Made by a program: the position numbers and the translations under genes. Below, piece by piece: positions 1-64,000 of a stretch of DNA of 64,000 nucleotides. Under the pieces are notes generated by a model. That model searched no databases. It saw only the letters and a program-made list of their open reading frames with translations, and had not been told where the DNA came from. The stretch is from an uncultured Alphaproteobacteria bacterium (GTDB lineage: Bacteria; Pseudomonadota; Alphaproteobacteria; CAAHEQ01; UBA3637). The stretch is from assembly GCA_934234055.1 (NCBI GenBank), contig CAKQGY010000001.1, forward strand, positions 14,035-78,034, in the 5' to 3' direction. Numbering within the stretch: the first letter of the stretch is position 1; the number at the start of each line of letters is the position of its first letter.

Positions 1-1233
1 AAGTTCATCACACCCGAGTATCGCTCGTTCGGCTATCTGCTCTTGACCCCCCAGGCGTTGGCCGATCGCGTGCCGGTATCGGACGCTGAAATTGACGCCG
101 TTTATGCGGATCGTCAGGATCAATACACCACCCCCGAAAAGCGTGCCGTCAGCCAGATGTATTTTGCGGATGAGGCCGCTGCCCGTGCTGCGATGCAGGG
201 TTTAACTCCCGCCAATTTTGACACGGTTGCGACACAAAAGGCCGGCCAAAAATCCGCCGACACCGATTTCGGCTTTGTGGCACAAAACGAACTGATGGAA
301 GAACTGGCTGCCCCGGTTTTTGCGGCCAAGAAAAATCAGATTTTGGGCCCGATTGAGGGGGTATCCGGCTGGCATATTTTGCTGGTGCGTGATATCCAAC
401 CGGCCAAAACGACTCCCAAGTCCGCGGTTCGAGATCAAATTAAGCAACAGCTGGCTTATGAGAAGGCGTATGATTTAATGGCCGATACCACCCGTCGCCT
501 GGAAGATATTTTAGGCGTGGGTGATTCGTTGGACAAGGCTGCCAAGGAATTAAAATTGCCACTCAAACATATTCGTGAGACGGACATCACCGGCCACCTC
601 TCTGACGGCCGCGATCTGGACAAAGCTCTTGCCGTGCCTGAATTGTTGCAAAGCCTCTTTACCCTTCAAAAGGGCGAAACCACTCCTCTGGTGGACAGCG
701 CAAACGGCCTTGTCGTGGCGCAATTGGATGACATTCGCCCCGTCGGGACCAAACCGTTTCAATCTGTCCAAGACGAACTTACCCGTCTTTGGACGGCCGA
801 TCGCCAAAAGGATCAGATGACCAAGCTTGCCGACAAAGTAATAGCGCGTGCGGCTCAGGGCACATCTTTGGCGGCTCAATCGGCTTTTGCACCGGTCAAG
901 CTGACCCATGTCAAGAATCTGACGCGATCCGGGAATGATCAGTTTTCTCCCGCCACAACCGCCGAAGTGTTCCGTCAGACGACCGGAGCGGCCGGAATGA
1001 CACGCATTGCGGACGGCGACACCTTGATTATTTCCGAGGTAACGCGAATCAAGACGCCTGATGTTGCCAAAGATTCGGCTGCTTATGCCAAAGCGCGCGC
1101 GGATTTAGAGTCGCTGCTTGCCACCGAGTTAGCCTCGACTGTCACGGCGGAATACGGGAATATGTTGGGTGTTCATGTCAACACGCCCGAGATTGATCGT
1201 GCTTTTTCGGTTTATACCACTTCACAGGAATAG
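1..1233 (+). CDS. ppiD: Periplasmic parvulin-type peptidyl-prolyl isomerase / chaperone, PpiD-like, with its 5' end outside the window
   Basis: ORF 43..1233 stays open in the same frame back to nt 1. It has a parvulin-like segment (ILGPIEGVSGWHILLV) followed by a roughly 280-aa C-terminal chaperone region, which is PpiD-like architecture rather than SurA. The periplasmic chaperone context fits. Confidence 0.65.
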   Translation, partial: KFITPEYRSFGYLLLTPQALADRVPVSDAEIDAVYADRQDQYTTPEKRAVSQMYFADEAAARAAMQGLTPANFDTVATQKAGQKSADTDFGFVAQNELMEELAAPVFAAKKNQILGPIEGVSGWHILLVRDIQPAKTTPKSAVRDQIKQQLAYEKAYDLMADTTRRLEDILGVGDSLDKAAKELKLPLKHIRETDITGHLSDGRDLDKALAVPELLQSLFTLQKGETTPLVDSANGLVVAQLDDIRPVGTKPFQSVQDELTRLWTADRQKDQMTKLADKVIARAAQGTSLAAQSAFAPVKLTHVKNLTRSGNDQFSPATTAEVFRQTTGAAGMTRIADGDTLIISEVTRIKTPDVAKDSAAYAKARADLESLLATELASTVTAEYGNMLGVHVNTPEIDRAFSVYTTSQE

Positions 1234-1239
1234 GAGTTT

Positions 1240-1824
1240 ATGATGAAGAAAATTATTTTGGCTTGTGCTTTAACGATATTGTTGTCCCTGCCGGTTCAGG
1301 CGGCCAGCCCCTTTGTTCGCTCGGGTGGTCTTAAAAACGGACTGTATTTTGCGATTCGCGCGGGTGGTTCGGATTTAACGATTAAAAGCAACGGTGAAAA
1401 AGATCATAAATCGTCGCTATTGTGGATCAACTCTCTGGGTGCACGCCTCAATCGCCTGCGGTTTGAGGCCGAGTGGACCAACTTCGCCCGTGCGCGTTTT
1501 GAAAACGCCAAGATTCGCCAACAACGGTATATGTTGCAGGCCTATTATGATATTCCGGTGCGCTTGCTGGTGCGTCCGTTCGTGAATGTGGGTGCCGGTG
1601 CCGCGTATACCGAGGCCGATATAGAGGGGTCCAGCGACAGCCACGACGATACGACATTTGCGTGGAATGCGGGTGCGGGGTTGGCCATCAACATTACCTC
1701 GCGGATCAGTTTTGATGTCGGCTATCGTTATTTTGACGCCGGTAAGGCTCGTATGATCAAGGGTGCTGCCCGTCAACACCTCACGGGACACGAGGGATAT
1801 ACCGGTGTTCGCATCAGTTTCTAG
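1240..1824 (+). CDS. Outer-membrane beta-barrel protein (OmpA-like TM or OmpW-type small barrel)
   Basis: Signal peptide MMKKIILACALTILLSLPVQA. The sequence shows alternating amphipathic beta-strand character and ends in a C-terminal Phe (GVRISF), which is the OM beta-signal. Confidence 0.65.
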   Translation: MMKKIILACALTILLSLPVQAASPFVRSGGLKNGLYFAIRAGGSDLTIKSNGEKDHKSSLLWINSLGARLNRLRFEAEWTNFARARFENAKIRQQRYMLQAYYDIPVRLLVRPFVNVGAGAAYTEADIEGSSDSHDDTTFAWNAGAGLAINITSRISFDVGYRYFDAGKARMIKGAARQHLTGHEGYTGVRISF

Positions 1825-2743
1825 GTTTTAACCGCCATATCACAAACCGCCCGCCCAGGTAAAGGCTTGCCATAATAAACGGCAGGAAGTAGTAAAGCAC
1901 CCGGAACAGAGCCAGACTTGCCAAGATTCCGCCTTTGTCGCTGCCGGTATGCGGAAACAGATACAGGAAAGTCCCCTCGAATACGCCGATTCCGCCCGGC
2001 ACTTGGGTTGTCAGGCCAATGGTTTGCGCGATGATAAAGACCATAAACGCCGGTATGATCGGCGCATGGATGTGATAGCGCAACAGGATATAAAAGCATA
2101 GGAATAAGGTAATATTATCTCCCAATCCCACCATTATTTGTTTCAGTGTCAGTATGGGCGAGGGGGCCTCTATCACATGCCCCGCCACAGACATATTTTT
2201 GCCCCGTCGCACCCAGATCAGGTAATATAGGACAAAGCCAGCGACCACGCCACCGGCCGACCAATACAGGGCTTTCAGATACGATACACCGCTTAAAATT
2301 TTTTCATACGGAGCCAATCCCACCGCCAGCACATAGGCCGCGCCCATTCCCATCAAGATCGTCAAACTTTCAAAGGCAATCACGCGGATAATTTCGGCGC
2401 GTGTCAACCCTTGCGGCAGATAGAACAAGTATCGCACCGACCCGCCGGCGACATAGGCATGCCCGCTTGTATTACTAATTGCAAATCCGATAGAGGAGGC
2501 TTCCAATATCCTTCGATAGGGTAAAGATTTATGTATATATTCCAGTGCCGTTATATCATATCCCGACAGGACTGTAAAGTTTACCCCTGCGATTAAAACG
2601 GCCGCACCAATTACCCACAAAGGCGTTGACAAGATTTGGCCCCACAGATATTTTGCGCCCACTAATTCCACTTCTTTAATGATCAGCCACAACGCGATCC
2701 CAAAGAAGATAAAACTAACCAACTGTATAATTTTATCAATCAT
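1814..2743 (-). CDS. Polytopic membrane protein of the lysylphosphatidylglycerol-synthase TM-region / flippase-like family (UPF0104)
   Basis: 309 aa with about 8 TM helices. The N-terminus (KIIQLVSFIFFGIALWLIIKEVEL...) and overall layout are typical of the LPG_synthase_TM (DUF2156-associated) flippase-like domain. Confidence 0.55.
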   Translation of the reverse strand: MIDKIIQLVSFIFFGIALWLIIKEVELVGAKYLWGQILSTPLWVIGAAVLIAGVNFTVLSGYDITALEYIHKSLPYRRILEASSIGFAISNTSGHAYVAGGSVRYLFYLPQGLTRAEIIRVIAFESLTILMGMGAAYVLAVGLAPYEKILSGVSYLKALYWSAGGVVAGFVLYYLIWVRRGKNMSVAGHVIEAPSPILTLKQIMVGLGDNITLFLCFYILLRYHIHAPIIPAFMVFIIAQTIGLTTQVPGGIGVFEGTFLYLFPHTGSDKGGILASLALFRVLYYFLPFIMASLYLGGRFVIWRLKPRN

Positions 2744-2747
2744 GGCA

Positions 2748-3968
2748 CTAGAACATCAGTGTTGCGCGAATGGAGCTCACTGTTGCCGTGCGATGATTTT
2801 GATTGGCTCCGGGATTGATATAGAATTGAACATCCGGCGTAATCGTCATAAAGTTAGATACCCCCCACGCCCAATAGGCTTCCAGCACATTTTCCACCGC
2901 GCGCGTGCCGCTGTTTTCGGCCGTGTCAATTTTGTTGACCGCCCCCGCCAGCCCGATCTGATCCAAGGCATTACGTCCCAACGGGTTATTATACACCACC
3001 CCCAGCACATAGGATTGCTCGATTTCGGTCGGTGTATGCGTTGTGCCGTTGGCGCGAGCAAAGACGCCCCATTTATCGCCGATATTTTGTTGCAGGTTCA
3101 CACTCCATCCCTGACTGGTTTGGGGTTGCGCGCCCACCGACGGTTGATAGTAGTATAGAAAGCTGTAAGTCCCTTGCCCCAGCCCCTCAATCATCGGCGT
3201 ATAACTGACGCCGGCAAAGCCGGTATAGTGCCCTTTACCGAAATCGTGTGTGCTGATTCGATTGCCGGCGACATTATGCGCGTCCTGAAACCCGGCTGTC
3301 AAGCTGATTAAATTGTTCGGCGCATAGGTCACATAGCCTCCCAAACTGGCCGTCGGATAGGCCGATGACGCATTTTGCGACAACGAGTCATTCAAAAAGT
3401 TGATCTGCTGATTCGAGTCATACGACCCCCCGTCAAAGTTAGAAATCGGAAATTGTCCCACCGTCAGGGACAGGCCGCTTAAATCCCCCGGCAGTTGGTG
3501 CGTATACGACAGCTGATTAAACTCGTTTTCGTTGGTGGTATAGTCATTAAATGCCGACACCAGGCCGATACGGTTATTCACGCGTGCGGCATTTGTCCCC
3601 CAATAGCGCACGGCGGTATAGGCGATTTGAGCCGACCCGCTGCCCCAAGTATCCGACTGAAACATATCCCAATTTGCAGTGCCATAGTATTGCGTTTGCC
3701 AGGGCGTGCCTTTTCCGCCGGGACTGCCGCGTTGTCCCAACACCGAGACGTCCAGTGAATAGCTTAGTCCCGTCTCCGCTGCCAATCGTTTTTTGAAATC
3801 AGCATAGTCTTTTTCCAAGGTTTTCTCTGCCGCCAGCAATCCGCGATAGACGCTGTGATCTCGCCGTTTTATTCCGTTTTTATGGGTGTCTGAGGCCCAT
3901 GCTTCCCCGCTCACAGCCCCCAAGATTGCCACCAATCCGATTCCCGCCAATAATATCCGTTTCATCAT
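2748..3968 (-). CDS. Outer-membrane porin, OprB-like carbohydrate-selective family suggested
   Basis: Signal peptide ending at AWA. 406 aa, Gly/Tyr/Asn-rich with beta-strand periodicity and a C-terminal Phe (RATLMF). Confidence 0.5.
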   Translation of the reverse strand: MMKRILLAGIGLVAILGAVSGEAWASDTHKNGIKRRDHSVYRGLLAAEKTLEKDYADFKKRLAAETGLSYSLDVSVLGQRGSPGGKGTPWQTQYYGTANWDMFQSDTWGSGSAQIAYTAVRYWGTNAARVNNRIGLVSAFNDYTTNENEFNQLSYTHQLPGDLSGLSLTVGQFPISNFDGGSYDSNQQINFLNDSLSQNASSAYPTASLGGYVTYAPNNLISLTAGFQDAHNVAGNRISTHDFGKGHYTGFAGVSYTPMIEGLGQGTYSFLYYYQPSVGAQPQTSQGWSVNLQQNIGDKWGVFARANGTTHTPTEIEQSYVLGVVYNNPLGRNALDQIGLAGAVNKIDTAENSGTRAVENVLEAYWAWGVSNFMTITPDVQFYINPGANQNHRTATVSSIRATLMF

Positions 3969-4045
3969 TTCCCTCCTTGTTGATGATACGGTTTATATAG
4001 GGACCTGTTCCCTTTTGCGGAAGAGTATCTTTCCCCGACTTTCGG

Positions 4046-7000
4046 CTAGAACAACCGCCCCAAGATTCCCGGCGCCATAGACCCCAATGTTTTGAAGGTC
4101 ACTTGCGGTGCCCACGGTGTGCCGGTGGTTTCGTATTTCACACCGACCAATCCGCCGCCTTGCCCGTCGCGGAACAAAGCCCCCACCAGCGGTATTTTTC
4201 CCGGCAGGCTGTTGATGGCATAGGCCGGAATGACCGCTCCCGTCAAGGCTACTTGATGCCATCCGACATCCCCCGCAAAAGTCAGGCCCAGAGTCGTCCC
4301 CGACATCACACCGTTTTGGATTGTCAAGGTCAAATTCGGCACCGGTGTCAGGGTAAAGGGCACTTCCACCCGATCAAAGGATAAATCTTGGTCAAAAATA
4401 CCGTTGACAATACCCAATATCGTAAATGCCTGCACCAAAAATCCCGGCGTTTTCAGGTTAAAGTGCTGCATATTCGCCGTGCCGGTAAAGACTCCCAGCG
4501 GCGATTGTTCGGCGGTAATCACCAATCGTCCGCCTTGAATCCGATCGCTGATTCCCAATCGCTCCAACAAATCGCCCAAGTCATTCGTCTGTGCCCGCAG
4601 CAGTCTGTTCAGCGGTGTATAATTCACCGTAAAGGCCTCTTTTCCCGTCGCTGTCAGGATCAAAGAGTCCCACACAAATCCTTGCCGTCGGCCGATAATT
4701 TTTACACCCGTCAGGGGCTTATCCGCCACCAAAGTCAACTTCCCGACGGCCATATCCATATCTATGTCGGGCCAAGGTGCCACGGGTTGCATTTCCCCGG
4801 CCGGCGCATCGGTTTTTTCCGCGGCTTTTTCCAAAGTCATCCAGTCTTGCATATTCCACGATTCCGCATCCAGGCGCAGCACTGCCCGCTGCTTGGCATC
4901 GGCTTCAAAACGCCCGCGCATAATCGTTCCCGGCGCCATCAGGTTATCCAGCTCAATTTTCAGACCGTCTCCTGTTGCAAAGTGCGCCTGTGCTTTTATC
5001 GGTTGCTTGCTTTGCGTATCGGCATATCCTTGTATGCTTGCTTCTCCGTGCCAGGTTTGCCCCGCTCCCGTCAGCGTGATTTTCCCCGTCAAAGGCACCC
5101 CCACCGGTTTTTTTACCGAAATCGGATACAGGTTCACCGCTGCTGCTTTCAGGTTCAAGTCTCCTTGTATTGTCCAAATATCGGCCACCGTTTTAGTGAT
5201 TTTTCCCGTCAGGCCGACCGTCCCGTTGCCCCAATCGGTTGCCGCAGGATACAGGGGTTGAATTGTTGCTATCGGCACTTGTCCCGCAATATCATAGCGC
5301 GTTTGAATTTCGTCGTTTTTTTCGGCGGTAAATGACTCTACCCATTTCAAGGTCAGCGGTATTCCCGCCACCGTTCCCGTCCCGTTCAGGCGCAGGGCGT
5401 TGTTATCCACCACCAGGTTCAGCGCTCCGTTTTCCAGGCGATAGGCCTCGGCCGGCGTCGGAAAGCCCCCGTTCGTAATGGCTGCTTTTGTCTTTACCCG
5501 CACCTGATTTTGGTTCAAGTCTTCAATCAAGGGAAACTTCAAGTCCACCTGCACGGTTGCATTGCCGCCGGTTTTGGCGGGATCTATACCGAACAGTTGC
5601 GGAAACTCCAATGGTTTTTGTGCGATCAGATCCAAAGCCTCTGCCACCGGCCCCACCACATTCAATCGTATGTCGGCCTGCGCAATCTCGTCTTGCAGGT
5701 TTATTAGATCCACTTGTGCCGTCGTCAGGTTCAGGTTCCCCACCCGCCCTTGCGTGCCGCTGATCAGGACCTTATCCGGATACAGACGCACCAGCCCCGC
5801 AAAGTCGTCCACCGGTTTCATCGGGCTTAAATAGTCCACCCGCACGCCTCGCACCGGCATTTCGCCATACAGGTTCACCAGTTCCCCTCCCGTGAAATAG
5901 AGCGTAAAGTCGGCTTTATCCACCGTCCCGGATTTCAGGTTTTGCTTCACCCAAGCATGTGCGTCCGGCCCGGTTGCCGGCGGCCAAACATCGGGCACCT
6001 GCACCATCGGCAGGGACGAGATATGTGCGTCCAGCACCGTCTTCACCGCGTTCAAGTCGTTCGCATCTATCAGGCGATCCAGCCCTGCCACCGTCACTTC
6101 CAAGTCCGCTTTCGGCCCGTTTTTCAGCCACACCGCCGATTTCCCGATTTTCAGGTTTTTCAATCCCGCTTCCCACGCGCCGTTGATGGTGGCCGTTTTA
6201 ATATGATACAGGTTCGTCAGCGGCTCCGGCAGGTTCAAGGTCCCCCCCGTTTCCGTCTTTAATTGAAAAGTCCCTTTTCCCACCAGGTGCGACAGGCTTT
6301 TTGCCGGTTTTGACAGGTTCAACATCCCCTCAACATTTGCCGCCACGGTTAGGTCCGCCCCCGCCAGCACCGGTATCACGCGTGCCAGGTTTTTCAGATA
6401 CAGTGCATCCACTTCCGCGTCAAAGCTCATGTGTTTACGCATACGATTGTATTCCGCTTGCACATTAAAACGCGTTAAATCCTTTTGGATTTTAAACATA
6501 CCGCTCATTTGGATTGCGTGATTGAATCCGAATTGTTTTTCCATCAGGATATCCATATTCGGAATACTAAGGCGTTGATGTTGTTGCTGATCATCTACAT
6601 ACAAACTGATATCATTCAAAGCCAGCGCATTAAAAGCCAACAGTCTCTCAATTGTTTTGTCAATATCGGGTGCGCCGTCGCCTTTCAACCACACCCCGTC
6701 CGCTGTTTCTTCGGGCTCGTTCTCGCCCCGGTTTGACAGGCGCACATTCCCCTCCGGTGTAATTTCAATCCGCAGCACCACCCGATTGATTCGCAACGTA
6801 TCGGGCATATAGTTCAAACTCACAATATGCCACAGCCCATACGACATTTGCACATCGTCCAGTTTCAGGGCGATTTTCCCGTCCGGCCGCACCAAAGCCA
6901 GGTCCGCCACATCAATATGCAACAACCCTTCATCATGCAAAGACGCCTTTAACATCGCCGATTTTGCCTGTAATTTCAGGTTGCTTCCCTCCGGCAAGAT

Positions 7001-7165
7001 ATAGCTCTCCAAGGCCGGCAGCAATTCGGTGATATTCATCGGTTCGGCATACAGCTTTCCGATAATCAGACCCAGCATCACAATTCCCAAAGCCACCACG
7101 ATCGCCATCCCGTGGACGACGGCTTTGATCACGCGCTTGATTGCCTTTTTCAGTTTTTTCTTCAT
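4046..7165 (-). CDS. AsmA-family protein (AsmA/TamB-like outer-membrane assembly factor), about 1040 aa
   Basis: The true start is ATG at 7165 (MKKKLKKAIKRVIKAVVHGMAIVVALGIVMLGLIIG, an N-terminal TM anchor). The tracked ORF start at 7408 overlaps the upstream PiT gene. The protein is long and beta-rich with an AsmA-like C-terminal region. Its start overlaps the upstream stop as TGATG. Confidence 0.7.
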   Translation of the reverse strand: MKKKLKKAIKRVIKAVVHGMAIVVALGIVMLGLIIGKLYAEPMNITELLPALESYILPEGSNLKLQAKSAMLKASLHDEGLLHIDVADLALVRPDGKIALKLDDVQMSYGLWHIVSLNYMPDTLRINRVVLRIEITPEGNVRLSNRGENEPEETADGVWLKGDGAPDIDKTIERLLAFNALALNDISLYVDDQQQHQRLSIPNMDILMEKQFGFNHAIQMSGMFKIQKDLTRFNVQAEYNRMRKHMSFDAEVDALYLKNLARVIPVLAGADLTVAANVEGMLNLSKPAKSLSHLVGKGTFQLKTETGGTLNLPEPLTNLYHIKTATINGAWEAGLKNLKIGKSAVWLKNGPKADLEVTVAGLDRLIDANDLNAVKTVLDAHISSLPMVQVPDVWPPATGPDAHAWVKQNLKSGTVDKADFTLYFTGGELVNLYGEMPVRGVRVDYLSPMKPVDDFAGLVRLYPDKVLISGTQGRVGNLNLTTAQVDLINLQDEIAQADIRLNVVGPVAEALDLIAQKPLEFPQLFGIDPAKTGGNATVQVDLKFPLIEDLNQNQVRVKTKAAITNGGFPTPAEAYRLENGALNLVVDNNALRLNGTGTVAGIPLTLKWVESFTAEKNDEIQTRYDIAGQVPIATIQPLYPAATDWGNGTVGLTGKITKTVADIWTIQGDLNLKAAAVNLYPISVKKPVGVPLTGKITLTGAGQTWHGEASIQGYADTQSKQPIKAQAHFATGDGLKIELDNLMAPGTIMRGRFEADAKQRAVLRLDAESWNMQDWMTLEKAAEKTDAPAGEMQPVAPWPDIDMDMAVGKLTLVADKPLTGVKIIGRRQGFVWDSLILTATGKEAFTVNYTPLNRLLRAQTNDLGDLLERLGISDRIQGGRLVITAEQSPLGVFTGTANMQHFNLKTPGFLVQAFTILGIVNGIFDQDLSFDRVEVPFTLTPVPNLTLTIQNGVMSGTTLGLTFAGDVGWHQVALTGAVIPAYAINSLPGKIPLVGALFRDGQGGGLVGVKYETTGTPWAPQVTFKTLGSMAPGILGRLF

Positions 7166-8157
7166 CAGCCCATTCCCCGCATCAGGATCAACAACCCCCA
7201 ACTTAAACCGCCGGCGACCACCGGCACCAAGAACCATGATAAGATAATACGACCTAAAATCCCAAAACGCAAGCCATAACCGCCTCTTGCCAACGAAATA
7301 CCGCAGATAGCGCCGATAATGACACCGGACACAGGGATTGGCACCAACGGAAACGCGGGCAGGTGCCATTCGCGCAGTTCTTCCTGCCATTCCTGCAATG
7401 AAAAGCAAAACAGGCTGACGGCGGTGGCCGCCATCACGACCAAAGCCTCCACCGGCGACAGCGGGAACAAGCGCGAACTCACCGTTGCGATCACTTTTTT
7501 ATTTGCCATTAAAAAGCCGATTCCCACAAAAATGCACACAACAATAATCACCCCATACGCCGGCAGATCCGGATAGACTTCCAGATACGGCCCCACAATC
7601 GTGCCGACATTATTCGCCCCCAGGGCATAGGCCGCCCACGTGCACGCCAGCACCAACCCCACGCGCACCATGCTGTCGCGGATAAAGAGAGATACCGGCC
7701 ACCGTGTCAAAGCCCGCCGACACAGGAACATCAGGATTCCGCTGATCACGCTTGCGATCACGGGCGCCATCAGCCATGCCTCCGCCATTTGCCGCATCAA
7801 GGGCCAATCCACCACGGCCGCCCGCGCGATATTCCATCCCACCAACGCCCCGATCATCGTTTGCATCAGTGAGGTTGGTGTCCCCCGCAGTGAAAACACC
7901 TCCTGCACCAAAAACGCCGTAAAGATAACCACCAACAGTTCTTCCGGTTTGTCCAGTTGCCCCAGTTGCGCAACACTGGCCGTTGTGCCGGCGCCGCTGA
8001 CCAAGGCTCCTGCCAGCACCGCAATCCCTGCCACCACCGCTGCGGTTTTCAGGCGCACCATGCGTGTGCCGACCGCCGTGCCGAACAGGTTCCCCAGGTT
8101 ATTTTTCCCCAAGGACCACGCCAATATTATCGCACCCAAGTAAGTCAACCAAATCAT
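7165..8157 (-). CDS. pit: Inorganic phosphate transporter, PiT family
   Basis: Two PHO4 repeats carrying GKNNLGNLFGTAVGT and GANNVGTIVGPY signature motifs, in a polytopic membrane protein. Confidence 0.85.
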   Translation of the reverse strand: MIWLTYLGAIILAWSLGKNNLGNLFGTAVGTRMVRLKTAAVVAGIAVLAGALVSGAGTTASVAQLGQLDKPEELLVVIFTAFLVQEVFSLRGTPTSLMQTMIGALVGWNIARAAVVDWPLMRQMAEAWLMAPVIASVISGILMFLCRRALTRWPVSLFIRDSMVRVGLVLACTWAAYALGANNVGTIVGPYLEVYPDLPAYGVIIVVCIFVGIGFLMANKKVIATVSSRLFPLSPVEALVVMAATAVSLFCFSLQEWQEELREWHLPAFPLVPIPVSGVIIGAICGISLARGGYGLRFGILGRIILSWFLVPVVAGGLSWGLLILMRGMG

Positions 8158-8798
8158 ACAGCGTGTTTCACCACAAACAAGGACAGTAAATCCGCCATAT
8201 CTTCGGCCATATCCGATATTTTTTCAATACTGTAAATAAATTCTTTTAATTGCAGTTGCCGTGCCAGGGGCAGTTTCAGTTCCTGGAATACTTTTTGCTT
8301 CAAGTCTATCGCCATCAGGTCCACCTGGTGTTCCAGGTTATAGACCTCTTGCACAAAGTCCGACACATGTGTCCCACCCAGGACGGTTTTCATACCCGAC
8401 ACCAACGTTCCCACACAGTTGATATTCACTGCTATCAGATGAGTTAAATCCGGCTTTAACGCGTCCGGGATTTCGGGGCATTCCACCGACACCAGGATCA
8501 GATCTGATTCGTATTTATTGATGATTTTATCACATCCTTCTATCAGGGATAAAATATCCGATCGCATATCCGGCAGCAGCATTTGCGCATACAGCTGATT
8601 TTCCACATCGCGGCGCAGGCTGTCATTTTCCGCTTCCAAGGCACTCACTTTCGCTCTCAGGTCCAAGAACACCGGCGACACCCCGTCGGCGAAATAGTGT
8701 TCAAACGCTTGCGAGACGAACAGTCCGCTTTGGATGATATTGATTAGGAAAGTGGTAATTTTTCCTTCCAGCTCTTTTGTTTTTTTGAATAATTCCAT
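8154..8798 (-). CDS. DUF47 family protein (PhoU-like; the conserved partner of PiT, as in ykaA-pit)
   Basis: 214-aa all-helical protein immediately upstream of pit with a 4-nt overlap. DUF47/TIGR00153 pairs with PiT in many genomes. Confidence 0.75.
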   Translation of the reverse strand: MELFKKTKELEGKITTFLINIIQSGLFVSQAFEHYFADGVSPVFLDLRAKVSALEAENDSLRRDVENQLYAQMLLPDMRSDILSLIEGCDKIINKYESDLILVSVECPEIPDALKPDLTHLIAVNINCVGTLVSGMKTVLGGTHVSDFVQEVYNLEHQVDLMAIDLKQKVFQELKLPLARQLQLKEFIYSIEKISDMAEDMADLLSLFVVKHAV

Positions 8799-8807
8799 AA
8801 CCCCTCC

Positions 8808-9909
8808 TTATTTTTTTGCCAATCCTGCCAGCGACGCGCGCATAAATCCGTCCAAATCGCCGTCCAGCACTCCGCCCGTATCCGAGGTCTCATACCCTGT
8901 GCGCAAATCTTTGACCATCTGATAGGGTTGCAGCACATACGATCGTATCTGGTTGCCCCAGCCGTTATCCCCCTTGGCGGCTTCCACGGCACCTTGTGCT
9001 TCCCGCCGTTTTTGCAGCTCCATTTCATACAGCCGTGCTTTCAGCATTCGCCATGCCTCATCGCGGTTTGCGAACTGACTGCGTTGTGTTTGACAGGCCA
9101 CCACAATCCCGGTCGGCAGGTGTGTAATTCGGATTGCGCTTTCCGTGCGGTTGACATGCTGCCCGCCCGCACCCGATGCCCGATACAGATCAATCCGACA
9201 ATCCGCCGGGTTAATGTCAATTTGGATTGAATCGTCCACCACCGGATAGACCCACACCGACGCAAAGCTGGTATGGCGTCGGGCATTTGAGTCAAAGGGC
9301 GAGATTCGCACCAACCGGTGCACACCCGATTCATATTTCAACCACCCATAGGCATTGGCTCCCGTGAATTTCAAGGTTGCCGATTTAATGCCGGCTTCTT
9401 CGCCCTCACTTTCTTCCAGCAGTTGCACCTGATACCCGGCGCGTTCACCCCATCTCATATACATGCGCAACAGCATACTGGCCCAATCTTGAGATTCCGT
9501 TCCCCCCGCGCCCGAGTGTATTTCCAAAAAGGCGTCATTTTTATCGCCCTCTGCGGACAGCAGACTTTCCAGTTCAGCCTTTTCCATATCCTCTTTCATT
9601 GCTGTCAAAGCCTTTTCCGCCTCCGCCAGCAATTCCGGCTCATTTTCCGCCTCCGCCAGTTCCAGCATTTCATAGTTGTCGCCAAATCGTTTTTCCAAGT
9701 CTTTAACCCGTGTCAGCGCCTCGGCCAAAGTATTGCGTTCGGTCATCAATTTTTGCGCCCGTTCCGGATTGTCCCACAGGCTTCCTTCCGCCGTCAGCGC
9801 GTCCAATTCTTCCAACTTCAACAGGGCATTATCCCAGTCAAAGACGCTCCTTAAGAAGCGCCAGCACTTCTCTGTATTTTTCGCTTAAAGAAATCATTTC
9901 TGCTTTCAT
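8808..9909 (-). CDS. prfB: Peptide chain release factor 2, made through a programmed +1 ribosomal frameshift
   Basis: [20 protein letters not shown] and GGQ ([12 protein letters not shown]) motifs. ORF0 ([23 protein letters not shown]-stop) ends in CTT TGA C, which is preceded by AAGGAG. The +1 frame continues as [16 protein letters not shown]... Confidence 0.9.
9838..9856 (-). other. prfB programmed +1 frameshift cassette (SD-like AAGGAG, 3 nt, CUU UGA C)
   Basis: Minus-strand reading gives cttAAGGAGcgtCTTTGAC. This is the classic autoregulatory RF2 recoding site. Confidence 0.85.
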
Positions 9910-9918
9910 TGTGTTCTC

Positions 9919-12324
9919 CTAATAGACCCCGCCCATATCCGGCAGGTTTTCATCGTCTTGAATAATGATATTGCGACCGCCGATGACTTTGGCGGGCTTA
10001 CTTAAATCCGTGCCTTTTCGGAAAGCCTCCATAATCACATTTGTATCGCCCGGTGCGGCAGGCCTCCCCGTTGTCGCATTGACGCGCACCAACTCCACGG
10101 TATCGGGTACGCGGAACGGAATGTTTGTCTTATCGGCCAAGGCATCTTTCATAAAGTCGCGAAAGATCGGTCCGCTGACGGTGCCACCTGTTTCATTCGG
10201 TCCCAGGGTTTGCGGATTGTCATAGCCGACCCACACCCCCACGACCAAGTCCGGCGAAAATCCGATAAACCACGCATCCACGCTGCTGTTGCTGGTGCCG
10301 CTTTTGGCGCCTAACGTTTTGTGCAGGCTTTTCGCCACCCGTCCGGTTCCGCGCTCCACCACACCGGCCAGGATATTGACCATTTGATAGGCGCTGGCCG
10401 AGTCTTGGATCTGGGCGCGATTATCGGGAATCACGGGCTTGTTTTCCGGAGTGGCGTTTTCGCCGACACAGGCCTCACACGCCCGATCGTCGTGTCGATA
10501 GATGGTTTTGCCTGTTCGGTCTTGAATGCGGTCAATAATACTGGGCGTAATTTTTTTACCGCCGTTGACCAGCATCCCATAGGCCGTTGTCATTTTCATC
10601 AAAGTCGTTTCCCCCGACCCCAGTGCCGTGGACAGCACCGGTTCCAATTTATCCGAGATTCCGAATTTCTTGCCATAGGCCAAAATTTTGCGCATACCGA
10701 TCGCCTGAGCCAACCGGATTGTCATCAGGTTGCGTGATTTTTCAATCCCGACACGCAGGGTTGTCGGCCCGTAAAAGATCTGACTGTAATTTTTGGGTTT
10801 CCATTTTGTGCCGTCCGGGTTTTCCATAACCAACGGCGCATCCAAAATCAGGCTGGACGGCGTATAGCCCGAATCCAACGCCGCCAAATACACAAAGGGC
10901 TTAAACGACGATCCCGGTTGCCGCAAGGCCTGAATAGCGCGGTTGAATTGATTGCGCTTGAACGAGAATCCTCCCGTCATCGCCAACACGCGTCCCGTAT
11001 GCGGATCCATCGCGATCAAAGCGCCTTCTGCTTCCGGCATTTGTCGCAGCAGGTAATCGGCTTCTGTTTTGGCTTTTTTGCGCACCATCACCACATCACC
11101 CACAGCCAACACATCGGCCGGCACTTTCACTTTTGTGGCCGATACTTTCCGGTCTTCCAGGGGCTTTCTTGCCCATTTCAGATTTGCAATCGTAATCCGT
11201 CCTTTTGCCCCGTCTGCCAGGTTCAGGTCCGCCTGCGTTTCCGTCAGTCCCACCACGGCGGCCAAGTGCCAGGTATCGGGCACATAGTCCGGTATTTTGT
11301 GTGTTTCGACATAAGATTTAGCTTCATCGGCACTGTCCAGATGAGCCACCGGCCCGCGCCATCCGTGCCGCATGTCATAGGTGATCAAGCCGTCCCGCAA
11401 AGCCTTTGTCGCTGCTTTTTGCAATTTCGGCTCCAACGAAGTTCGAATCGCCAATCCGCCGTCATACATTGCTGCATCGCCATAGGTTTCCGCCACGAAT
11501 CGCCGGACTTCTTCGGCATAGTATCCCGCATCTTCCAGCAAGCGATTTTTGCGTTCGGCCATATGGATCGGCTCTTGCTTGGCGTCATCGCGTTGCGCCG
11601 CGGTGATATAGCCTTCTTCATACATCCGATCCAGCACCCAGTTCCGTCTCTCCAAGGCGGCCGCCGTTTTGCGGATCGGGTGATAGTTGTTCGGTCCTTT
11701 CGGCAGGGCTGCCAAGAACGCCATTTCCCCCAGGGTCAATTCGTCCATTGCTTTGTCAAAGTAGCTCAGCGACGCACTGGCCACGCCATAAGATCCGACC
11801 CCCAAGAAGATCTCATTCAGATACAGTTCCAGGATATGGTCTTTCGTGAAAGTCTTTTCAATTTTTCGAGCCAACAGGATTTCTTTAATCTTGCGCGAGA
11901 ACGACTGCTCCGATGTCAGCAGCATATTTTTCGCAACCTGCTGCGTGATTGTCGAGGCTCCGACTTTGCGTCGCCCGTGCCCTATATTTTTCAGGTTCAC
12001 CAGCACCGCGCGCCCGATACCGACAAAGTCAATTCCGCCGTGCGTATAGAATGTTTTATCTTCCGCCGCGATAAACGCCGACCGCAACAGGGGAGGGATC
12101 TTGTCCACCGACACGAACAGGCGTTTTTCGGTGGCATATTCGGCCAGCAACGACCCGTCCGCGGTATACAGCCGACTGGTAATTTGGGGTTGATAATTTT
12201 CCAATTGATGATAGTCCGGCAATCCCATGGAATACCGCAGCACCACGATAAAAGCGATTGCTGCCGCCAAAAAGCACCCAAAGAAAAACAGACTCACCAA
12301 TGTTGACAAAAAGCGCATTTTCAT
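9919..12324 (-). CDS. mrcA: Class A penicillin-binding protein 1A (transglycosylase/transpeptidase)
   Basis: N-terminal TM anchor, a GT51 domain (ITQQVAKNMLL...RKIKEILLARKIEK) and a transpeptidase domain with SxxK, SxN and KTG motifs. 801 aa. Confidence 0.85.
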   Translation of the reverse strand: MKMRFLSTLVSLFFFGCFLAAAIAFIVVLRYSMGLPDYHQLENYQPQITSRLYTADGSLLAEYATEKRLFVSVDKIPPLLRSAFIAAEDKTFYTHGGIDFVGIGRAVLVNLKNIGHGRRKVGASTITQQVAKNMLLTSEQSFSRKIKEILLARKIEKTFTKDHILELYLNEIFLGVGSYGVASASLSYFDKAMDELTLGEMAFLAALPKGPNNYHPIRKTAAALERRNWVLDRMYEEGYITAAQRDDAKQEPIHMAERKNRLLEDAGYYAEEVRRFVAETYGDAAMYDGGLAIRTSLEPKLQKAATKALRDGLITYDMRHGWRGPVAHLDSADEAKSYVETHKIPDYVPDTWHLAAVVGLTETQADLNLADGAKGRITIANLKWARKPLEDRKVSATKVKVPADVLAVGDVVMVRKKAKTEADYLLRQMPEAEGALIAMDPHTGRVLAMTGGFSFKRNQFNRAIQALRQPGSSFKPFVYLAALDSGYTPSSLILDAPLVMENPDGTKWKPKNYSQIFYGPTTLRVGIEKSRNLMTIRLAQAIGMRKILAYGKKFGISDKLEPVLSTALGSGETTLMKMTTAYGMLVNGGKKITPSIIDRIQDRTGKTIYRHDDRACEACVGENATPENKPVIPDNRAQIQDSASAYQMVNILAGVVERGTGRVAKSLHKTLGAKSGTSNSSVDAWFIGFSPDLVVGVWVGYDNPQTLGPNETGGTVSGPIFRDFMKDALADKTNIPFRVPDTVELVRVNATTGRPAAPGDTNVIMEAFRKGTDLSKPAKVIGGRNIIIQDDENLPDMGGVY

Positions 12325-12418
12325 ATCCTGTTTCTGATTGTTTTTTTAACATACCTGTTTTTGGGATTAAAATCAAGGATTTTTTATCCCTTCGGCTGTT
12401 TTTTTACCGAAACCGGCG

Positions 12419-14266
12419 TTATTTTTTCTTCAAGTATCCGATAATCGCCGTCGTGGCCGCGGGTGTCATTCCCGTCATCCGCATCAGGGCGCCGATTGTC
12501 GCCGGCCGGGTCTGCTTTAACCGCTCTACGATTTCGCTGGACAGGCCGCCTATTTTTTGGAAGTCCGTCTCGGGCGGTATTTTCAACGCTTCATCTTTTC
12601 GGAACGCTTCAATATCCATCATTTGCCGCGCCAAGTATCCGCTGTATCGTCCTTCAATTTCCAGTTGTTCGGCAATATCCGCCGGCACATCGGCCCATTC
12701 CGGCCACGCCCGCGCAATTGCGGCCCAATCAACGCCCTGATAGGCCAACATATCAAACGCTGTTCTTTTTTGTCCGTCCGCATTGACATTAAAGCCCATG
12801 CCTCGCAATTCTTTTGAGGTATAGGCTTTTGCTTTAATCTGCTCCCGCAAGCGATTCAGTCTCTCTTTTTTGGCCTGGAAAATCCGGGCGCGTTCGGCTC
12901 CCACACACCCCACATCAATCCCTTTTTGTGTCAGGCGCAGATCCGCATTATCCGCCCGCATTGTCAGGCGATATTCCGCGCGCGAAGTGAACAGGCGATA
13001 CGGCTCATCAACCCCCAGGGTTGTAATATCATCAATCATCACGCCGATATAGCTGTCTGCCCGATCCAGCGTAAAGGTCTCACCGCTTGCTTTGGCTTTT
13101 AATGCCGCATTGATTCCCGCCACCAGGCCCAGCCCCGCCGCTTCTTCATAGCCCGTTGTGCCGTTGATTTGCCCCGCCAGGAACAGGTTCGGCACGAATT
13201 TAGCTTCCAATGTCGGGCGTAATTCCCGCGGATCCACATAGTCATATTCAATCGCATACGCCCAGCGCAAAATTTTAACTTGTTCCAACCCCGGGATAGA
13301 GCGGATAAAGGCCTCTTGGACATCTTTCGGCACGCTGGTGGAAATACCGTTGGGGTAAATGCTGTTGCCGGTGCGTGATTCGGGCTCCAAAAAGATGTGA
13401 TGACTGTCGCGTCCCGCAAACCGCACTAATTTTGTCTCAATACTGGGGCAATAGCGCGGCCCCGTTGATGTAATCTGCCCGTCAAACAACGGTGCGCGGT
13501 TCAGGTTATCCAGAATGATTTTGTGTGTTTCGGGCGTCGTATGCGTGATATAGCACGGCAGTTGCTCGGGCTTAAAATCCGTTGTTAAAAAGGAAAAAGG
13601 CTTTGCGGGATTGTCGCCGTCCTGACGCTCACATTTGCGCCAATCAATTGTATTTTTGTCCAACCGAGCCGGCGTTCCGGTTTTCAATCGTCCCACCCGC
13701 AGGCCCAGTTTTTTCAATGCCAGTGTCAAGCCCAAACTCGGTTCTTCGCCCCACCGTCCGCCCGGTGTTTTCTCTGCTCCGATGTGCAGCACACCGTTCA
13801 GAAAAGTCCCCGTCGTCAGGATCACCGCCCTGGCTCGGATTTCTTCCCCGCCGGCGACCACCCCGACCACGGCGCCGTCCGCCACAATCAAGTCTTCCGC
13901 CGCCGCCTCTTTCAGGCTCAGGTTCGGATAGTTTTTCAAGATTCGTTGCATTTCCGCCCGATAGGCCGGCTTATCGGCTTGGGCGCGCGGGCCTTGCACG
14001 GCGGGTCCTTTGCTGGCGTTCAGCATTCGGAATTGAATCCCCGTCTTATCAATCACCCGTCCCATCAGGCCGTCCAAGGCGTCCACTTCCCGCACGACGG
14101 TTCCTTTGGCCAAACCCCCGATCGCAGGGTTGCACGACATATCGGCGATGGTGTCCAGGTGCAAAGTAATTAAAAGGGTCTTTGCCCCCATGCGCGCCGC
14201 CGCCGCACAGGCCTCACATCCGGCATGCCCGCCGCCCACCACAATGACATCATAATTATTTTCCAT
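12419..14266 (-). CDS. mnmG: tRNA uridine-5-carboxymethylaminomethyl synthesis enzyme MnmG (GidA)
   Basis: [22 protein letters not shown]-binding N-terminus with full-length MnmG homology. The ATG at 14266 is preferred over the tracked TTG at 14284. Confidence 0.9.
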
Positions 14267-14268
14267 TT

Positions 14269-15603
14269 TTATTTCCCAATACAAAAATCGCGAAAGATAA
14301 TATCCAGCAAATCCTCGGCATCAATGCGCCCCGTAATGCGCCCCAACGCCCGCGCTGCCAAGCGCATATCTTCGGCTTTCAGTTCCAACTCCGTCGCCGT
14401 CAAAGCCTGCTCCAAATGAGCCACACAGTCTTTCAAAGCCACCCGATACCGCTCCCGCGTAATGACAGCATCCGGCCGCGCCCCAAAGTTTTGCTCTAAA
14501 ATCGTTTTAATTTGGTTCCACAGATCGTCAATCCCCGTGCCGTTTTTCGCACTGATGCACAGGGTTTCCGCCGGCTTTTCCGTCATCAGATCTGCTTTGT
14601 TCCACAGTTTCAGCACCGGCTTTTCATTCAACATTTCCGGCATTGTTTCTTCCTGCGGCCAAACGCTCCCGTCTTGAATAAACAAGATTAAATCCGCATC
14701 ATTTGCCCGTGCCAAAGCCCGCCGGATACCTTCACTTTCAATCGTATCCGCCCGTTCGCGCAGGCCTGCCGTATCGGCCAGGATGACCGGGAATCCCGCC
14801 ACATCCAGGTGTGCTTCCACCACATCGCGCGTTGTGCCCGCGATTTGCGAGACGATTGCCACATCTTTATGTGTTAACGCATTGATTAAACTTGATTTTC
14901 CGACATTCGGCCGACCGATAATCGCGATCTGGAATCCCTCCCGCAATTTTTCGCCCGTCCGCGCATCGTTCAGGTGCACATTGATTTTCGTGATCAGAGT
15001 GCGGATACTGCCGTCAATTTCGTTCATTTTTTCGGCCGGTATTTCTTCTTCCGGAAAGTCAATAAAGGCCTCCAAATAGGCCATTTGTTTCACCAAATCC
15101 TGCCGCCACCCGTTATACAGGTGCCCTAATTTCCCCTGCATTTGCAAGACCGCCTGCGCGCGTTGGCGTTCGGTTTCCGCATTGATCAGGTCCAGCAATC
15201 CCTCTGCTTCCGTCAGGTCCATTTTTCCGTTGATGACCGCCCGGCGCGAGTATTCGCCGCGTTCGGCCGGCCGACAGCCCGCTATTTCTCCCAGCCGAGA
15301 CATCAGGCTTTGAATCACGGCTCGCCCGCCATGTACTTGAAATTCGGCGACATCTTCGCCCGTAAAGCTGTTCGGTGCCGGGAAATACAGCACCACCGCG
15401 TGATCAATCACACCCCCGTCCGTGGTCTTTAACGCCTTGAAATAAGCATGCCGTGCCACCGGGTTATCCAATCCTGCCACGGTGCGCAAAGCCTCCCGCA
15501 CCTGCTTCCCCGACAGGCGCACCACCGCCACGCCGCCTTTGCCCGCCCCGCTGGACAGGGCATAAATCGTATCGTTCAGGTTATAGGATAATTCCTGCAT
15601 CAC
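14269..15603 (-). CDS. mnmE: tRNA modification GTPase MnmE (TrmE)
   Basis: N-terminal THF-binding domain, G-domain ([14 protein letters not shown]) and the C-terminal CIGK motif. Confidence 0.9.
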
Positions 15604-16235
15604 AGCCCCTTTAACACCTTAATAAACTGCGCCCGCACTTCGGCCACACCGATTTTCTTTTCCGCACTGGTCAACAGCACTTCCGGATAGCAAGCCGTAT
15701 GCTTTGCTCCGACAGCAGCCACTTCTACCCGTCGTTTTTCTGCTTCTGCCGGCGTCATTTTATCCGCTTTCGTCAGGACCAGCTGATAGTTCACCGCCGC
15801 TTTATCCAGCATTTTCATAATGTTTTCATCCACGGTTTTCACCCCGTGCCGCGCATCTATCAACAGGAACACCCGCCGCAGTTGCGGCCGTCCTCTCAGG
15901 TAAGCGTGGATCAGTCTTGTCCATACTTGCACGGTGGCTTTCGGTGCACTGGCAAACCCGTATCCCGGCAGGTCCACGATATAGAACTGCTCTTTTTGTT
16001 CAAAGAAGTTGAGTTCCTGTGTTCGTCCCGGCGTGTTAGAGGCCCGTGCCAATTTCGGCACCCCCGTGACGGCGTTGATCAGGCTGGACTTCCCGACATT
16101 AGATCGTCCCGCAAAAGCAAACTCCGGCAACCGCCCGTCCGGCAGTTGCGCCGGGTCTACCACCCCGCGCCAAAAGGCCGGCTTTTGTTCAAACAGGCGA
16201 TTGCCTTCACCCACCAGGTCCGCGGTTTCCACCAT
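15600..16235 (-). CDS. engB: Ribosome biogenesis GTPase YihA/EngB
   Basis: [17 protein letters not shown] ... DLPGYGFA motifs. The corrected start (MVETADL) at 16235 overlaps the yidC stop by 1 nt. The tracked 315-aa ORF over-extends into yidC. Confidence 0.8.
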   Translation of the reverse strand: MVETADLVGEGNRLFEQKPAFWRGVVDPAQLPDGRLPEFAFAGRSNVGKSSLINAVTGVPKLARASNTPGRTQELNFFEQKEQFYIVDLPGYGFASAPKATVQVWTRLIHAYLRGRPQLRRVFLLIDARHGVKTVDENIMKMLDKAAVNYQLVLTKADKMTPAEAEKRRVEVAAVGAKHTACYPEVLLTSAEKKIGVAEVRAQFIKVLKGL

Positions 16236-17887
16236 TACGCGCCCACCTTTTTCATGATATAGCGTTGCTGCATAATAGACAGGATATTGCTCCAAGTCCA
16301 ATAGATCACCAACCCCGACGCAAAGTTCCCCATCATAAAGGTAAAGATAATCGGCATCAGGTTCATAATCACCTTTTGATCTTCGCTGGTGGTGGGCGAG
16401 GGGTTCATTTTTTGTTGAATCACCATCGTCAGGCCCATAATGATCGGCCACACCCCGATATTCAAAAAGGACGGAATCGGCCACGCCAGCAATCCGAACG
16501 CCGTAAAGACCGACGACGGATCCGGTTGCGACAGGTCCGTAATCCACCCGAAGAACGGCGCCTGCCGCATCAGGATAGACACCGACAGCACTTTATACAG
16601 AGCAAAGAACACCGGTATTTGGATCAGCATCGGCAAGCATCCCCCCGCCGGGTTCACTTTGTCCCGTTTATACAGGTTCATCATTTCAATTTGCAGTTGT
16701 TGCTTATTGTCTTTGAATCGTTCCTGCAAGGCCTTAATCTTGGGTTGCAGCTTTTTCATTTTTGCCATATTTTCGTATGTTTTTGTTGCAATCGGCAACA
16801 TCAGAATCCGCAGCAGGGTCGCGAACACCAAAATCGCCACCCCCATATTCCCCACCAGGCTGTATAAAAAGCCCAGAAAATACAAGAACGGCTTTGTCAA
16901 AAAGTAGTACCACCCGAAATCAATCGTCAGGTCAAACCGCGGGATTCCCTGCTCTTCATAGTCATTGATCAGGCTCAATTCTTTTGCCCCCGCGAACAGT
17001 TTTGTCGTCTGTGTTTTCGTGGCCCCCGCGGCAATTTCGGCCGTGTTTTGGAAAGTCGCCGTATAATTTGTTTCGGTGGCATTAAAGGTCATTTGCGTTG
17101 TCGCGCTTTGTTCGGGCACAAAGATAGCCTGCCAGTATTTATCCGTCATACCGATCCAGCCCCCTTTGGTTGCCATTGCTTTTGAGTCACCCGGCTCAAT
17201 CGCGCTCCACCGTTCTTCCACGCGTGTATTATCCACCAGGCTTAAAAACCCCTCATGCACCGACGATTGTGTTGTATTGACCGAGTCGACGACCCGTTCC
17301 ACCCGCCCGATCAAGCGTGCTTCAATCGCCCGCCCGCTCTTGTTCGTCAGTTTATCGGTAAAGGTCATCATATAGGCATTGTCCAAAGTGATTGTGCGTT
17401 CAATCCGTGCCGTTTCGTTTTCCCAACGCATTACCACCGGCGTTTCCGGTGTCAATTTTTCGCCCACAACCTGCGGTGTTTGACGCGTATCGGGTAAACT
17501 GCCTCCCTCCCAGTTCAAACCCGTCTGCCAGTTCCGGCTCAACAGCACCACAAACGGGCTGTCTTCTTGCGTCGTTTCGCGATAGGTCGTCAGGCTCAGG
17601 TTATTCAGATCCGTCCCCCCCGCGTTCAAGGATCCCGCTACCACGCTGTTTTCCACCGGAATCGTAATGATTTCCTGCGCTGCCTCTACACTTTTTCGAG
17701 CCGTCATATCCATCGCCGGCACTGCTTCTGCCGCGACTGTTTCGGCGCTTTCCGCCGGCCCGTCCAAGGGCACCGCCACCATTTGGGTCTTTGGTTTTTG
17801 CCACCATTGCATCCCCAGCAACAAGGCGATGATCAGCACCAAAGCCAACATCAGATTTTTTTGTTCTTTTTTTTCATCTTCAATCAT
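16235..17887 (-). CDS. yidC: Membrane protein insertase YidC
   Basis: 550 aa with an N-terminal TM, a large periplasmic domain and the conserved C-terminal 5-TM core (PMLIQIPVFFALYKVL). Confidence 0.9.
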   Translation of the reverse strand: MIEDEKKEQKNLMLALVLIIALLLGMQWWQKPKTQMVAVPLDGPAESAETVAAEAVPAMDMTARKSVEAAQEIITIPVENSVVAGSLNAGGTDLNNLSLTTYRETTQEDSPFVVLLSRNWQTGLNWEGGSLPDTRQTPQVVGEKLTPETPVVMRWENETARIERTITLDNAYMMTFTDKLTNKSGRAIEARLIGRVERVVDSVNTTQSSVHEGFLSLVDNTRVEERWSAIEPGDSKAMATKGGWIGMTDKYWQAIFVPEQSATTQMTFNATETNYTATFQNTAEIAAGATKTQTTKLFAGAKELSLINDYEEQGIPRFDLTIDFGWYYFLTKPFLYFLGFLYSLVGNMGVAILVFATLLRILMLPIATKTYENMAKMKKLQPKIKALQERFKDNKQQLQIEMMNLYKRDKVNPAGGCLPMLIQIPVFFALYKVLSVSILMRQAPFFGWITDLSQPDPSSVFTAFGLLAWPIPSFLNIGVWPIIMGLTMVIQQKMNPSPTTSEDQKVIMNLMPIIFTFMMGNFASGLVIYWTWSNILSIMQQRYIMKKVGA

Positions 17888-18123
17888 TTTTTCTTCCTTT
17901 TTATGGTTGGTAGAGGCACCGGATCATAGCCCGATCCGCCCCATGGCGCGCACCGGACAATCCGGCAAAATGTCAACATAGCACCTTTTATCACGCCATG
18001 CAACAAAAAAGCGTCTTTGGCGTATTCCGAGCACGTCGGTTCAAACCGACAGCACTTGGGCTTAAACGGCGATACAGCTGCTTTATAAAGGCTGATCAGT
18101 CCTATACACACGTGTCGCAGCAT
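17884..18123 (-). CDS. yidD: Membrane protein insertion efficiency factor YidD
   Basis: 79 aa carrying the CRFEPTCSEYA motif. It sits in the canonical position between rnpA and yidC. Confidence 0.85.
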   Translation of the reverse strand: MLRHVCIGLISLYKAAVSPFKPKCCRFEPTCSEYAKDAFLLHGVIKGAMLTFCRIVRCAPWGGSGYDPVPLPTIKRKKK

Positions 18124-18719
18124 TCGGCTTCCTCCGTTTTTTTATCGCCTTCGCCGACAGATTCCGTTGTGGCTCCTTTTCGGATTTGCCGCAACGCATA
18201 GGTGAAATCACCTTTTAATTTTGAAAACGCGCGGGTTGCCGTGGCTGTTCGTCCCACAATGACCAAGTCATATCCTGTAAAAGTGCCCGTTTCCGGCGTC
18301 AGGCGCACCACTTCGCGCAGGCGTCTGCGGATTCGGTTGCGCACCACGGCGTGTCCTAATCGTTTTGTGGTGGTAAAGCCGATTCGGATTTGCCCGTTCT
18401 CATTTTTGGCATATTGCAGAACCAATCCCAGAGTCACGATTTTTGTCTGCGCTTTATTCACCTGCACAAAGATTTTTCGTTTTTTTATCCGAATCGGCCG
18501 TTGCGACCCCGGCTGTTGTTCCGGCTCCGATATATTCTGTTCTTTAAAATTTTCTTTCGATTCCGGTTCTGCCAAGCCCGATTTATTCGTTTCATACCCT
18601 GTTGCCTCGCGCGTGCGCAATACACCTGCGTGCGCGTCTAATTTCTCTCTCCCAAGGTTATCTTCCCCCGGGAGCGATGTTTCCGGATTACTTTTCCAGT
18701 TTTGTATTTTAAGGCTCAT
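18102..18719 (-). CDS. rnpA: RNase P protein component RnpA with an unusual 75-aa acidic/Lys/Ser-rich N-terminal extension
   Basis: The C-terminal 125 aa are RnpA (IRIKKRKIFVQVNKAQ...RLGHAVVRNRIRRRLRE). The only in-frame ATG that does not overlap rpmH is at 18719, and it has a GGAGA SD 7 nt upstream. Confidence 0.7.
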   Translation of the reverse strand: MSLKIQNWKSNPETSLPGEDNLGREKLDAHAGVLRTREATGYETNKSGLAEPESKENFKEQNISEPEQQPGSQRPIRIKKRKIFVQVNKAQTKIVTLGLVLQYAKNENGQIRIGFTTTKRLGHAVVRNRIRRRLREVVRLTPETGTFTGYDLVIVGRTATATRAFSKLKGDFTYALRQIRKGATTESVGEGDKKTEEAECCDTCV

Positions 18720-18793
18720 GTGTTTATCTCCGATATGAAACAAGACACCGTTCACAAGCGGTGCCCTGCTTAAAGAAACCGGGTGATAACCCT

Positions 18794-18927
18794 TACGCGC
18801 TGACGACTTTGCGTCCTTTCCGACGGCGCGCATTGATCACGGCGCGACCACCGACAGTAGCCATACGGGCACGGAATCCGTGGCGACGGGTCCGAACGAT
18901 TTTACTGGGTTGATATGTGCGTTTCAT
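18794..18927 (-). CDS. rpmH: 50S ribosomal protein L34
   Basis: Not in the ORF track because it is under 60 aa. It translates as [44 protein letters not shown], with an AAGGAGA SD upstream. Confidence 0.85.
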
Positions 18928-19073
18928 AGCTTTTTCTCCTTGTGTTTAGAAAATTGATTTCACTTTTATACCTGATTTTTGCCCGAATGTCAAGCGTTTT
19001 TTTCTCTTTTTTTAGTTTTTTGTCTTTTAAGTTATCCCGCTGCCCGACCGTCGTTCCGCAAGCCGTTTTATCC

Positions 19074-19637
19074 TTACCCGCGTGTGCGTTCCAAGTCCGC
19101 CATGCGTGCAATCGCCTGTTCCAGTTCCGCCTGTTTCAAGGCCTGCATTGCCCGTCCAACCCGCAGGCGCGCCTGTTCCCGCACGGCCGGTGGCATTTTC
19201 CGCACCGCTCGGGCGATATAGTCCGCATTTGCCTCTCGTCGCATAACGGGCGTCGCCAAAGCCGCCACCAATTCCGCTGCTGCTTGTGGCAGTTTTAAAG
19301 CCAATTTTTCGCCTTTGTTTTCGGGTGCCGGGGCTCGCATTTTTTTGTCTTTGTTGACCAGTTCGCCCTTTTCCGTCACATAGTCCATCAGGCGCCAGCA
19401 TCGCCGCAGATAGTCCACCAACCGTGTCAATCTGTCATAGTCTTTTGCTTTCGGGTCCATTTCGTGCAGCATATCCGCCGCCACCTGATAGTTCGTCAGG
19501 GTTTCCTGCCGCATAGTATCCATTTTGTCCAGTTCGGCATTTGTGATAATCCCGTCGGCAAAGAACTGTTCCGCCCGTTTAATCAAGTCAAAATAGCGAC
19601 AGCATTCATAATCGCGTCCCGCATCAATATAGTCCAT
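19074..19637 (-). CDS. Hypothetical protein (187 aa, helical, CC pair at DYECCRYF), immediately downstream of yceD
   Basis: A strong AAGGAGG SD lies 6 nt upstream of the ATG. It occupies the slot where rpmF (L32) usually follows yceD. I recognise no family. Confidence 0.5.
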   Translation of the reverse strand: MDYIDAGRDYECCRYFDLIKRAEQFFADGIITNAELDKMDTMRQETLTNYQVAADMLHEMDPKAKDYDRLTRLVDYLRRCWRLMDYVTEKGELVNKDKKMRAPAPENKGEKLALKLPQAAAELVAALATPVMRREANADYIARAVRKMPPAVREQARLRVGRAMQALKQAELEQAIARMADLERTRG

Positions 19638-19639
19638 AT

Positions 19640-20125
19640 TTATTCCTCCTTTTTCAGTTTTTTCAACACCGCAAAGGGGCTTTCCTTTGCGTCATTATCT
19701 TCCGGATCGTGATAGTCGCAATACCCCGATATACTTTTCGGAAAGGGGTTCAGGGTCAATCCGAATTCTTCTGCGATTGTTTCCGTCAAGTCAATTTTTC
19801 CCCGTATAATCGGCAAGATAGTTTCGTCTTCCGGATCATCGCTGATTTGCTCGTCAATTTTTTCCGAGAATAACAGGTGGATTGGGGTTTCTGTTTTTTC
19901 CACAAAAGGCTTCATTGTTGCCACACAAATTCGTTCGGCTTCGGCATAAATCACGCCGTCCAAGGCGATCATATCCCCCCGTGTCAAGCGTCCCTCGGCC
20001 CTCAGAGAGATAATTTTCGGCACTTCAAATCGCATGGCAATTTCGTTCCGTTCTTGTTCATCGGCCTGCATCTGCCAGTCAATCCCGTCTTCTGTAATGG
20101 TGCGCACATCAATCAATTTTTTCAC
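19640..20125 (-). CDS. yceD: YceD/DUF177 family protein (large-subunit rRNA accumulation protein)
   Basis: 161-aa acidic protein with a C-terminal CDYHDPED...SPFAVLKKLK region typical of DUF177. Confidence 0.7.
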   Translation of the reverse strand: MKKLIDVRTITEDGIDWQMQADEQERNEIAMRFEVPKIISLRAEGRLTRGDMIALDGVIYAEAERICVATMKPFVEKTETPIHLLFSEKIDEQISDDPEDETILPIIRGKIDLTETIAEEFGLTLNPFPKSISGYCDYHDPEDNDAKESPFAVLKKLKKEE

Positions 20126-20212
20126 CCTGTTTTTCTCCTGTGTTTTTTAGTATTTTTTTTGTTTTTTCCTCTCTCTCCCGCCATCTTCCTCTCTCTTGCT
20201 TTCCCACCCTTT

Positions 20213-20261
20213 GTCATTGCGAGGCCGTCAGGCCGTGGCAATCCACCCGGCACATAATTCC
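20213..20261 (+). repeat. REP/MITE-like repeat family 1, copy A (gtcattgcgag-hairpin-gtggcaatcc-acccggcacataattcc), preceded by a Py-rich tract and followed by C7
   Basis: Shares conserved flanks with copies at 24395, 27757, 36996, 43445, 44718, 46774 and 59741. The central hairpin ggccgtcaggcc is variable. Confidence 0.8.
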
Positions 20262-20396
20262 GCCCTTATCCCCCCCATTTTAACATCGTGGACCCGTCCG
20301 GCAAATTCTCTTTTATCATAGACGATTTTCCCCAAAATCGCAAGGCTTTTCAAAAAACACTTGCATTTTTTTCACTTCTCGTCCACAATAGGGCGT

Positions 20397-21491
20397 ATGA
20401 AGTATGGTTATTTTCTCAAACGGCTGGCTTTAATTCCGATAACTTTGTTCGGGATTATAGCTCTCAATTTTGCGCTGGTGCAGTTTGTCCCCGGCGGCCC
20501 GGTGGAGCAGATGATGCTGCGTATAGACGGTGCTCCCGGTTCGGCGACGGCGCGTATCAGCGGCAGTGGGGCAGGGGATACGCTTTCCGCTTCTTCCGCG
20601 CGCGACGGTGTTTATCGCGGAGGCCGGGGTCTGCGGGACGAGATTCGCCAAGAGCTGGAACATCGCTTTGGCTTTGACAAGCCTGCCACCACCCGTTTTT
20701 GGGAAATGTTGACCCGCTACCTGCGTTTTGATTTCGGGACCAGTTTTTATCAGGATAAAACCGTCATTCGCCTGATTTTAGAGAAAATGCCCGTTTCCAT
20801 TTCACTCGGCGTGTTCAGCACATTACTCATTTACCTGTTGGCGATTCCTCTCGGCATACGCAAAGCCGTTCGCGCCGGCACGCCTTTTGACCAAGCGACC
20901 AGTTGGGCGCTCACGATCAGTTATGCCGTTCCGTCGTTTTTACTGGCGATTTTTCTGGTGATTATTTTTGCCGGCGGTCGGTATTTACAGTGGTTTCCGC
21001 TCCGGGGTCTTGTTTCCGACAATTGGGACGAGTTAAATTGGTTTGCCAAGATTACCGACTATTTGCATCATTTGGTGCTGCCGGTGTTGGCGCTGGCGAT
21101 CGGCGGGATTGCCGGCCTGGCTTTTTTGACCAAAAACGCCTTTTTGGACGAACTGGGCAAAGCCTATTGCCGCACTGCGGTGGCCAAGGGTTTATCGCGC
21201 CGGCGTATTTTATACGGTCATGTGTTCCGCAATGCCATGCTGATTGTGATTGCGGGATTTCCGGCGATGCTGATCGGTATGCTGTTCACGGGTTCCGTGT
21301 TGATAGAGGTCATTTTTTCACTCGACGGTTTGGGTTTGTTGGGGTTTGAGGCCGTTCAGAATCGCGACTATCCGGTTGTTTTTGGGACGCTTTATTTATT
21401 TGCGCTGCTGGGGCTGGTGCTCAATATATTAAATGATTTTGTGTATACACTGGTGGATCCCCGCATTCATTTTGGCAAGAGGCTCCAATGA
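20397..21491 (+). CDS. yejB: ABC transporter permease, YejB/OppB-type (peptide/microcin C-type importer)
   Basis: 364 aa starting from ATG 20397 (MKYGYFLKRLALIPITLF...). This matches the length and N-terminus of YejB. The tracked start at 20361 is TTG. Confidence 0.8.
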   Translation: MKYGYFLKRLALIPITLFGIIALNFALVQFVPGGPVEQMMLRIDGAPGSATARISGSGAGDTLSASSARDGVYRGGRGLRDEIRQELEHRFGFDKPATTRFWEMLTRYLRFDFGTSFYQDKTVIRLILEKMPVSISLGVFSTLLIYLLAIPLGIRKAVRAGTPFDQATSWALTISYAVPSFLLAIFLVIIFAGGRYLQWFPLRGLVSDNWDELNWFAKITDYLHHLVLPVLALAIGGIAGLAFLTKNAFLDELGKAYCRTAVAKGLSRRRILYGHVFRNAMLIVIAGFPAMLIGMLFTGSVLIEVIFSLDGLGLLGFEAVQNRDYPVVFGTLYLFALLGLVLNILNDFVYTLVDPRIHFGKRLQ

Positions 21492-22513
21492 CCGATCATC
21501 TCATCCGCCGCCGTTGGTCTCGTTTTCGCCAGAACAAGCGCGCCTTATTCGGCCTGATTATTTTCACGACTTTGTTGATGATTGCCTTATTTGCTCCCGT
21601 GATCGCAAACGATCGCCCGATTTATGTGTCATACAAAGGGATGCCCTATTATCCGTTATCCGAGTTTGTGCCCGACTCGGCGCTGGGTGGCACCCTGCCG
21701 ACCGAGGCCGACTACCTGGATCCTTATACGCAACAGCAAATAGAGCAACACGCTTCCGCCATTTGGCCTTTAATTCAGTGGGGTCCCGACAGCATAGATT
21801 ACTATTCCCCGACCCCGTTTCCGGCGCCGCCGTCCGCGCGTCATATTCTGGGCACGGATGATCAGGGCCGCGACATTCTCACCCGCCTGATTTACGGTTT
21901 TCGGCTCAGTTTGTTTTTCGGCCTGACGCTCACGGTGCTATCGGCCAGCTTTGGGATACTTGTCGGTGCGGTTCAGGGGTATTTTGGTGGGCGCACGGAT
22001 CTGTTTATCGGCCGATTATTGGAAATTTGGGGTTCATTGCCCCAGTTATTTATTTTGATTATCGTGTCCAGTTTTATCACGCCCGGCTTTTGGTCGCTGC
22101 TGTTGATTTTGCTGCTGTTCAGTTGGACGGCGCTCAGCGGTGTTGTGCGTGCCGAGTTCTTAAAGACCCGCCAACAGGATTATGTTTTGGCCGCCAAAGT
22201 GCTGGGTGTTTCCGATTGGCGGATTATGAGTCGCCACATTTTGCCCAACGCCCTGGTTGCGACGATTACTTATATGCCGTTTATTTTGGCCGGAGCGATT
22301 GTATCGCTGTCCGCGCTGGATTTTTTGGGTTTGGGTATGCCCGCCGGCACGGCCAGCCTCGGCGATCTCATTCGTCAGGGCAAAGAGAATCTCCAAGCCC
22401 CTTGGATCGGCCTGTCGGCGTTTGTTTCCATGACCGTGATTTTGTCCGTTTTGATTTTTATGGGCGAGGGGGTTCGCGATGCCTTTGACCCGCACAGCAG
22501 GGGGAAAGTATGA
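21488..22513 (+). CDS. yejE: ABC transporter permease, YejE/OppC-type
   Basis: 341 aa with the OppC-like N-terminal extension. It overlaps yejB by 4 nt. Confidence 0.8.
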   Translation: MTDHLIRRRWSRFRQNKRALFGLIIFTTLLMIALFAPVIANDRPIYVSYKGMPYYPLSEFVPDSALGGTLPTEADYLDPYTQQQIEQHASAIWPLIQWGPDSIDYYSPTPFPAPPSARHILGTDDQGRDILTRLIYGFRLSLFFGLTLTVLSASFGILVGAVQGYFGGRTDLFIGRLLEIWGSLPQLFILIIVSSFITPGFWSLLLILLLFSWTALSGVVRAEFLKTRQQDYVLAAKVLGVSDWRIMSRHILPNALVATITYMPFILAGAIVSLSALDFLGLGMPAGTASLGDLIRQGKENLQAPWIGLSAFVSMTVILSVLIFMGEGVRDAFDPHSRGKV

Positions 22514-23994
22514 ATTTACTTGAAATTCGTGATTTAACCGTTCATCTGCCCGGAGCCAATCCCGTGCGCGGTGTTTCTTTGGCTGTGCGTTCGGGCGAGT
22601 TTGTCGGTCTTGTCGGCAGCAGCGGTTCGGGCAAGTCCAGCCTGGCCATGGCGATTTTGCGCCTGCATCCGGCCGCTCGTATCAGTGGCCAGATTTTATT
22701 CTGTCGCCAAGATTTGCTCAAAATGACCGAGTCCGAACTCAACCGCATTCGGGGCAAGCGTATCGCGATGATTTTTCAAGAGCCGATGCTTTCTCTCAAT
22801 CCGTTGCACACGATCGGTGCCCAGATTTTTGAAGTTTTAAAATATCACACCGACTCGGCCACTCGTTCCCGCGTGCTGGATTTATTGCAGTTGGTTGAAT
22901 TGCCCGACGGCGATCGGATTTACGATTCCTACCCGCACGAGCTTTCCGGCGGCCAGCGCCAGCGTGCGATGATTGCCATGGCTTTGGCGGCCAAGCCCGA
23001 TCTGCTCATCGCGGACGAGCCCACCACCGCCCTGGATGTGACGGTTCAGTCCCAGATTCTCCGACTCTTAAAGTCTCTCCAACAAAAACTCGGGCTCAGT
23101 ATTTTGTTCATCACCCATGACCTGGACATTATCCGTGCGTATGCACGGCGTGTTTATGTGATGAAATACGGCCATATTGTGGCGACCAAACTGCCCCCCC
23201 GTCCGACAGTCGAACTCGGCCGCCGCCGAGCGCCCTCTACCCAACCGCCGACGTTGTCTGTCCGCCACCTCAGCGTATTTTACGGTGATATGAATGCCGT
23301 TGACGATGTGTCCTTTGACCTGTATCCGGCGCGCACTTTGGGTCTTGTGGGCGAAAGCGGTTCAGGCAAGTCCACGATTGCCAAGGCTCTTGTCCGTCTG
23401 ATTCCCGCCCAAGGCCAAGCCCTTCTTGACACTTCTGATTTTTTCACACTGTCCGGGCGTGATTTATTGGCTGCCCGCGGCCGCATTCAGATGGTGTTCC
23501 AAGACGCAGCCTCTTCGCTCAACCCGCGCCTTTCTGTCGGTCGCCTGATTGCCGAGGGGTGGCAACTGCACCATACCGGCGATTCGAAACCCTTTGTGGA
23601 CAAAGCGCTCAAAGCCGTCGGCCTCAATCCCGATATGGCCACCCGCTACCCGCACGAGCTTTCCGGTGGCCAGAAAACGCGTGTCGCCCTGGCTCGCGTG
23701 CTGATTTTGCGTCCGGCCGTTGTGATTTTGGACGAGGTCACTTCCTCCCTGGACATTGAAACGCAAAAGCAAATTATGACTTTGCTGTTGGACTTGCAAA
23801 AGGATTACAAGATGTCGTATTTATTTATTTCCCACGATATGCAGGCCGTTCGCCGTATGTCGGACGAGGTCATGATTATGAAACAGGCTCGGATTGTAGA
23901 GCGTGCCCCTGCTGCCACGATTTTCACCAATCCCCGCCACCCGTATACGCGCCAACTCTTGCGCGACAGTTTTATTTTACCCGAAAAGGCTTGA
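22510..23994 (+). CDS. yejF: Fused double ABC ATPase, YejF-type
   Basis: Two nucleotide-binding domains, with Walker A motifs GSSGSGKSS and GESGSGKST and two LSGGQ signatures (LSGGQRQR and LSGGQKTR). Confidence 0.85.
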
Positions 23995-24046
23995 CAACCT
24001 CCCGCGATTTCTTTATACTCAACTTATCTGTATGAAAGGAGATTTT

Positions 24047-24394
24047 ATGAGAACAAGCTTTTACATTACCTGTGCCTTGGCGGCTTTAACGCTTTCGGCG
24101 TGCAATTACAACAACTATGATCAAAATTCACCGTATCGGGGCAGCGTCGCGTATCAGCACGCCGATGAGACGGTTGTGCGTCCTAAAAAGACTCAGACCA
24201 TGACGGTCAAGCGTGATTTAACCACGACTTCCGGCGGCACGGTTCACACGCGCACGGTCACCGAGACGATTACGGTTCCTGACGACATTTCGGCCGCGCC
24301 CAAAGTCAAAGAGGCTCAACGTGCGTTAAATGCAGACGATAACTATTACGAAGTCAACATCAACCGCCGCGACACGATAGACATCAAAGACTAA
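24047..24394 (+). CDS. Small lipoprotein of unknown function
   Basis: ATG with an AAAGGAG SD. The signal MRTSFYITCALAALTLSAC carries a lipobox. 115 aa. Confidence 0.55.
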   Translation: MRTSFYITCALAALTLSACNYNNYDQNSPYRGSVAYQHADETVVRPKKTQTMTVKRDLTTTSGGTVHTRTVTETITVPDDISAAPKVKEAQRALNADDNYYEVNINRRDTIDIKD

Positions 24395-24455
24395 CCCCCT
24401 AATTCTTCTTGCCATTGCGAAGGACTGCGCAAGCGAGGACCTGCCTGTGGCCAGG
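24395..24455 (+). repeat. Degenerate copy B of repeat family 1 (ccccctaattcttcttgccattgcgaagg...tgtggccagg)
   Basis: The Py-tract plus a cattgcgaRg core are recognisable. The right flank has diverged. Confidence 0.5.
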
Positions 24456-24610
24456 TGGGGCGCGCAAAGCAATGAACCTTTGCCTTGAACCAGTCCGCTT
24501 CCGCGCACGCCGTTCAAGGCTTAGGTGGAATTGTTTTTTTGCCCGCCCTGTGTCAATCCATAATCAAAGAGTCAACCGTCATTTTACCATCATATAACAC
24601 GGGCAGGGCA

Positions 24611-24716
24611 GGCCGGCACACCTGCGCCGACCCTCACACCATACCACACGGGCCGGCACACCCGCGCCGCCCCTCACACCACACACAACGGGCCGGCACA
24701 CCCGCGCCGGCCCGTT
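24611..24716 (+). repeat. Tandem repeat family 2: 40-bp unit gccggcacaccYgcgccgMccctcacaccaYaccacacgg, 2.7 units
   Basis: Direct tandem units at 24611-24650 and 24651-24690, with a partial third unit ending in the palindrome cgggccggc-N8-gccggcccg. A related copy in the opposite orientation sits at 43317-43380. Confidence 0.8.
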
Positions 24717-24737
24717 GCCAATCCCACTCGGTCCGTT

Positions 24738-25211
24738 TTATCGCGCCTTATAGCCGACCATTTTGTTGCGGATGCGTGTCACACCGTCCAATTCCACCAG
24801 GATCACATGATCCCCGGGTTTCAGACCCAACTCATTGGATTGCACCACCGAGATGACATCACCCGTTCTGTCTTCTTGGACCAGGAATTCAAATGCCGTA
24901 TCGGTCAAGATTTTTTCTTCCGCCACATTGCCCAGAACCGCGCCGGCCACGCCGCCCCCGATCGCCGCCAAGACACTGCCGCGTCCGCCGCCGATTGCCG
25001 ATCCGGCCACAGCGCCCGCTGCCGCGCCGCCGATTGTCCCCAGGCCTGTTTGTTCACCTTTTGTTGTCACAACTTCCATCGCTACGATGGTGCCCGTGCT
25101 GGTCGAGCCGCGCTTTCCGATTTGTCCGCGCGCATAGGTTGTATTCGTATTTCCCGCCCCGCACGCTGCCAAGAACAAGCATACGAAACAGACTGCCAAT
25201 AATTTTTTCAT
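24738..25211 (-). CDS. SlyB-like glycine-zipper outer-membrane lipoprotein (17-kDa-antigen family)
   Basis: Lipobox LAAC. Gly-zipper segment GTIGGAAAGAVAGSAIGGGRGSVLAAIGGGVAGAVLG. Confidence 0.7.
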   Translation of the reverse strand: MKKLLAVCFVCLFLAACGAGNTNTTYARGQIGKRGSTSTGTIVAMEVVTTKGEQTGLGTIGGAAAGAVAGSAIGGGRGSVLAAIGGGVAGAVLGNVAEEKILTDTAFEFLVQEDRTGDVISVVQSNELGLKPGDHVILVELDGVTRIRNKMVGYKAR

Positions 25212-25236
25212 AGAAAACTCCTTTACAATAACAGGG

Positions 25237-25320
25237 TTATCCTAGCACCGATTTTCCCCAAAGTCAACCAAAGCGTTCATTTTTTTATTGCTTTTTTCTC
25301 AAAATCTGCTAGGATAGGGG
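25237..25320 (+). promoter_or_regulatory. Inverted repeat pair (ttatcctagca ... tgctaggataa-like) in the slyB-like / yqaA divergent intergenic region
   Basis: 9-11-bp perfect inverted repeats about 62 bp apart between divergent genes. They are candidate operator half-sites. Confidence 0.3.
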
Positions 25321-25340
25321 TCCTAACAAAGGAACAGTCT

Positions 25341-25940
25341 ATGAAAATACAAAATCTTTGGAACAATTTCACCCGCCGAGTCTATGATTGGACGATGGGT
25401 CTCGCGTCGGGTGAGCGTGCTTTATGGGCGCTGTGCATCGTGTCGTTTGTGGAAAGTTCATTCTTTCCGATTCCGCCTGATTTATTGCTGATTCCGCTGG
25501 TGCTGGCGCGGCGCGACCGAGCGTTTCGGATTGCGTTTTACACCACGGTTTTCAGTGTTCTGGGCGGCTTTTTCGGTTATGCGATCGGCTATTTTGCGTA
25601 TGATGCGATTTTACCTTATCTGCCTGCCGCGTTTGTCAGCAAAGTGGACTGGTTCGCCGGCGAGTATAATACTTACGGTGCCTGGATTGTGTTCGGAGCC
25701 GGTATTACGCCTTTCCCTTACAAGATTATCACGATTGCCAGCGGCGTCACTCACCTGGATTTACTTGTCTTTACGGTGGCCAGCATTTTGGCCCGCGGCC
25801 TGCGCTTCTTCCTGATTGCCGCCTTGCTGTGGCGGTGGGGTGCTCCGATGAAAGCGTGGATCGAGCGCAACCTCGGTTGGCTTTCGGTTTTATTTTTCGT
25901 GCTGCTCGTCGGCGGCTTTTTGGCCTTAAAGTTGTTTTAG
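25341..25940 (+). CDS. DedA/YqaA family membrane protein
   Basis: 199 aa with the SNARE-associated/DedA topology (ESSFFPIPPDLLLIPLV ...). Confidence 0.7.
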   Translation: MKIQNLWNNFTRRVYDWTMGLASGERALWALCIVSFVESSFFPIPPDLLLIPLVLARRDRAFRIAFYTTVFSVLGGFFGYAIGYFAYDAILPYLPAAFVSKVDWFAGEYNTYGAWIVFGAGITPFPYKIITIASGVTHLDLLVFTVASILARGLRFFLIAALLWRWGAPMKAWIERNLGWLSVLFFVLLVGGFLALKLF

Positions 25941-25949
25941 GAGGTATCC

Positions 25950-26810
25950 ATGACTCAAACTCCGCGCCTACCCATGGCGATCTGCTATGATTTTGACGGC
26001 ACTTTGTCGCCCCGTTGTATGCAAGAGTATGGCTTTATCCCCCGGGTTGGCCTGGACCCGGCCGAGTTTTGGCGCCGTTCCAACCAATTCGCGCACCGCA
26101 ACCAAGCCGACCAGATTCTGGGATATATGAGCCTGATGAAGCAGGAATCGGAAAAGCATCATATGCCGTTTTCCAAAAGCGAGCTGCGTACCTATGGCCG
26201 TTCGGTTGAATTATTCGCGGGCCTGGATACCTGGTTCCGCCGGATCAATGCCTATGGCCGCCGCCGTGGCCTGACGGTTGAGCATTACATCATTTCTTCT
26301 GGCCTCCAAGAGATTCTCGCCGGCACTTCCATCGCGCGTTATTTTCGGGCGATTTTTGCGTCGTCATTTATTTTTGATTCTGCCGGCAATGCGATTTGGC
26401 CGGCTCAAGTCGTCAATTACACGAACAAGACTCAATTTCTGTTCCGCATCAACAAAGGCTGTTTGGACATTGGCGACGATCGCCGGATCAACCGCCGTAT
26501 CCCCGAGTCGGAAAAGCATATGCCTTTTTCGCGTATGATATACATCGGCGATGGCGAGACCGATGTGCCTTGTATGCTGACCTTAAAGGGCGACGGCGGG
26601 CATTCCATAGCGGTATACCAACCGGACAAGCCCACCTCGCGTGAGAATGCGCAATTGCTGCTGGACGACCACCGCGCCGATTTTGCAGCGCCTGCCGATT
26701 ACCGTGCCGATCAACCCTTAGAGCGGTATGTCCGTGCCCTGATTGACAAGATTGCTGCCGACGCCTACATTCAAACGCTCAAAAAGAAAACCGTTCTGGA
26801 CATTTCCTGA
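25950..26810 (+). CDS. HAD-superfamily hydrolase
   Basis: Motif I YDFDGTL near the N-terminus and a C-terminal IGDGETD (motif IV). Confidence 0.6.
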   Translation: MTQTPRLPMAICYDFDGTLSPRCMQEYGFIPRVGLDPAEFWRRSNQFAHRNQADQILGYMSLMKQESEKHHMPFSKSELRTYGRSVELFAGLDTWFRRINAYGRRRGLTVEHYIISSGLQEILAGTSIARYFRAIFASSFIFDSAGNAIWPAQVVNYTNKTQFLFRINKGCLDIGDDRRINRRIPESEKHMPFSRMIYIGDGETDVPCMLTLKGDGGHSIAVYQPDKPTSRENAQLLLDDHRADFAAPADYRADQPLERYVRALIDKIAADAYIQTLKKKTVLDIS

Positions 26811-26828
26811 TTTTGAAAGGGGCCCTCT

Positions 26829-27737
26829 ATGATTACCCAACAAGAATTTCTCACCCAAGTCCGCACACAGATTTTCCCATTGATTGATATTCGCGCCGAG
26901 TGGTGCTCCAAGTTGCGTCATCATACGATCATTTTGGGAACATTGGCACTGTATGTGTTTTTAATGTATTGTCTAAATGGTAATCCTGTTATCACTTTGC
27001 TCATTCTTTTAATTCCTTTTGCTGGTTTTTACGCTTTGGATCATTTTTACCGCAAGCAAAAGGCAGTTGTCCGTCCGCTTATTTTTCGGATTTTGGGTGC
27101 CGATACCCGCCCCGAGTATAAGATTACCGGACCTACCGTTGACCAACTCCGCCAAATTCATTTCCTGCCCAAATTAGACGCGCGCCGGATTGACGAAACA
27201 GCGGACGACAGTTTCGGCTTTCCGGGTGATTCGGTTCCCTTTTATGTCCAAGAGGTCCACTTTTCCGAAGGGGACGAAAACTCCGAGCATTTCCGTGGTG
27301 CTCTTGTTCGTTTTCCGTCCGGCACTTATCCCGACTTAAACCTGATGGTGATGAACAAAGCGTCCTTGCTTTATAAAGACCAAATCGCTCTTTCCTCGCG
27401 CAAGGCCCTTCAATCCGTTTTCGGATCGGATGAGTGGCAACCGCTCAATCTGGAAAGTGTCAACTTCACGAAAAAGTATTATTCGTTTACTAACGACCAA
27501 CTGACCGCGCGCCGTATTTTAACGCCGTTGTTTATAGATCGTATTCGCGAGTTGGAAGCGGTTTATAAAGCTCCGGTGAATATTTTATTTTTCCAAGGGT
27601 ATTTATGCCTGATGATTGTCACGAACCGCAATATGTTTGAGTTTTCCGGCTCTTGGAAAGATATGAAGACCTACGAGAAGTTTTACGACGAAATCGCCGC
27701 CCTTTACGACTTCCAACATTTCTTCAACCTTTCTTAA
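26829..27737 (+). CDS. Membrane protein, possibly DUF3137-like
   Basis: 302 aa with two TM helices near the N-terminus and then a soluble domain. The family call is tentative. Confidence 0.45.
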   Translation: MITQQEFLTQVRTQIFPLIDIRAEWCSKLRHHTIILGTLALYVFLMYCLNGNPVITLLILLIPFAGFYALDHFYRKQKAVVRPLIFRILGADTRPEYKITGPTVDQLRQIHFLPKLDARRIDETADDSFGFPGDSVPFYVQEVHFSEGDENSEHFRGALVRFPSGTYPDLNLMVMNKASLLYKDQIALSSRKALQSVFGSDEWQPLNLESVNFTKKYYSFTNDQLTARRILTPLFIDRIRELEAVYKAPVNILFFQGYLCLMIVTNRNMFEFSGSWKDMKTYEKFYDEIAALYDFQHFFNLS

Positions 27738-27756
27738 TTTTATTTACAGCCTCCCC

Positions 27757-27807
27757 GTCATTGCGAGGCGACTTGTCGCCGTGGCAATCCATAAGGCACA
27801 TAATTCC
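27757..27807 (+). repeat. Repeat family 1 copy C (gtcattgcgag-gcgacttgtcgcc-gtggcaatcc-ataaggcacataattcc)
   Basis: Sits between convergent genes. The central hairpin gcgac-ttg-tcgcc is variable. Confidence 0.8.
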
Positions 27808-27816
27808 TTATTTTTC

Positions 27817-30800
27817 CTACCGTGCGCGAGAGAACGACCCGCGCACAGTCCGTCCCGCCGGTTCCACAGTCCCCGCGTCTTCCTCGGTCTCGTCTGCCAA
27901 GCGCGCGTCTACCGCCGCCTGTGTCCCGCTGGCCAGTGGCTCCGACAGGTCAAACCGCGCCGCATGCTGATAGGCTGCCTTGATTTTCGCCAAAGCATCG
28001 GCACTGGCCGCCAACAGCCGCTCCGTTTGCGCCGCATCAGCCCCGGCTCCCACAGTCCCCGCCCCGGTAATCCGAGCCGCCACCTGTTCAATCACCGCAC
28101 GGTTTTGCGCCGCATTTTGAGCCAACCGCGCCAGCACTTCAATATCCGGATTTTCGCCGGCCCATTGTTGCAAAGCCGTCGTCATTTGCGCGGCCTGTTC
28201 GCGATCCGATTGTATTTGCTGTTGCACATTAAAGGCCGTTTCCTGCGTCAAAGCCTGTTCAAACTCTTCCGCTTTCAGCAAAACCAACCGCGCTTGTTCA
28301 ATTTGTTGGATCAGTTGCGCATCGGTGGGTTCTTCGCGGATAGCGGCTTGGTTCACGATGGACAAAGCATCTTTTGCCGATTGATACAGCCGGTTGCCCG
28401 TCTCAAACGGATAGGTTCGCAGTTGCGCTTCCATTTCCGCAACGGCCTCGCGCGCCCGTTTCGTCAGATTTTGCCCTTCAGCCAATCGGTCAGCCCGTTT
28501 TTGTGAGATTGCCAGTTGTGCTTGTTCTTGCTGTTGTTTCAGATTATCGGCCAAAGCGGTCTTACTCCGCCCTGCCAAGACACTGGCCAAGTCCGCATAG
28601 TTCGGCGTATAGACTCCGCGCCCGCGTCCCACCGAGATTCCCAGCACAAACGGGGGCAGGGTATTCAGAGCGTTCATCACCACCGGCACCGATATATCCA
28701 TTGTCCGGCGCGGAATATCCCAAATCACCTGAGTGGGATTACCCGTCACATTGGCGGTTTTTAATGTCAAGTCCATCATGCGCACAACGCCGTCCGCCAC
28801 GACATAGTCGCCTTGGATAGTCTTAATCACGGTTTTCCCGCTGTGCAGCACGCGCTTCATTTCGGGTTCAAAGTCCTGTTGTGTTTCGCTGCGTTGAATG
28901 GCGTGAGTCACAATCGGAATCATTTGATCGGTATCCGCACCGACGATTTGTCCGCCTTGCACGGCCAAAGTTCCTTTCCCGTTCAGGTTTTTGCCCCACA
29001 ACGCCGGCGATACACCTCGTGTTTTCAGGTCTCCCTTCAAGGTCAATTTTCCGCCCCCGATAGCCAAGTCTTTCAACACCATAAAGTCCGCCCGTATCGG
29101 CATATTTTTAATTTCAAACGAGGTCGTCAACGCGGGCTCCGGCGTATTCCAATCGGCTTTTCCCGTGATACGAATCGGCGCATCTTCCCCCGATCCGGCA
29201 TTTGCCACCAACTGCGTCAGGGCCAGTTCTTTGTTTTGCAAAGCCAGCGCCATATCCACATTTTGCAAAGCCATATCGCGATAGAACAGCTGACGTGCTT
29301 TCAAGTGAATATCCCAGATCTGGTTATCCAAGTTCTTAAAAGCGATCGGATTCGTGGACAAGCCGTTGATCGGCGAGTACCAGTTATTATCTGTCGGCAA
29401 AATCCGATCCAGGTTCAACGCCGGTGCGGACACTGTCGCGGTCAAGGTTTTCACTTGCCCGTCATGGAATGAAACCACGCCCGACAGTTGCTGCAACCCG
29501 ATATTTAACGCCATATCTTTGATTTCCCAGTTTTCTCGTGTTCCGGTTATCACACCTTTCAGTTTGAATGTCCCGTCCAGGTTCGGCAACGCCTTATATT
29601 CCGGATTGATCAGGGTCGCCAGGGTCCGGAATTTCGGATAGGCCAAATCCACACGCATGGCCTGCACGGCGGGCTCGGTATCCACGGTATTCAAGGTCCC
29701 CGAGAATTTTGCCGACAAATCGTTCAGTGCGAACTGCCCGTCCAGTTGCCACAGGTTATCCTGTCCGCCTTTCAGGTTCAGCTGCGCCGTTGCGCCTTTT
29801 GCCTGTTGCACCAGCGGCACCGTGCAGGCCAGATTCATCTTATCCAACAAAGTCGGCAGGTTCTTGCTGTCCAGGGTGATTCGCCACCCGTCCACATTCA
29901 TTTGCGGCCGTCCCAAGTCTTTAATCAGGCCTGTCATAGACACATTTGTCCCCGCCAGGTTCAACGCCGTCAGGTTATCCAGTTTCAAGGTATTCCCCAC
30001 CAGGTTTCCCTCCATATGCAGTTTCAGGAACGGTGTGCCGAACACAGTGCCGTTGCGCGCATCCAAGGTTCCCGACACCGCCACGCCTTGCGCCCACGAG
30101 GCCTGCTCCAACCAGGCTTTCACTTTCGCCGGCAAGTCTTCCAGCGCGATTTTTTCGGCCGGCGCCTGCCATTTCGTCAGGGTATCCAGGTTCACATCAT
30201 TCAGGGCCACCCGCACCTGATAGGATTTTTCTTCCCCGCGGTTAAAGGCCACACTGCCCGAGGCTGCCGCCGTCCCCATTTTCAGGTCTTGAATGGTCGT
30301 TGTGATTTTATCGGGCGTCAAGGTCAATCCCCCCACCACCGAGGTTTTGATAGCTGCTGTTTCTTCATCCGCTTCCCGATTTAGCAGCACATTGATCAGG
30401 GTCTTCGGCTTTTGTGTGTTGGCCTGGAATTTCAAGTCCAGCGTCGGTGTTGACGCCATCATTTGCCCGTGCCCGGTCAAGGTTACGGCCGTATCGCCCG
30501 CCAATCCGATTTCGGATTTGTCCAGGGTTAAAATCCCCGCTTCATATTTTCCGGCCAGAGCTGTCTTCCCCAGCGTATACCTTCCGATGACCACTTGGTC
30601 GGCATTGATTTTGAATGCCATATCGGGATAGTCCTCGCTCTTTTCCAACCACGCCCAATTCATCGCTTTGGTATAGGCCGGCCAATCCGTTGCCCGCCAC
30701 AGCCCCGTGTTCAGGGTGATATTATATTGAGTCCGTGTCCCGGCTTTTTGACTGATCGTGCCGGTCAGGGCCGTTTTGGGATTTTCGGGGTCATATGTGA

Positions 30801-31716
30801 CGATAAAGTTTTTCAGGATATTTTCCGCCGGAGTCACTTCCACGGTCCAGTTTCCGTCCACTTTGCGATCATTTGCTCCCCACGGAGCCGGCAATCCCAC
30901 CGCCCGCATCAGGTCATTTGTTTTCGCCACCACAAAGTTGCCCGACGCCTCAAACCATTTATCCAACCGTGTCGGTGTAAAGGTTCCGTCCAGTGTTGTT
31001 TCCAAACCCAGCATATCGCTTTTCAGGTTCAAGCTCACCGCAATCGGGTTTGTCCCTTGGAACACCCCCGTGCGTGCATTCAGTTGATAGGGCACATTGT
31101 TCACGACCCCCGCGCCGGTCCAGCGGAAAGGCCCGCGCACCGAATCAGCCGCCAGTTGTCCGTTCACATTTTGCATCACCCAGCGGATTCCCGACACAGC
31201 GTTTTGATAAGTGATTGTCCCTTCTTTAATCTTGATGGACGAGATTTGCGTCCCCGTATCCGAGGGGCCTGTTTTTTCCGCGCTCATAAAGTCAATTTCG
31301 TTCAATTGAAAGTTCGGGTCTATCAGGAACGGGAAAGCAAAGTTGACTCGATTGCTTTCCAAGCGCTCCAATAAAATCGTCGGTTTTGTCAGTTCAATGC
31401 TGTCAATCACCATCGGGCTTTTCAGCAGTGACGACCACGTCATGTTGACCTGCACTTTTTCAATCCGCATCAAGTCCTGCGCCGATCCTTTATCCATATT
31501 TTTCAGGCGCACATCGTTCATCACCACCGTCGGCACCGGGCTCCACGAAATGGCTGTCCCCGCTCCGATACTGACCTCGCGCCCCGTCAAGCGTTGCAGC
31601 GTCCCCACCACTTGTTTTTCATAGGCCGTCGGGTTAAAGGACATCATCACCAATCCCACCAGCACTGCGATAATCAAGACCACAATCAGTATCAAGAACA
31701 GAAAAAACTTTTTCAT
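27817..31716 (-). CDS. AsmA-family protein, 1299 aa, with a C-terminal Gln/Ala-rich coiled-coil tail
   Basis: N-terminal TM (MKKFFLFLILIVVLIIAVLVGLV) followed by an AsmA N-domain signature (GREVSIGAGTAISWSPVPTVVMNDVRLKN...IDSIELTKPTILLER). This is the second AsmA paralog in the window. Confidence 0.75.
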   Translation of the reverse strand: MKKFFLFLILIVVLIIAVLVGLVMMSFNPTAYEKQVVGTLQRLTGREVSIGAGTAISWSPVPTVVMNDVRLKNMDKGSAQDLMRIEKVQVNMTWSSLLKSPMVIDSIELTKPTILLERLESNRVNFAFPFLIDPNFQLNEIDFMSAEKTGPSDTGTQISSIKIKEGTITYQNAVSGIRWVMQNVNGQLAADSVRGPFRWTGAGVVNNVPYQLNARTGVFQGTNPIAVSLNLKSDMLGLETTLDGTFTPTRLDKWFEASGNFVVAKTNDLMRAVGLPAPWGANDRKVDGNWTVEVTPAENILKNFIVTYDPENPKTALTGTISQKAGTRTQYNITLNTGLWRATDWPAYTKAMNWAWLEKSEDYPDMAFKINADQVVIGRYTLGKTALAGKYEAGILTLDKSEIGLAGDTAVTLTGHGQMMASTPTLDLKFQANTQKPKTLINVLLNREADEETAAIKTSVVGGLTLTPDKITTTIQDLKMGTAAASGSVAFNRGEEKSYQVRVALNDVNLDTLTKWQAPAEKIALEDLPAKVKAWLEQASWAQGVAVSGTLDARNGTVFGTPFLKLHMEGNLVGNTLKLDNLTALNLAGTNVSMTGLIKDLGRPQMNVDGWRITLDSKNLPTLLDKMNLACTVPLVQQAKGATAQLNLKGGQDNLWQLDGQFALNDLSAKFSGTLNTVDTEPAVQAMRVDLAYPKFRTLATLINPEYKALPNLDGTFKLKGVITGTRENWEIKDMALNIGLQQLSGVVSFHDGQVKTLTATVSAPALNLDRILPTDNNWYSPINGLSTNPIAFKNLDNQIWDIHLKARQLFYRDMALQNVDMALALQNKELALTQLVANAGSGEDAPIRITGKADWNTPEPALTTSFEIKNMPIRADFMVLKDLAIGGGKLTLKGDLKTRGVSPALWGKNLNGKGTLAVQGGQIVGADTDQMIPIVTHAIQRSETQQDFEPEMKRVLHSGKTVIKTIQGDYVVADGVVRMMDLTLKTANVTGNPTQVIWDIPRRTMDISVPVVMNALNTLPPFVLGISVGRGRGVYTPNYADLASVLAGRSKTALADNLKQQQEQAQLAISQKRADRLAEGQNLTKRAREAVAEMEAQLRTYPFETGNRLYQSAKDALSIVNQAAIREEPTDAQLIQQIEQARLVLLKAEEFEQALTQETAFNVQQQIQSDREQAAQMTTALQQWAGENPDIEVLARLAQNAAQNRAVIEQVAARITGAGTVGAGADAAQTERLLAASADALAKIKAAYQHAARFDLSEPLASGTQAAVDARLADETEEDAGTVEPAGRTVRGSFSRAR

Positions 31717-31784
31717 AAAAACCCCTTTACAATCATTCGGATATTATTTGTTATACCACATTTTTTTGAAAAAACAAGCCTTTT

Positions 31785-32006
31785 TTAATCTTCCAGCCAT
31801 ATTCTTACTTTTCTTGCCACTTCCGCCGGCAGATTCGGCAGGGGTTCGCGTTCGGCCAGTTTATCCAAAGCCCGTTCAATTTCGGTGCGCGTTGCGTTTT
31901 CATATTCTCGTCTCAGGTATTGCACCAACGTTTCCCGCTCCCGGTCTTCCGCCACCGCTGCCGGTCGATTTTTCATAAAAGCTTCTGCATCATCAAAAAA
32001 ACTCAT
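31785..32006 (-). CDS. Small acidic hypothetical protein (73 aa) translationally coupled to trkH
   Basis: ATG at 32006 overlaps the trkH TGA as ATGA. It has a GGAGGA SD and encodes MSFFDDAEAFMKNRPAAVAEDRERETLVQYLRREYENATRTEIERALDKLAEREPLPNLPAEVARKVRIWLED. Confidence 0.45.
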   Translation of the reverse strand: MSFFDDAEAFMKNRPAAVAEDRERETLVQYLRREYENATRTEIERALDKLAEREPLPNLPAEVARKVRIWLED

Positions 32007-33463
32007 GCATTCCTCCGCCACAAAAAAGGGAAAAACAGGACAAAGATAGAGATAAACTCCAACCGTCCCACCAACATCGCCAGGCTCAGCACCCATTTCG
32101 CCCCGTCCGGCAGGAACGCAAAGGTCTTATCCGGTCCGATCACCGGCCCCAACGCCGGCCCTACATTAGACAAAGCACTGAACGCCCCCGACAGGCTCGT
32201 CACAAAGTCCAACCCCATCCCCGTCAGAATCAAGGTTATGACCATAGAGGTTCCCAGATATAGCCCGAAGAACACCAAGACGCTGATCAGAATATCATCG
32301 GTAATCACTTGTGTGCCATAGCGCGGGATAAAGACGCCGTGCGGTTGGACCAGTTTTTTCAGCCTCACGCCGACGGTGCGCAGCAAAATGGTAAAGCGGA
32401 ACATTTTAATCCCGCCCGATGTTGATCCCGTGCATCCGCCCGCCAGAAACAGGAACATGAAAAATGCGATTGCAAAGTTGCCCCACAGTTGATAGTTTTC
32501 CGTCACAAATCCCGTGGTTGTTACAACCGAGATAATCGCGAATACTGCCTCACGGATATAGGCCATCAATTCCGCCGGCAGGAACCGATCCTGCAACCAT
32601 CTGAGTGTTGTCAGCAGCACCACCGCCCCCACCAGGAATTTCAGATAGACACTGATTTGCGCGTCCTGTCGGATCATTTGCCACCGTCGCCGCCACAGGT
32701 AAAGTCCCATAACCAGGGGCAGACTGGACACCAACATAAAGCCGCTTAAAATCCATTCTATCAGGGGGCTGTGATAGTATCCGATGGATAAATCGTGGGT
32801 GGAAAATCCGCCCGTTGAAATGGTTGCCAGGGCATGGTTGATCGCGTCAAACCCCGTCATACCCGCGATTTTCAAGGCTCCCGCGCACAGGATTGTCAGG
32901 CCGATAAAGTAGATCAGAATCGCGCGCATATTTTGCACCACGGTGGGCAGGTCGCGATTCGACGCCGATGCTTCCGTGCCAAAGAACTGCATCCCCCCGA
33001 TTCGCAGGGTCGGCAACACCACAATCGCCACGATTACGATTCCCGCGCCCCCGATCCATTGCAGCATCGACCGCCACAACAGCAGCCCCGGTGACAGGGT
33101 ATCCAGTCCGCTCAACACCGTTGCCCCCGTTGTTGTCAGGCCCGACACCGCTTCAAACACCGAATCGGTCCACGACAAATTATATTCCGACACAAAGAAC
33201 GGAATTGCCGACAACAGGGCGTATGAAATCCAGATCAGAGCCGTCGCCAAAAACATTTCTTTTGTGCGCAGGGGTTCGCGATCCGTCCCCGTCAACAGAC
33301 ACATCAGGACGCCGATTGACACCGCCAGCGCCGCCGACACGGCAAAGCGTTTGGCCGCCCCGTCCCAGCCATAGAACAAATCCGCCGCTGCCGGCACCAA
33401 CATTGCCAATCCGCAGCACACGCTCATAAATCCGATAATCGAAAAAACCAGTTTAAATCGCAT
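32003..33463 (-). CDS. trkH: TrkH/KtrB-family potassium transporter
   Basis: 486 aa with four MPM repeats carrying selectivity-filter Gly motifs (TTTGATV, STGGFS, TTTGFV, LSNVGPAL). Confidence 0.85.
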   Translation of the reverse strand: MRFKLVFSIIGFMSVCCGLAMLVPAAADLFYGWDGAAKRFAVSAALAVSIGVLMCLLTGTDREPLRTKEMFLATALIWISYALLSAIPFFVSEYNLSWTDSVFEAVSGLTTTGATVLSGLDTLSPGLLLWRSMLQWIGGAGIVIVAIVVLPTLRIGGMQFFGTEASASNRDLPTVVQNMRAILIYFIGLTILCAGALKIAGMTGFDAINHALATISTGGFSTHDLSIGYYHSPLIEWILSGFMLVSSLPLVMGLYLWRRRWQMIRQDAQISVYLKFLVGAVVLLTTLRWLQDRFLPAELMAYIREAVFAIISVVTTTGFVTENYQLWGNFAIAFFMFLFLAGGCTGSTSGGIKMFRFTILLRTVGVRLKKLVQPHGVFIPRYGTQVITDDILISVLVFFGLYLGTSMVITLILTGMGLDFVTSLSGAFSALSNVGPALGPVIGPDKTFAFLPDGAKWVLSLAMLVGRLEFISIFVLFFPFLWRRNA

Positions 33464-33557
33464 AGGACTCCTTATATTTTACATTATTTTATTTTTATTT
33501 CTTTCAAAATGCAATAAAAAAGTGTATAATACCGCCACAAAGAACAAAGGAATCGTT

Positions 33558-34214
33558 ATGACCTATTTTGATGCCCACTGTCATTTGATGGCTGATTCAG
33601 CCTTTTTGCGCGCCCAGGCCAAGGGGGTTTCCACCTTTATTGTCAACGCCACCCACCCGGCCGAGTGGGAGGAAATTGCCGATTTACAAAATCGCCTGCT
33701 CGGGATTTATTTCTGTGCCGGCATACATCCCTGGTATATCAATTCGGCCGAATCGGGCTGGGCGGATCGGTTATCGGCTTTTCTTAAAAAGTATCCTCGC
33801 GCGATGGTGGGTGAAATCGGCCTGGACAAGAAGCGCCCGTTTTTTGACCAACAACTGGCGGTGTTTAATCAAAGCCTTGAAATTGCCGCCACTTACAACC
33901 GAGCCGTGCACATTCATTGCGTCGGTGCCTGGGACGAGATGTTTGAAGCGATTTCCCAATACCGCGAACTGCCGATGTTGTTTCACCGTTTTTCGGGCGA
34001 CGAAGTCATTATTCAAAAACTGCGCCTGTTTAACGCTTATTTTTCGGTTTTAAACGGCCGTTTTATTGATATTATTCCGGACAAAAGATTGCTGGTTGAA
34101 ACCGATTCGCCCGATGGGCTGCGCACGCCTTCGGCCATTCCGGCCTTGGTGCAATCTTTACAACTGGACACCGATCAACTCAATCTCAATTTGGCAAGTT
34201 TCCTCAATGACTGA
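33558..34214 (+). CDS. tatD: TatD-family metal-dependent hydrolase
   Basis: MTYFDAHCHL N-terminus and an HIHCV motif. ATG 33558 has an AAAGGAA SD. The tracked start is over-extended. Confidence 0.8.
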   Translation: MTYFDAHCHLMADSAFLRAQAKGVSTFIVNATHPAEWEEIADLQNRLLGIYFCAGIHPWYINSAESGWADRLSAFLKKYPRAMVGEIGLDKKRPFFDQQLAVFNQSLEIAATYNRAVHIHCVGAWDEMFEAISQYRELPMLFHRFSGDEVIIQKLRLFNAYFSVLNGRFIDIIPDKRLLVETDSPDGLRTPSAIPALVQSLQLDTDQLNLNLASFLND

Positions 34215-34914
34215 TACGCAATTCCAACGCACTTTATTACTTTTCGGGAGCGCGGGCCTCGCGCGCCTGCGTCAATCGCGTGTAGCCGTTGTCGGTTGCG
34301 GCGCGGTCGGCAGTTTCGCGATAGAGGCTCTTGCCCGCACCGGAGTCGGCCATATTTTTCTGGCAGACGGCGATACGGTTCAGCCCAGTAACATCAACCG
34401 TCAGTTATGCGCCCTGCATTCCACGATCGGTGAAAACAAAGCGCAAACCCTTGCCGCCCGCATTCACGACATTTGTCCCGACACCCGGGTTATTGCCTAT
34501 CCGGATTTTATCCGTCCCGAAACGTTGCCGGATTTACTGGCTTTTCGCCCTGATTTTGTGATAGACGCCATAGACATTCTTCCCGACAAAGCCGGCTTGA
34601 TTTGCGCGGTTCAGCAAGCCGGCATTCCACTTGTTTCGTCTATGGGGGCAGCCCTTAAAACAGATCCGCTGTCGGTGCGCCTGGCTCCGCTCAATCAGAC
34701 CTCCGTTTGTCCGTTGGCCGCCCGCCTGCGTCGTTTGTTGAAACGCCAAGGTGCCGACCTCACATTTCCGTGTGTTTATTCGGTTGAAAAGCCCGCCGCC
34801 GCTCGTGATTCCGGCCGTCAGATGGGCAGCCTTATCACGCTCACGGGCTTGTTCGGCCTGGTGCTTGCGAACACCGTTATTTTACAGTTGGTAAAGGAAC
34901 CTCTCAATGCCTGA
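34207..34914 (+). CDS. tcdA: ThiF/MoeB-family tRNA threonylcarbamoyladenosine dehydratase (TcdA/CsdL-like)
   Basis: Rossmann motif VAVVGCGAVGSFAIEALARTGVGHIFLAD.GD. It overlaps the tatD stop. The tracked N-terminus runs into tatD. Confidence 0.65.
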   Translation: MTDTQFQRTLLLFGSAGLARLRQSRVAVVGCGAVGSFAIEALARTGVGHIFLADGDTVQPSNINRQLCALHSTIGENKAQTLAARIHDICPDTRVIAYPDFIRPETLPDLLAFRPDFVIDAIDILPDKAGLICAVQQAGIPLVSSMGAALKTDPLSVRLAPLNQTSVCPLAARLRRLLKRQGADLTFPCVYSVEKPAAARDSGRQMGSLITLTGLFGLVLANTVILQLVKEPLNA

Positions 34915-37231
34915 TTTTTTTGAACTGACCGATCCCGTCGATTTTTCCGAGGCCGCCCCCACTTCTTCTCCCCAGGACTACCCGTTTATGCAGGCTCTGA
35001 ACCCCGAGCAGCGCCAAGCCGTCATGCAGACCGAGGGTCCCGTTTTGGTTTTATCCGGTGCCGGCACGGGCAAGACTCGCGTGCTCACCACCCGGATTGC
35101 GTATTTGCTGGCGACGGGCAGGGCGACTCCGTGGCAGATTTTAGCCGTCACTTTCACCAACAAGGCCAGCCGCGAGATGAAAGATCGCCTGGAACAGATG
35201 ATCGGCCCGTCGGCGCGTTCGGTATGGCTGGGCACATTTCACGCTATCGGGGTCAAGATTTTGTCGCGTTATGCGGCTCAGGCCGGCCTTGCCCCCAACT
35301 TTATCGTTCTCAACACCGACGACCAAGAACGCCTGTTAAAGCAGCTGATGGTTGCCGGTGGCGTGGACATCAAGCGTTTTACGCCCGCCACGATGCTGGA
35401 CATTATTCAGCGTTGGAAGGACCGCGGCCTGTCCCCCACGGCGATTACGCCGGCTCAGGACAGTGATTTTTGCGACGGCCGTGCGCGTGGCTTTTATCAG
35501 CTGTATCAGAATCGCCTGCGCGAGTTAAACGCCGTTGATTTCGGTGATTTGCTGCTGCTGCCGCTGGAATTGTTCAAGGCCCACCCCGACATTTTAGCGG
35601 TTTATCAGGCCAAGTTCCGCTATCTTCTGGTGGACGAGTATCAGGACACCAATGTTGCCCAGTATTTACTGCTGCGTTTATTGGCGCAAAAGTCGCGTAA
35701 TATCTGCTGTGTCGGCGATGATGATCAGTCTATTTATTCCTGGCGCGGAGCCGAGGTTGAAAACATTCTCAATTTTCAAAGCGTGTATCCCGACGCCGTT
35801 GTGATTCGACTGGAACGCAACTATCGCTCTACGGCGCATATTTTGGGCGCGGCCTCGGCACTGATTGCGAACAATGCCGGACGTCTTGGCAAGACTCTCA
35901 AAGTTGCCGACAACCGCGACGGTGCGGGCGATCGCGTGCACATCACGGGCTACTGGAACGGCACCCAAGAGGCCGCCGGCATTATATCGCATGTAGAGCA
36001 TGCTCAATCTCTCGGCACGCCGCTGTCCCATATGGCGATATTGGTGCGCACATCGGCTCAAACCCGTCCCTTTGAAGACGAGTTGATTCGGGCCGGTATT
36101 CCTTATAAGATTATCGGCGGGTTCAAGTTTTACGAGCGCGAAGAAATCCGCGATGCCGTGGCATATTTGCGCCTGGTCTTAAATCCCGGCGATGATCTGG
36201 CGTTTCAGCGCATCGTCAACAAGCCCCGCCGCGGTATCGGCGACAGCGCGCTGACGGCCATTTCCGAGGCTGCCCGCGACCATCGGATCAGCCTCTTTGA
36301 CGCGATTGCGTGGGCCACATTGCGCCCGTCTGTCCGGCGCACGCTGGACGGCTTTACAACACTGATCACCACCGCCCGCGGCAAACAGGATTTGCTGGAC
36401 CCGGCCGCCCTTGCCAAACAAGTGCTTGAAGACTCGGGCTACATCAATATGTGGCGTATGGACAAATCGCCCGAGGCCGAGGGCCGTTTAGAGAACTTGG
36501 ACGAATTGTATAATGTGTTGGGTGATTTCGAAACGATCAATGATTTTATTGAATATGCCGCCTTGCTCACCGACGCGGACGATAATGCGACCGACGATCA
36601 ACTGGTTGTAATGACACTTCACGCGTCCAAAGGGCTTGAATTTGACTATGTTTTCCTGGCCGGCTGGGAGGAGGGGCTTTTCCCGCACCAACGTGCGTTG
36701 GACGAGACCGGCCAGCAGGGTCTGGAAGAAGAACGTCGTTTGGCGTATGTAGGCCTGACCCGTGCGCGTCAAAAAGCGTTTATTTCGTTTGCCGCGAACC
36801 GCAAGATCTACGGCCAATGGGAGAATACGGTGGCCAGTCGTTTTATTGACGAACTTCCCCCGGGGGATATTCAGAACGATACCCAAGTCCGTATGGGCTC
36901 CACTTCCGGTGATTTTTCCGCTCCCTATCCCCGCGCCGCCTGTGCGTCCTCTTCTGATTCCTTTTCCCGCTCTTTTAATTCTTCTCCTCTCCCCCGTCAT
37001 TGCGAGGGACAGATCAATCTGTCCTGTGGCAATCCATTAAACCAAGAGTCCTTATACTCTTACCAAGGACGAGCCACCCCCCGCCGGAAATCTGCCCGTA
37101 TCGGTAAAAGGGTCTATCACGACACATTCGGTTTCGGAACAGTGATTCGCGAGGAGGGCGACCGCCTGGAAGTCCGTTTTGACGACTATGGCCTCAAAAA
37201 AGTCCTCTCTCGCTTCCTCTCCCCCGCTTAA
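34907..37231 (+). CDS. uvrD: UvrD/PcrA-family ATP-dependent DNA helicase, with a repeat element inserted in-frame in the C-terminal linker
   Basis: Carries the helicase motifs (GAGTGKTRVL Walker A, DEYQDTN, VGDDDQSIYSWRGA, ...) and a C-terminal Tudor-like domain (GKRVYHDTFGFGTVIREEGDRLEVRF). Residues encoded by 36945-37060 are repeat family 1 copy D. Confidence 0.85.
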   Translation: MPDFFELTDPVDFSEAAPTSSPQDYPFMQALNPEQRQAVMQTEGPVLVLSGAGTGKTRVLTTRIAYLLATGRATPWQILAVTFTNKASREMKDRLEQMIGPSARSVWLGTFHAIGVKILSRYAAQAGLAPNFIVLNTDDQERLLKQLMVAGGVDIKRFTPATMLDIIQRWKDRGLSPTAITPAQDSDFCDGRARGFYQLYQNRLRELNAVDFGDLLLLPLELFKAHPDILAVYQAKFRYLLVDEYQDTNVAQYLLLRLLAQKSRNICCVGDDDQSIYSWRGAEVENILNFQSVYPDAVVIRLERNYRSTAHILGAASALIANNAGRLGKTLKVADNRDGAGDRVHITGYWNGTQEAAGIISHVEHAQSLGTPLSHMAILVRTSAQTRPFEDELIRAGIPYKIIGGFKFYEREEIRDAVAYLRLVLNPGDDLAFQRIVNKPRRGIGDSALTAISEAARDHRISLFDAIAWATLRPSVRRTLDGFTTLITTARGKQDLLDPAALAKQVLEDSGYINMWRMDKSPEAEGRLENLDELYNVLGDFETINDFIEYAALLTDADDNATDDQLVVMTLHASKGLEFDYVFLAGWEEGLFPHQRALDETGQQGLEEERRLAYVGLTRARQKAFISFAANRKIYGQWENTVASRFIDELPPGDIQNDTQVRMGSTSGDFSAPYPRAACASSSDSFSRSFNSSPLPRHCEGQINLSCGNPLNQESLYSYQGRATPRRKSARIGKRVYHDTFGFGTVIREEGDRLEVRFDDYGLKKVLSRFLSPA
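36996..37035 (+). repeat. Repeat family 1 copy D, inside the uvrD ORF (gtcattgcgag-ggacagatcaatctgtcc-tgtggcaatcc)
   Basis: Preceded by the usual Py-tract (36945-36993, encoding a Ser-rich linker). The whole insert is read in-frame with no stop. Confidence 0.8.
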
Positions 37232-37242
37232 AAATTATTTTC

Positions 37243-37740
37243 TCAAATCATAGACTCAAACACAACCGTGCCAGCATTGTTGTCGTTGCAGTTTGTCTTA
37301 TGGGGTTTATCGCTATTTTCCGGCCGCACGCTCACATTCTGCCATTGATAGGCTTTCAACTGTTCACACGCGGCTTTCGGCACACTGTCCAAAGTAATCA
37401 CGAAATAATCTCCCGTCTCCGGCGTAACGGTCATTTTTCCCCACGGCGTATCGGCCTCAACGCCCTTGTCTTTTACCTGACACCCATAGGCATCACAGAC
37501 ATCATTATTGACAATGCGCAGCCCAAAATCATTAGTTGTCGGATAGGCCCGGCTCCACGAAAAGATATCCGAGATTCCCCGCGCTGTTTCTTCTACTTGC
37601 GAATAGACCTGCGACACGTTATAGGCCTGCATGCCAAAGTTCATTGCCGATATTCCCCCGACGGTCAGCACGCCGATCACGGCCAGCACCCCCAGCATTT
37701 CCACCATAGATCGTCCGGTTTCATTCGTATTCATCATCAT
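37243..37740 (-). CDS. Type IV pilin-like / pseudopilin protein (prepilin-type N-terminal cleavage/methylation domain)
   Basis: MMMNTNETG|RSMVEMLGVLAVIGVLTVGG has a short leader, a Gly and then a Glu at +5 followed by a hydrophobic helix. The N-terminal 35 aa are near-identical to the large adhesin at 44899..46539, and its downstream domain is distantly related to that protein too. Confidence 0.7.
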   Translation of the reverse strand: MMMNTNETGRSMVEMLGVLAVIGVLTVGGISAMNFGMQAYNVSQVYSQVEETARGISDIFSWSRAYPTTNDFGLRIVNNDVCDAYGCQVKDKGVEADTPWGKMTVTPETGDYFVITLDSVPKAACEQLKAYQWQNVSVRPENSDKPHKTNCNDNNAGTVVFESMI

Positions 37741-38453
37741 TAAAAGCCTCCATAGGTTTTCAGGGCTGCCACATCGCTCAGATGCGCCATCACCCCGGTT
37801 TTTGTTAAAATTGTCAAGATTGTATCTGTTTTATCCCCGGCCAAGATTTTCTGGATTTCTTTTTCCCGCCGGTTCAGGGACACCAGCCCCAACCTCCCCG
37901 CCGTTTCAGGGAACAGGGCCACCACTTCGGGGTCGGGTTCGCCGCGTCCGAAACGCGCCCAGAATCGCATATAGCGCAGGATTCTCAGTCCGTCTTCCCA
38001 CAGCCGCCGCGCCGGATCGCCGATAAAGCGCACGCGTCCTGCCGCCAAATCTTCTTGCCCGCCGTGATAGTCATAGATTGTTCCGTCCGCCCCCAGATAC
38101 AGCGCATTGATGGTAAAGTCCCGCCGCACCGAGTCCTCTTGCCAATCGGTGATAAAGGTGGTTTTTTCCGTCCCGTCCGGCGAAAACAGATCGCGCCGCA
38201 GTGTTGCAATTTCCAGCGTTTCGTCCCCCGCTTTGGCCATCACGACCCCGCGCTTCATTGTAATCGGCCAAGCCTCAATTCCCGCGTTTTTCAGGGCATC
38301 CAGCACTTTATCCGGCCGCACCGGGGTCGCCAGGTCCGTATCTCCCGCCGGTTGCCCCAGCAGGCGATCGCGCACACAACCGCCCACCGGCCTGACCCTT
38401 CCGGCCAAGGCGTCCGCAATTTGTCGCACAGATTCAGACCACAATTCCATCAT
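37740..38453 (-). CDS. tRNA nucleotidyltransferase / poly(A) polymerase family protein (Pol-beta head domain only, 237 aa)
   Basis: GGCVRDRLLG ... DLATP ... RRDFTINALY head-domain motifs. It is much shorter than canonical CCA enzymes, with no HD or body-tail region. Confidence 0.6.
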   Translation of the reverse strand: MMELWSESVRQIADALAGRVRPVGGCVRDRLLGQPAGDTDLATPVRPDKVLDALKNAGIEAWPITMKRGVVMAKAGDETLEIATLRRDLFSPDGTEKTTFITDWQEDSVRRDFTINALYLGADGTIYDYHGGQEDLAAGRVRFIGDPARRLWEDGLRILRYMRFWARFGRGEPDPEVVALFPETAGRLGLVSLNRREKEIQKILAGDKTDTILTILTKTGVMAHLSDVAALKTYGGF

Positions 38454-38512
38454 ACGGTTATTTTAGCAAGATATTTCTTGCATTTCAACTAAAAAAAGCG
38501 TAAAATACAAAA

Positions 38513-39664
38513 ATGATTATAAAAACAAGCACCGAACTGACGGATCTGTGCACGCGTTTGGCACAGCATCCCTTTATTACTTTGGATACCGAGTTTATCC
38601 GCGAACACACCTATTATCCCGAATTATGCCTGATTCAGGTTGCTTCTCCGGCCGAGGCCGCCTGTATAGATCCGCTGGCACCGGATTTGGATCTGACGCC
38701 GTTATTTGCACTGCTCCAAAACCCGAATGTGGTCAAGGTTTTTCACGCCGCCCGCCAAGATGTGGAAATTTTCTACCACCTGACCGGCCAAGTCCCGACG
38801 CCGCTGTTTGATACCCAAATTGCCGCGATGGTGTGCGGCTATGGCGAGAATATCGGTTATCAGCAGTTGGTGCACGATATATCCGGCGTCTCACTGGACA
38901 AGTCTATGCGTTTCACGGATTGGAGTCGTCGCCCCCTAAATGAAGAGCAGGTCGCCTATGCGCTTCACGATGTCACTTATCTGCGTGATGTATACACGGC
39001 ACTCAATGACCGGTTGCAACAATCCGGGCGTCAGTCTTGGTTGGCTCAGGAAATCGCGATTCAAAACGATCCCGCCACTTACGATACGAGCGAGGATGAA
39101 GTTTGGCATCGGATCAAGGTCCCGTTCAAGCGTCCCTTACAAACCTATGTTTTTGCCAAGTTATGCGCCTGGCGCGAGCGCACGGCCAAGCGTAAAAACC
39201 GCCCGCGCAAGTTTATTCTCAAAGACGACGCCTTGATTGAGTTGGCCCTGATGATGCCCGAACAACCGTCTGATATGGACACGGGGCGCAATATCCCCCG
39301 CGGTTTCGGTAAAAGTCCTTTCGGGCAAGAGGTTTTGGCCGTTATTTCGGCGGCGCGCACGGATCCGCCCGAGTGTTATCCCACTGCCTGGAAACAACCC
39401 AAACCCCTCACATCGGCTCAACACGCTTTTTCGGATATGTTGCAACTGTTGCTGGCCATTATTGCGACAAATTTGGGGGTTGCTCCGCGCATTATTGCCA
39501 CAACGGACGAGTTGCGCGAATTGGCTCGCGGTAATAATCAGGTGCCCTGTATGCAGGGGTGGCGCCGCGACATTTTCGGCGAGCAGGTTTTGCTTTTCAA
39601 GCAAGGCAAGCTCGGCCTGATTTATGACCCGGCGACACACCATCCCGAAATAAAACCGCTCTGA
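38513..39664 (+). CDS. rnd: Ribonuclease D
   Basis: DEDDy 3'-5' exonuclease domain (FITLDTEF...LIQV, ... YALHDVTYL) followed by an HRDC region. 383 aa. Confidence 0.8.
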   Translation: MIIKTSTELTDLCTRLAQHPFITLDTEFIREHTYYPELCLIQVASPAEAACIDPLAPDLDLTPLFALLQNPNVVKVFHAARQDVEIFYHLTGQVPTPLFDTQIAAMVCGYGENIGYQQLVHDISGVSLDKSMRFTDWSRRPLNEEQVAYALHDVTYLRDVYTALNDRLQQSGRQSWLAQEIAIQNDPATYDTSEDEVWHRIKVPFKRPLQTYVFAKLCAWRERTAKRKNRPRKFILKDDALIELALMMPEQPSDMDTGRNIPRGFGKSPFGQEVLAVISAARTDPPECYPTAWKQPKPLTSAQHAFSDMLQLLLAIIATNLGVAPRIIATTDELRELARGNNQVPCMQGWRRDIFGEQVLLFKQGKLGLIYDPATHHPEIKPL

Positions 39665-39678
39665 CACAAAAAAACTGC

Positions 39679-39707
39679 TTGACTTTCGCAAAAATTTATG
39701 CTATATT
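39679..39707 (+). promoter_or_regulatory. Sigma-70 promoter TTGACT-N17-TATATT upstream of ffh
   Basis: Consensus-like -35 and -10 elements with 17-bp spacing. A roughly 110-nt structured leader precedes the ffh ATG. Confidence 0.5.
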
Positions 39708-39817
39708 TGGGCTAATTTCCTCATACGGCTAAGTGTTTTAGTCTCCACGGAGATACATCAATCAGCGCGGGTGCGCCCATTGGTGCGCTTGGTATATAGG
39801 AGGTTTGAAAGGGTTAC

Positions 39818-41206
39818 ATGTTCACGGGATTGAGCGAAAAATTATCGGCAGTATTTGACAAACTCACGCGGCGTGGGATTTTAACCGAATCCGCCGTTGA
39901 CGAAACGATGCGCGAAATCAAGGTTGCTTTGATTGAAGCCGATGTGGCGCTTCCTGTGATCAAAGATTTTATCGCCACGGTGCGGTCTCGTGCGATCGGC
40001 GAGCAGGTTGTCAAATCTGTTTCCCCCGCTCAGATGGTGGTAAAAATCGTGCATGATGCGTTGGTTGAGATGTTGGGTAATTCAACACCGTTGAATCTGA
40101 CACCTCGGCAACAGAACATCATTTTAATGGTCGGGTTGCAGGGATCCGGCAAAACGACCTCGTCGGCCAAGTTGGCCCGACGCTTGCAAAAGCAAGGAAA
40201 ATCCGTCCTATTGGCCAGTTTGGATACTTACCGGCCGGCGGCTCAGGAACAACTCTCGGAACTCGGATCGGCCAACGACCTCACGGTCTTGCCGATTGTG
40301 CCGGCGGAACAACCGCTGGACATTGCCAAACGGGCATTGGCGGCGGCGAAACAATCGCTTGCCGATGTGCTGATTTTGGATACGGCGGGCCGGCTGCATA
40401 TTGATGATGATATGATGGCTCAGGTTGCCGCAATACGCGATCTCACAAAACCGTGCGAGGTTTTGTTGGTGGTTGATGCTCTCATGGGCCAGGACGCGGT
40501 GAATGTCGCCCGGGCTTTTCGGGATAAAATCGGGATTACCGGAACGATTTTAACGCGTGTTGACGGGGACGCACGGGGTGGTGCGGCGCTGTCTATGCGG
40601 GCGATTACCGGTGTGCCGGTGCAATTTTTGGGCGTTGGCGAACGGGCCGATGCGCTTGAAGCCTTTGACGCCAAACGGATTGCCGACCGGATTTTGGGTA
40701 TGGGTGATGTGGTCGGATTGGTTGAAACCGCGATTGAAAAAGTCAATCACGCCGAGGCCGAAAAGACAGCCGCCCGTATGATGTCGGGTCGTTTTGACCT
40801 GAACGATCTTCTCTCTCAAATGCGCCAGATCAATCAAATGGGCGACATTCGTGGGATTATGAAGATGATTCCCGGGTTGGGGCGTTTTTCGGCGCAGATT
40901 GATGCGGCCGGCGTCAACAACAACCTGATCAAGCGTCAAGAGGCCATTATTCTGTCTATGACACCGCGTGAGCGTCGGAATCCCGATTTGCTCAAAGCCT
41001 CCCGCAAACAGCGGATTGCAAACGGTGCCGGCGTTTCTGTCAGCGATGTGAATCGTTTACTCAAACAGTATGAACAGATGGCCGATATGATGCGGAAATT
41101 CAAGAAAATGGGCCCGCTGGGTATGATGTCCCTGATGAAAAAGATGGGCGGCGCATTTGGCGGAAATAACCCGTTTATGAATGGCGGGGGCTTGCCTCCG
41201 TTTTAA
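39818..41206 (+). CDS. ffh: Signal recognition particle protein Ffh
   Basis: N, G and M domains. The G domain has GLQGSGKTT and DTAGR motifs, and the Met-rich M domain ends in ...KKMGPLGMMSLMKKMGG. Confidence 0.95.
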   Translation: MFTGLSEKLSAVFDKLTRRGILTESAVDETMREIKVALIEADVALPVIKDFIATVRSRAIGEQVVKSVSPAQMVVKIVHDALVEMLGNSTPLNLTPRQQNIILMVGLQGSGKTTSSAKLARRLQKQGKSVLLASLDTYRPAAQEQLSELGSANDLTVLPIVPAEQPLDIAKRALAAAKQSLADVLILDTAGRLHIDDDMMAQVAAIRDLTKPCEVLLVVDALMGQDAVNVARAFRDKIGITGTILTRVDGDARGGAALSMRAITGVPVQFLGVGERADALEAFDAKRIADRILGMGDVVGLVETAIEKVNHAEAEKTAARMMSGRFDLNDLLSQMRQINQMGDIRGIMKMIPGLGRFSAQIDAAGVNNNLIKRQEAIILSMTPRERRNPDLLKASRKQRIANGAGVSVSDVNRLLKQYEQMADMMRKFKKMGPLGMMSLMKKMGGAFGGNNPFMNGGGLPPF

Positions 41207-41242
41207 CCAAGAACAACTGAACAAGAAAGGAAACAGAAAAAG

Positions 41243-41662
41243 ATGTCAGTTCGTATTCGTTTAAGCCGTGGCGGTGCTAAAAAGCGTCCGTTCCACAAAA
41301 TTGTAGTTGCAGACCAACGGTGCTCCCGCGATGGTCGGTTTATTGAAGCCATCGGCTTTTATAACCCGCTGTTGCCCAAGGATCACGCCGAAGCGTTGCG
41401 CGTTGATGTAGAAGCCGCCAAAAAGTGGTTGGCCAACGGCGCTCAACCGACGGAAAGAGTGCAAAAACTGTTCTCGCTGGTTGGCCTGTGCGACAAGCCG
41501 GCAGTCCGTGAAACGCCGAAAAAATCCGCTCCAAAGGCCAAAGCCCAAGAACGGATGAAAGAAATGGCCGACCGTGCCGCCGCCGCAGAAGAAGCCGCCA
41601 AGGCTGCTGCTGCCGAAGCCGCTGCCGCCGAGGCTGCACCGGCTGAAACACCGGCTCAATAA
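41243..41662 (+). CDS. rpsP: 30S ribosomal protein S16 with an Ala/Lys-rich C-terminal extension
   Basis: [24 protein letters not shown]... The core is about 80 aa and the tail is about 55 aa of low complexity. Confidence 0.9.
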
Positions 41663-41677
41663 GGAAGGAAGCCTGAT

Positions 41678-42190
41678 ATGTCCCAACTGGTCTGTATCGG
41701 TCAAATTGTGAATGTCCACGGGATCAAGGGTGCGGTCAAAATCCGGCCGTATCTGTCGCGCCCCGAGGATATTGGCACATTCGGACCCCTGACAGACAAA
41801 GAAGGTCATCAAACGATTGAAGTGCAAGTGCTGTCCCGCAAAGGGGATTTCGTGCTGGCGTCAATCAAAGGAATCACCGACAGAACGGCTGCCGAAGCGT
41901 TTAAGGGCCTGAATTTGTATATTCATCGCGATCAATTACCGGAAGACAAAAATGCCTTCTATTATTGCGATTTAATCGGAATGACGGTCTTGGAAAACGG
42001 GCATTTGTTCGGGACGGTGGTATCGGTTCAAAACTATGGGGCCGGCGATGTGATAGAGGTCAAAACCACCCACGGGCGGACATTTGCTTTTGATTTTTCC
42101 AAAGCGACTTTTCCCCGCGTTGATGTGGCGGCGCGCCAAATGGACATCGTTATGCCCAAAGGAATGGAGGAGGTTGTGCATGAAGTGTAA
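41678..42190 (+). CDS. rimM: Ribosome maturation factor RimM
   Basis: 170 aa with a PRC barrel. It sits in the canonical rpsP-rimM-trmD-rplS order. Confidence 0.85.
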   Translation: MSQLVCIGQIVNVHGIKGAVKIRPYLSRPEDIGTFGPLTDKEGHQTIEVQVLSRKGDFVLASIKGITDRTAAEAFKGLNLYIHRDQLPEDKNAFYYCDLIGMTVLENGHLFGTVVSVQNYGAGDVIEVKTTHGRTFAFDFSKATFPRVDVAARQMDIVMPKGMEEVVHEV

Positions 42191-42869
42191 TGTGCTGACC
42201 CTCTATCCGGAAATGTTCCCGGGCGTTTTGGGATATTCGTTGGCAGGCAAGGCTTTGTCCGAAGGCAAATGGTCCTTGAATGTCGTGAATATCCGCGATT
42301 ATGCAACGGATAACTATCAATCCGTTGATGATACACCGTTCGGCGGTGGCGCGGGCATGGTGATGAAACCGGCGGTTTTAGATGCGGCTTTGACGGCCGT
42401 ATATCACTCGGGACCGTTGTATTATCTGTCGCCGCGGGGGGCTGTATTTACCCAGCAAACGGCACAGGAATGGGCGACCGAGAACCAAGAGATGACTTTT
42501 CTGTGTGGGCGATTTGAAGGCATTGATGAACGCATTTTGGAAAAATGGCCGTTCCAGGAAATCAGCATCGGTGATTTTGTCTTGTCGGGCGGAGAACCGG
42601 CTTTGATGACGATGCTGGACGCAACGATCCGCTTGTTGCCATCGGTGATGGGAAATGCGGCATCGGGTGCGGAAGAAAGTTTTACGGACGGATTGCTGGA
42701 ATACCCGCAATACACCAAGCCTGCCGTATGGCAAGGGCGCGAAGTGCCGGCCGTGCTGCTTTCGGGACATCATGCCAAAATCCGACAATGGCGTTTAGAA
42801 CAAGCTGAAAATATAACCAAAACAAGAAGACCAGACTTGTGGACAAAATATCTGGCGAATCAACAATAA
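42180..42869 (+). CDS. trmD: tRNA (guanine37-N1)-methyltransferase TrmD
   Basis: MKCNVLTLYPEMFPGVL... SPOUT fold. The start overlaps the rimM stop. The tracked start is over-extended. Confidence 0.9.
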   Translation: MKCNVLTLYPEMFPGVLGYSLAGKALSEGKWSLNVVNIRDYATDNYQSVDDTPFGGGAGMVMKPAVLDAALTAVYHSGPLYYLSPRGAVFTQQTAQEWATENQEMTFLCGRFEGIDERILEKWPFQEISIGDFVLSGGEPALMTMLDATIRLLPSVMGNAASGAEESFTDGLLEYPQYTKPAVWQGREVPAVLLSGHHAKIRQWRLEQAENITKTRRPDLWTKYLANQQ

Positions 42870-42884
42870 GAAAGGAATAAGACT

Positions 42885-43259
42885 ATGGATATTATTCAAG
42901 AATTAGAAAATGAACAAATGGCGAAATTGAACAAGAAAATCCCTGCGTTCAAAGCCGGCGATACCGTCAAAGTGATGTATAAGATCGTTGAGGATAAGAA
43001 CGAACGTTTGCAGGCCTATGAAGGTGTGTGCATTGCCCGTTCCAACAACGGTATGAATTCGTCCTTTACGGTGCGGAAAATCTCGTTTGGGGAAGGGGTG
43101 GAACGCGTGTTCCCGCTGTATTCTCCGAATGTGGCCTCTATTGAAGTGGTGCGTCGCGGTAAAGTGCGTCGCAGCAAACTGTATTACCTGCGCTCTCTGT
43201 TCGGGAAAGCGGCCCGTATTGCCGAAGATAAAGACGGCAAAACTGCCGACGCCGAATAA
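42885..43259 (+). CDS. rplS: 50S ribosomal protein L19
   Basis: [11 protein letters not shown]...[12 protein letters not shown]... is the typical L19 sequence. Confidence 0.9.
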
Positions 43260-43281
43260 GCGTTATCGTTTAGTTGTTCCA

Positions 43282-43313
43282 ACACCGACGGGAGAACCCG
43301 CCGGTGTTTTTTT
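43282..43313 (+). terminator. Rho-independent terminator after rplS
   Basis: GC hairpin acaccgacggg-agaa-cccgccggtgt followed by T7. Confidence 0.75.
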
Positions 43314-43316
43314 ATG

Positions 43317-43380
43317 AGGGTGTGGTCGGCGCGGAGTGTGGTATGGTGTGAGGGTTGGTGCGGGATGTGCCGGCCGATCC
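43317..43380 (-). repeat. Repeat family 2 copy (about 1.5 units, minus orientation)
   Basis: The reverse complement reads ccggcacatcccgcaccaaccctcacaccataccacactccgcgccgaccacaccctc, matching the units at 24611-24716. Confidence 0.7.
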
Positions 43381-43382
43381 TC

Positions 43383-43398
43383 TTTTTTTTTGGGGGGG
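43383..43398 (+). repeat. Homopolymeric tract T9G7
   Basis: tttttttttggggggg lies directly between the family-2 copy and family-1 copy E. Confidence 0.8.
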
Positions 43399-43444
43399 AA
43401 GGAGAGGAATGGCAGATTTGGGGTATATGGTTTCTTTGTTGAAT

Positions 43445-43481
43445 GGATTGCCGCGCGTCCGGAATGGACGCTCGCAATGAC
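43445..43481 (+). repeat. Repeat family 1 copy E (ggattgccgc-gcgtccggaatggacgc-tcgcaatgac), left direct repeat of the islet
   Basis: It matches copy F (46774-46810) at 33 of 37 positions, including the otherwise variable hairpin, and lies in the same orientation. Confidence 0.8.
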
Positions 43482-43582
43482 AGGGGATAGGGGATAACGG
43501 CGGAGTGGGGAAAGGTATTAAATGGAGTGGGTAAAAAAGAGAGACCTAAAAAGAAGAAGACGAAAGCGGGTGAAAAAAACTG

Positions 43583-43610
43583 TTTACAAAACGGAAAATT
43601 ATGCTATAAT
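43583..43610 (+). promoter_or_regulatory. Sigma-70 promoter TTTACA-N16-TATAAT for the small-protein pair
   Basis: Near-consensus hexamers. A GGAGG SD lies 8 nt before the ATG at 43658. Confidence 0.5.
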
Positions 43611-43657
43611 ATAACTATGGAGCCAATGGAGGCTCGATTATAACCGGAGGAAAAACG

Positions 43658-44044
43658 ATGGATTTGGTAAAACAATACTTTAAAGATGAACGCAAAGAAT
43701 TAAAAGATATGTCGCCGGAAGATAAGGCTGAATTGGCCGAAGAATTGCGCGCAACCACGACGGAAGTGAAAGCAATTGAACAGGCTGCCCCCTTTATGGC
43801 GGATAAAAATGAAAGCGACGGTTTTCGCATGGCGGTGGGGTTGGCAATGCATAACCCGAAAATCGCCAAAGCCATGAAAGCAATGAAACTGAAATTGTCA
43901 TCTAAACAAATTCCGGAACCTTTTGATGTGGAAGAAGAAGGTATCGGTCCGTGGATTCAGGCTGTCGTGAAATATGTGGAAACAGAACAAGCCTCGCGCA
44001 CTGCTGCAACCAAGAAATTGGCGGCCTCGCGGCGGGGGCGCTAG
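43658..44044 (+). CDS. Hypothetical helical protein, paralog 1 (128 aa, C-terminal ...KKLAASRRGR)
   Basis: Strong promoter and SD. Shares an FRxAVGxxxxNPKxAKxxKxxxLKLSSKxxPxP core and a C-terminal A-SRRGR motif with the next ORF. Confidence 0.55.
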   Translation: MDLVKQYFKDERKELKDMSPEDKAELAEELRATTTEVKAIEQAAPFMADKNESDGFRMAVGLAMHNPKIAKAMKAMKLKLSSKQIPEPFDVEEEGIGPWIQAVVKYVETEQASRTAATKKLAASRRGR

Positions 44045-44068
44045 GATATCCGAAAGGAGGAAAACCCG

Positions 44069-44596
44069 ATGAATTTGGACGAATTGGCCTATCCCGAGAA
44101 TATAGAAACCTATCGCACGACGGTGCCCGATAATGAAGAGCGCGTGTCGTCGGTGGACGAGATTGCTCTGGAAAAAGATATTGAAGCAGTGAAAAAAAGT
44201 GCACGGCTGCGGCAGGCGGATTTGGACGGGACAAAGTTGTCAAAGGCCGGCGCGGATAATATGCGGCAGACTTTGCCACAACTGGCGGCGCCGTATATTG
44301 AAGATCCGAAAAAGGAAACGATTCGCTTTCGAACCGCGGTCGGAATGCTGATCCGGAATAACCCGAAAATGGCGAAAATCCTGAAAGAAACGGGATTGAA
44401 ACTGTCGTCAAAGCTGGTGCCGAGCCCGTATGAAGCGAACTATGCACGATCGGAAATTGAGCATATCGGTATGTGGTGCGGCGCTGTGCGGGAGTTCTTG
44501 GAACGGCAGGAGGCTGCACGGCAGGCGAAAACACCGGCCAAAGCCGAAGAGGCTGCGCGGCTGAAACGCTTGGCACAGAGCCGGCGGGGACGCTAG
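44069..44596 (+). CDS. Hypothetical helical protein, paralog 2 (175 aa, C-terminal ...KRLAQSRRGR)
   Basis: Tandem paralog of 43658..44044 with a GGAGG SD. I recognise no family. Confidence 0.55.
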   Translation: MNLDELAYPENIETYRTTVPDNEERVSSVDEIALEKDIEAVKKSARLRQADLDGTKLSKAGADNMRQTLPQLAAPYIEDPKKETIRFRTAVGMLIRNNPKMAKILKETGLKLSSKLVPSPYEANYARSEIEHIGMWCGAVREFLERQEAARQAKTPAKAEEAARLKRLAQSRRGR

Positions 44597-44717
44597 GCCG
44601 GAGTGCCAGGGGAAGGCTGTCTGGGCTGTCGGGACGCCGAGGTATTCGGGCACTGGTGTGCGACGGTAAGGCTTGGCTGTATGGTGGCACGGGTCGGTAG
44701 GGTACCGGCGATGACAA

Positions 44718-44840
44718 GAAGCATTATCTGATTATGGATTGCCACAGGGCGGACTTTTCCAAGTCCGCCCTTCACAATGATATTGCATTCGTGTTTGATG
44801 GATTCTTCGCGGGGACAAGCCCCGCTCAGAATGACGAAAG
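44718..44840 (+). repeat. Repeat family 1 copy G, a two-module form (...attatggattgccac-hairpin-tcacaatga + tattgcattcgtgtttgatggattcttcg-cggggacaagccccg-ctcagaatgac)
   Basis: Module 2 is shared with copies F and H. It is intergenic between the paralog pair and the adhesin gene. Confidence 0.75.
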
Positions 44841-44898
44841 GTGAGACGGGCCTTTTCAGACCGTTCTGCGGTAATCCGGCAAATGCATAATTTATATA

Positions 44899-46539
44899 TT
44901 ACTTATGACATAAGAAAGGAGAGCCAATCGGACTTAAATCAATTTCTATTTCAGAGGCCACATTGTGCGCTTTCCCATCTTTCATTACAATTTGATATTT
45001 CTTTCCGGCGGTAAAAGAATAATCCTGTGGCCAGAACATATCTTTCCCAGATAGTGTGGCCGACCCTCTATTACCATAGGTATGCCAGGCCAAAGTGACA
45101 TTATTAAAAGACTCGTCCGACAAATAGATAAGATATCCCTCTTGAGTACTGGTGCAACTCTTTTTACTGGAATGAGTGCTGCCCATTGGAGACGTTGGTG
45201 TTGTTATACTGGTATAAGCTACAAAAGTTCGATTACATTTATTGCCCCATACAGAAGTATATTTAAGACCATCTTTTAAGCCGAAAAATTGACAAGGTGT
45301 TTTACAAACATTCTTAGTTGTATCACATTTAAACTTGTTATCTGCTCGTCCGGCACAATCCGTATCATTCACGCACTCCACGCAGGCTGTATTATCAGCG
45401 TTTGGTACGCCCGTCGGACAGTTGCATTCGCAGGTATCGGCATTTTGTGTCATACCGGCAGCCGCGCACGCCGGGCATTTGCAGGTATTGTTTGCGACAT
45501 CACAGACGGTCTTGGGCTCGGTGCAGGTCAAGGGCTCGTAAGTTGTATAGGCCGGACATGCTTCCGTCGCCGCGTGCTCCGTGGTCGTATAGCAGGTGTT
45601 CTGCGGCACCGACCCCGACTCCGGACAAGCACAAGTATTATCTGCCATATTGCATATTTTGCCGCCGGTGCAGTCTGTATCGGCCAGGCATTCCACACAC
45701 GCGTTGTCATCGGCGTTTGGCACCCCCGTCGGGCAAGTGCACGCACAGGTGTTCGGATTCTGCACCTTGTCCGGGTTCGTGCACCCCGTGGTGCAGACGC
45801 AGCTCAAATCGTCGTCGCACCGGTGCAGTCCGTCATTGGTGCAGTCCGCAATTGTGTTCTGGTGAGGCCCATACCTGTCAATTGAAGCCTGATCAAAATA
45901 GCACTGCCGCGTATTCGCCGTTGTGCAGCAAGTTAAATTGTTGGCGGCTGTTTTCTTACATTCTTTATTAGATAGGTATTGGCCTTCTTCAAACGCCAAA
46001 GTGTCCGTGTCCGTTACGCGGCAGCAGGTTTTGCCCCAACACGGATCATACGCCTCCGCGTCAGTGCGCTCGTTCAAGTCCCCCGCGAACACAAAGGTCA
46101 TCTTACTGTTCCCCTCGGGGCAGGGAATAGCCCGTTCATTCACAAAAATCCCCGCCGGCCAAGTCCAGTTCCGATCCAAGATATCCTGACACACCGCCTG
46201 AGGCACCTCTTTCACATCAATAGAGAACAAGTTTTTCTCGTTATTCAAGCCACCATCAAACCATTCGGTCTCATATTCCAGGATTGTGCTTGGGAACTCG
46301 GACAAGTTGATTCCCTCCATACCTTGCAGGTATTGCCCGCTACCGACGGTGGCGCGTTGTTTAACGCTTTCTATAATCTCGTTGGCGCGATACCGTGTCA
46401 TCGCAAAGTTATACCCCGCAACACCCCCGATGCTCAGCACTCCCATAATCGCCAACACCCCCAGCATCTCTACCATACTGCGACCAGATTCGGAATTGTC
46501 CTTTGCACCCCACGCCCCGGAGCGCCGGCTGAAGTTCAT
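44899..46539 (-). CDS. Large pilin-like Cys-rich adhesin candidate: prepilin-type N-terminus, tandem Cys-rich repeats and a C-terminal globular domain (546 aa from ATG 46539)
   Basis: The N-terminus ...SESG|RSMVEMLGVLAIMGVLSIGG is near-identical to the pilin-like ORF at 37243. Two Cys-rich modules are present (CxCPTGVPNADxxACVECxxDTDCxG). The tracked ORF reaches the TTG at 46653 through a C13 run encoding PPPP. An SD-preceded ATG at 46634 is currently out of frame. Confidence 0.65.
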   Translation of the reverse strand: MNFSRRSGAWGAKDNSESGRSMVEMLGVLAIMGVLSIGGVAGYNFAMTRYRANEIIESVKQRATVGSGQYLQGMEGINLSEFPSTILEYETEWFDGGLNNEKNLFSIDVKEVPQAVCQDILDRNWTWPAGIFVNERAIPCPEGNSKMTFVFAGDLNERTDAEAYDPCWGKTCCRVTDTDTLAFEEGQYLSNKECKKTAANNLTCCTTANTRQCYFDQASIDRYGPHQNTIADCTNDGLHRCDDDLSCVCTTGCTNPDKVQNPNTCACTCPTGVPNADDNACVECLADTDCTGGKICNMADNTCACPESGSVPQNTCYTTTEHAATEACPAYTTYEPLTCTEPKTVCDVANNTCKCPACAAAGMTQNADTCECNCPTGVPNADNTACVECVNDTDCAGRADNKFKCDTTKNVCKTPCQFFGLKDGLKYTSVWGNKCNRTFVAYTSITTPTSPMGSTHSSKKSCTSTQEGYLIYLSDESFNNVTLAWHTYGNRGSATLSGKDMFWPQDYSFTAGKKYQIVMKDGKAHNVASEIEIDLSPIGSPFLCHK

Positions 46540-46560
46540 ACGAAAATACTTTAATAACGC

Positions 46561-46566
46561 ATTATA
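46561..46566 (-). promoter_or_regulatory. Candidate -10 hexamer TATAAT upstream of ATG 46539
   Basis: A perfect TATAAT lies 22 nt upstream of the MNFSRR start. The -35 is poor (ATAACT-like), and the poly-C tract lies just upstream. Confidence 0.35.
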
Positions 46567-46599
46567 ACCACTTGAAAAACAAGAGTTATTCACACATAT

Positions 46600-46612
46600 G
46601 GGGGGGGGGGGG
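46600..46612 (+). repeat. Homopolymeric G13 (C13 on the coding strand) in the 5' region of the pilin-like adhesin gene
   Basis: Thirteen consecutive G. It separates an SD-preceded ATG (46634, frame +1) from the main ORF. Confidence 0.9.
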
Positions 46613-46706
46613 TATTGCCGGATAAAATATACATTTTGTGTCTCCTTTCTCAATCTGGAAAAATGTAATATATCTTTTTATAGCAGGAATTTTTGCCCCT
46701 GTCAAT

Positions 46707-46737
46707 AAAAAAAAGTCCGCATGACGCGGACAATTTT
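46707..46737 (-). terminator. Rho-independent terminator for the obg-rsfS transcript (hairpin gtccgc-atga-cgcggac with T8 on the minus strand)
   Basis: A8 precedes and aatttt follows on the plus strand, which gives a strong T8 on the minus strand. Confidence 0.65.
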
Positions 46738-46759
46738 GGCGATCCCGACAGGATTCGAA
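46737..46759 (-). other. tRNA 3'-end fragment (T-loop TTCGAAT, T-stem 3' half, acceptor 3' half, discriminator and CCA), with no 5' half
   Basis: The minus strand reads ttcgaat-cctgt-cgggatc-g-cca, which parses exactly as the 3' 23 nt of a tRNA. No complementary acceptor 5' strand lies within 100 nt, so it is not a gene. Confidence 0.55.
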
Positions 46760-46773
46760 CTTGCGTGTTTTGC

Positions 46774-46845
46774 GGATTGCCACGCGTCCAAAATGGACAC
46801 TCGCAATGACAAGCAGAATTATGTGCCTAATGGATTCTTCGGGAA
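46774..46845 (+). repeat. Repeat family 1 copy F (ggattgccac-gcgtccaaaatggacac-tcgcaatgac plus module 2 gaattatgtgcctaatggattcttcggg), right direct repeat of the islet
   Basis: Near-identical to copy E. It is followed by a Pu-rich tract that includes G6. Confidence 0.8.
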
Positions 46846-46880
46846 CACGGTGCGTGCCTCTTAGAATGAAAAAAACGGGG

Positions 46881-47315
46881 TTAGATTTTTTTGCGGGGAG
46901 GGGGGAGAGAAAGGCAGCGGCTGGGGCGCCAGAGAGATTCCAGGTCATAGCGGGTGCGAGCCTCGGCCGTCAGTAAATGCACGATAATGTTCCCCAGATC
47001 CACAATCACCCAGCTGCCGTCTCCGTCGCCGGCATTCGTCAGCGGAATAATATCGTGCGTGCGTAGGGTTTGCTCCAAATGGTAGCCCAGCGCCATTGTG
47101 TGGCGTGGGGAAGTGCCCGTTGCGATCACCACATAATCGGCCAGCGCGGACAGGCGGCGAATATCACGGGCTTGAATCTGCTCGGCCTTGCCGGTGTCCA
47201 GCTTTTTAATAATTAGGGTCAGGGTTTTGAGCGCGGCACGCTCGGCCGGGGTCGGTGTTGTCGGACGTTGCGGTCGGCGGGGGGAAGTGCGGGGTTTTCG
47301 GGGAGTAATGGGCAT
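46881..47315 (-). CDS. rsfS: Ribosome silencing factor RsfS (Iojap-like) with a Pro/Arg-rich N-terminal extension
   Basis: C-terminal core DYVVIATGTSPRHTMALGYHL...WVIVDLGNIIVHLL. The first roughly 35 aa (PITPRKPRTSPRRPQRPTTPTP) form a low-complexity extension. Confidence 0.75.
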   Translation of the reverse strand: MPITPRKPRTSPRRPQRPTTPTPAERAALKTLTLIIKKLDTGKAEQIQARDIRRLSALADYVVIATGTSPRHTMALGYHLEQTLRTHDIIPLTNAGDGDGSWVIVDLGNIIVHLLTAEARTRYDLESLWRPSRCLSLPPPRKKI

Positions 47316-48738
<1,423 letters not shown>

Positions 48739-48739
<1 letters not shown>

Positions 48740-50190
48740 TATTGCACGGCTTTCCCGTTGAGAGTCAGTTTGCCATCTTGAAACTGAATTTTGAGCGTGT
48801 CAACCGTCGCACCGTCCGGATCCGTCGTGCGCGCGCCCGCCGTGAGGTAAGGCCGAATGATGTCCAGCATACCGCCCTGAGGCGCACAGGCCATTTCAAT
48901 CATCATTTGAGAGGCTTGCTTATCCTGCTCGTCTGTGGGGTTTGTGAAGTCCTTTTTCGCCTGAGCACAACGGGCTTCATCAACCGTCGGAACCGGCGAA
49001 ATGGTGTCCAAATTGCGAATGGTCAGCGTCGCATCAACCACCGGTTGCGGATTACCGCGCACGTCAAACTTGGCCCGCGCCGTGCCCGTCAGCATCAGAC
49101 CTGCGCCGGCGTTTTGAACCTGCAACTCGTGCAAGGTAATCGTGCCGGATTGCAGCATATGCTGAATGGCGGCGTGTTGCCGGGCATCGTCGGACTTGTC
49201 ATCGGTGAGGGTGAGCAGATCCTGTTTATTGAGCCCCGTAATGTCCAAACGCAGCATAATCTCGGTCGGCATCAGGTTGGCCGGCACCGGCATCGCGGTT
49301 TGCAATTGGGTGAGTTTGGTCTCAAAATGATAGGTGTCATCTTGGAAGCGAGTTTTGCCCGACAGCGCGCCCGTCGCCATGGGCAGCGAGCTGTTCGTGC
49401 CGGCGGTGGGGAAAATCTGAATCGTCGGAATTTCAAAGGTGCCCTCAAATTTATCGGCCAGCAATTGACGCGTTAAATCCACGCCGACAACCGGTGCGTT
49501 CGTCAGCAGCGAATACGCCGTCAGCACCGGGATTTTAAGGCTGCCGTTTTGGGTGGTCAGGGTCATATCACGCATATCCAGCGCCGCTGACATATCCATT
49601 TTGTCCGCCGCCAAAGGGCGCGCCAAAATGTCCGAAGTCAATTGCGTCAGTGCCAAGGTGCCGTCGGCGGTGCTCATTTTCGCATCGGTGGCACGCGTGG
49701 CGCGGTTGGCAATCAATTGATAGGCCGGAACAACGATTAAATCGTCCTGAACCGTGGCGGCCGTCAATTTGATGTCGTCGTCAACCAGAGCCAGTAAGTC
49801 TTGAAGATAATCCAGAGAGGCCAGAGACAGCTTATACTGTGCCTGATCCCCGAAAGCACCGGCACGGGTCAGTTTGACCGAACGGGCAGAGAGCGACTTG
49901 ACTTTGCCGTCGTCCTCGTCCGATACGGCGCCCAACGTAATATCAAAATCATCACCGTTTGGGGTGACGGTAATTTCGCCGGGCCAGGCAATCACGGATT
50001 CAAGGGTTTGTTTGACCTGCTCGATTGTGGGGATAACCACTGCGGAAGCGGTCGTTGCCGGCGCGGGAGCGGGGGCCGTGGGGGCTGTGGCAACAGCAGG
50101 GGCCGGGGTCGGAGCCTCGGCCGCCAGCAGAGGAAATGACGCACAGGTTAAACCCGCCGCAATACAGCCCAGTAAAAGTGTTTTTTTCAT
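48739..50190 (-). CDS. Secreted hypothetical protein with an Ala/Pro-rich linker (possibly DUF2125-like)
   Basis: ATG 50190 (MKKTLLLGCIAAGLTCASFPLLAA signal) with an AAAGGAGA SD. It has a PAPAVATAPTAPAPAPATTA linker. The family assignment is uncertain. Confidence 0.45.
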
Positions 50191-50297
50191 CGTAAGTGTC
50201 TCCTTTCTGTTAAAAATAATGCCTATTATAAAGCGGGTTTGGGGGTAAATCAAGGATTTTCTTGCAATTTTGTAAAAAATATGCTATAACGAAAGCC

Positions 50298-50981
50298 ATG
50301 AAATGGAATGTATATCACTTTGATTGCTTGGAAAGCACTAATGACACAGCCCGTTCTTATCCCCCAAACAGTGTAATCGTGGCCGCCGAACAAACGGCCG
50401 GGCGGGGGCGTTTGGGGCGCGTGTGGCAAAGTAAGCGCGGGAATCTGTTCCTGTCGGCGGTGGTGCCGGATTACGGGTTGCAAACGCCGCTGTTGGCTTT
50501 TGTGGCGGGACTTGCCGTAGGTGATGCTTTGGCGGATTTCGGGGTGCGCCTGAAATGGCCGAATGATGTGCTGCTGAACGGAGGAAAAGTTTGCGGAATC
50601 CTGCTGGAACGCACCGAGGAAAATCACATCATCGTCGGAATCGGTGTGAATGTGGCCGTGGCACCACAGGCGGGCATGATGTATCGGACGGCTTGTCTGA
50701 ACGGGGCGATCACGGTGCAAGAGGCCGAAGAGCGCGTGCTGAAAGCTTTGGAACGAAATCTGAATGACTGGGAAAAAAACGGATTTGAACCTATCCGTAA
50801 TCGATGGTTGGCCAAGGCAGCCGGATTGAACGAAAACGTGAAAGTTAATCTACCTGACATACAAATCACAGGTATCTTTAAGGATTTAAGCCCGCAAGGG
50901 GAATTGGTTTTGGAAACTCCGGACAAGACCGTTCAAAAAATTGTTGCCGGAGATGTGTTTTTAACAGGAAATGAAAAATGA
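50298..50981 (+). CDS. birA: Biotin-protein ligase BirA (class I, with no DNA-binding domain)
   Basis: MKWNVYHFDCLESTNDTAR ... GRGRLGRVWQS (the GRGRxGRxW biotin-binding motif). Confidence 0.8.
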   Translation: MKWNVYHFDCLESTNDTARSYPPNSVIVAAEQTAGRGRLGRVWQSKRGNLFLSAVVPDYGLQTPLLAFVAGLAVGDALADFGVRLKWPNDVLLNGGKVCGILLERTEENHIIVGIGVNVAVAPQAGMMYRTACLNGAITVQEAEERVLKALERNLNDWEKNGFEPIRNRWLAKAAGLNENVKVNLPDIQITGIFKDLSPQGELVLETPDKTVQKIVAGDVFLTGNEK

Positions 50982-52654
50982 GTCATAATAACAGTAAAAT
51001 AATTATTCCGCCCGAAGATTTTGTGTTTGTGCCGCTGGGCGGGGCAACGGGAATCGGCATGAACTTTTTTGCCTATGGGTATCAGGGGAAATGGCTGCTG
51101 GTGGATTGCGGCGTGGGTTTTCCGGGCGACGGATTGCCGGGGGTTGATGTGTTGCTGCCGGATCCGAAATTTTTGGCCGATAAGAAAAAAGATATTGTGG
51201 GCATGGTGATTACGCATGCGCATGAAGACCATATCGGCGCAATTGCCTATTTGTGGCGGGATCTGCTGTGCCCGATCTATGCGACGCCGTTTGCGGTGGA
51301 ACTGATCGAAGATAAATTGGAGCAAGCGGGTCTGTTGGGACGTGCGGAAGTCGTTCGAGTGGAGCAGGGTTCGGCCATCGACCTGCCCCCGTTTGAAGTG
51401 GAATTTGTGTCTATGAACCACTCTATCCCCGAACCGAATGCGTTGGCAATCCGGACCAAAGAAGGCTTGGTCGTGCATACGGGCGACTGGAAATTGAGCG
51501 TGGACCCGATCCTGGGCAAGGGTATGGATACAGATACTTTGCGCGATCTGGGAAAAGAAGGCGTGCTGGCCGTGGTGTCGGATTCAACCAATGTGTTCGG
51601 TGAACATACCGATAAAACCGAAACCGATGTGCAGGAAACACTGGAACGCCTGATCGGGGAATATCCGGATAAGCAAATCGCCATAACCTGCTTTGCGTCC
51701 AATGTGGCGCGAGTGAAAAGCATCTATCAGGCGGCGGTCGCAAACGGGCGCGATGTGTGCCTGATGGGGCGGAGTCTGTGGCGCATTGACGGTGCGGCGC
51801 GAGCCACCGGATACTTTGACGATATGCCCGAATTTCTGTCCGAACGCGAGGCCCTGGATCGGCCGGCGGGATCGGTGCTGTATATCTGCACGGGCAGTCA
51901 GGGTGAGCCGCACTCGGCTTTGGCGTCGCTGTCGGCGATGACTCCGCAGAAAAACAGTGTCTTTTTGGGGCCGGATGATGTGGTCATTTTCTCGTCGCGG
52001 ATTATTCCGGGGAACGAAAAATCCATCGCTTTGCTGCAACGGAAATTAAAGGCCAAAGGTGTTAAAATTATTACCGACCGCGAAGAAATGGTCCATGTGT
52101 CGGGGCACTATGCGGGGGCGGATTTGGAACAGCTGTATAACCTGTTGAAACCGAAGATTGCCCTGCCGGTGCATGGGGAAGCGTTGGAGTTGGAAGGGCA
52201 TGTGGCCACCGCCAAAAAATGCGGCGTGCCGTATGCGTTTGCCCTGGAAGACGGGGAGGTGATTACCTTGTCCGAGACGCCGGAAGTGCTGGGCGAAGTG
52301 CCGACCGGAATCTTGGCCGTGGACGGCAAGCATATTGTGCCCCTGGACGCGGAAGTGATTCGCAAACGTCGCAAAATGATGGACGACGGATCGCTGGTGA
52401 TTACTTTGGTGATTGACAAGCAGGGCGCGGTGTTGGGCGAGCCGCAACTGTCCACTTTCGGGTTATTGGATGCAACGCCGGAAGATAAGGCAACCCTGAT
52501 CACCCAAATCAAAGCGGGAATTGAGGTGTTGGATTCGAATCAAAAATCCTCTAATACCCAGATTGATCAGGCAGTGCGCACCGTAATCCGCAAGTTCTTG
52601 AACGAATTTTACGGGAAAAAACCCTTGATTGATGTGCATTTGGTGCGGATTTAA
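50978..52654 (+). CDS. rnj: Ribonuclease J (metallo-beta-lactamase / beta-CASP)
   Basis: HAHEDH motif, a beta-CASP domain and a C-terminal domain. 558 aa, with strong RNase J-like features throughout. Confidence 0.85.
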   Translation: MSHNNSKIIIPPEDFVFVPLGGATGIGMNFFAYGYQGKWLLVDCGVGFPGDGLPGVDVLLPDPKFLADKKKDIVGMVITHAHEDHIGAIAYLWRDLLCPIYATPFAVELIEDKLEQAGLLGRAEVVRVEQGSAIDLPPFEVEFVSMNHSIPEPNALAIRTKEGLVVHTGDWKLSVDPILGKGMDTDTLRDLGKEGVLAVVSDSTNVFGEHTDKTETDVQETLERLIGEYPDKQIAITCFASNVARVKSIYQAAVANGRDVCLMGRSLWRIDGAARATGYFDDMPEFLSEREALDRPAGSVLYICTGSQGEPHSALASLSAMTPQKNSVFLGPDDVVIFSSRIIPGNEKSIALLQRKLKAKGVKIITDREEMVHVSGHYAGADLEQLYNLLKPKIALPVHGEALELEGHVATAKKCGVPYAFALEDGEVITLSETPEVLGEVPTGILAVDGKHIVPLDAEVIRKRRKMMDDGSLVITLVIDKQGAVLGEPQLSTFGLLDATPEDKATLITQIKAGIEVLDSNQKSSNTQIDQAVRTVIRKFLNEFYGKKPLIDVHLVRI

Positions 52655-52722
52655 TTTTTACTTGCAAAAAGCCTGACAATGTGTTAGGCTTTTTTTATAT
52701 CAATATAACGCAAGGGGGTAAT

Positions 52723-53514
52723 ATGACCGAAAAATATAATGTTATCTGTATCAAATGGGGATCGGGATATCCGTCGGAAGATGCCAATAAATTATGCCGA
52801 ATGATTAAACGCAATACCTCGTTTGACATAGATTTTTATTGCTTTACCGATGATCCGAAAGGCTTGGATAAAGATGTAATCGTCAAGCCCATGACGCACC
52901 TGAATGTCAAGCCGGAAGAAAATAAATATGCCTATCGTAAAGAAGCGGGGCTGTGCGATGATAACCTGGGCGGATTGAACGGACAGCGGGTGTTCTTTTT
53001 TGACTTGGACTCGCTGATCGTGGGGAATTTGGATGAGTTCTTCCGCTATCCCGAGGGAGATAAATTCTATATCATCAATGATTGGAATACGCGCGGGGAT
53101 ACCGTAGGACAGGCCAGTTGCTATTCGTGGGTTGTGGGGACGCTGGGGTTTGTGAAAAAATACTTTGAAGAACACCCCGTGGAAGTCGTGGATAAATACT
53201 ATACCGCATCTCAGGAATACCTGTCGGCGAAGGTGATTGAAAAATGGGGACACTTGAACTTTTGGCCGGAAAGCTGGTTCTGCTCGTTCCGGTTCCATTG
53301 CCTGCCGCCGATGCCGTTTCGGTGGTGGGTGATGCCCAAAATTCCGAAATGGAAAGGCCTGAAAATGATTGCGTTTCACGGATTACCGGGACTGGAAGAT
53401 GCGCGCAAAGGAATCTGGTGCTCGAATCCGGCGGATCGGAAATATCCGCGCGGAATCAAAAAATTATATAAGCATACCGAACCGGTGCGCTGGATTGATG
53501 ACTATTGGAAATAG
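52723..53514 (+). CDS. GT32-type glycosyltransferase (Och1-like 'sugar-binding region containing DXD motif')
   Basis: N-terminus YNVICIKWGSGYPSEDANKLCRMIKRNTSFDIDFYCFTDD follows the IHQIWIG...P.Y.Y.LWTD pattern of PF04488. It has a DLD (FFFDLDSLIV) DxD motif. The local GC is lower than the flanks. Confidence 0.55.
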   Translation: MTEKYNVICIKWGSGYPSEDANKLCRMIKRNTSFDIDFYCFTDDPKGLDKDVIVKPMTHLNVKPEENKYAYRKEAGLCDDNLGGLNGQRVFFFDLDSLIVGNLDEFFRYPEGDKFYIINDWNTRGDTVGQASCYSWVVGTLGFVKKYFEEHPVEVVDKYYTASQEYLSAKVIEKWGHLNFWPESWFCSFRFHCLPPMPFRWWVMPKIPKWKGLKMIAFHGLPGLEDARKGIWCSNPADRKYPRGIKKLYKHTEPVRWIDDYWK

Positions 53515-53523
53515 GGGAAATGT

Positions 53524-54471
53524 ATGCCGAAAATATCCGTGATTGTGCCGATTTATAATGTGGAAAAATTGCTGGAAGGATGCCTGGCCAGTATCCGGCA
53601 ACAGACTTTTCCGGACTTTGAAGCCCTGTGCGTGGATGACGGTTCAACGGATCGGAGCGGCGATCTGGCCGACGAATTTGCCAAGCGTGATTCGCGCTTT
53701 CGGGTGATTCATCAGGAAAATAAGGGCCTGTCGGGAGCGCGTAATACCGCTCTGAATCAGGCAAAAGGAGACTATGTTTTCTTTTGCGATTCGGACGATT
53801 ATATGCACCCGCAAACTCTGGAAGTTCTGTTGGAAGCGATAGAAAGCACGCGCGCCGATGTGGCCGGGTGCGGATTTGTTAAAACCGGAAAACTCTATCC
53901 CGTGTCGTTCCCGATTATCAGCCCGGCGGACAGAATACCTGAAATCATCTCTAACCCGTTTGAGGCCTATTTGACCAGGCGCGATATTATGACGGGTGTG
54001 TGGACACGCCTGTATCGGCGGCGAATCCTGAAAAATGTGCGGTTCGTAGAGGGAATTTACTTTGAAGATGTGCCTTTTACCACCCATATTATGGCGACGA
54101 TTAAAAACTATGCCCTGATCAAAGCGCCGATGTATTACTACTATCAAAACCCGGCGTCTATACTGCATACCTCGTTTAACCTGAAAAAAGCGGAAAGCTA
54201 TGTGACGGTGATACGCACGGTTTGGGAGGATATGCGCACAATCAGACCCGAAATGATGGAACGGGTGCGGAAAATAATCCTGAACGGACGAGTCAAAATG
54301 ATGCTGAACGGCATTTATAAAAAACAAAAAGATAAGGCCGAACGCAAGCGGATATTGACGGCAGTGGTGCCCGAATTAAAACGCCTGATGAAAAATGAAA
54401 TAATCTCGTATCAAGGATTGAAATTAAAGCATAAAATCCGGCTGTTTCGCGTGCTGCATAAACGAGGATAA
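53524..54471 (+). CDS. GT2-family glycosyltransferase
   Basis: SVIVPIYNVEKLLEGCLASIRQQTFPDFEALCVDDGSTD ... CDSDD is the classic GT-A/GT2 N-terminal domain. Confidence 0.8.
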   Translation: MPKISVIVPIYNVEKLLEGCLASIRQQTFPDFEALCVDDGSTDRSGDLADEFAKRDSRFRVIHQENKGLSGARNTALNQAKGDYVFFCDSDDYMHPQTLEVLLEAIESTRADVAGCGFVKTGKLYPVSFPIISPADRIPEIISNPFEAYLTRRDIMTGVWTRLYRRRILKNVRFVEGIYFEDVPFTTHIMATIKNYALIKAPMYYYYQNPASILHTSFNLKKAESYVTVIRTVWEDMRTIRPEMMERVRKIILNGRVKMMLNGIYKKQKDKAERKRILTAVVPELKRLMKNEIISYQGLKLKHKIRLFRVLHKRG

Positions 54472-54478
54472 CAAAATC

Positions 54479-54847
54479 CTAGGGTTGGGCTTTGAAATGT
54501 AATTTCCGCCCGTCGGATAATGTGAGCGTGAGTGTGTCCCCTTGTAAAGCATAGCTTTGAACCTGATGCAAATCGTCCAGGTAGGTGCGCTCAAAATCCA
54601 TTTCGTCGCGCGGGCCCATCATCATCGTGGTGCCGACGGTGGAAAAAGTAATCGTGTCGGCCGATGCGGTATAATTGCCGAAATAATTGTTGACGACTTG
54701 GCCGAAAAAGCGATTCTCATGAGCGTCAAATCCAAGTGTTGCCGCAACGGGCGAATCGGTGAGAGTAAAGGTCTTGCCGGGCAGGGTTTCTCCCCGAGAG
54801 CAGGAACAGACGGCAAACAAAGATAAAAATAAAGCAATATATTTCAT
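54479..54847 (-). CDS. META/HslJ-like lipoprotein
   Basis: ATG 54847 with the signal MKYIALFLSLFAVCSCS (lipobox). 122 aa, HslJ-like. Confidence 0.5.
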   Translation of the reverse strand: MKYIALFLSLFAVCSCSRGETLPGKTFTLTDSPVAATLGFDAHENRFFGQVVNNYFGNYTASADTITFSTVGTTMMMGPRDEMDFERTYLDDLHQVQSYALQGDTLTLTLSDGRKLHFKAQP

Positions 54848-54969
54848 GATTGGTTTTTCCTTTCGTTTAACAAAATAACCGCTTTTTGGTTGAAAAGCAA
54901 GCGGAAATAAAAAACAGGCCAAAAAATAATAAAAAAAAGGGGCAGACCCCTTGAAAAAAATCTGATTTA

Positions 54970-54994
54970 GGCGTATAATACGCCCTGTTTTTTT
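54970..54994 (+). terminator. Rho-independent terminator (ggcgta-taa-tacgcc + T7) upstream of the PMM gene
   Basis: Perfect 6-bp stem followed by a T-run. Confidence 0.5.
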
Positions 54995-55007
54995 GAGAAG
55001 GACCCAC

Positions 55008-55763
55008 ATGAAACCAAAAGTTTTCTTATCTGATAATGACGGCACATTGACCGTCGCACGCAAGCCTATCCGCGGCGAAATGGCGGATACTTTGATTGAA
55101 TTTGCCAAACACTTTCGCTTTGCCATTACGACGGGATCGCCTTGGAAAGATATGGTGGAACAGATGCCGCCGGAAATCTTGAACAATCCGAATATTGACT
55201 ATTGGTGCTGTATGGGGAATATCCTGTATCAACAGGGGAAAGAGGTCTATAACTCGCATAATACGATTAACTTTGACCACTTTAATCCGATTTTGCAGGA
55301 TATCTTGAAAAATTGTCCGTATCAATATCATAAATCTTTCCCGCGCCACCATGAAATCAATGCGAACTGCGCCATCAACTTTACAATGTTGGGTCGGCCG
55401 GAAGTGGGCGAACCATCAATGGAAGATCGGTGCGACTATGTCAAATGGGATCAGGCCAACGGCCAGCGCAAGTGGATTATTGATCACTTGGCCAAAACGC
55501 ACCCCGAATATAACTTTACCTATGGGGGACAGATCTCGGTGGATATTGTGAAAAAAGGCTGTGATAAGGCGCAGGTCGTGAACTATTATAAAGACAAATA
55601 CGAAATTGTCTATTTCGGCGACCGAATCTATAAACGCGGCAATGATAATGCTATTGCGCACGAAGTTGTGGATTGCGGCGGCAGTATCTATTCCGTCAGC
55701 GGACCGGAAGAAACAATGCATATTATGCAAACCTTGATTGCCCAGGATAAAAAATCGGCCTGA
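55008..55763 (+). CDS. Eukaryotic-type phosphomannomutase (PMM, HAD-IIB; PF03332-like)
   Basis: FLSDNDGTLT (DxDGT nucleophile) ... GGQISVDI ... VYFGDRIYKRGNDNAIAHEV ... YSVSGPEET follows the eukaryotic PMM1/2 motif order (GGQISFDV, FFGDKT, GGNDxEI). It is not the bacterial ManB/alpha-PHM type. Confidence 0.65.
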   Translation: MKPKVFLSDNDGTLTVARKPIRGEMADTLIEFAKHFRFAITTGSPWKDMVEQMPPEILNNPNIDYWCCMGNILYQQGKEVYNSHNTINFDHFNPILQDILKNCPYQYHKSFPRHHEINANCAINFTMLGRPEVGEPSMEDRCDYVKWDQANGQRKWIIDHLAKTHPEYNFTYGGQISVDIVKKGCDKAQVVNYYKDKYEIVYFGDRIYKRGNDNAIAHEVVDCGGSIYSVSGPEETMHIMQTLIAQDKKSA

Positions 55764-55852
55764 AATCCGCGCTTTTTTTAGGTAAAACGCAAAAAAAACT
55801 TGCTTTCGTTTTGCAAGGTGTGCTAATCTGAACAAAAAGAAAGGAATGTGCT

Positions 55853-56761
55853 ATGGACGAGTTTGATAAAATCCAAGAAGTATCGGACGATATTGTCGGC
55901 CGGAAAGAACCTGCATTTCAAAACGGGTCGGCGGAAGAACCGGAGGGCGTGAATGCACCAAACGGTGATGAGGCGGAGATGTATCACTTTGCCGAACTGG
56001 AAAAAGAGGCGAATCTGGACGAAATGATGCGTCAAAAAAATGTGCCTTTTCGCGGGCATTTGTGGGCTATCGGGGCGTTTGTCGTGATTCTGGCAGTGGC
56101 GGTGTCGGCTTTCCTGTTTACGGGAGACAAAACTGAAACGGGCGAAGTAATTACTATTGCGGCGACGCCGACGCCCGTGCGGGTCAAGCCCGAAAATCCA
56201 GGAGGAATGAAAATCCTGGATCAGGATAAACTGATCTATAATGTGATCAACTCTAACGCCGTGCCGACAAAGGTGGAAAATTTGTTCCCCGAGCCGGAAA
56301 AGCCGGTTCTGCCGGACATATTGGCGCAAAAAGAAACGACCGAAGAACCCTATGTCGCCGTGGAGAAGGTGGCAGCGATTGACCCTTTGAAAGAAGCGCG
56401 GCCGGTGGTGATTGAAGAAGTCCCGCCCGAACCTAAAAAAGAAGCTTTGACTTTGCCGAAAAAAGCAGTTGTGGCGGCGACTCCAAAAGCAGATAAAAAT
56501 AAACCGATCTGGCGGGTGCAGTTGCTGTCGTCGGGTAAAAAAGCAACGGCGGAAAAGGCTTGGGCTATGATCTCTAAAAAGCATAAGGCGCTGTTGTCGG
56601 ATATGTCGCACGAAATTGCAGTGGCCAAAATCGCGGGTAAAGGGACTTTTTACCGCTTGCAAGCCGGGCATTTTGCCACGCGTGATATGGCGGCGGGATT
56701 ATGCGTAAAACTGAAAGCCCAAAAGCAGGAATGCGTGCCGGTGAAGGTTGAGGCAAAATAA
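55853..56761 (+). CDS. SPOR-domain protein (septal peptidoglycan-binding), single-pass membrane
   Basis: Acidic cytoplasmic N-terminus, one TM, a Pro/Glu/Lys linker and a C-terminal SPOR fold (WRVQLLSSGKKATAEKAW...YRLQAGHFATRDMAAGLC). Confidence 0.65.
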   Translation: MDEFDKIQEVSDDIVGRKEPAFQNGSAEEPEGVNAPNGDEAEMYHFAELEKEANLDEMMRQKNVPFRGHLWAIGAFVVILAVAVSAFLFTGDKTETGEVITIAATPTPVRVKPENPGGMKILDQDKLIYNVINSNAVPTKVENLFPEPEKPVLPDILAQKETTEEPYVAVEKVAAIDPLKEARPVVIEEVPPEPKKEALTLPKKAVVAATPKADKNKPIWRVQLLSSGKKATAEKAWAMISKKHKALLSDMSHEIAVAKIAGKGTFYRLQAGHFATRDMAAGLCVKLKAQKQECVPVKVEAK

Positions 56762-57727
56762 ATGACGAATCGGCCCAAAGCGATTATCTTGGGGTGTGCG
56801 GGCACGGCTTTGACGCCCGAGGAAGTGAAATGTCTGCGAAAATGGCGGCCGCTGGGCTTGATCTTATTTAAGCGAAACATCGAATCGCCCAAGCAGGTGC
56901 GGGCCTTGGGGGCAGCCTTTCGGGACTGTGTGGAACGGGAAAACGCACCGATTCTGGTGGATCAGGAAGGCGGGTTGGTGCAACGCCTGCGCGCACCGAA
57001 TTGGACGGAACTGCCGGCCGTGAAAACCTATGAGGAACAATGGGGTGATGATGAAATGCAGCTGGAAAAGGCCGTGGCACATCATGCCCAAGTGATTGCC
57101 GAAAATCTGCGAACGGCGGGGATTACGACGGATTGCTGGCCATGTCTGGATGTAGCGCAAGAACAGACGCACGCCGTGATGGCATCGCGGTGCTTTTCCA
57201 CACGGCCCGAACGGGTGGCACGGTTGGCCGAAGTGGCCGTCAGGGCTTTGTTGCAACAGGGAATTATGCCGGTGGTGAAACACTTGGCGGGCTATGGTCG
57301 CGCGGTGGTGGATCCGCACAAAGATTTGCCCGTGGTGGAGGCGGATTTGGAGACCCTGAACCGGACGGACTTTGTGCCGTTTCGGCAGATGAGGCTGCCG
57401 GTGTGGGGCATGACGGCGCATATTATCTATCGGGCCCTGGACCCGGAACGGCCCGCGACTTTATCCCCGCGCGTGATGAACTATATTCGGCAGGAAATCG
57501 GCTTTGACGGTTTTGTAATCAGCGACGCGATGGAAATGGGGGCGTTGACGCACTTTGGCACGCCGGCCGAAATTGCGGACGGAATCTTGCGCGCCGGGTG
57601 TGATGCGGTGCTGCACTGCACGGGCGTTTTGACTGATGTGTCCGGGTGGATTGACCGGGTGCCCGAAGTCTCGGATGCCGGATTAAAACGGTTGCAAGTC
57701 GCGGAGGAATTGCTGAAATGCTGTTAG
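56762..57727 (+). CDS. nagZ: Beta-N-acetylhexosaminidase NagZ (GH3)
   Basis: VDQEGGLVQRL and the GH3 N-terminal domain. 321 aa is typical of NagZ. Confidence 0.8.
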   Translation: MTNRPKAIILGCAGTALTPEEVKCLRKWRPLGLILFKRNIESPKQVRALGAAFRDCVERENAPILVDQEGGLVQRLRAPNWTELPAVKTYEEQWGDDEMQLEKAVAHHAQVIAENLRTAGITTDCWPCLDVAQEQTHAVMASRCFSTRPERVARLAEVAVRALLQQGIMPVVKHLAGYGRAVVDPHKDLPVVEADLETLNRTDFVPFRQMRLPVWGMTAHIIYRALDPERPATLSPRVMNYIRQEIGFDGFVISDAMEMGALTHFGTPAEIADGILRAGCDAVLHCTGVLTDVSGWIDRVPEVSDAGLKRLQVAEELLKCC

Positions 57728-58374
57728 GATATGAATTGACGACTTGGATTATACCGCTGTTGCTGTGTATGATTGTGCACGAGGTGGCGCATGGTTTGGT
57801 CGCCGAACGGCTGGGCGATGATACCGCGCGGCGGGCGGGACGGTTGACGATGAACCCCGTGGTGCATATTGACCCGTTGGGGAGTATTGTTCTGCCGGCA
57901 ATGCTATGGGCAATGCAGGCTTCGTTCCTGTTCGGGTGGGCCAAGCCTGTGCCGGTGGATTTCGGGCGGTTGAACCGTCCCAAGCGCGATATGGGCCTGG
58001 TGGCGGCGGCTGGTCCGGTGTCGAACCTCTTGTTGGCAATGGCGTTGGCGATTGTGGGTCGGGTGTGTATGGAGGTTTTTCCCGAGGGGCAGGTCAGATT
58101 GTGGCTGATGCAAAATATAATCAACGGAATACAGCTGTCCCTGGTGATCGGAATCTTTAATCTGCTGCCGATTTTGCCACTGGACGGCGGGCGGATTCTG
58201 GTTGCGATTTTGCCTTTGAAATACGCAATTCGCTTGCAAGAAACAGAAAAGTATGGATTTTTGATTTTATTTGGTGTAATATTACTCTCACAAATATCGG
58301 GATTGAATGTGATCGGTTGGTTTATCGGAGCGCTCTATCCGTTCTTTGCAAAAATTGTGTCATTATTACTATAA
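57718..58374 (+). CDS. Site-2-protease-family (M50) membrane metalloprotease
   Basis: HEVAHG (HExxH) in TM1 and LLPILPLDGG (the LDG motif). 218 aa. Confidence 0.7.
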   Translation: MLLGYELTTWIIPLLLCMIVHEVAHGLVAERLGDDTARRAGRLTMNPVVHIDPLGSIVLPAMLWAMQASFLFGWAKPVPVDFGRLNRPKRDMGLVAAAGPVSNLLLAMALAIVGRVCMEVFPEGQVRLWLMQNIINGIQLSLVIGIFNLLPILPLDGGRILVAILPLKYAIRLQETEKYGFLILFGVILLSQISGLNVIGWFIGALYPFFAKIVSLLL

Positions 58375-58385
58375 AGGAGAAAAGT

Positions 58386-59678
58386 ATGATAGATATTAAA
58401 CTGGTTCGGGAAAATCCCGATTTGGTTAAAGCCAATATCAAAAAGAAATTTCAAGATAAAAAATTGCCCTTGGTGGACGAAGTGATTGAGCTGGACAAAA
58501 AAAATCGCGCGACAATCACGGAAATGGAAGCATTGAGAGCTCAACGGACAAAACTGTCCAAGCAGATCGGTGCCCTGATGGGGCAAGGCAAAAAAGATGA
58601 AGCCGAACAAATCAAAGCACAAAGTACCGAAATCGGTGAAAAAATTACAGCCCTGGAAACCGAACAGGAAATGCTGCAAGCCGAGATCCGCCAGCGTATG
58701 ATGATAATCCCGAATATCATTGACGATTCGGTGCCGGTGGGACGCGATGACTCGGAAAATGTGGAAAATGAACGATTCGGCGAACCGGTCGTGCCGGACT
58801 TTGAAGTGCCCTATCATATTGATATTATGGAATCCTTTGACGGGATTGACCTGGACAGCGCACGGCATGTGGCGGGAAACGGGTTTTACTATCTGATGGG
58901 GGATATTGCGCGGTTGCACTCGGCCGTTTTGGCCTATGCGCGGGACTTTATGATCGGACGGGGATTCACCTATTGCGTGCCGCCGTTTATGATTCGCTCG
59001 CAGGTGGTGGAAGGCGTGATGAGCTTCGCCGAAATGGACGCTATGATGTATAAAATTGAGGGTGAAGATTTGTTCCTGATCGGGACATCGGAGCACTCGA
59101 TGATCGGGAAGTTTATTGACCAAATTATTCCGGAAGAAAAATTGCCCTATACTTTGACCAGCTATTCGCCGTGCTTCCGCAAAGAAAAAGGCGCGCACGG
59201 TTTGGAAGAACGGGGAGTCTATCGCATTCACCAGTTTGAAAAGCAAGAAATGATCGTGATCTGTAAGCCCGAGGACAGTATGGCCTGGTATCAGAAACTG
59301 TGGCAAAATACCGTGGACTTGTTCCGCAGTATGGATATCCCGGTGCGGACGCTGGAATGCTGCTCGGGGGACTTGGCGGACTTGAAAGTCAAATCGTGCG
59401 ATGTGGAGGCTTGGTCGCCGCGGCAAAAGAAATACTTTGAAGTGGGGTCGTGCTCTACTTTGGGTGATGCCCAGGCGCGGCGTCTGAAAATCCGTGTGGC
59501 CGGCAAAGACGGCAAAAAATACTTTGCGCATACCTTGAATAATACGGTGGTGGCGCCGCCGCGGATGCTGATCGCGTTTTTGGAGAATAACCTGCAAGCG
59601 GACGGAAGTGTGCGAATTCCCAAGGTCTTGCAGCCCTATATGGGTGGGCAAAGTGTCCTGGTGCCTAAGAAAAAATAG
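58386..59678 (+). CDS. serS: Seryl-tRNA synthetase
   Basis: N-terminal coiled-coil plus a class II core. ATG 58386 has an AAAGGAGAA SD. The tracked start is over-extended. Confidence 0.9.
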   Translation: MIDIKLVRENPDLVKANIKKKFQDKKLPLVDEVIELDKKNRATITEMEALRAQRTKLSKQIGALMGQGKKDEAEQIKAQSTEIGEKITALETEQEMLQAEIRQRMMIIPNIIDDSVPVGRDDSENVENERFGEPVVPDFEVPYHIDIMESFDGIDLDSARHVAGNGFYYLMGDIARLHSAVLAYARDFMIGRGFTYCVPPFMIRSQVVEGVMSFAEMDAMMYKIEGEDLFLIGTSEHSMIGKFIDQIIPEEKLPYTLTSYSPCFRKEKGAHGLEERGVYRIHQFEKQEMIVICKPEDSMAWYQKLWQNTVDLFRSMDIPVRTLECCSGDLADLKVKSCDVEAWSPRQKKYFEVGSCSTLGDAQARRLKIRVAGKDGKKYFAHTLNNTVVAPPRMLIAFLENNLQADGSVRIPKVLQPYMGGQSVLVPKKK

Positions 59679-59691
59679 GTGTGTCGAAACA

Positions 59692-59720
59692 AGCCTCGGC
59701 CGGTTGGTCGGGGCTTTTTT
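59692..59720 (+). terminator. Rho-independent terminator after serS
   Basis: agcctcggccgg-ttgg-tcggggct hairpin (with GU pairs) followed by T6. Confidence 0.6.
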
Positions 59721-59740
59721 ATAAGTTGCATTTGTGTCTG

Positions 59741-59812
59741 GTGGATTGCCGCGGGACAGACCTGTCTGTCCCGCGCAATGACAGAAGCATTCGTGTTTAA
59801 TGGATTCTTCGG
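59741..59812 (+). repeat. Repeat family 1 copy H (ggattgccgc-gggacagacctgtctgtcccgc-gcaatgac + module 2 agcattcgtgtttaatggattcttcgg), followed by G9 at 59852-59860
   Basis: Same modular structure as copies F and G. The G9 tract lies 45 nt upstream of the adhE -35. Confidence 0.8.
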
Positions 59813-59906
59813 TCGCTCCCAATTCAACCTAAGCCTGGAACGGCGTGTGCAGGGGGGGGGCGAAAAAATGGGAGTGAAAAAAGTCAAAAAAGGATGAAGA
59901 AAATGC

Positions 59907-59935
59907 TTGACTTTTGAGGGGTGTTTTGCTATATT
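59907..59935 (+). promoter_or_regulatory. Sigma-70 promoter TTGACT-N17-TATATT for adhE
   Basis: Its hexamers and spacing are identical to those of the ffh promoter. Confidence 0.5.
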
Positions 59936-59951
59936 GTGCCACAAATCACAA
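59934..59951 (+). promoter_or_regulatory. Candidate Rex operator TTGTGCCACAAATCACAA overlapping the adhE -10/+1
   Basis: Matches the 18-bp Rex consensus TTGTGAA-N4-TTCACAA in both half-sites (TTGTG...CACAA). The rex gene lies immediately downstream of adhE. Confidence 0.55.
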
Positions 59952-59986
59952 TTCAAAACTCAAAAAATAACAGAAAGGAACGAAAA

Positions 59987-62584
59987 ATGAGTGAAGTTAA
60001 ATCTTTGGAAGATTTAGAAAAACTGATTGACCGGGTCCATGTCGCACAGAATCGCTTTGCGACATTCTCGGAAGAAAAAGTTGACGCGATTTTTAAAGCG
60101 GCGGCAACGGCTGCCGATAAAATGCGGATTGACTTGGCCGAAATGGCCGTCGCCGAAACCGGTATGGGCGTGATTGAAGATAAAATTATCAAAAATCACT
60201 TCGCTTCCGAATACATCTATAACAAGCACAAAAACAAAAAAACCTGCGGAATTATCAGTCGTGATAAAATTAACGGCACAAAAATCGTGGCCTCGCCTTT
60301 GGGCGTGATCGCGGGCGTTGTGCCGACAACGAATCCGACCTCTACGGCGATTTTTAAATCATTAATCTGTCTGAAAACCCGCAACGGCATTATCTTTTCA
60401 CCGCACCCGCGCGCCAAAAAATCCACGATCGCTGCGGCGAAAGTGGTGCTGGATGCGGCCGTGAAAGCCGGCGCGCCGAAAGATATTATTGCTTGGGTTG
60501 ATGAACCGTCTTTGGAACTGACACAAGCGTTGATGACTCACCCGAAAATCCAAGCGATTTTGGCAACCGGTGGCCCGGGTATGGTTAAGGCGGCCTATTC
60601 ATCAGGCAAGCCCGCGTTGGGCGTGGGGTCGGGTAATACGCCGGCCGTGATTGATGAAACAGCGGATATTATTCGCGCGGTGTCCTCAATCCTGATGTCC
60701 AAGACCTTTGATAACGGTATGATTTGTGCCTCGGAACAATCGGTAATTGTGGTCAAAGATGTTTATGAAGATGTGAAAAAAGAGTTCGTCTATCGCGGGG
60801 CGTATCTGATGAACAAAGCCGAAATGGATAAGTTGGGCAAAATTATCCTGACCGACAAAGGAACCGTGAATGCGGCGATCGTCGGACAACCGGCACACAA
60901 AATCGCGGAATTGGCGGGCTTTCAGGTGCCGGAAAATGCCAAAATCCTGTTGGCGGAACAAACCTCGTATGATGTGAAAAACCCGTTTGCGCACGAAAAA
61001 TTGTCGCCGATCTTGGCGATGTATAAAGCCGATAATTTTGAACAAGCGGCCGAGATGGCACACGCGTTGATCGCACTGGGCGGATTGGGGCATACCTCGG
61101 TCCTGTATACCGATGAACGCAAACAAGAACGGATTGATGCCTATGCAACGATGATGCCGACCGGCCGTATCCTGATCAACAGCCCGGCCTCGCAAGGCGG
61201 AATCGGCGATCTGTATAACTTCCGCTTGGAACCGTCGTTGACCCTGGGTTGCGGCTCGTGGGGCGGAAACTCGGTCAGCGAAAATGTCGGCGTGAAACAT
61301 TTGCTAAACTATAAAACTGTTGCAGAAAGGAGAGAAAATATGTTGTGGTTTAAAGTGCCGCCCAAGATCTATTTCAAACGGGGAGCGACCGAATTGGCTT
61401 TGCGCGAATTTGAAGGTAAAAAACGCGCGTTCATTATTACAGACCGATTCTTGTTTGATTCGGGTGCGGTGCGGACAATCACGGATACCTTGGAAGCCAT
61501 TGATGTGGATTACCAGATCTTCTTTGATGTCAAGCCTGATCCGACTTTGTCCACGGTGGAACAAGCCTTGGCCATGGTGCGGCCGTATGAACCGGATTTG
61601 ATTATTGCCCTGGGTGGCGGATCGCCGATGGATGTGGGCAAGATTATCTGGCTGATGTATGAACACCCGGAAACCAACTTTGAAGACATTTCTATGCGGT
61701 TTATGGATATTCGTAAGCGGATTTGCTCTATTCCGGAATTGGGTCAAAAAGCCAAATTGGTCTGTATCCCGACAACCTCAGGGACGGGCTCGGAAGTGAC
61801 GCCGTTCTCTATTATCACGGACGATGCAACCCATGTTAAGTATGCGTTGGCGGATTACGCTTTGACACCGTCTATGGCGATTATTGATGCGAACTTTGTG
61901 GACGGTATGCCCAAAGGGCTGACCTCGGCCGGTGGGATTGACGCGATGGTGCATGCGCTGGAAGCCTATGTCTCGGTGATGGCAACGAACTATACGAATT
62001 CGTTGGCGTTGGAGGCAATTAAACAAATCTTCCGCTATTTGCCGGCGTCGTATGCCGAAGGATCCGGCAATCCCAAAGCCCGTGAAAAAATGCATAACGC
62101 GGCGACCATCGCCGGTATGGCGTTTGCCAATGCATTCTTGGGGCTGTGCCACTCTATGGCGCACAAGTTGGGCGCAATGTATAACATTCCGCATGGGATT
62201 GCGAATGCCTTGCTGATCTGTCAGGTGATTCGCTATAACGCGACGGATTGCCCGAAGAAACAGGCGATCTTCCCGCAATATCGCGCTCCGGAAGCCAAAA
62301 AACGCTATGGGCAGATTGCGCATGTGCTGTATCTGGCGGATGAAAATGTGTCCGATGACGAAAAAGTGAACCGCTTGATCAAAGCGGTGGCGGACCTGAA
62401 AGAAAAAATCGGTATCCCCAAATCCATCCGGGAATGGGGTGTTGATGAAAAAACCTTTATGGACAACTTGGATAAACTGTCGCGCTTGGCCTTTGACGAC
62501 CAATGCACGGGAGCCAATCCGGTGTATCCGTTGATCAGCGATATCAAACAACTCTATCTGGACGCGTTTGAAGGCAAATACTAG
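59987..62584 (+). CDS. adhE: Bifunctional aldehyde/alcohol dehydrogenase AdhE
   Basis: N-terminal ALDH domain and C-terminal Fe-ADH domain (GGGSPMD, plus iron-binding His residues). 865 aa from ATG 59987, with a GAAAGGAA SD. Confidence 0.9.
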   Translation: MSEVKSLEDLEKLIDRVHVAQNRFATFSEEKVDAIFKAAATAADKMRIDLAEMAVAETGMGVIEDKIIKNHFASEYIYNKHKNKKTCGIISRDKINGTKIVASPLGVIAGVVPTTNPTSTAIFKSLICLKTRNGIIFSPHPRAKKSTIAAAKVVLDAAVKAGAPKDIIAWVDEPSLELTQALMTHPKIQAILATGGPGMVKAAYSSGKPALGVGSGNTPAVIDETADIIRAVSSILMSKTFDNGMICASEQSVIVVKDVYEDVKKEFVYRGAYLMNKAEMDKLGKIILTDKGTVNAAIVGQPAHKIAELAGFQVPENAKILLAEQTSYDVKNPFAHEKLSPILAMYKADNFEQAAEMAHALIALGGLGHTSVLYTDERKQERIDAYATMMPTGRILINSPASQGGIGDLYNFRLEPSLTLGCGSWGGNSVSENVGVKHLLNYKTVAERRENMLWFKVPPKIYFKRGATELALREFEGKKRAFIITDRFLFDSGAVRTITDTLEAIDVDYQIFFDVKPDPTLSTVEQALAMVRPYEPDLIIALGGGSPMDVGKIIWLMYEHPETNFEDISMRFMDIRKRICSIPELGQKAKLVCIPTTSGTGSEVTPFSIITDDATHVKYALADYALTPSMAIIDANFVDGMPKGLTSAGGIDAMVHALEAYVSVMATNYTNSLALEAIKQIFRYLPASYAEGSGNPKAREKMHNAATIAGMAFANAFLGLCHSMAHKLGAMYNIPHGIANALLICQVIRYNATDCPKKQAIFPQYRAPEAKKRYGQIAHVLYLADENVSDDEKVNRLIKAVADLKEKIGIPKSIREWGVDEKTFMDNLDKLSRLAFDDQCTGANPVYPLISDIKQLYLDAFEGKY

Positions 62585-62587
62585 GAT

Positions 62588-63193
62588 ATGCAACGGCTGT
62601 CTAACAAAATCATCAACCGGCTGACGCTATACCATTGTGTGTTGAGGCATACTTTGACAGACAAAGCGTTTGTCGCCAGTCAAGAGTTGGCCGGTTTGCT
62701 GCGGTTAGATGACTCGCAAGTCAGAAAGGACATCGCCCTGTGCGGTGTCCTTGGCCGTCAAAAGCACGGCTATCCGGTGTCTGACCTGAAACAAGCGATT
62801 GAAAAAACACTGGGCTTTGCCGAACGCAAAGGTGTGTTCGTGATCGGGGCGGGGAATTTGGGATCGGCCCTGATAAACTATGCGGACTTTCGCGACTATG
62901 GCATTGATATTACAGCGCTGTTTGATAACGATCCGCTTAAAATCGGGCAGATTATGAATGGCACACCGGTGTATGCTTTGACGGAATTGGCCGACCAAAT
63001 GCGCCGGCAAAATATTAAAAATATCATCTTGGCCGTGCCGCCGAAAGCCGCTCAGTCCGTGGTGGATGAGGCTGTGCAGGGCGGGGCGCGGTTTATTTGG
63101 AACTTTACGCCGTGCGTGGTGCGTGTGCCCGATACGGTGGTGGTCTGCTATGAAAATATCGTCAGCGGCTTTTTGCAAATGCAAAACGGTTGA
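62588..63193 (+). CDS. rex: Redox-sensing transcriptional repressor Rex
   Basis: Winged-helix N-terminus and a Rossmann NADH domain (VFVIGAGNLGSALINY). 201 aa. Confidence 0.85.
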   Translation: MQRLSNKIINRLTLYHCVLRHTLTDKAFVASQELAGLLRLDDSQVRKDIALCGVLGRQKHGYPVSDLKQAIEKTLGFAERKGVFVIGAGNLGSALINYADFRDYGIDITALFDNDPLKIGQIMNGTPVYALTELADQMRRQNIKNIILAVPPKAAQSVVDEAVQGGARFIWNFTPCVVRVPDTVVVCYENIVSGFLQMQNG

Positions 63194-63274
63194 GCGTTCT
63201 TTTTTCGGCACACCGAAAATAAGCATTGATTTTTGATTGATTTTTCGCTATACTGCCCCGTAAAGGAAAGCAGT

Positions 63275-64000
63275 ATGAAAGTCATTACATTCGGGTGCAG
63301 GTTAAATACTTTTGAAACGGCCGTCATGAAACAGTTGGCGGGTGAAGCGCTGGACGATGTGATCGTAATTCACACCTGCGCCGTGACGGGAGAAGCCGAA
63401 CGCCAATGTCGGCAGGCTGTGCGCCAAACCGCACGCGAAAATCCGGGCAAAAAAATTATCGTGGCCGGGTGTGCCGCGCAACTGCACCCTGAGGTTTTTT
63501 CCGCGATGCCTGAGGTGTATCGGGTGCTGGGCAACCATGAGAAACTGACACGCGAATGGCTGCTGGGGGAGCAGGCTGTGGCCGTAGGTGATTTAAGCGA
63601 ACCGCCGGCGGAAATACCGCTGTTGAATGCTTTTGAGGGGCGGGATCGCGCGTTCCTGCAAATTCAGCAGGGGTGCGATCATGCCTGCACTTTCTGTATT
63701 GTGCATACCCTGCGCGGAAAAAATACCGGTATGAAACCCGAGCGGGTGATTGAACAAGCCCGTCGATTCGTAGCGCAAGGTTTGAACGAGATTGTGCTGA
63801 CGGGGGTTGATGTGGCCTCGTATCCGTATGGGTTGTGGGACTTGACACGGCGGCTGCTGACGGAAGTTGAGGGCCTGAGGCGGTTGCGGTTCGGGTCGCT
63901 GGATCCGGCGGGGGTCGGGGACGAATTGTTTGACCTGATGGCAAAGTATAAAACGCTGATGCCCTCGGTGCACTTGTCGGTGCAGGCGGGCGATAACCTG
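63275..64000 (+). CDS. mtaB: Radical-SAM methylthiotransferase (MtaB/MiaB-like), with the 3' end outside the window
   Basis: MTTase N-domain (MKVITFGCRLNTFETAVM...HTCAVT) and a radical-SAM CDHACTFC motif. It is not in the ORF track because it runs off the edge. Confidence 0.65.
   Translation, partial: MKVITFGCRLNTFETAVMKQLAGEALDDVIVIHTCAVTGEAERQCRQAVRQTARENPGKKIIVAGCAAQLHPEVFSAMPEVYRVLGNHEKLTREWLLGEQAVAVGDLSEPPAEIPLLNAFEGRDRAFLQIQQGCDHACTFCIVHTLRGKNTGMKPERVIEQARRFVAQGLNEIVLTGVDVASYPYGLWDLTRRLLTEVEGLRRLRFGSLDPAGVGDELFDLMAKYKTLMPSVHLSVQAGDNL

Follow-up and report, generated by a model that had tools for sequence, protein, structure and literature searches.

Between rplS and rsfS, the window (the whole 64,000-nt stretch of DNA that was analysed) from an uncultured gut alphaproteobacterium carries two small tandem genes, a convergent gene for a pilin-like cysteine-rich protein, several palindromic repeats and the 3′ end of a tRNA gene. 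The features of this interval are as follows.

43336–43375, +: one inverted copy of a 40-nt repeat, just 3′ of the rplS terminator; the tandem array of this unit lies at 24611–24730
43445–43481, +: REP-like palindrome, copy E (GGATTGCC, hairpin, CTCGCAATGAC)
43583–43610, +: sigma-70-like promoter of the small-protein operon from the promoter scan (TTTACA, 16 nt, TATAAT, with TG; 11/12 plus TG)
43658–44044, +: gene for a helical 128-aa orphan protein ending in SRRGR, resident in the rplS/rsfS interval
44069–44596, +: tandem paralog (175 aa) of the 128-aa gene, preceded by an SD of its own
44736–44834, +: two REP-like palindromes (44736–44780 and 44800–44834) between the convergent 175-aa and pilin-like genes
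44899–46539, −: ‘pilin A’, a Cys-rich, type IV pilin-like protein of 546 aa, counted from an internal ATG
46590–46634, −: leader start (AAGGAG at 46642–46647, then ATG 46634), reading through the C tract
46600–46612, −: poly-C tract of the coding strand, G13 when read on the plus strand, within leader-coding sequence
46677–46714, −: 5′ boundary of the cassette, read from the sequence (T8 run 46707–46714, TTGACA 46700–46705, 17-nt spacer, TATAAA 46677–46682)
46715–46731, −: hairpin of an intrinsic terminator, a copy of the one at the tRNA-Arg(TCT) locus (terminator scan); its T tail is the T run of the cassette
46737–46765, −: last 29 nt of tRNA-Arg(TCT), comprising part of the T stem, the T loop, the 3′ acceptor strand and CCA, with one mismatch to the intact gene
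46774–46869, +: REP-like cluster 3′ of rsfS (copy F 46774–46810 and a second-type copy 46832–46869)

Small genes resident between rplS and rsfS

As the first-pass annotation had proposed, the ORFs of 128 and 175 aa are paralogous (45% identity). The 128-aa protein has no match in Pfam, NCBIfam or PHROG and only four among 1.84 billion representatives. The segment had been credited with strong promoters and SDs of its own, which holds for the promoter at 43583–43610 before the 128-aa gene and for the SD of the 175-aa gene, for which no separate promoter was found; the strong SD of the pilin-like gene stands before ATG 46634, upstream of the tract, and not before ATG 46539.

In a sister lineage (L011 type), the run from rplS through a terminator, a homologous promoter and a 129-aa ortholog to rsfS takes about 570 bp, with no REP-like palindrome, tRNA fragment, 175-aa gene or pilin-like gene in the interval. 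The ortholog, 58% identical to the 128-aa protein, lies between rplS and rsfS in L011, L013–L015, L018 and L022, and window positions 43574–44044 (promoter region and 128-aa gene) align to L011 10473–10947. Because the sister lineage keeps both promoter and gene, the 128-aa gene is resident and the real indel spans about 44045–46880. The window lineage may have gained this segment, or the sister lineage may have lost it. The 175-aa gene is found with the 128-aa gene in every same-species strain but is missing from the sister lineage, and the pair is a lineage-restricted resident gene plus a diverged tandem copy of it. The small proteins occur independently of the pilin-like gene: strain L012 keeps the pair but lacks that gene, and in the sister lineage a single small gene occurs by itself.

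The pilin-like protein and its 5′ cassette

The 546-aa protein consists of a pilin-like domain (residues 20–155), two Cys-rich modules (about 165–415) and a C-terminal domain (416–546). Its type IV prepilin-like N-terminus is confirmed by the motif G|RSMVE and by a confidently modelled helix-plus-sheet domain (pLDDT 85–94), and the Cys-rich part indeed contains two repeated modules, the protein having 42 Cys in all. The C-terminal domain had been described as beta-rich, which the structure prediction (pLDDT below 40) does not sustain. As in the type IVb pilins, such as V. cholerae TcpA and ETEC CofA, there are a long leader, Gly at −1, Glu at +5 and a beta-sheet after a helix of some 50 residues, and TcpA and ETEC type IVb pilins are the top fold matches of the N-terminal domain (probability 0.9–1.0); at the sequence level, no match of the protein to solved pilins was found, one search giving E = 0.36–0.56 and another nothing. 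Unlike these pilins, the window protein has Arg at +1 and about 390 additional residues of Cys-rich modules and C-terminal domain, and its gene has no pilus operon nearby; neither pilus or type II secretion machinery nor a prepilin peptidase is encoded within the 64-kb window.

The family is very large: the protein search gave 378 matches, and species-representative genomes contain at least 561 loci. Only three of the 80 loci listed bear a label other than Alphaproteobacteria; gut samples are the source of most, and many genomes have several loci. Among the matches listed, the family appears almost only in metagenome-assembled genomes of gut Alphaproteobacteria. A C-terminal motif of many paralogs resembles, by eye, C-type lectin domains. 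Expanded families with prepilin-type N-terminal domains occur in other phyla, for example the pseudopilin-like genes of Elusimicrobium minutum and the DUF1559 proteins of Planctomycetes; like the window family, these comprise dozens to hundreds of paralogs with a conserved prepilin-type N-terminus and variable C-terminal parts. The window family differs from them in lineage and in its C-terminal modules, here Cys-rich repeats, and to our knowledge no 5′ expression cassette common to the paralogs and bearing a homopolymer switch has been described for such families.

Otherwise divergent paralogs have in common a cassette made up, in order, of the T run, TTGACA, 17 nt, TATAAA, an SD, an ATG, the poly-C tract and the leader peptide, and the window gene, one member of the family, would be expressed from it. 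The promoter-like site is imperfect, its −10 box ending without the conserved T, and for this reason the promoter scan passed over it.

The G13 run previously noticed in the 5′ region of the gene is present at 46600–46612. With C13, the frame of ATG 46634 stops after 14 codons (MYILSGNTPPPPYV*), whereas with C14 or C11 it continues into the pilin-like ORF. Related copies have tracts of 13, 13, 13, 15, 10 and 12, although homopolymer lengths in assemblies can be sequencing errors. Two homologs are in frame from the SD-ATG (L114/P0009, C12; L051, C13) and five copies, that of the window included, are one slip from being so. Beyond the tract, the encoded peptide (PPPP-I/V-CVNN...) is conserved between species as well as between paralogs. 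From the assemblies, we infer that the tract is a slippage-prone phase switch: slipped-strand changes after the only strong SD-ATG would turn translation on and off, and the window copy would be OFF by one base.

A rather different role for the tract, in which MYILSGNTPPPPYV* is a regulatory leader peptide (acting, for example, through polyproline stalling) and the pilin-like protein is always made from ATG 46539, is unlikely. Four of the five OFF copies (the C13 tracts of the window, L016 and L112, and L021 with C15+TG) do retain one and the same short-ORF frame, L021 despite a net gain of 3 nt, and P0009 has a conserved Met where the window has ATG 46539. However, that ATG has no good SD, the SD-ATG of L051 and L114 reads through the tract into the pilin-like protein (with no alternative start in L051), the post-tract peptide is conserved in the pilin frame and the RNA structure of the 5′ region is ordinary (z = +1.3). 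The shared OFF state could mean that C13 is stable, with translation beginning at ATG 46539 or by another route.

Taken as a phase switch, the tract resembles the contingency genes of Neisseria (poly-G in pilC, CTCTT repeats in opa), in which a slippage-prone tract also lies within the signal- or leader-coding sequence of a surface or pilus-associated protein, members occur in and out of frame and there are several paralogs per genome. In contrast to Neisseria, the tract is poly-C of 10–15 nt, the lineage is alphaproteobacterial and known from metagenomes alone, switching is read from assemblies, and the protein itself has a pilin-like N-terminus, while PilC is pilus-associated and not itself a pilin.

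Palindromes, the tRNA-Arg(TCT) fragment and exchange of paralogs

The palindromes resemble the REP/BIME elements of enterobacteria and pseudomonads: they are imperfect, 30–45 nt long with conserved ends, clustered 3′ of genes in both orientations, and gained or lost between strains. They differ in their consensus, here GGATTGCC...GCAATGAC, and in being found also within leader-coding sequence. The window has at least eight copies, in both orientations. Copies E and F had been recognized as near-identical direct repeats, and they do match at 34 of 38 positions in direct orientation, with a chance expectation of none; they are nevertheless not a special pair, because the same core occurs at a third site (L114, within the leader-coding region) and both belong to the REP-like family. 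The E site is polymorphic: the window and L012 carry a 37-nt copy, L016 carries a 140-nt composite, and L017 and L011 have no copy. The cluster at 46774–46869 is kept beside rsfS in all same-species contigs, whatever paralog comes next; similar spacers surround the copies at 44736–44834, where the deletion of the pilin-like gene in L012 has its endpoint. The 40-nt repeat copy at 43336–43375 is present in same-species strains and missing from L011. The palindromes, E and F included, accumulate at gene 3′ ends and are gained and lost independently.

The tRNA 3′ remnant reported beside F is real and lies on the minus strand, but is 29 nt long, not 23; neither ARAGORN nor Rfam calls a tRNA at 46737–46765. 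In another genome (L112; GCA_977942485.1), tRNA-Arg(TCT) is intact and the same terminator, promoter-like site, SD-ATG, C13 tract and leader come after it; window positions 46765–46400 are 91.8% identical to this stretch over 366 nt. The tRNA 3′ end, terminator, promoter-like site, SD and leader start, poly-C tract and leader sequence have thus been copied together, and the hairpin at 46715–46731, formerly assigned to rsfS, is a copy of the tRNA-Arg terminator. The paralog behind the L112 cassette shares only 39% protein identity with that of the window. On this alignment, the remnant is part of a segmental copy and not an att core, since the copy continues 337 nt past the tRNA end and the intact tRNA is at another locus. 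The copy beside rsfS was made from the paralog downstream of tRNA-Arg(TCT) and brought along the last 29 nt of the tRNA and its terminator.

Homology to other strains starts or stops at the T run plus TTGACA. In L023 and L024, the rsfS flank is 97% identical up to TTGACA and then leads into a different paralog; in L016 and L019, from the same assemblies respectively, the ortholog of the window gene still follows rplS and the 128-aa and 175-aa genes, but has a cupin gene directly beside it. A third flank is seen in L017, the gene is missing from L012, and L115 has the B-type cassette after dinB with the same boundary. Throughout the same-species strains, rsfS keeps F, the tRNA fragment and the terminator at its side and rplS keeps E, even where another paralog lies between them or the flanks are on separate contigs. 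Judged by these comparisons, strains swap paralogs at the common boundary formed by the T run and TTGACA, can lose the gene altogether and differ in the length of the C tract (10, 12, 13 or 15). Recombination between the conserved 5′ cassettes would move, replace or delete paralogs here and at other sites.

A variable locus, probably of independent components

The first-pass annotation had taken 43445–46810 for a single mobile islet that an integrase had placed at the 3′ end of a tRNA, with E and F as its duplicated ends and the three ORFs as cargo. Nearly all of its sequence observations are real, and the variability it expected of the segment among related genomes is evident from both the strain and the sister-lineage comparison; the islet itself is scarcely tenable. 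The match between E and F, the true tRNA fragment adjoining F and the absence of most of the segment from the sister lineage fit such an islet, and a partial tRNA 3′ end beside strain-variable DNA is also found with tRNA-targeting integrative islands. Yet the window contains neither an integrase nor an intact tRNA, the boundaries do not fit, and the segment has no phage or plasmid match and no compositional anomaly, its GC being ordinary. The 128-aa gene and its promoter, inside the bracket, are orthologous in a sister lineage otherwise without the segment, E and F keep their own flanks when these separate, the E site is polymorphic with the E/F core at a third site, and the 366-nt copy runs far beyond the tRNA end. 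Highly improbable, too, is an older origin of the fragment as an att scar, whereby an island at tRNA-Arg(TCT) brought in pilin-like genes and later paralog rearrangements moved the scar beside rsfS. tRNA-Arg genes are common integration targets, the fragment starts within the T arm, a common crossover region, and the locus is demonstrably rearranged between strains; however, the same 337 nt follow both the intact tRNA and the fragment, which is not the product of an att duplication, and the intact tRNA of L112 has no integrase near it, its neighbours being PGI, a methyltransferase and cmk.

Quite improbable, finally, is an assembly artefact in which two contigs were joined through the repeated cassette and the pilin-like gene is not truly adjacent to rsfS. 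The cassette is a multi-copy repeat of >300 nt, the short-read contigs of the window’s own sample end either side of the tract, at 46598 and 46549, and the join of the rsfS flank to the paralog rests on the window’s own assembly, no independent contig crossing 46549–46598. The join is supported by a 50-nt overlap of two same-sample contigs (L002/L020 and L021), each aligned to the window individually, and by synteny with the sister lineage, in which rplS and rsfS are adjacent. Moreover, the same-sample rsfS contig crosses the tRNA fragment, terminator, A-type promoter-like site, SD-ATG and tract with only three differences.

The reading that we favour, at a probability of roughly 0.7 for the explanation as a whole, is that the rplS/rsfS interval is a variable, recombination-prone chromosomal locus with three independent components (the small-gene pair, the pilin-like gene with its cassette and the REP-like palindromes), and not an integrated element. 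Of the phase-variable surface-adhesin module proposed earlier, the slippage-prone homopolymer 5′ in a pilin-like Cys-rich gene stands and the mobile module does not. The proteins of the family are probably surface-exposed, their processing and display being assumed; they may serve as adhesins and may switch within a population. The locus is a contingency locus, of a kind already known and in a lineage that is new.

Gene content between rplS and rsfS

The interval between rplS and rsfS is a recombination-prone chromosomal site at which three independent components are found together: a resident pair of orphan genes, elements resembling REPs, and a member of a large pilin-like family that is probably switched by a homopolymer. 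Its anatomy is described here for window positions 42885-47315.

Order of features from rplS to obg in the window
42885-43259, plus strand: rplS and its terminator
43336-43375: 40-nt repeat, single copy
43383-43398: T9G7 run
43445-43481: REP-like palindrome E
43583-43610: strong promoter
43658-44044, plus strand: ORF of 128 aa
44069-44596, plus strand: ORF of 175 aa
44736-44834: two REP-like palindromes
46539-44899, minus strand: ORF of 546 aa, pilin-like and Cys-rich
46600-46612: G13 run
46634 (ATG), minus strand: AAGGAG and ATG
46677-46705, minus strand: TATAAA, 17-nt spacer, TTGACA
46707-46731, minus strand: T8 run and terminator hairpin
46737-46765, minus strand: tRNA 3′ fragment
46774-46810: REP-like palindrome F
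46832-46869: second REP type
47315-46881, minus strand: rsfS, then obg

The related contigs compared with the window were those encoding an identical rplS, SufE or 128-aa protein, and they form two groups. The sister lineage has a nucleotide identity to the window of 96% near rplS and 87% within obg. Its coding sequences for rplS and rsfS lie approximately 570 bp apart and enclose a terminator and a promoter, together with a 129-aa gene that runs up to the rsfS stop; REPs, the tRNA fragment, the 175-aa gene and the pilin-like gene are all missing from this interval. The 129-aa product is 58% identical to the 128-aa protein of the window (67% at the DNA level, including the promoter region), and because the sister lineage has this ortholog without the rest, the 128-aa gene is a resident of the interval. 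Same-species strains (94-100% identical) all keep rplS and the 128-aa and 175-aa genes, while their downstream content varies. The ortholog of the 546-aa gene is followed by cupin, RmuC and ThyX genes in strain contigs L016 (GCA_977942485.1) and L019 and by AspRS in L017, where the break falls exactly at the C tract; in L012, the pilin-like gene has been lost through a deletion between the REP at 44745 and its first codons. The rsfS flank, comprising both REPs, the tRNA fragment and the terminator, is 97% conserved up to TTGACA in every same-species strain, and in L024, as in L023 from the genome that also gave L016, it opens into a different paralog of about 68% nucleotide identity, which differs also in promoter spacer and leader. 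As this flank joins different paralogs, E and F belong to separate flanks, which are not necessarily neighbours. Downstream of sufE, all related contigs also encode a conserved protein of 504 aa (window 48739-50253, minus strand), which has a signal-like N-terminus and matches nothing in Pfam.

The first-pass annotation had described the two small proteins as paralogs, which is borne out by their 45% identity, and as cargo of an adhesin module. The latter does not hold, since the pair in L012 and the single copy in the sister lineage occur without the pilin-like gene. They form an orphan family: an exhaustive profile search of 1.84 billion representatives gave four matches, one of them a 138-aa relative on a 1.6-kb contig of uninformative context, a word-based search returned only the query itself, and nothing was found in species-representative genomes or against Pfam, NCBIfam and PHROGs. 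The proteins are helical, hydrophilic and devoid of a membrane segment, are preceded by a strong promoter and SD, and gave an all-helical AF2 model of low confidence (pLDDT 60). With a basic tail and a location between rplS and rsfS, they could, as pure speculation, have a nucleic-acid or ribosome-related role.

Repeats, the tRNA fragment and the proposed islet

The stretch 43445-46810 had been proposed as one mobile islet, inserted by an integrase at a tRNA 3′ end and bounded by E and F as direct repeats. The sequence features behind this proposal are genuine, yet no mobile islet follows from them. E and F are indeed identical at 34 of 38 positions, with no chance match expected, but rather than islet ends, they are members of a wider REP-like family built on the frame GGATTGCC, hairpin, CTCGCAATGA, with at least eight copies on both strands of the window and further copies in related loci. 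As is characteristic of REPs, these are short imperfect palindromes with conserved ends, numerous, found in both orientations, mostly extragenic and variable in presence among close strains. At the E site, the window and L012 have a 37-nt copy and L016 has a 140-nt composite in the same frame, and the site is empty in L017 and in L011 of the sister lineage; L023 has an additional partial copy adjoining F, and the E/F-type core is found also within the leader-coding sequence of another paralog (contig L114).

Several further repeats were observed. REP-like palindromes lie within pilin-like leader-peptide coding sequence in L019 (13725-13765) and L114 (152-185), where they translate as VDCHKIQSVSRKD and NCHASGMDACND, respectively, and in the databases, many family members are extended at the N-terminus by long stretches resembling translated REPs. 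A 40-nt unit (GGCCGGCACACC...CCACACG) occurs in three tandem copies at 24611-24730 and as a single inverted copy just past the rplS terminator (43336-43375), the latter being present in same-species strains and absent from the sister lineage. The T9G7 run downstream of rplS (43383-43398) reads T6G6 in L016, T7G3 in L012 and T6G1 in L017, and is a second hypervariable tract within one intergenic region. A 31-nt repeat at 59820-59860 shows 90% complementarity to 24503-24533, and its sequence recurs inside the 140-nt composite at the E site of L016; a G9 run comes after it, just upstream of adhE (59921).

Alignment to related genomes, suggested as a check on the islet, confirmed that the segment is strain-variable and revealed no empty site bounded by E and F: the real difference between lineages spans approximately 44045-46880, its ends match neither palindrome, and the sister lineage retains the 128-aa ortholog and its promoter. 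Integrase-mediated insertion fares no better. The three ORFs have no match to a tyrosine or serine recombinase in Pfam, NCBIfam or PHROG, their neighbours are rplS, rsfS and obg, ARAGORN reports no tRNA over the 64 kb and hence no intact one at the islet end, GC content is ordinary across the region, and phage and plasmid searches of it gave no match. The locus therefore lacks the recombinase, the intact tRNA with a 3′ core repeat and the empty site that define a tRNA-targeting integrative genomic island.

The tRNA fragment itself has another origin. On contig L112, also of GCA_977942485.1, genes for PGI and a methyltransferase are followed by an intact, ARAGORN-confirmed tRNA-Arg(TCT) and then by the same terminator, T-run, TTGACA, 17-nt spacer, TATAAA, AAGGAG-ATG, C13 and leader MNFSRRSGA, leading into a 675-aa paralog whose protein identity to the 546-aa product is only 39%. 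The alignment of this stretch to window 46765-46400 covers 366 nt with 91.8% identity, and the two share no DNA similarity beyond it. Because of this match, the fragment can be identified as the 3′-terminal 29 nt of tRNA-Arg(TCT), which were copied along with the next 337 nt, and it is part of a segmental copy of the 5′ region of a paralog. The remnant is thus a genuine tRNA 3′ end, as first annotated, but not an integrase scar; the copy extends 337 nt past the tRNA end, unlike a short core duplication of the integrase type, and no integrase is present here or at the intact tRNA-Arg(TCT) locus of L112. The identity of the fragment came only through finding that intact gene: ARAGORN and a permissive Rfam scan of 46600-46900 yielded no tRNA and only weak matches at chance level, and neither the region nor its surroundings gave an Rfam family at or above the gathering score. 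The sole Rfam family above threshold within the window is the ffh sRNA motif RF01793 (39.7 bits), at 39743-39793, directly upstream of ffh. For annotation, this calls for caution, as a tRNA fragment close to direct repeats can look like an integration scar when, as here, it has travelled with the copied upstream region of a paralog.

The 5′ cassette and its poly-C tract

Among the paralogs and strains compared, homology starts at a common upstream boundary, T7-8 plus ATTGACA, at four sites, namely after tRNA-Arg (L112, 3805-3830), after the tRNA fragment by rsfS (window, 46700-46714), after dinB (contig L115, 5925-6001) and beside the cupin gene (L016, 13915-13935). Since these four chromosomal sites are unrelated, the common boundary suggests that pilin-like genes are discrete exchangeable units with a defined upstream end.

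A homopolymer slip tract in the 5′ region of the 546-aa gene, noted from the outset, is confirmed as G13 at 46600-46612, C13 on the coding strand. In the window's type of cassette (A-type), the only strong SD stands before ATG 46634, with the tract 22 nt further on, and a good SD is missing from ATG 46539. In the window, where the tract is C13, translation from the SD-preceded ATG yields a 14-codon product, and the gain of one C or the loss of two opens the pilin-like ORF. The stretch after the tract is coding, as its peptide PPPP-I/V-CVNN... recurs in the called proteins P0009, P0012 and P0017. Related copies have C10, C12, C13 or C15; two of seven are in frame, L114 (C12) and L051 (C13, from another species and without an alternative start), and five are one base from it: the window, L016 and L112 (C13), L021 (C15) and L017 (C10). 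The locus therefore combines a homopolymer of at least eight bases in 5′ coding sequence, here downstream of the SD and ATG, with length differences giving in-frame and out-of-frame states, as expected of a contingency locus, and by its sequence, this architecture appears to be a translational phase switch. The C13 state common to three copies would also be compatible with a regulatory short ORF in place of a switch; heterogeneity of the tract within a population is hinted at by contigs that break there and by C13 versus C15 in the contigs of one sample. Two other candidates were discarded: the 5′ region is not more stable than shuffles, against a structure-based RNA switch, and no inverted repeats flank the promoter region, against an invertible promoter. 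A metagenome scan of the JGI collection for further tract variants gave no match.

The tract also bears on the assembly. Of the contigs assembled from the sample that yielded the window, one stops at 46598, another at 46549, and none bridges the gap. The join of rsfS to the pilin-like gene is nevertheless supported, because the rsfS-side contig of the same sample includes the A-type cassette up to and through the tract, differing from the window at three positions, and the gene order matches the synteny of the sister lineage. Short-read contigs of the species nearly always terminate either at the C tract or within a few hundred bases beyond rsfS; assemblies of this lineage systematically break at the cassette repeat and at the tract.

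The pilin-like protein and its family

Of the domains first ascribed to the 546-aa protein, the prepilin-like N-terminus and the two Cys-rich modules (42 Cys) stand, whereas the C-terminal 130 residues, taken for a beta-rich domain, gave no confident model (pLDDT below 40). The N-terminus has the class III signal, with Gly at -1 and Glu at +5 followed by about 20 hydrophobic residues (ESG, then RSMVEMLGVLAIMGVLSIGG), although the Pfam N_methyl match is weak (E = 0.15). For residues 20-155, AF2 gave a confident model (pLDDT 85-94), which places a 50-residue helix (22-71) with a four-stranded sheet, the long N-terminal helix on antiparallel sheet of the pilin fold. At probability 0.9-1.0 and E = 0.02-0.06, its best PDB fold matches are TcpA and the type IVb pilus subunit of ETEC, with no significant match to solved pilins at the sequence level. 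The C-terminal domain matched no PDB sequence, and a separate homolog search with it returned nothing, missing even close orthologs, and is therefore uninformative.

A protein search gave 378 relatives of the 546-aa protein, none named and several per contig. The N-terminal domain has at least 561 loci in species-representative genomes, where the best match is only 46% identical, and the window's species is therefore absent from these representatives. Only three of the 80 loci listed lack the label Alphaproteobacteria, gut samples from humans, ruminants and rabbits account for most of the list, and many genomes hold several. A literature search on the lineage found nothing on this family. The window encodes no prepilin peptidase and no pilus assembly ATPase or platform. 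It does encode a short pilin-like protein of 165 aa (37243-37740, minus strand) with the same GRSMVEML motif, beside the gene for the CCA-adding enzyme, and all strains as well as the sister lineage conserve it; possibly this is the true major subunit and the long Cys-rich paralogs are accessory ones.

Taken together, we tentatively propose, with a probability of roughly 40%, that these uncultured gut Alphaproteobacteria possess a genome-wide surface-variation system. Dozens of type IV pilin-like, Cys-rich and possibly lectin-like proteins per genome would be encoded behind exchangeable 5′ cassettes with a fixed T-run and TTGACA boundary, a subset of them under a poly-C leader switch, so that paralogs are moved between sites and switched on or off. 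If true, this would be a pilin-based system of antigenic or adhesive variation, so far undescribed for the lineage. These Alphaproteobacteria, represented only by MAGs, appear heavily invested in a variable pilin-like surface protein family, and the probable homopolymer switch, paralog exchange and strain-specific presence are the kinds of features tied to host or phage interaction. The locus explains why short-read assemblies break there and offers a concrete handle on the surface variation of these organisms.

Follow-up and report, generated by a model that had tools for sequence, protein, structure and literature searches.

A dispersed two-tier hairpin repeat related to CGTC-tagged REPs and Ssn-related motifs in an uncultured gut alphaproteobacterium

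Introduction

The closest described counterparts of the repeats reported here are, on the one hand, the CGTC-tagged REPs (Di Nocera, De Gregorio & Rocco 2013, BMC Genomics 14:522; PMC3733652), whose family CGTC-1 takes in Neisseria dRS3, Rickettsia RPE-6 and repeats of Micavibrio; according to that study no transposase is associated with CGTC REPs, and many REPs have been suggested to be transcribed. On the other hand stand the NTS/SRM hairpins and the GIY-YIG single-stranded DNA (ssDNA) nuclease SsnA (Chenal et al. 2025, Nat Commun 16:2388; PMC11893778). Ssn enzymes are small single-domain GIY-YIG proteins (cd10448, about 95 aa) that bind and cut NTS/SRM hairpins as ssDNA, not RNA, nicking one strand a few nt 5' of the tag, and SRMs number in the hundreds per genome across many phyla (PMC11893778). 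For SsnA and the NTS of N. meningitidis, the three nt upstream of the palindrome are critical for cleavage and the C just after it for binding, and the enzyme depends on the sequence of the palindrome beyond its shape (PMC11893778).

Here we describe a repeat in a 64-kb window (that is, the whole stretch of DNA that was analysed) that we assign with high confidence to this CGTC-tagged REP/Ssn-related-motif kind. Like CGTC REPs, the window copies have a terminal CGTC tag relaxed to TGTC (CCTC also occurs in the superfamily), a stem that starts A-T then T-A, and an unpaired CCA tail at the untagged end; they are intergenic, with some inside gene ends, fall into sub-families with compensated stem changes and have no transposase in the window or its extensions. 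Alphaproteobacteria predominate among the hosts of CGTC REPs as among those of the ATTGC/GCAAT subtype found here, and Micavibrio loci carry exactly the window's flanks. By their text description, CGTC REPs have continuous 8-9-bp stems with 4-5-nt loops and form mostly head-to-head dimers, whereas the window copies have a 5-bp helix, a GA/GYG internal loop and a free apex, and stand singly or head-to-tail. The NTS/SRM repeats are likewise oriented hairpins, of the form CGTCAT-palindrome-ATC, whose critical GTC and post-palindrome C are kept here; they share a repeat-ssn-repeat architecture with the window's subtype as it occurs in three other lineages, and both adjoin variable surface-protein genes (here putatively pilin-like). 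The NTS differs in its fully paired 9-bp stem and 3-nt loop and does not have the internal loop and variable apex of the window copies. An earlier, sequence-only reading of this DNA had called conserved closing flanks around a freely varying apical hairpin unusual for REPs; the family is neither unusual nor unknown and fits within the frame of the CGTC-tagged REPs (PMC3733652) and the NTS/SRM class (PMC11893778).

Results

Copies and sites

Eleven modules occupy eight intergenic sites (A-H) within the window, and the eight copies that the sequence-only reading had listed all lie at or very near the positions it gave. Exact pairs of the flanks ATGGATTGCC and TCGCAATGAC are found at 27757-27792(-), 36996-37037(-) and 43443-43481(+), and pairs with one mismatch at 20213(-), 46774(+) and 59741(+). 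A covariance model built from 85 copies of other phyla, with zero window sequence included, recovers eight of the modules (E 3.6e-13 to 1.3e-5; the next match has E = 0.044). The description of the family as dispersed, modular and REP-like holds. A loose scan for GGAT-xyz...x'y'z'-ATGA gave nine matches against 2.3 ± 1.6 in Markov shuffles, and a blastn-short search with the leader sequences added no further copies. The likeness to MITEs does not hold: apart from the hairpin itself the copies have no terminal inverted repeats, and target-site duplications were not seen. The copies sit in core intergenic DNA rather than in accessory DNA of one origin.

Site A (20213..20261, minus strand), with the divergent yceD and ABC-permease genes on either side, consists of a type-a leader, GGAATTATGTGCCGGGT, and module 1, GGATTGCCAC-GGCC TGAC GGCC-TCGCAATGAC (covariance-model match 20209-20249, E 1.2e-10). 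Site B (24411..24600, minus strand) holds a remnant of module 2 (24578-24600), a spacer and then a module 1 that had been taken for a degenerate copy at 24395-24455; that interval is instead the 3' part of a long form (24411-24561), in which the same flanks (left ATGGATTGAC, 24552-24561; right TCGCAATGGC, 24411-24420) enclose an imperfect hairpin insert of about 130 nt in the apical slot, made up of an imperfect hairpin of about 95 nt and a second small one (predicted ssDNA fold -37.3 kcal/mol, z -3.6). Site C (27757..27807, minus strand), which adjoins the asmA stop codon just downstream, carries a type-a leader and a module 1 with the apex GGCGAC AA GTCGCC and gives the best covariance-model match (E 3.6e-13). 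Site D (36996..37050, minus strand), downstream of a pilin-like 165-aa gene and within the 3' tail of the uvrD ORF, is a module 1 with the apex GGACAGAT TG ATCTGTCC (E 1.5e-10).

The remaining sites lie on the plus strand. Site E (43429..43481), about 130 nt past the rplS terminator, is a module 1 with the apex GCGTCC GGAAT GGACGC (E 1.6e-11). Site F is an array: unit 1 (44718..44781; E 1.3e-5) joins a type-b leader to a module 1 in which the right flank, TTCACAATGAT, is decayed and the apical stem, GGGCGGACTT TTCC AAGTCCGCCC, has 10 bp (fold -15.1 kcal/mol, z -6.9), and unit 2 (44782..44835; E 7.8e-8) joins a type-b leader to a module 2, GGATTCTTCG-CGGGGAC AAG CCCCG-CTCAGAATGAC. Upstream of both, at about 44641-44716, we read from the sequence a degenerate third unit (unit 0, 44641..44716; TATGGTGGCAC...GGCGATGAC), which is kept in strain loci L126 and L130. 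Site G (46774..46870) comprises a module 1 (G1, E 2.5e-7) whose apex, GCGTCC AAAAT GGACAC, is related to that of site E, followed by a type-a leader and a decayed module 2 (G2, ending ...CTTAGAATGAA) that extends to 46870 and is undetected by the covariance model. A stretch near this site resembles a tRNA 3' end, yet ARAGORN finds no tRNA there. Site H (59726..59851), past the serS terminator and ahead of adhE, carries a type-b leader and a module 1 with the apex GGGACAGAC CT GTCTGTCCC, related to that of site D (E 1e-6; fold -16.5 kcal/mol, z -6.2); its second unit is a type-b leader and a module 2 left flank fused to a truncated long-form insert (59820-59847, with a G9 run at the end, the whole reaching to about 59851). 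The loci of L126, L130 and L133 carry thyX-valS, not serS-adhE, and so offer no empty-site comparison for site H.

The succession of module 2 after module 1 in F, G and H, as first described, is confirmed: module 2 (ATGGATTCTTCG ... CTCAGAATGAC) lies at 44798-44835, and further left flanks lie at 46830 and 59800. The apical hairpins do vary freely, as had been claimed, but they are not all unique, since arms are common to E and G1, to D and H1, and to F1 and B. A purine-rich tract 3' of ...ATGAC is also real, with at least 70% purine over 60 nt at six of the eight sites (98th percentile of the window or higher), and the same comparison found no purine enrichment in the upstream flanks.

Module architecture and the closing helix

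Read on the opposite strand, a module runs (C/T)GTC, ATTGC, GA(G), apical hairpin, (C)GYG, GCAAT, CCA(T). Its predicted ssDNA fold is a two-tier hairpin in which a constant base (that is, the tag, a 5-bp closing helix whose first two pairs are always A-T and T-A, a conserved internal loop that is small and asymmetric, and a C-rich tail) carries a variable apical stem-loop, with a stem of 4-10 bp or, in the long form, a hairpin of about 95 nt. Modules stand alone or follow one another head-to-tail, separated by a lineage-specific leader of 17-20 nt, which is of type a at A, C and G2 and of type b at F1, F2 and H. Modules C, D and F2 have the CGTC tag; in A, E, G1 and H1 it is TGTC, and it has decayed to TATC in F1 and to TTTC in G2. 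The frame GTC-AT...AT-CCA is seen in every window module, and the GTC together with the C after the palindrome is kept in 9 of 11.

ATTGC and GCAAT form a closing helix, as had been proposed, and the helix co-varies. The ATTCT/AGAAT pair of module 2 is itself a compensated variant; the same subtype as in unit 2 of site F occurs in a Verrucomicrobia metagenome-assembled genome (L040). Among 284 instances chosen regardless of pairing, 264 have a fully paired closing helix, in eight triplet types, and doubly changed cells number 32 against 5.7 ± 2.2 in shuffles (the observed value was reached by 0 of 500). The covariation collapses in slid controls, and the A-U and U-A pairs are invariant in all 81 of 81 distinct flank sets.

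Such covariation cannot separate an RNA helix from a DNA helix, and it would equally suit an element acting at the RNA level, either as transcribed UTR hairpins that stabilise or process mRNA or as a small structured RNA family. Seven of the eight sites have the GGAT...ATGAC strand as the sense strand of a neighbouring gene, several copies lie just past terminators (rplS, serS), and transcription has been suggested for many REPs (PMC3733652). Against this, a search with 4227 Rfam covariance models found no match at the repeats even at E <= 10, with only the ffh sRNA at 39743-39793 passing threshold in the window; site G, being between two minus-strand genes, is antisense to both neighbours; inverted pairs and both orientations occur in other genomes; the loop inversion and flank-precise deletion described below are DNA events; and the enzyme of the characterised relative binds ssDNA, not RNA (PMC11893778). 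The likeness to structured-RNA families drawn in the sequence-only reading thus finds no backing in Rfam or in that partner enzyme, and we regard an RNA-level element as improbable. We also considered intrinsic terminators: the modules are not terminators, because no T-run follows the hairpin on either strand (GAC and purines follow it on one, CCAT on the other), and the true rplS and serS terminators lie upstream of the modules.

Distribution and association with Ssn genes

At least 120 genome loci, spread over about a dozen phyla and including some of cultured isolates, carry the motif ATGGATTGCC-N12-36-TCGCAATGAC. Among the matches listed, its hosts are Alpha-, Beta- and Gammaproteobacteria, Helicobacter, Desulfovibrionaceae, Myxococcaceae, Bacteroidota, Verrucomicrobia, Treponema, Fibrobacter, Melainabacteria, Patescibacteria and Firmicutes; positions that the pattern leaves unspecified are conserved (interior C3 98%, G4 89%, CTC 91-99%, +1 G/A 94%), and across phyla ...ATGAC is followed by G in 75% of copies and by A in 19%. 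In other genomes the same subtype is found as inverted (head-to-head) pairs and in both orientations. A metagenome scan with the lineage-specific leader GAATTATGTGCCNNNTGGATT returned nine chance matches, none of them window-related, and thus yielded no additional sequence of this organism; a literature text search for the flank sequences returned unrelated primers only.

Ssn genes are flanked by ATTGC/GCAAT modules in three lineages, namely Micavibrio (L060), a gut organism of 36% GC (L144-151) and an alphaproteobacterium of 55% GC (L152-157); modules directly abut the gene in L144-151 and L152, and the proteins carry PF01541. More distant Ssn genes are accompanied by NTS-type or GGGT-type hairpins instead. 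In the window modules, the invariant GTC and C stand at the positions that are critical in SsnA/NTS. The published SRM pattern, HGTCWYN(0-2)YYVSBRHN(0-5)WNVSBRGN(0-2)RNCYNB, matches nowhere in the window (0.21 matches expected), and its 13 matches in other loci coincide with none of 340 two-tier modules.

No ssn or other GIY-YIG ORF was found in the window, in the 9 kb to its right and 8 kb to its left (about 82 kb in total) or in those parts of 14 strain loci that are not syntenic, by an HMM of 120 Ssn homologues at E <= 10 and Pfam on the main ORFs; the HMM represents a single Ssn clade, so that a remote homologue might escape it. Together with phmmer searches from YhbQ-like seeds, it recovered the gene of L060 only; the extensions on both sides added neither repeat copies nor ssn. 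The gene dprA is found shortly to the left of the window. An ssn gene stood beside a module in 1 of 120 random motif-bearing genome loci and in 0 of 120 viral-contig loci, a rarity that is uninformative because copies greatly outnumber genes.

Strain mosaicism and orientation

The repeats mark places where closely related strains differ. Alleles at orthologous sites are mosaic, with swapped leaders or apical hairpins, the long form of about 130 nt, an inverted loop and a flank-precise deletion. At site A, other strains carry alternative leaders and apices, swapped between strains with an identical YceD protein. The insert of site B recurs at site E in L130 and L133 and at site D in L125 and L127, so that short and long forms alternate between strains at site E, which is missing from L131 and the L125 group. 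At site C, strain L304 has a different module 1 and a module 2, and its DUF3137 gene is missing; at site D, homology to the L125 group breaks at 37003/37074, and a module 2 and a long form stand there instead. The TTCC loop of unit 1 of site F is inverted (GGAA) in L130 and L131, and a deletion in L126 has its breakpoint exactly after GGATTGCCAC.

Strain homology breaks at copies D, E, F and G, and E and G1, with their common apical hairpin in direct orientation, bracket a 3.3-kb segment (genes for 128-aa, 175-aa and pilin-like 584-aa proteins) that is missing or different in other strains. Neither the 165-aa nor the 584-aa protein has a match in Pfam or NCBIfam, and the term pilin-like is a reading of their N-termini only. 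These breaks, the mosaic junctions at flank boundaries, the conserved flanks around a variable centre and the uniform orientation relative to GC skew are what would be expected of attC-like sites, at which a site-specific recombinase acts on folded single strands and exchanges cassettes of variable neighbours. Integron attC sites indeed share with the modules conserved ends, a variable centre and a replication-related orientation bias, and work as folded single strands. The modules nevertheless are without the R/L core boxes (RYYYAAC/GTTRRRY; the flanks are GGATTGC/GCAATGAC), the extrahelical-base signature, an integrase and a cassette array; neither an integrase nor a recombinase gene turned up in the window and extensions, tandem modules stand with no cassette between them, and in L131 an additional gene is inserted without a module. 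Ordinary homologous exchange between strains, together with short-homology conversion and hairpin-stimulated deletion, can account for the alleles, and GIY-YIG nucleases are not known to rejoin DNA. The earlier likeness to recombination-site families finds some backing in the homology breaks and mosaic junctions at the conserved flanks; we consider attC-like sites very improbable.

The cumulative GC-skew minimum lies at 39,432, and the eight detected modules are on the minus strand to its left and on the plus strand to its right, site G included, an arrangement confounded with gene direction at seven of the eight sites. A scan near 39.4 kb found no cluster of DnaA boxes marking an origin, and in 60 single-orientation loci of other genomes the orientation relative to GC skew was 38 versus 22, a weak trend. 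Transposition of the IS608/ISDra2 type, in which single strands insert into the lagging-strand template, yields orientation that follows the replichore. Such an orientation, together with short palindromic intergenic repeats of strain-dependent presence, would also fit a classical REP or MITE moved by a tyrosine HUH transposase (RAYT or IS200-IS605 TnpA) or by another transposase; GTAG REPs and REPINs share the short intergenic palindromes, the strain-dependent presence and the family-specific tags with the window copies, and the known ones are recognised as ssDNA. They are distinguished by their GTAG tag and RAYT, neither of which is found here: the tag is CGTC/TGTC, no transposase was detected in the window and extensions, none is associated with CGTC REPs (PMC3733652), and filled compared with altered sites show no terminal inverted repeats or target-site duplications. 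The odds on a transposase-moved element are, in our judgement, remote.

Discussion

The repeats are unusual in three respects. Their hairpin is two-tier and escapes the published SRM pattern, their head-to-tail arrays include a leader specific to the lineage, and orthologous sites carry mosaic alleles. A small single-domain GIY-YIG nuclease (Ssn, cd10448), whose gene would lie elsewhere in the genome, most likely recognises the constant base. The nick, a few nt 5' of the tag, would here fall in the pyrimidine-rich flank, and the apex may differ from copy to copy because the apical stem-loop would only need to pair. The modules behave as fragile, recombination-prone points between strains of this uncultured gut alphaproteobacterium; their orientation would reflect replication, and the hairpins would cause the rearrangements. 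Because neither the window nor its 17 kb of extensions nor the strain loci contain an ssn gene, we infer the action of Ssn in this organism, and rate it somewhat better than an even chance; tolerance of arbitrary apical hairpins is an assumption, because SsnA reads the sequence of its palindrome. Taken as a whole, the proposal that these are CGTC-REP/SRM hairpins with a constant base read by an Ssn encoded elsewhere, oriented with the skew and marking fragile, recombination-prone, strain-variable points is, we think, probably correct.

There is a hint that the repeats adjoin variable surface-protein genes, as in Neisseria. Parkhill et al. reportedly described there, in 2000, the NIMEs, which are RS units flanked by dRS3. 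Like the window arrays, NIMEs place variable units between constant short hairpin repeats, are strain-mosaic and lie near variable surface genes; they differ in having RS units of 50-150 bp between the repeats, whereas the variable parts here are a short leader and the hairpin apex, in another phylum and with other unit sequences. A bolder extension, which we put forward tentatively and regard as rather unlikely, is that the two-tier ATTGC-GA/GYG hairpin constitutes a distinct, very large and operationally unrecognised class of Ssn substrate, in which the enzyme would read the constant base only and the apex would be a free slot of 11 to about 130 nt, the modules acting as ssDNA break and recombination points by which strains exchange leaders, apices and neighbouring pilin-like genes. 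This would amount to a NIME/pilS-like variation or transformation-control system outside Neisseria.

For annotation, the value of the finding is that a repeat that looks odd in raw sequence can be assigned to a family with a characterised partner enzyme. SRM counts based on the published pattern are likely to be underestimates, because the pattern entirely misses a subtype that flanks Ssn genes and is found in about a dozen phyla. Ssn nucleases are under development as site-specific ssDNA tools, and if Ssn reads only the constant base, this subtype would offer a recognition module whose apex could be designed at will. The strain comparisons, with their loop inversion, apex swaps and flank-exact deletion, form a small set of natural data on the changes that such hairpins undergo in vivo.

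Repeat copies in the window

The window comes from the core chromosome of an uncultured alphaproteobacterium. It encodes an Ffh 81–82% identical to proteins of Alphaproteobacteria MAGs, and its gene content includes rnpA, yidC, mnmE, mnmG, uvrD, rnd, ffh, rpsP, rimM, trmD, rplS, obg, rnj, serS and adhE, with no transposase, integrase or GIY-YIG gene in the window. The ffh sRNA (RF01793; 39743–39793, plus strand; 39.7 bits, E 5e-4), immediately 5′ of ffh (39818–41206), is the sole above-threshold Rfam match.

The eight repeat sites (A–H) proposed by a sequence-only reading are all borne out. Exact ATGGATTGCC and TCGCAATGAC decamer pairs mark sites C (27757–27792, minus), D (36996–37037, minus) and E (43443–43481, plus), and one-mismatch pairs mark sites A (20213, minus), G (46774, plus) and H (59741, plus). 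Whereas these belong to module 1 (that is, an ATTGC/GCAAT closing helix with an apical hairpin), a complete module 2 of the ATTCT/AGAAT type (ATGGATTCTTCG...CTCAGAATGAC) lies at 44798–44835 (plus), its left flank being seen again at 46830 and 59800. A blastn-short search with all leaders found no additional copies in the window, and a loose structural scan (GGAT-xyz...x'y'z'-ATGA) gave 9 window matches, compared with 2.3 ± 1.6 in Markov shuffles.

Several details of the earlier description needed revision. Copy B, called degenerate, is instead a long form (24411–24561, minus) with the flanks of the other copies and an insert of about 130 nt in the apical slot, which as single-stranded DNA folds into an imperfect hairpin of about 95 nt (−37.3 kcal/mol, z = −3.6). 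Unit H2 is a truncated long form, unit G2 ends at 46870 and a degenerate unit sits ahead of site F; the apical hairpins, thought to be all unique, include related pairs (E/G1, D/H1 and F1/B). The reported purine-rich tract is present 3′ of ...ATGAC: six of the eight sites reach 70% purine or more across 60 nt (98th percentile or above at those six), and the upstream flanks of the repeat sites show no purine enrichment. Directly adjoining copy B, a 40-nt unit in tandem (GGCCGGCACACCCGCGCCGACCCTCACACCACACACAACG; 24611–24713, 2.6 copies at 90% match) represents a second family of hairpin repeats. The array has one unit fewer in strain L304, and a degenerate version of the repeat stands at about 43320–43390, after the rplS terminator and ahead of copy E.

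Apart from D, which overlaps the 3′ end of the uvrD ORF, every copy is intergenic. As this ORF (34907–37231, plus) runs through copy D, the repeat allele sets the length of the C-terminal tail (774, 799 or 821 aa among strains). Given that rplS and serS have true terminators upstream of the modules, and that the hairpins lack a following T-run, the modules are not terminators.

A co-varying two-tier hairpin

Folded as single-stranded DNA, the window modules have a closing helix of 5 bp (either ATTGC/GCAAT or ATTCT/AGAAT), an apical stem of 4–10 bp and a small internal loop that is asymmetric, with GA facing GYG on the GTCAT strand. Instances were collected with a pattern blind to the sequence of the closing triplets (TGGAT-NNN...TC-NNN-ATGAC[GA]); in 264 of 284 the triplets were fully complementary. 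Beside TGC/GCA, seven closing types were seen (CGC/GCG 21, TAC/GTA 4, ACT/AGT 4, TCT/AGA 4, and GGC/GCC, CCT/AGG and CAC/GTG once each). Across 81 distinct flank sets, 93.6% of cells were paired, with double-sided changes at all three variable pairs. The earlier suggestion that the flanks pair as a helix thus withstood a co-variation test: 32 cells were doubly changed, compared with 5.7 ± 2.2 in shuffles (none of 500 reached 32), and pairing collapsed in a partner-slid control. Module 2 is accordingly a compensated subtype, also found in a Verrucomicrobia MAG.

Turnover among strains

The window was compared by alignment with fourteen contigs of 94–100% identity. Homology breaks among strains coincide with copies D, E, F and G, and the comparison of orthologous intergenic sites, proposed earlier, revealed differing alleles at sites A, C, D, E and F. 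At site D, module 2 is fused to the long form in the L125 group, an allele that derives by a 77-nt deletion from the complete module 2 and long-form array of L127. The short hairpin of the window at site E is replaced in L130 and L133 by the same left arm with a long insert, and the element is absent from L131 and the L125 group. At site F, L126 is identical to the window as far as ...ATGGATTGCCAC and unrelated beyond, the deletion having taken the remainder of F and the gene for a 584-aa protein; in L130 and L131 the 4-nt loop TTCC has become its reverse complement, GGAA. Strains with identical YceD carry at site A either of two leaders (GGAATTATGTGCC... or ATTGCATTCTTGTTC...) together with an apical hairpin that is either GGCC-TGAC-GGCC or GCCCC-ACAAG-GGGGC; three of the four possible pairings are seen. 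At site C, L304 has a canonical short module 1 (GGATTGCTTCACTGCGTTCGCAATGAC), one base off a copy beside the ssn gene of L144, a gut-organism locus, followed by module 2; the DUF3137 gene is missing. That gene (26829–27737, plus, in the window) is absent from this 98%-identical strain (GCA_977942485.1), in which the array of modules 1 and 2 fills the interval from the HAD-hydrolase gene to asmA.

These strain differences are DNA-level events at or inside the hairpin, and the elements therefore form a mosaic. The hairpins may cause the rearrangements or may simply mark sites that tolerate them. Neisseria has intergenic mosaic elements, to which the present repeats may by analogy be comparable.

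A likeness to structured RNAs or recombination sites had been suggested earlier. The first was not supported; the second has some support, in that homology breaks and mosaic junctions among strains fall at the flanks. That the repeats are an RNA element is unlikely, as they have no Rfam match and no terminator features, occur as inverted module pairs in other genomes and change among strains in DNA. An attC-like recombination site, although attractive by analogy, is likewise unlikely, since core boxes and cassette logic are absent and no integrase gene lies in the window.

Variable genes beside the repeats

Two proteins without a Pfam match, of 165 aa (37243–37740, minus) and 584 aa (44899–46653, minus), share a pilin-like N terminus (GRSMVEMLGVLAxxGVLxxGG, Glu at +5) and 30% identity over 128 residues; neither gave a formal pilin-domain match. 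The former gene adjoins copy D and the latter copies F and G. The 584-aa protein is Cys- and Thr-rich, with a weak Cys-rich-repeat match, and in other strains is 545–589 aa or absent. Upstream of its gene, a G13 homopolymer (46600–46612; C13 on the gene's own strand) is a candidate slipped-strand phase-variation tract. By eye, its length is G13 in L130 but G10 in L131, and a contig of 100% identity terminates within the run. Other strain-variable runs beside repeats are T9G7 (43383–43398) and G9 (59852–59860). The region 3′ of rplS (43300–46900 compared with L125–L133) is strain-variable, with genes present, replaced or absent: paralogous 128-aa and 175-aa genes (44% identical, without Pfam match), the pilin-like gene and, in L131, an additional 310-aa gene. 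These variable genes share a promoter-like CTGTTTACAAAACGGAAAATTATGCTAyAAT.

Relationship to CGTC REPs and Ssn

The CGTC-tagged REPs defined by Di Nocera et al. 2013 (PMC3733652) carry CGTC (or TGTC) as a terminal tag; the first residues of their stem are a complementary A-T set, and a CCA tail is left unpaired. They occur chiefly in Alphaproteobacteria, have no associated transposase and include, in family CGTC-1, Neisseria dRS3 and Micavibrio repeats. Chenal et al. 2025 (PMC11893778) enlarged dRS3 to the 28-nt NTS (CGTCATTCCCGCGMAVGCGGGAATCYRG), which SsnA, a 94-aa single-domain GIY-YIG protein (cd10448), binds only as single-stranded DNA and on one strand only, cutting a few nt upstream; three nucleotides ahead of the palindrome are critical for cleavage and the C directly after it for binding. 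The ssn genes are typically bracketed by such repeats, and the Ssn-related motif (SRM) occurs in many phyla. Neisseria uses the system to restrict transforming DNA, and its repeats are clustered close to genes for surface proteins (PMC11893778).

Taken from the opposite strand, a window module has the form (C/T)GTC-AT TGC-GA(G)-[hairpin]-(C)GYG-GCA AT-CCA(T), which shares the frame of these repeats and their critical GTC and C. We built a covariance model on 85 copies of other phyla, leaving out all window sequence; it recovered eight window modules (E 3.6e-13 to 1.3e-5; next match 0.044), missing G2 and long-form B. Furthermore, exactly the window subtype flanks ssn in three independent lineages: module pairs lie on both sides of ssn in a Micavibrio MAG (L060), in a 36% GC gut organism (L144–151) one module reaches across the start codon of ssn and an array with a 101-nt period follows the stop, and modules abut start and stop in a 55% GC alphaproteobacterium (L152–157). 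Because more distant ssn genes (about 50% identical; IMG/VR) are flanked by NTS-type GGATTCCCGC...GCGGGAATGAC or GGGT-type hairpins, nuclease clade and hairpin subtype appear to go together.

We conclude that the window repeats are very probably CGTC-REP/Ssn-related hairpin repeats in a new host. The family described from sequence is real and its structure was largely rightly drawn, but it is neither unusual nor unexplained, as a known kind of element accounts for it. A RAYT-type REP or MITE is unlikely, the tag being wrong, with no transposase gene in the window and no target-site duplication seen. The copies do differ from the published CGTC-REP geometry (8–9-bp continuous stem, head-to-head dimers), and the published SRM pattern has 0 matches in the window and 13 in other loci, none overlapping the 340 two-tier modules. 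Four features are noteworthy, although we do not claim them as novel: a two-tier architecture that is pan-bacterial and flanks ssn yet is missed by the published search pattern, head-to-tail arrays whose leader is lineage-specific, the apex of the long form and the well-documented mosaic turnover among near-identical strains.

The module upstream of ssn directly adjoins the start of the gene or overlaps it (...GCAATCC/ATG; L152 2968–3003, L144 2983–3015), so the conserved 'AT' after the ATCC tail of dispersed copies may be a relic of the start codon; the base after it is G in 35% of copies across phyla.

Distribution

Searching genomes, one per species, with ATGGATTGCC-N12-36-TCGCAATGAC returned at least 120 loci, where chance would give about 27 matches in 596 Gb by our own arithmetic. 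Hosts among the matches listed include Alpha-, Beta- and Gammaproteobacteria, Helicobacter, Desulfovibrionaceae, Myxococcaceae, Chitinophagales/Cyclobacteriaceae, Opitutaceae/Verrucomicrobia, Treponema, Fibrobacter, Melainabacteria, Patescibacteria, Clostridia and Heliobacteriaceae, with Helicobacter canis, H. rodentium, Oceanisphaera pacifica, Inquilinus limosus, Tsuneonella flava and Hankyongella ginsenosidimutans among those cultured. Positions that the pattern leaves free are conserved (interior C3 98%, G4 89%; final three interior bases CTC 91–99%; G 75% or A 19% following GAC), and thus the retrieved copies are not chance matches. The GGATTGCC...TCGCAATGAC motif is also frequent in IMG/VR predicted viral contigs (at least 120 loci, arrays reaching 11 copies in L186 and L196); an Ssn-like ORF occurs in only two of the listed loci, adjacent to a module in neither. 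These contigs may be phages, prophage flanks or host DNA classified wrongly.

Orientation and possible function

Each of the eight detected modules is on the minus strand if it lies to the left of the cumulative GC-skew minimum (39,432) and on the plus strand if it lies to the right. The cumulative skew is V-shaped across 1–64000, with gene direction changing near 38.5 kb. A scan for DnaA boxes revealed no cluster in the window; rnpA, yidC, mnmE and mnmG, usually origin-proximal, lie at 12–19 kb. If the skew minimum is a replication origin, as is possible, the GGAT...ATGAC strand would always be the lagging-strand template and the presumptive Ssn-cleavable GTCAT strand would always be on the leading-strand template. 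This orientation fits weakly with self-cleavage avoidance or single-strand-dependent spread, given that there are eight sites and that gene direction agrees at seven (G is the exception); 60 loci of other genomes gave 38 versus 22, a trend only.

Neither the window, nor the adjoining sequence (9 kb on the right and 8 kb on the left), nor the strain loci yielded an ssn gene; we nevertheless infer that an Ssn nuclease may well act in this organism. About 4–5 kb left of the window start, beside topA and recJ, lies dprA (15945–17072 of the leftward extension, L311), encoding DNA-processing protein A, which is used in natural transformation. Its proximity would matter if the repeats, like those of Neisseria, act on single-stranded DNA entering the cell.

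Follow-up and report, generated by a model that had tools for sequence, protein, structure and literature searches.

Does a run of 13 G residues, lying close to the start of a pilin-like gene, decide whether the protein encoded behind it is made? The question is raised by a 64 kb stretch of DNA from an uncultured gut alphaproteobacterium (in the following "the window"), in which a run count over the whole length found this tract to be the sole G or C run of more than nine nucleotides (Table 1). Runs of five G occur 28 times, runs of six four times and a run of seven once, followed by a single G9 (59852-59860) and the G13. Since an independent-base model with ~26% G lets ~0.003 runs of at least 13 G be expected (our own estimate), the tract is not due to chance. 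On the coding strand it is a C13 within the 5′ coding region and 3′ of an ATG with a Shine-Dalgarno (SD) sequence, as is typical for translational phase variation by simple sequence repeats, and it is longer than the ~8 nt from which on we regarded a G/C tract as mutable in length. At C13 the frame of ATG 46634 gives MYILSGNTPPPPYV and ends after 14 codons at TGA 46592-46590, and with C11 or C14 it continues via ...ICVNNSCFSSGYNALLKYFRMNFSRRSGAWGAKDNSESGRSMVEML... to the stop at 44899, resulting in 577 or 578 codons, respectively. Among the modelled tract lengths of 9-16, C9, C10, C12, C13, C15, and C16 gave products of only 13-16 codons from this ATG, i.e., one length class in three leads to the full-length product and the remaining classes terminate early. 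The window is thus out of frame (OFF), and one inserted base turns it in frame (ON). The first-pass annotation had claimed that the tract sets the frame between the SD-preceded ATG and the pilin-like ORF, and that C13 stops after 14 codons while C11 and C14 read through, which is borne out by the sequence and the frame computation. It had further named TTG 46653 and ATG 46539 as the only in-frame starts at C13; both indeed lack an SD, but GTG 46593 had been overlooked, so that there are three candidates, none of them with an SD. The organism does use SD sites, since SD-like sequences precede 12 of the 17 housekeeping genes that were checked in the window. The motif ATATGTGTGAATAA directly behind the tract can be read through in the ON frame (I/V-C-V-N-N) and carries this TGA in one OFF frame and a TAA (46588-46586) in the other.

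Table 1. Features of the pilin-like locus in the window, listed in the direction of transcription of the gene.
Feature	Position	Strand	Basis or remark
REP-like palindromic element (GGATTGCC...GCAATGAC)	46774..46810	.	upstream cassette junction; at least 6 copies in the window
tRNA-Arg(TCT) 3′-end fragment, 28 nt, 100% identical	46737..46764	-	comparison with L083
Intrinsic-terminator-like hairpin GTCCGCGTCATGCGGAC with T run	46707..46731	-	sequence scan
Promoter-like TTGACA (46705-46700), 17 nt, TATAAA (46682-46677)	46677..46705	-	read from sequence
Shine-Dalgarno AAAGGAGA	46641..46648	-	6 nt 5′ of ATG 46634
ATG start codon of the putatively switch-controlled frame	46632..46634	-	22 nt 5′ of the tract
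Homopolymeric tract, G13 on the plus strand, C13 on the coding strand	46600..46612	-	read from sequence
Conserved motif ATATGTGTGAATAA directly 3′ of the tract	46586..46599	-	cassette alignment
Leader ("bridge") from the tract to the predicted prepilin cleavage site (...ESG/RSMVE)	46483..46599	-	leader alignment
Internal in-frame ATG (MNFSRRSG...)	46537..46539	-	without SD
Pilin-like protein body, stop 44899-44901	44899..46482	-	translation, model, homologues

The protein behind the tract consists of a predicted mature N-terminus (RSMVEMLGVLAIMGVLS...), a type IVb-pilin-like head, Cys-rich repeats and a variable C-terminal domain. It has a class III signal (...ESG/RSMVEMLGVLAIMGVLSIGGVAGY) with Gly at -1 and Glu at +5, followed by the hydrophobic N-terminal part of helix α1 (~20 residues), and in 101 homologues G19, E24, and this stretch have a conservation of at least 90%. 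With cleavage after the Gly, the mature N-terminus aligns with that of TcpA at E5, V9, L10, I12, M13, G14, V15, S17, and G19, and the long leader together with the large C-terminal extension is reminiscent of tip pilins of the CofB/TcpB type. The N_methyl profile PF07963 scored 12.1 bits (E = 0.15) with the protein and 17.5 bits with its relative P0016, the cut-off being 21.2. The AF2 model has a pilin fold, in which a long N-terminal helix packs on an antiparallel sheet (helix 21-71, strands 89-152, pLDDT 88-96), and the top 10 Foldseek matches in the PDB are all type IVb pilins, but at E ~1e-2 and 10-20% identity; the best matches of the predicted N-terminal domain (long helix α1 and β-sheet, pLDDT ~90) are TcpA, the type IVb pilin of ETEC, and PilS of S. 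Typhi. Pfam and NCBIfam searches with the protein and ten relatives returned no lectin or adhesin family, and therefore "adhesin" can only be a putative designation and a surface or adhesive role is presumed. Weak matches in these searches were N_methyl, a sub-threshold Cys-rich repeat, a TNF-receptor-like match in P0012, and EGF-like repeats in P0028. The neighboring genes in the window are sufE, obg, rsfS, rplS, trmD, and other housekeeping genes.

The same module, which is composed of SD, ATG, 20-31 nt, poly-C, RTATGTGTGAATAA and leader, precedes different members of the family in related assemblies, all sequences compared being metagenome assemblies. It is found at at least four chromosomal sites with tracts of 11-14 C, and the genes that carry it (L001, L082, L083, L158) are only 38-44% identical at the protein level. 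All ten complete cassettes have an SD-preceded ATG 20-31 nt 5′ of the tract, with ACAGGAGG, AAAGGACA, or CAAGGAGA as equivalents of the SD of the window. Five of them are in frame and five, including the window, out of frame, a proportion that is not statistically different from the one third expected with random lengths. At the aspS locus L082 (C14) is ON and L158 (C12) is OFF, and at the Fer4/Sua5 locus L154 (C13) and L155 (C11T) are ON and L156 (C13T) and L157 (C11T) are OFF; L001 (C12) is ON and the tRNA-Arg-linked L083 (C13) is OFF. The flanks of L082 and L158 are near-identical, as are those of L154-L157, and the tract lengths differ within both sets, i.e., between alleles. Differences in length between assemblies could partly reflect errors in sequencing or assembly of homopolymers. 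The exact cassette variant of the window exists in two copies, the window and L083, and both have C13. A single assembly (GCA_977942485.1) has one ON copy next to two that are OFF. The sequence ...PPPPVCVNN... also occurs in P0129, P0130, P0132, and P0121, which are further products of the ON state. Apart from the cassette tracts, no G or C run of at least 8 nt occurs in ~71 kb of DNA from close relatives. The module of the aspS locus is placed immediately 3′ of the aspS stop codon and the gap has no promoter of its own, so control at this site must act on translation. A scan of GTDB genomes with the family profile gave 79 loci with 86 pilin-motif sites, and a G/C run of at least 7 nt within 400 nt upstream is present only in the window, in L001, and in L047. 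The layout of L047 (C8A8) is a different one, and the cassette is confined to close relatives. Searching the JGI metagenomes for TATGTGTGAATAAYYNTTNTT yielded 68 matches, all of them chance and without C run or pilin motif; the lineage is not represented in the JGI collection scanned. Searching proteins with a profile of the leader and with the N-terminus of the ON frame retrieved only P0121 and P0122, besides the irrelevant P0134.

That the module stands before paralogues at several loci with 11-14 C, in both states and with alleles differing in length, supports the slipped-strand switch that the first-pass annotation had suggested. As judged from sequence, it is likely that the tract switches a translationally phase-variable (contingency) gene for a pilin-like protein, and that the window was caught in the OFF state. 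Transcription would start at the sigma-70-like promoter TTGACA-17-TATAAA and ribosomes would enter at the SD-preceded ATG 46634, and whether they reach the pilin-like protein would depend only on the length of the poly-C tract. With 11, 14, or 17 C the frame would be open, and with other lengths translation would end 2-4 codons past the tract at the TGA or TAA inside the motif RTATGTGTGAATAA. Slipped-strand mispairing during replication would add or remove single C:G pairs, presumably at high frequency and reversibly, and thereby generate a mixture of ON and OFF cells, the latter presumably devoid of the protein. The ON product would be a prepilin whose leader, at ~50 residues, is unusually long and can be assumed to be cut off by a prepilin peptidase at ESG/RSMVE. 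With several paralogues per genome, each having its own copy of the module, the pilin-like surface proteins may be switched independently and in combination.

A tract of this kind could also be in frame in reality, e.g., as C14, so that the gene is always expressed and the OFF state as well as the differences between samples are homopolymer errors. All sequencing platforms are prone to errors in long G/C homopolymers, the comparison is made up of metagenome assemblies, and one of these contigs (L085) starts within the tract, which hints at assembly ambiguity but is equally in line with a switch. However, errors would neither create nor conserve a module of SD-ATG, pure tract, and double stops in front of genes that have diverged this far, the lengths range from 11 to 14 with differences of +/-2 between near-identical alleles, and a tract this long is mutable whatever its true consensus length is. 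Moreover, the L084 allele at the Fer4/Sua5 locus, which is ON, has CCTCCACTTCCCC, i.e., the same 13 nt with four substitutions in the tract, as would be expected if an unneeded pure tract is costly to keep. We therefore regard an artefact as improbable, albeit as the best of the alternatives. According to the first-pass annotation, orthologs with non-homopolymeric codons would speak against a switch. One such allele type exists (L084, P0011, P0123), which is in frame with the upstream ATG; it fits a locked-on derivative and is no argument against switching.

In favor of a translational switch, the leader has no stop in the pilin frame in any of the 11 copies, with 1-3 stops in each other frame; by composition alone, however, an open frame has a chance of 9-16% per sequence. 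The variable columns among the leader copies compared are distributed as 8/10/8 over the three codon positions, which argues for a leader without amino-acid constraint and is a point against the switch. Its sole indel is an in-frame deletion of 3 nt in L084. Hence the leader seems to need only an open frame and no particular sequence. The ON product of the window would have a leader of 52 residues and that of the Fer4 locus one of ~115 residues. Both are far longer than a usual prepilin leader, which counts against this ON product, and so do shorter starts closer to the cleavage site at the Fer4 locus (MFNRFF...).

The internal ATG 46539, which is often chosen by gene callers, is the basis of a second alternative, in which the tract tunes a promoter by a spacer or UP-element effect and the protein is made from this ATG, 3′ of a TATAAT at 46566-46561. 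Repeat variation of the promoter type occurs in Bordetella fim and in the Neisseria opc and porA promoters. The TATAAT is perfect and lies 21 nt 5′ of the ATG, and poly-C tracts of distant relatives adjoin -35 boxes (C12 followed by TTGACA in L010; also L047, L048, L064). However, no -35/-10 pair spans the tract of the window, which is located 64 nt 3′ of the TATAAA and 33 nt 5′ of the TATAAT. The hexamer at 17-nt spacing from the latter is ATAACT, the promoter scan reports nothing at this site, and other copies have GTCAAC, TATAAG, TATAAA, or TACAAG instead of TATAAT. In addition, the internal ATG lacks a purine-rich SD in every cassette compared, whereas the upstream ATG, always with a strong SD, is kept in front of every tract. 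A transcriptional role of the tract is thus still less probable than an artefact, and the idea of the first-pass annotation that the OFF state uses the TATAAT and the internal ATG as a weak or leaderless route does not hold, since this TATAAT is not conserved and has neither a usable -35 box nor an SD behind it. ATG 46539 is probably not the main start; P0131 was called from the internal ATG despite its upstream ATG being in frame.

For the translational switch, the promoter further upstream would be the relevant one. The scan omits TTGACA-17-TATAAA because it accepts only -10 hexamers that end in T, and the cassettes of the Fer4 locus keep an equivalent as TTGACT-17-TAAAAA. One scan match, TTGAGA-16-TATATT, overlaps SD and ATG in the window, is absent from the other cassettes and was treated as chance. 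In L083 an intact tRNA-Arg gene stands 5′ of the cassette variant of the window, and the equivalent of the hairpin GTCCGCGTCATGCGGAC with its T run is the terminator of this gene. ARAGORN found no complete tRNA in the 64 kb window, and positions 46765-46495 are identical to L083 at 265 of 270 positions. From this comparison, the 28-nt tRNA-Arg fragment is apparently the 5′ edge of a copied cassette, and the 5′ module of the window is apparently a copy from the tRNA-Arg-linked paralogue, which brought along 28 nt of the tRNA. Tentatively, and with somewhat less than even confidence, this can be extended to a portable phase-switch cassette of ~150-280 bp (promoter, SD-ATG, poly-C, double-stop motif, and an unconstrained translated bridge) that may spread by recombination among the pilin-like paralogues of the lineage, and that in the window would have displaced an ordinary 5′ end such as the 92%-identical ortholog has. 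The 5′ region folds with an MFE of -41.5 kcal/mol (z = +1.38), which is no better than shuffled sequence, and an Rfam search gave nothing but two sub-threshold chance matches.

The out-of-frame state could also be a fixed frameshift, either in a decaying pseudogene or in a silent paralogue that does not switch. The identical cassette of L083 is out of frame as well, and dead copies are common in large paralogous families. Against this, the ORF 3′ of the tract is intact over 566 codons and its closest relatives are full-length with 87-92% identity, promoter, SD, and ATG are intact, and the homologous cassettes are in frame in half of the cases, which makes a dead copy very unlikely. Equally unlikely is non-heritable recoding, in which slippage of RNA polymerase, or a ribosomal frameshift, at the C13/proline run puts part of the transcripts or ribosomes back in frame and gives steady low expression without switching of the DNA, or else acts in addition to DNA slippage. 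In favor of it, RNA polymerase is known to slip on long A/T homopolymers, and the tract lies in a transcribed and translated region. Against it, a stimulatory RNA structure is missing from the region, and alleles differ in tract length at the level of DNA.

Repeat-based contingency loci are textbook knowledge for a few host-adapted pathogens such as Neisseria, Haemophilus, Campylobacter, and Helicobacter. To our knowledge they are little documented for gut commensals, and the literature searched for this lineage contained no report of them in Alphaproteobacteria. The slipped-strand mechanism itself is not new. If the phase-variation reading is true, an uncultured lineage of gut Alphaproteobacteria has a large family of pilin-like, Cys-rich surface proteins whose members vary stochastically, each gene for itself, and this bears on the persistence of the lineage against host immunity or phages. 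If the cassette is portable as well, the organism would have a combinatorial repertoire like that of Opa, made up of type IVb-like prepilins whose leaders are exceptionally long (50-115 residues). As gene callers pick differing ATGs, annotation pipelines will mis-annotate the genes that carry the cassette.

Among known systems, type IVb pilins and large minor pilins (TcpA/TcpB, CofA/CofB) resemble the protein of the window in the predicted head fold, at the weak Foldseek and sub-threshold PF07963 scores given above. In contrast to them, its C-terminal Cys-rich part has no characterised homologue, and no prepilin peptidase, assembly ATPase or platform, or other pilus gene is present among the window ORFs examined. 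The substituted L084 allele and the C13 of L154 parallel pgtA of N. gonorrhoeae, which has a phase-variable (G)n allele and a locked allele with an interrupted tract, GGGAGCGGG (PMC5320596, Table 2), although pgtA, encoding a glycosyltransferase, belongs to another gene class. In the gut commensal Bifidobacterium breve, slippage in an intragenic G-tract turns pilus production on, with equivalents throughout the genus (PMC9187656). This is likewise a gut bacterium with a pilus-related intragenic G-tract, but it is Gram-positive and has sortase pili, the tract is inside a gene of the pilus cluster rather than in a leader module, and switching was verified by maximum-depth sequencing (PMC9187656). 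Closer in layout are pilC1 and pilC2 of Neisseria, which encode an adhesin associated with type IV pili and whose (G)9-15 tracts vary between gonococcal strains (PMC5320596; Jonsson et al., 1991, as cited there). Here as there, a G/C homopolymer of ~9-15 nt follows soon after the start codon of a pilus-related gene, where the leader is encoded, ON and OFF are set by the frame, lengths differ between strains, and at least two paralogues switch, or in our case would switch, independently. However, PilC is no pilin and has a Sec signal peptide, whereas the leader that contains the tract of the window belongs to a pilin-like protein and has a class III (prepilin) signal, and the host of the putative switch is an uncultured gut alphaproteobacterium. 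The opa genes of Neisseria carry CTTCT repeats in the region coding for the signal peptide and form 11-12 mosaic, recombining paralogues (PMC5320596). They resemble the genes studied here as a scattered multigene family of variable surface proteins, in which every member carries a repeat of its own in the leader region and ON and OFF states can be combined. The opa repeat is a pentamer and Opa proteins are outer-membrane beta-barrels, in contrast to the homopolymer and the pilin-like protein of the window, and unlike in opa the whole 5′ module, with promoter and tRNA fragment included, has visibly moved between loci.

The homopolymeric tract of the pilin-like gene is quite probably a translational phase-variation switch, in the OFF state here, of a surface-protein gene, as can be assumed from sequence comparison. 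No other G or C run in the 64 kb exceeds 9 nt (the tract is G13 on the plus strand), and just two other G runs reach at least 7 nt. With C13 on the coding strand, translation from the upstream ATG comprises 14 codons and ends at TGA 46592-46590. Among the computed tract lengths of 9-16, 577 or 578 residues result from C11 or C14, and all other lengths lead to a stop within 13-16 codons. The first-pass annotation thus described the tract, the frame arithmetic and the early stop correctly, but overlooked an in-frame GTG at 46593. ARAGORN predicted no tRNA over the window.

Features of the switch region, module tracts and other repeats (L, related loci from metagenome assemblies; ON, upstream SD-preceded ATG in frame with the pilin-like ORF; OFF, out of frame)
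Feature	Locus	Position	Strand	State
28-nt fragment identical to tRNA 3' end	window	46764-46737	minus	
Terminator-like hairpin plus T run	window	46731-46715 plus T run	minus	
TTGACA, 17 nt, TATAAA	window	46705-46700, 46682-46677	minus	
AAAGGAGA (SD), before start codon	window	46648-46641	minus	
ATG, start of switch-controlled frame	window	46634	minus	
C13 tract, 19 nt past ATG codon	window (rplS locus)	46612-46600	minus	OFF
ATATGTGTGAATAA, motif directly after tract	window	46599-46586	minus	
TATAAT, in an AT-rich stretch	window	46566-46561	minus	
Internal ATG	window	46539	minus	
...DNSESGRSMVEMLGVLAIMGVLSIGG..., then open ORF	window	to 44899	minus	
C13, after intact tRNA-Arg(TCT)	L083			OFF
C14, aspS-ssb	L082			ON
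C12, aspS-ssb	L158			OFF
C12	L001			ON
C13, Fer4/Sua5	L154			ON
C11T, Fer4/Sua5	L155			ON
C13T, Fer4/Sua5	L156			OFF
C11T, Fer4/Sua5	L157			OFF
CCTCCACTTCCCC (13 nt), Fer4/Sua5	L084			ON
Contig begins within tract, Fer4/Sua5	L085			
REP-like copies	window	20213-20244, 27757-27790, 36996-37035, 43445-43481, 46774-46810, 59743-59782		
C12, directly followed by TTGACA	L010	629-640		
C8A8	L047	~2360		
C10A8	L048	4864-4873		
C9T7	L064	3301-3309		

Homologous proteins starting with M....PPPP(V/I)CVNN... (P0006, P0020, P0129, P0130, P0132, P0121) are encoded by DNA with an SD, an ATG, 20-31 nt, poly-C, RTATGTGTGAATAA, an AT-rich leader, a further ATG and the pilin signal, and the genes behind this module are just 38-44% identical to the window protein. 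Alleles of the same locus have near-identical flanks and unlike tract lengths, and of the three module copies in one assembly (GCA_977942485.1), one is ON and the other two are OFF. No G or C run of at least 8 nt occurs outside the module tracts in ~71 kb of DNA from close relatives. The conserved module, the varied tract lengths and the ON/OFF states thus bear out the main proposal of the first-pass annotation, a translational phase-variation switch. Part of the length differences between assemblies may be homopolymer error, and both copies of the exact cassette variant (window, L083) have C13. The L084 allele, in frame with an unchanged length of 13 nt, has four substitutions in the tract and resembles a locked-on derivative, similar to the locked allele described for the phase-variable gonococcal pgtA (PMC5320596). 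No further cases came from scanning the JGI metagenome collection or from protein searches based on the leader. P0131 (L155 608-2557) was called from the internal ATG despite an in-frame upstream SD-ATG, so the N-termini of database proteins do not by themselves reveal whether a gene is ON or OFF.

Several features point to control of translation rather than transcription. Every tract has an ATG with a strong SD upstream, and the short peptide encoded between the two varies among copies. There, a 1-nt A-run indel (ATGAAAATTTT vs. ATGAAAAATTTT, L155/L156 vs. L154/L157/L084) converts MKILSSC to MKNFKQL, and tract length makes up for the shift. At these Fer4 alleles the indel alters which tract lengths are in frame, and the A run is a second, smaller mutable site of the module. 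Whereas 12 of the 17 window housekeeping genes examined have an SD, no copy of the module has one before its internal ATG. At the aspS locus the module begins directly after the aspS stop codon, without a promoter of its own. The invariant post-tract motif is free of stops in the ON frame, and its two wrong frames contain TGA and TAA, respectively. In the leader the pilin frame is open in all 11 copies, each other frame has 1-3 stops, and the sole indel is 3 nt. Since leader substitutions are even over codon positions (8/10/8), selection seems to act on the open frame alone. The TATAAT pointed out by the first-pass annotation is not conserved in the other copies and has no usable -35 box; the tract lies within no promoter spacer, and the structure of the 5' RNA is unremarkable.

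In more distant relatives of the lineage poly-C is found directly upstream of promoter-like -35 boxes, not within coding leaders, and these tracts are possibly transcriptional SSR switches. The window also contains a second unusual homopolymer, an intergenic G9 (59852-59860, plus strand), whose length may or may not vary. A promoter-like site, TTGACT-17-TATATT, follows ~50 nt downstream of it and precedes an adhE-type aldehyde/alcohol dehydrogenase ORF (59921-62584).

Pfam assigned no family to the window ORF except a sub-threshold N-terminal methylation motif. All 568 homologues from metagenome protein sets have ESGRS-MVEMLGVLAI-GVLS and a conserved domain of ~150 residues in common, followed by variable Cys-rich parts; 79 related loci belong to uncultured Alphaproteobacteria MAGs from the guts of humans, rabbits and ruminants, and a genome has several copies. 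The AlphaFold model (101 sequences) has a long helix (21-71) against a sheet (89-152) with pLDDT ~90, and type IVb pilins (TcpA, ETEC type IVb pilin, S. Typhi PilS) make up all of its ten best PDB matches, though with weak E-values. Predicted cleavage between ESG and RSMVE, after this Gly, would place Glu at +5 and bring the hydrophobic segment into alignment with mature TcpA. Predicted fold, type IVb matches, Glu +5 and TcpA alignment support the designation pilin-like; an adhesin role might be assumed from the architecture. The neighbors are housekeeping genes (sufE, obg, rsfS upstream; rplS, trmD, rimM, rpsP, ffh beyond), with no pilus genes among them. The leader of the predicted ON product has 52 residues (~115 at the Fer4 locus), which is unusually long for a prepilin.

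The window gene is a mosaic whose switch module was copied from the locus of a paralogue next to a tRNA gene, because its 5' part matches L083 while the body matches P0001/L002. From 46765 to ~46495 window and L083 are identical in 265 of 270 positions, an interval that takes in 28 nt of the tRNA-Arg 3' end and the tRNA terminator, together with the promoter, SD, ATG and tract; similarity falls off beyond. The 28-nt tRNA-Arg(TCT) end is an orphan in the window, and L083 has the intact gene (2728-2804) ahead of the same cassette, which shows that the module was copied between loci. The gene body is closest to P0001 (92% protein identity; L002, common rplS-side synteny) and also close to P0133 (aspS locus). 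The 5' end of P0001 is ordinary and lacks a tract, and window-L002 DNA similarity starts only at 46503. Downstream, rplS...ffh is common to both, whereas upstream synteny differs, with sufE-obg-rsfS in the window (46881-50253) and RmuC-cupin in L002 (4335-5849). Synteny thus breaks at the pilin-like gene, and genes of this family apparently lie where rearrangements have occurred.

C-terminal domains are exchanged among otherwise 87-92% identical alleles (P0001-P0005, P0133 vs. window 44899-45500): the C-terminus of the window is common only to P0001, and P0002-P0005 have two or three other C-terminal modules. The family member at the aspS-ssb site also varies from genome to genome, and together this suggests that the family recombines in a cassette-like manner. 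A REP-like palindrome (GGATTGCC...hairpin...GCAATGAC) occurs in both orientations with at least 6 copies in the 64 kb, one at the upstream junction of the window cassette, and is read in frame inside the leaders of several family members (P0001 'VDCHK...', P0003 'CHCERPFWTRGNP', P0010, Fer4 locus 'GGLPRRAAACNDKK').

The probable switch in the window belongs to the well-known class of Neisseria pilC and opa and of the Bifidobacterium pilus G-tract. It adds to this class a member from an uncultured gut alphaproteobacterial lineage, with the added feature that the switch appears to be a module common to paralogues and moved between them.
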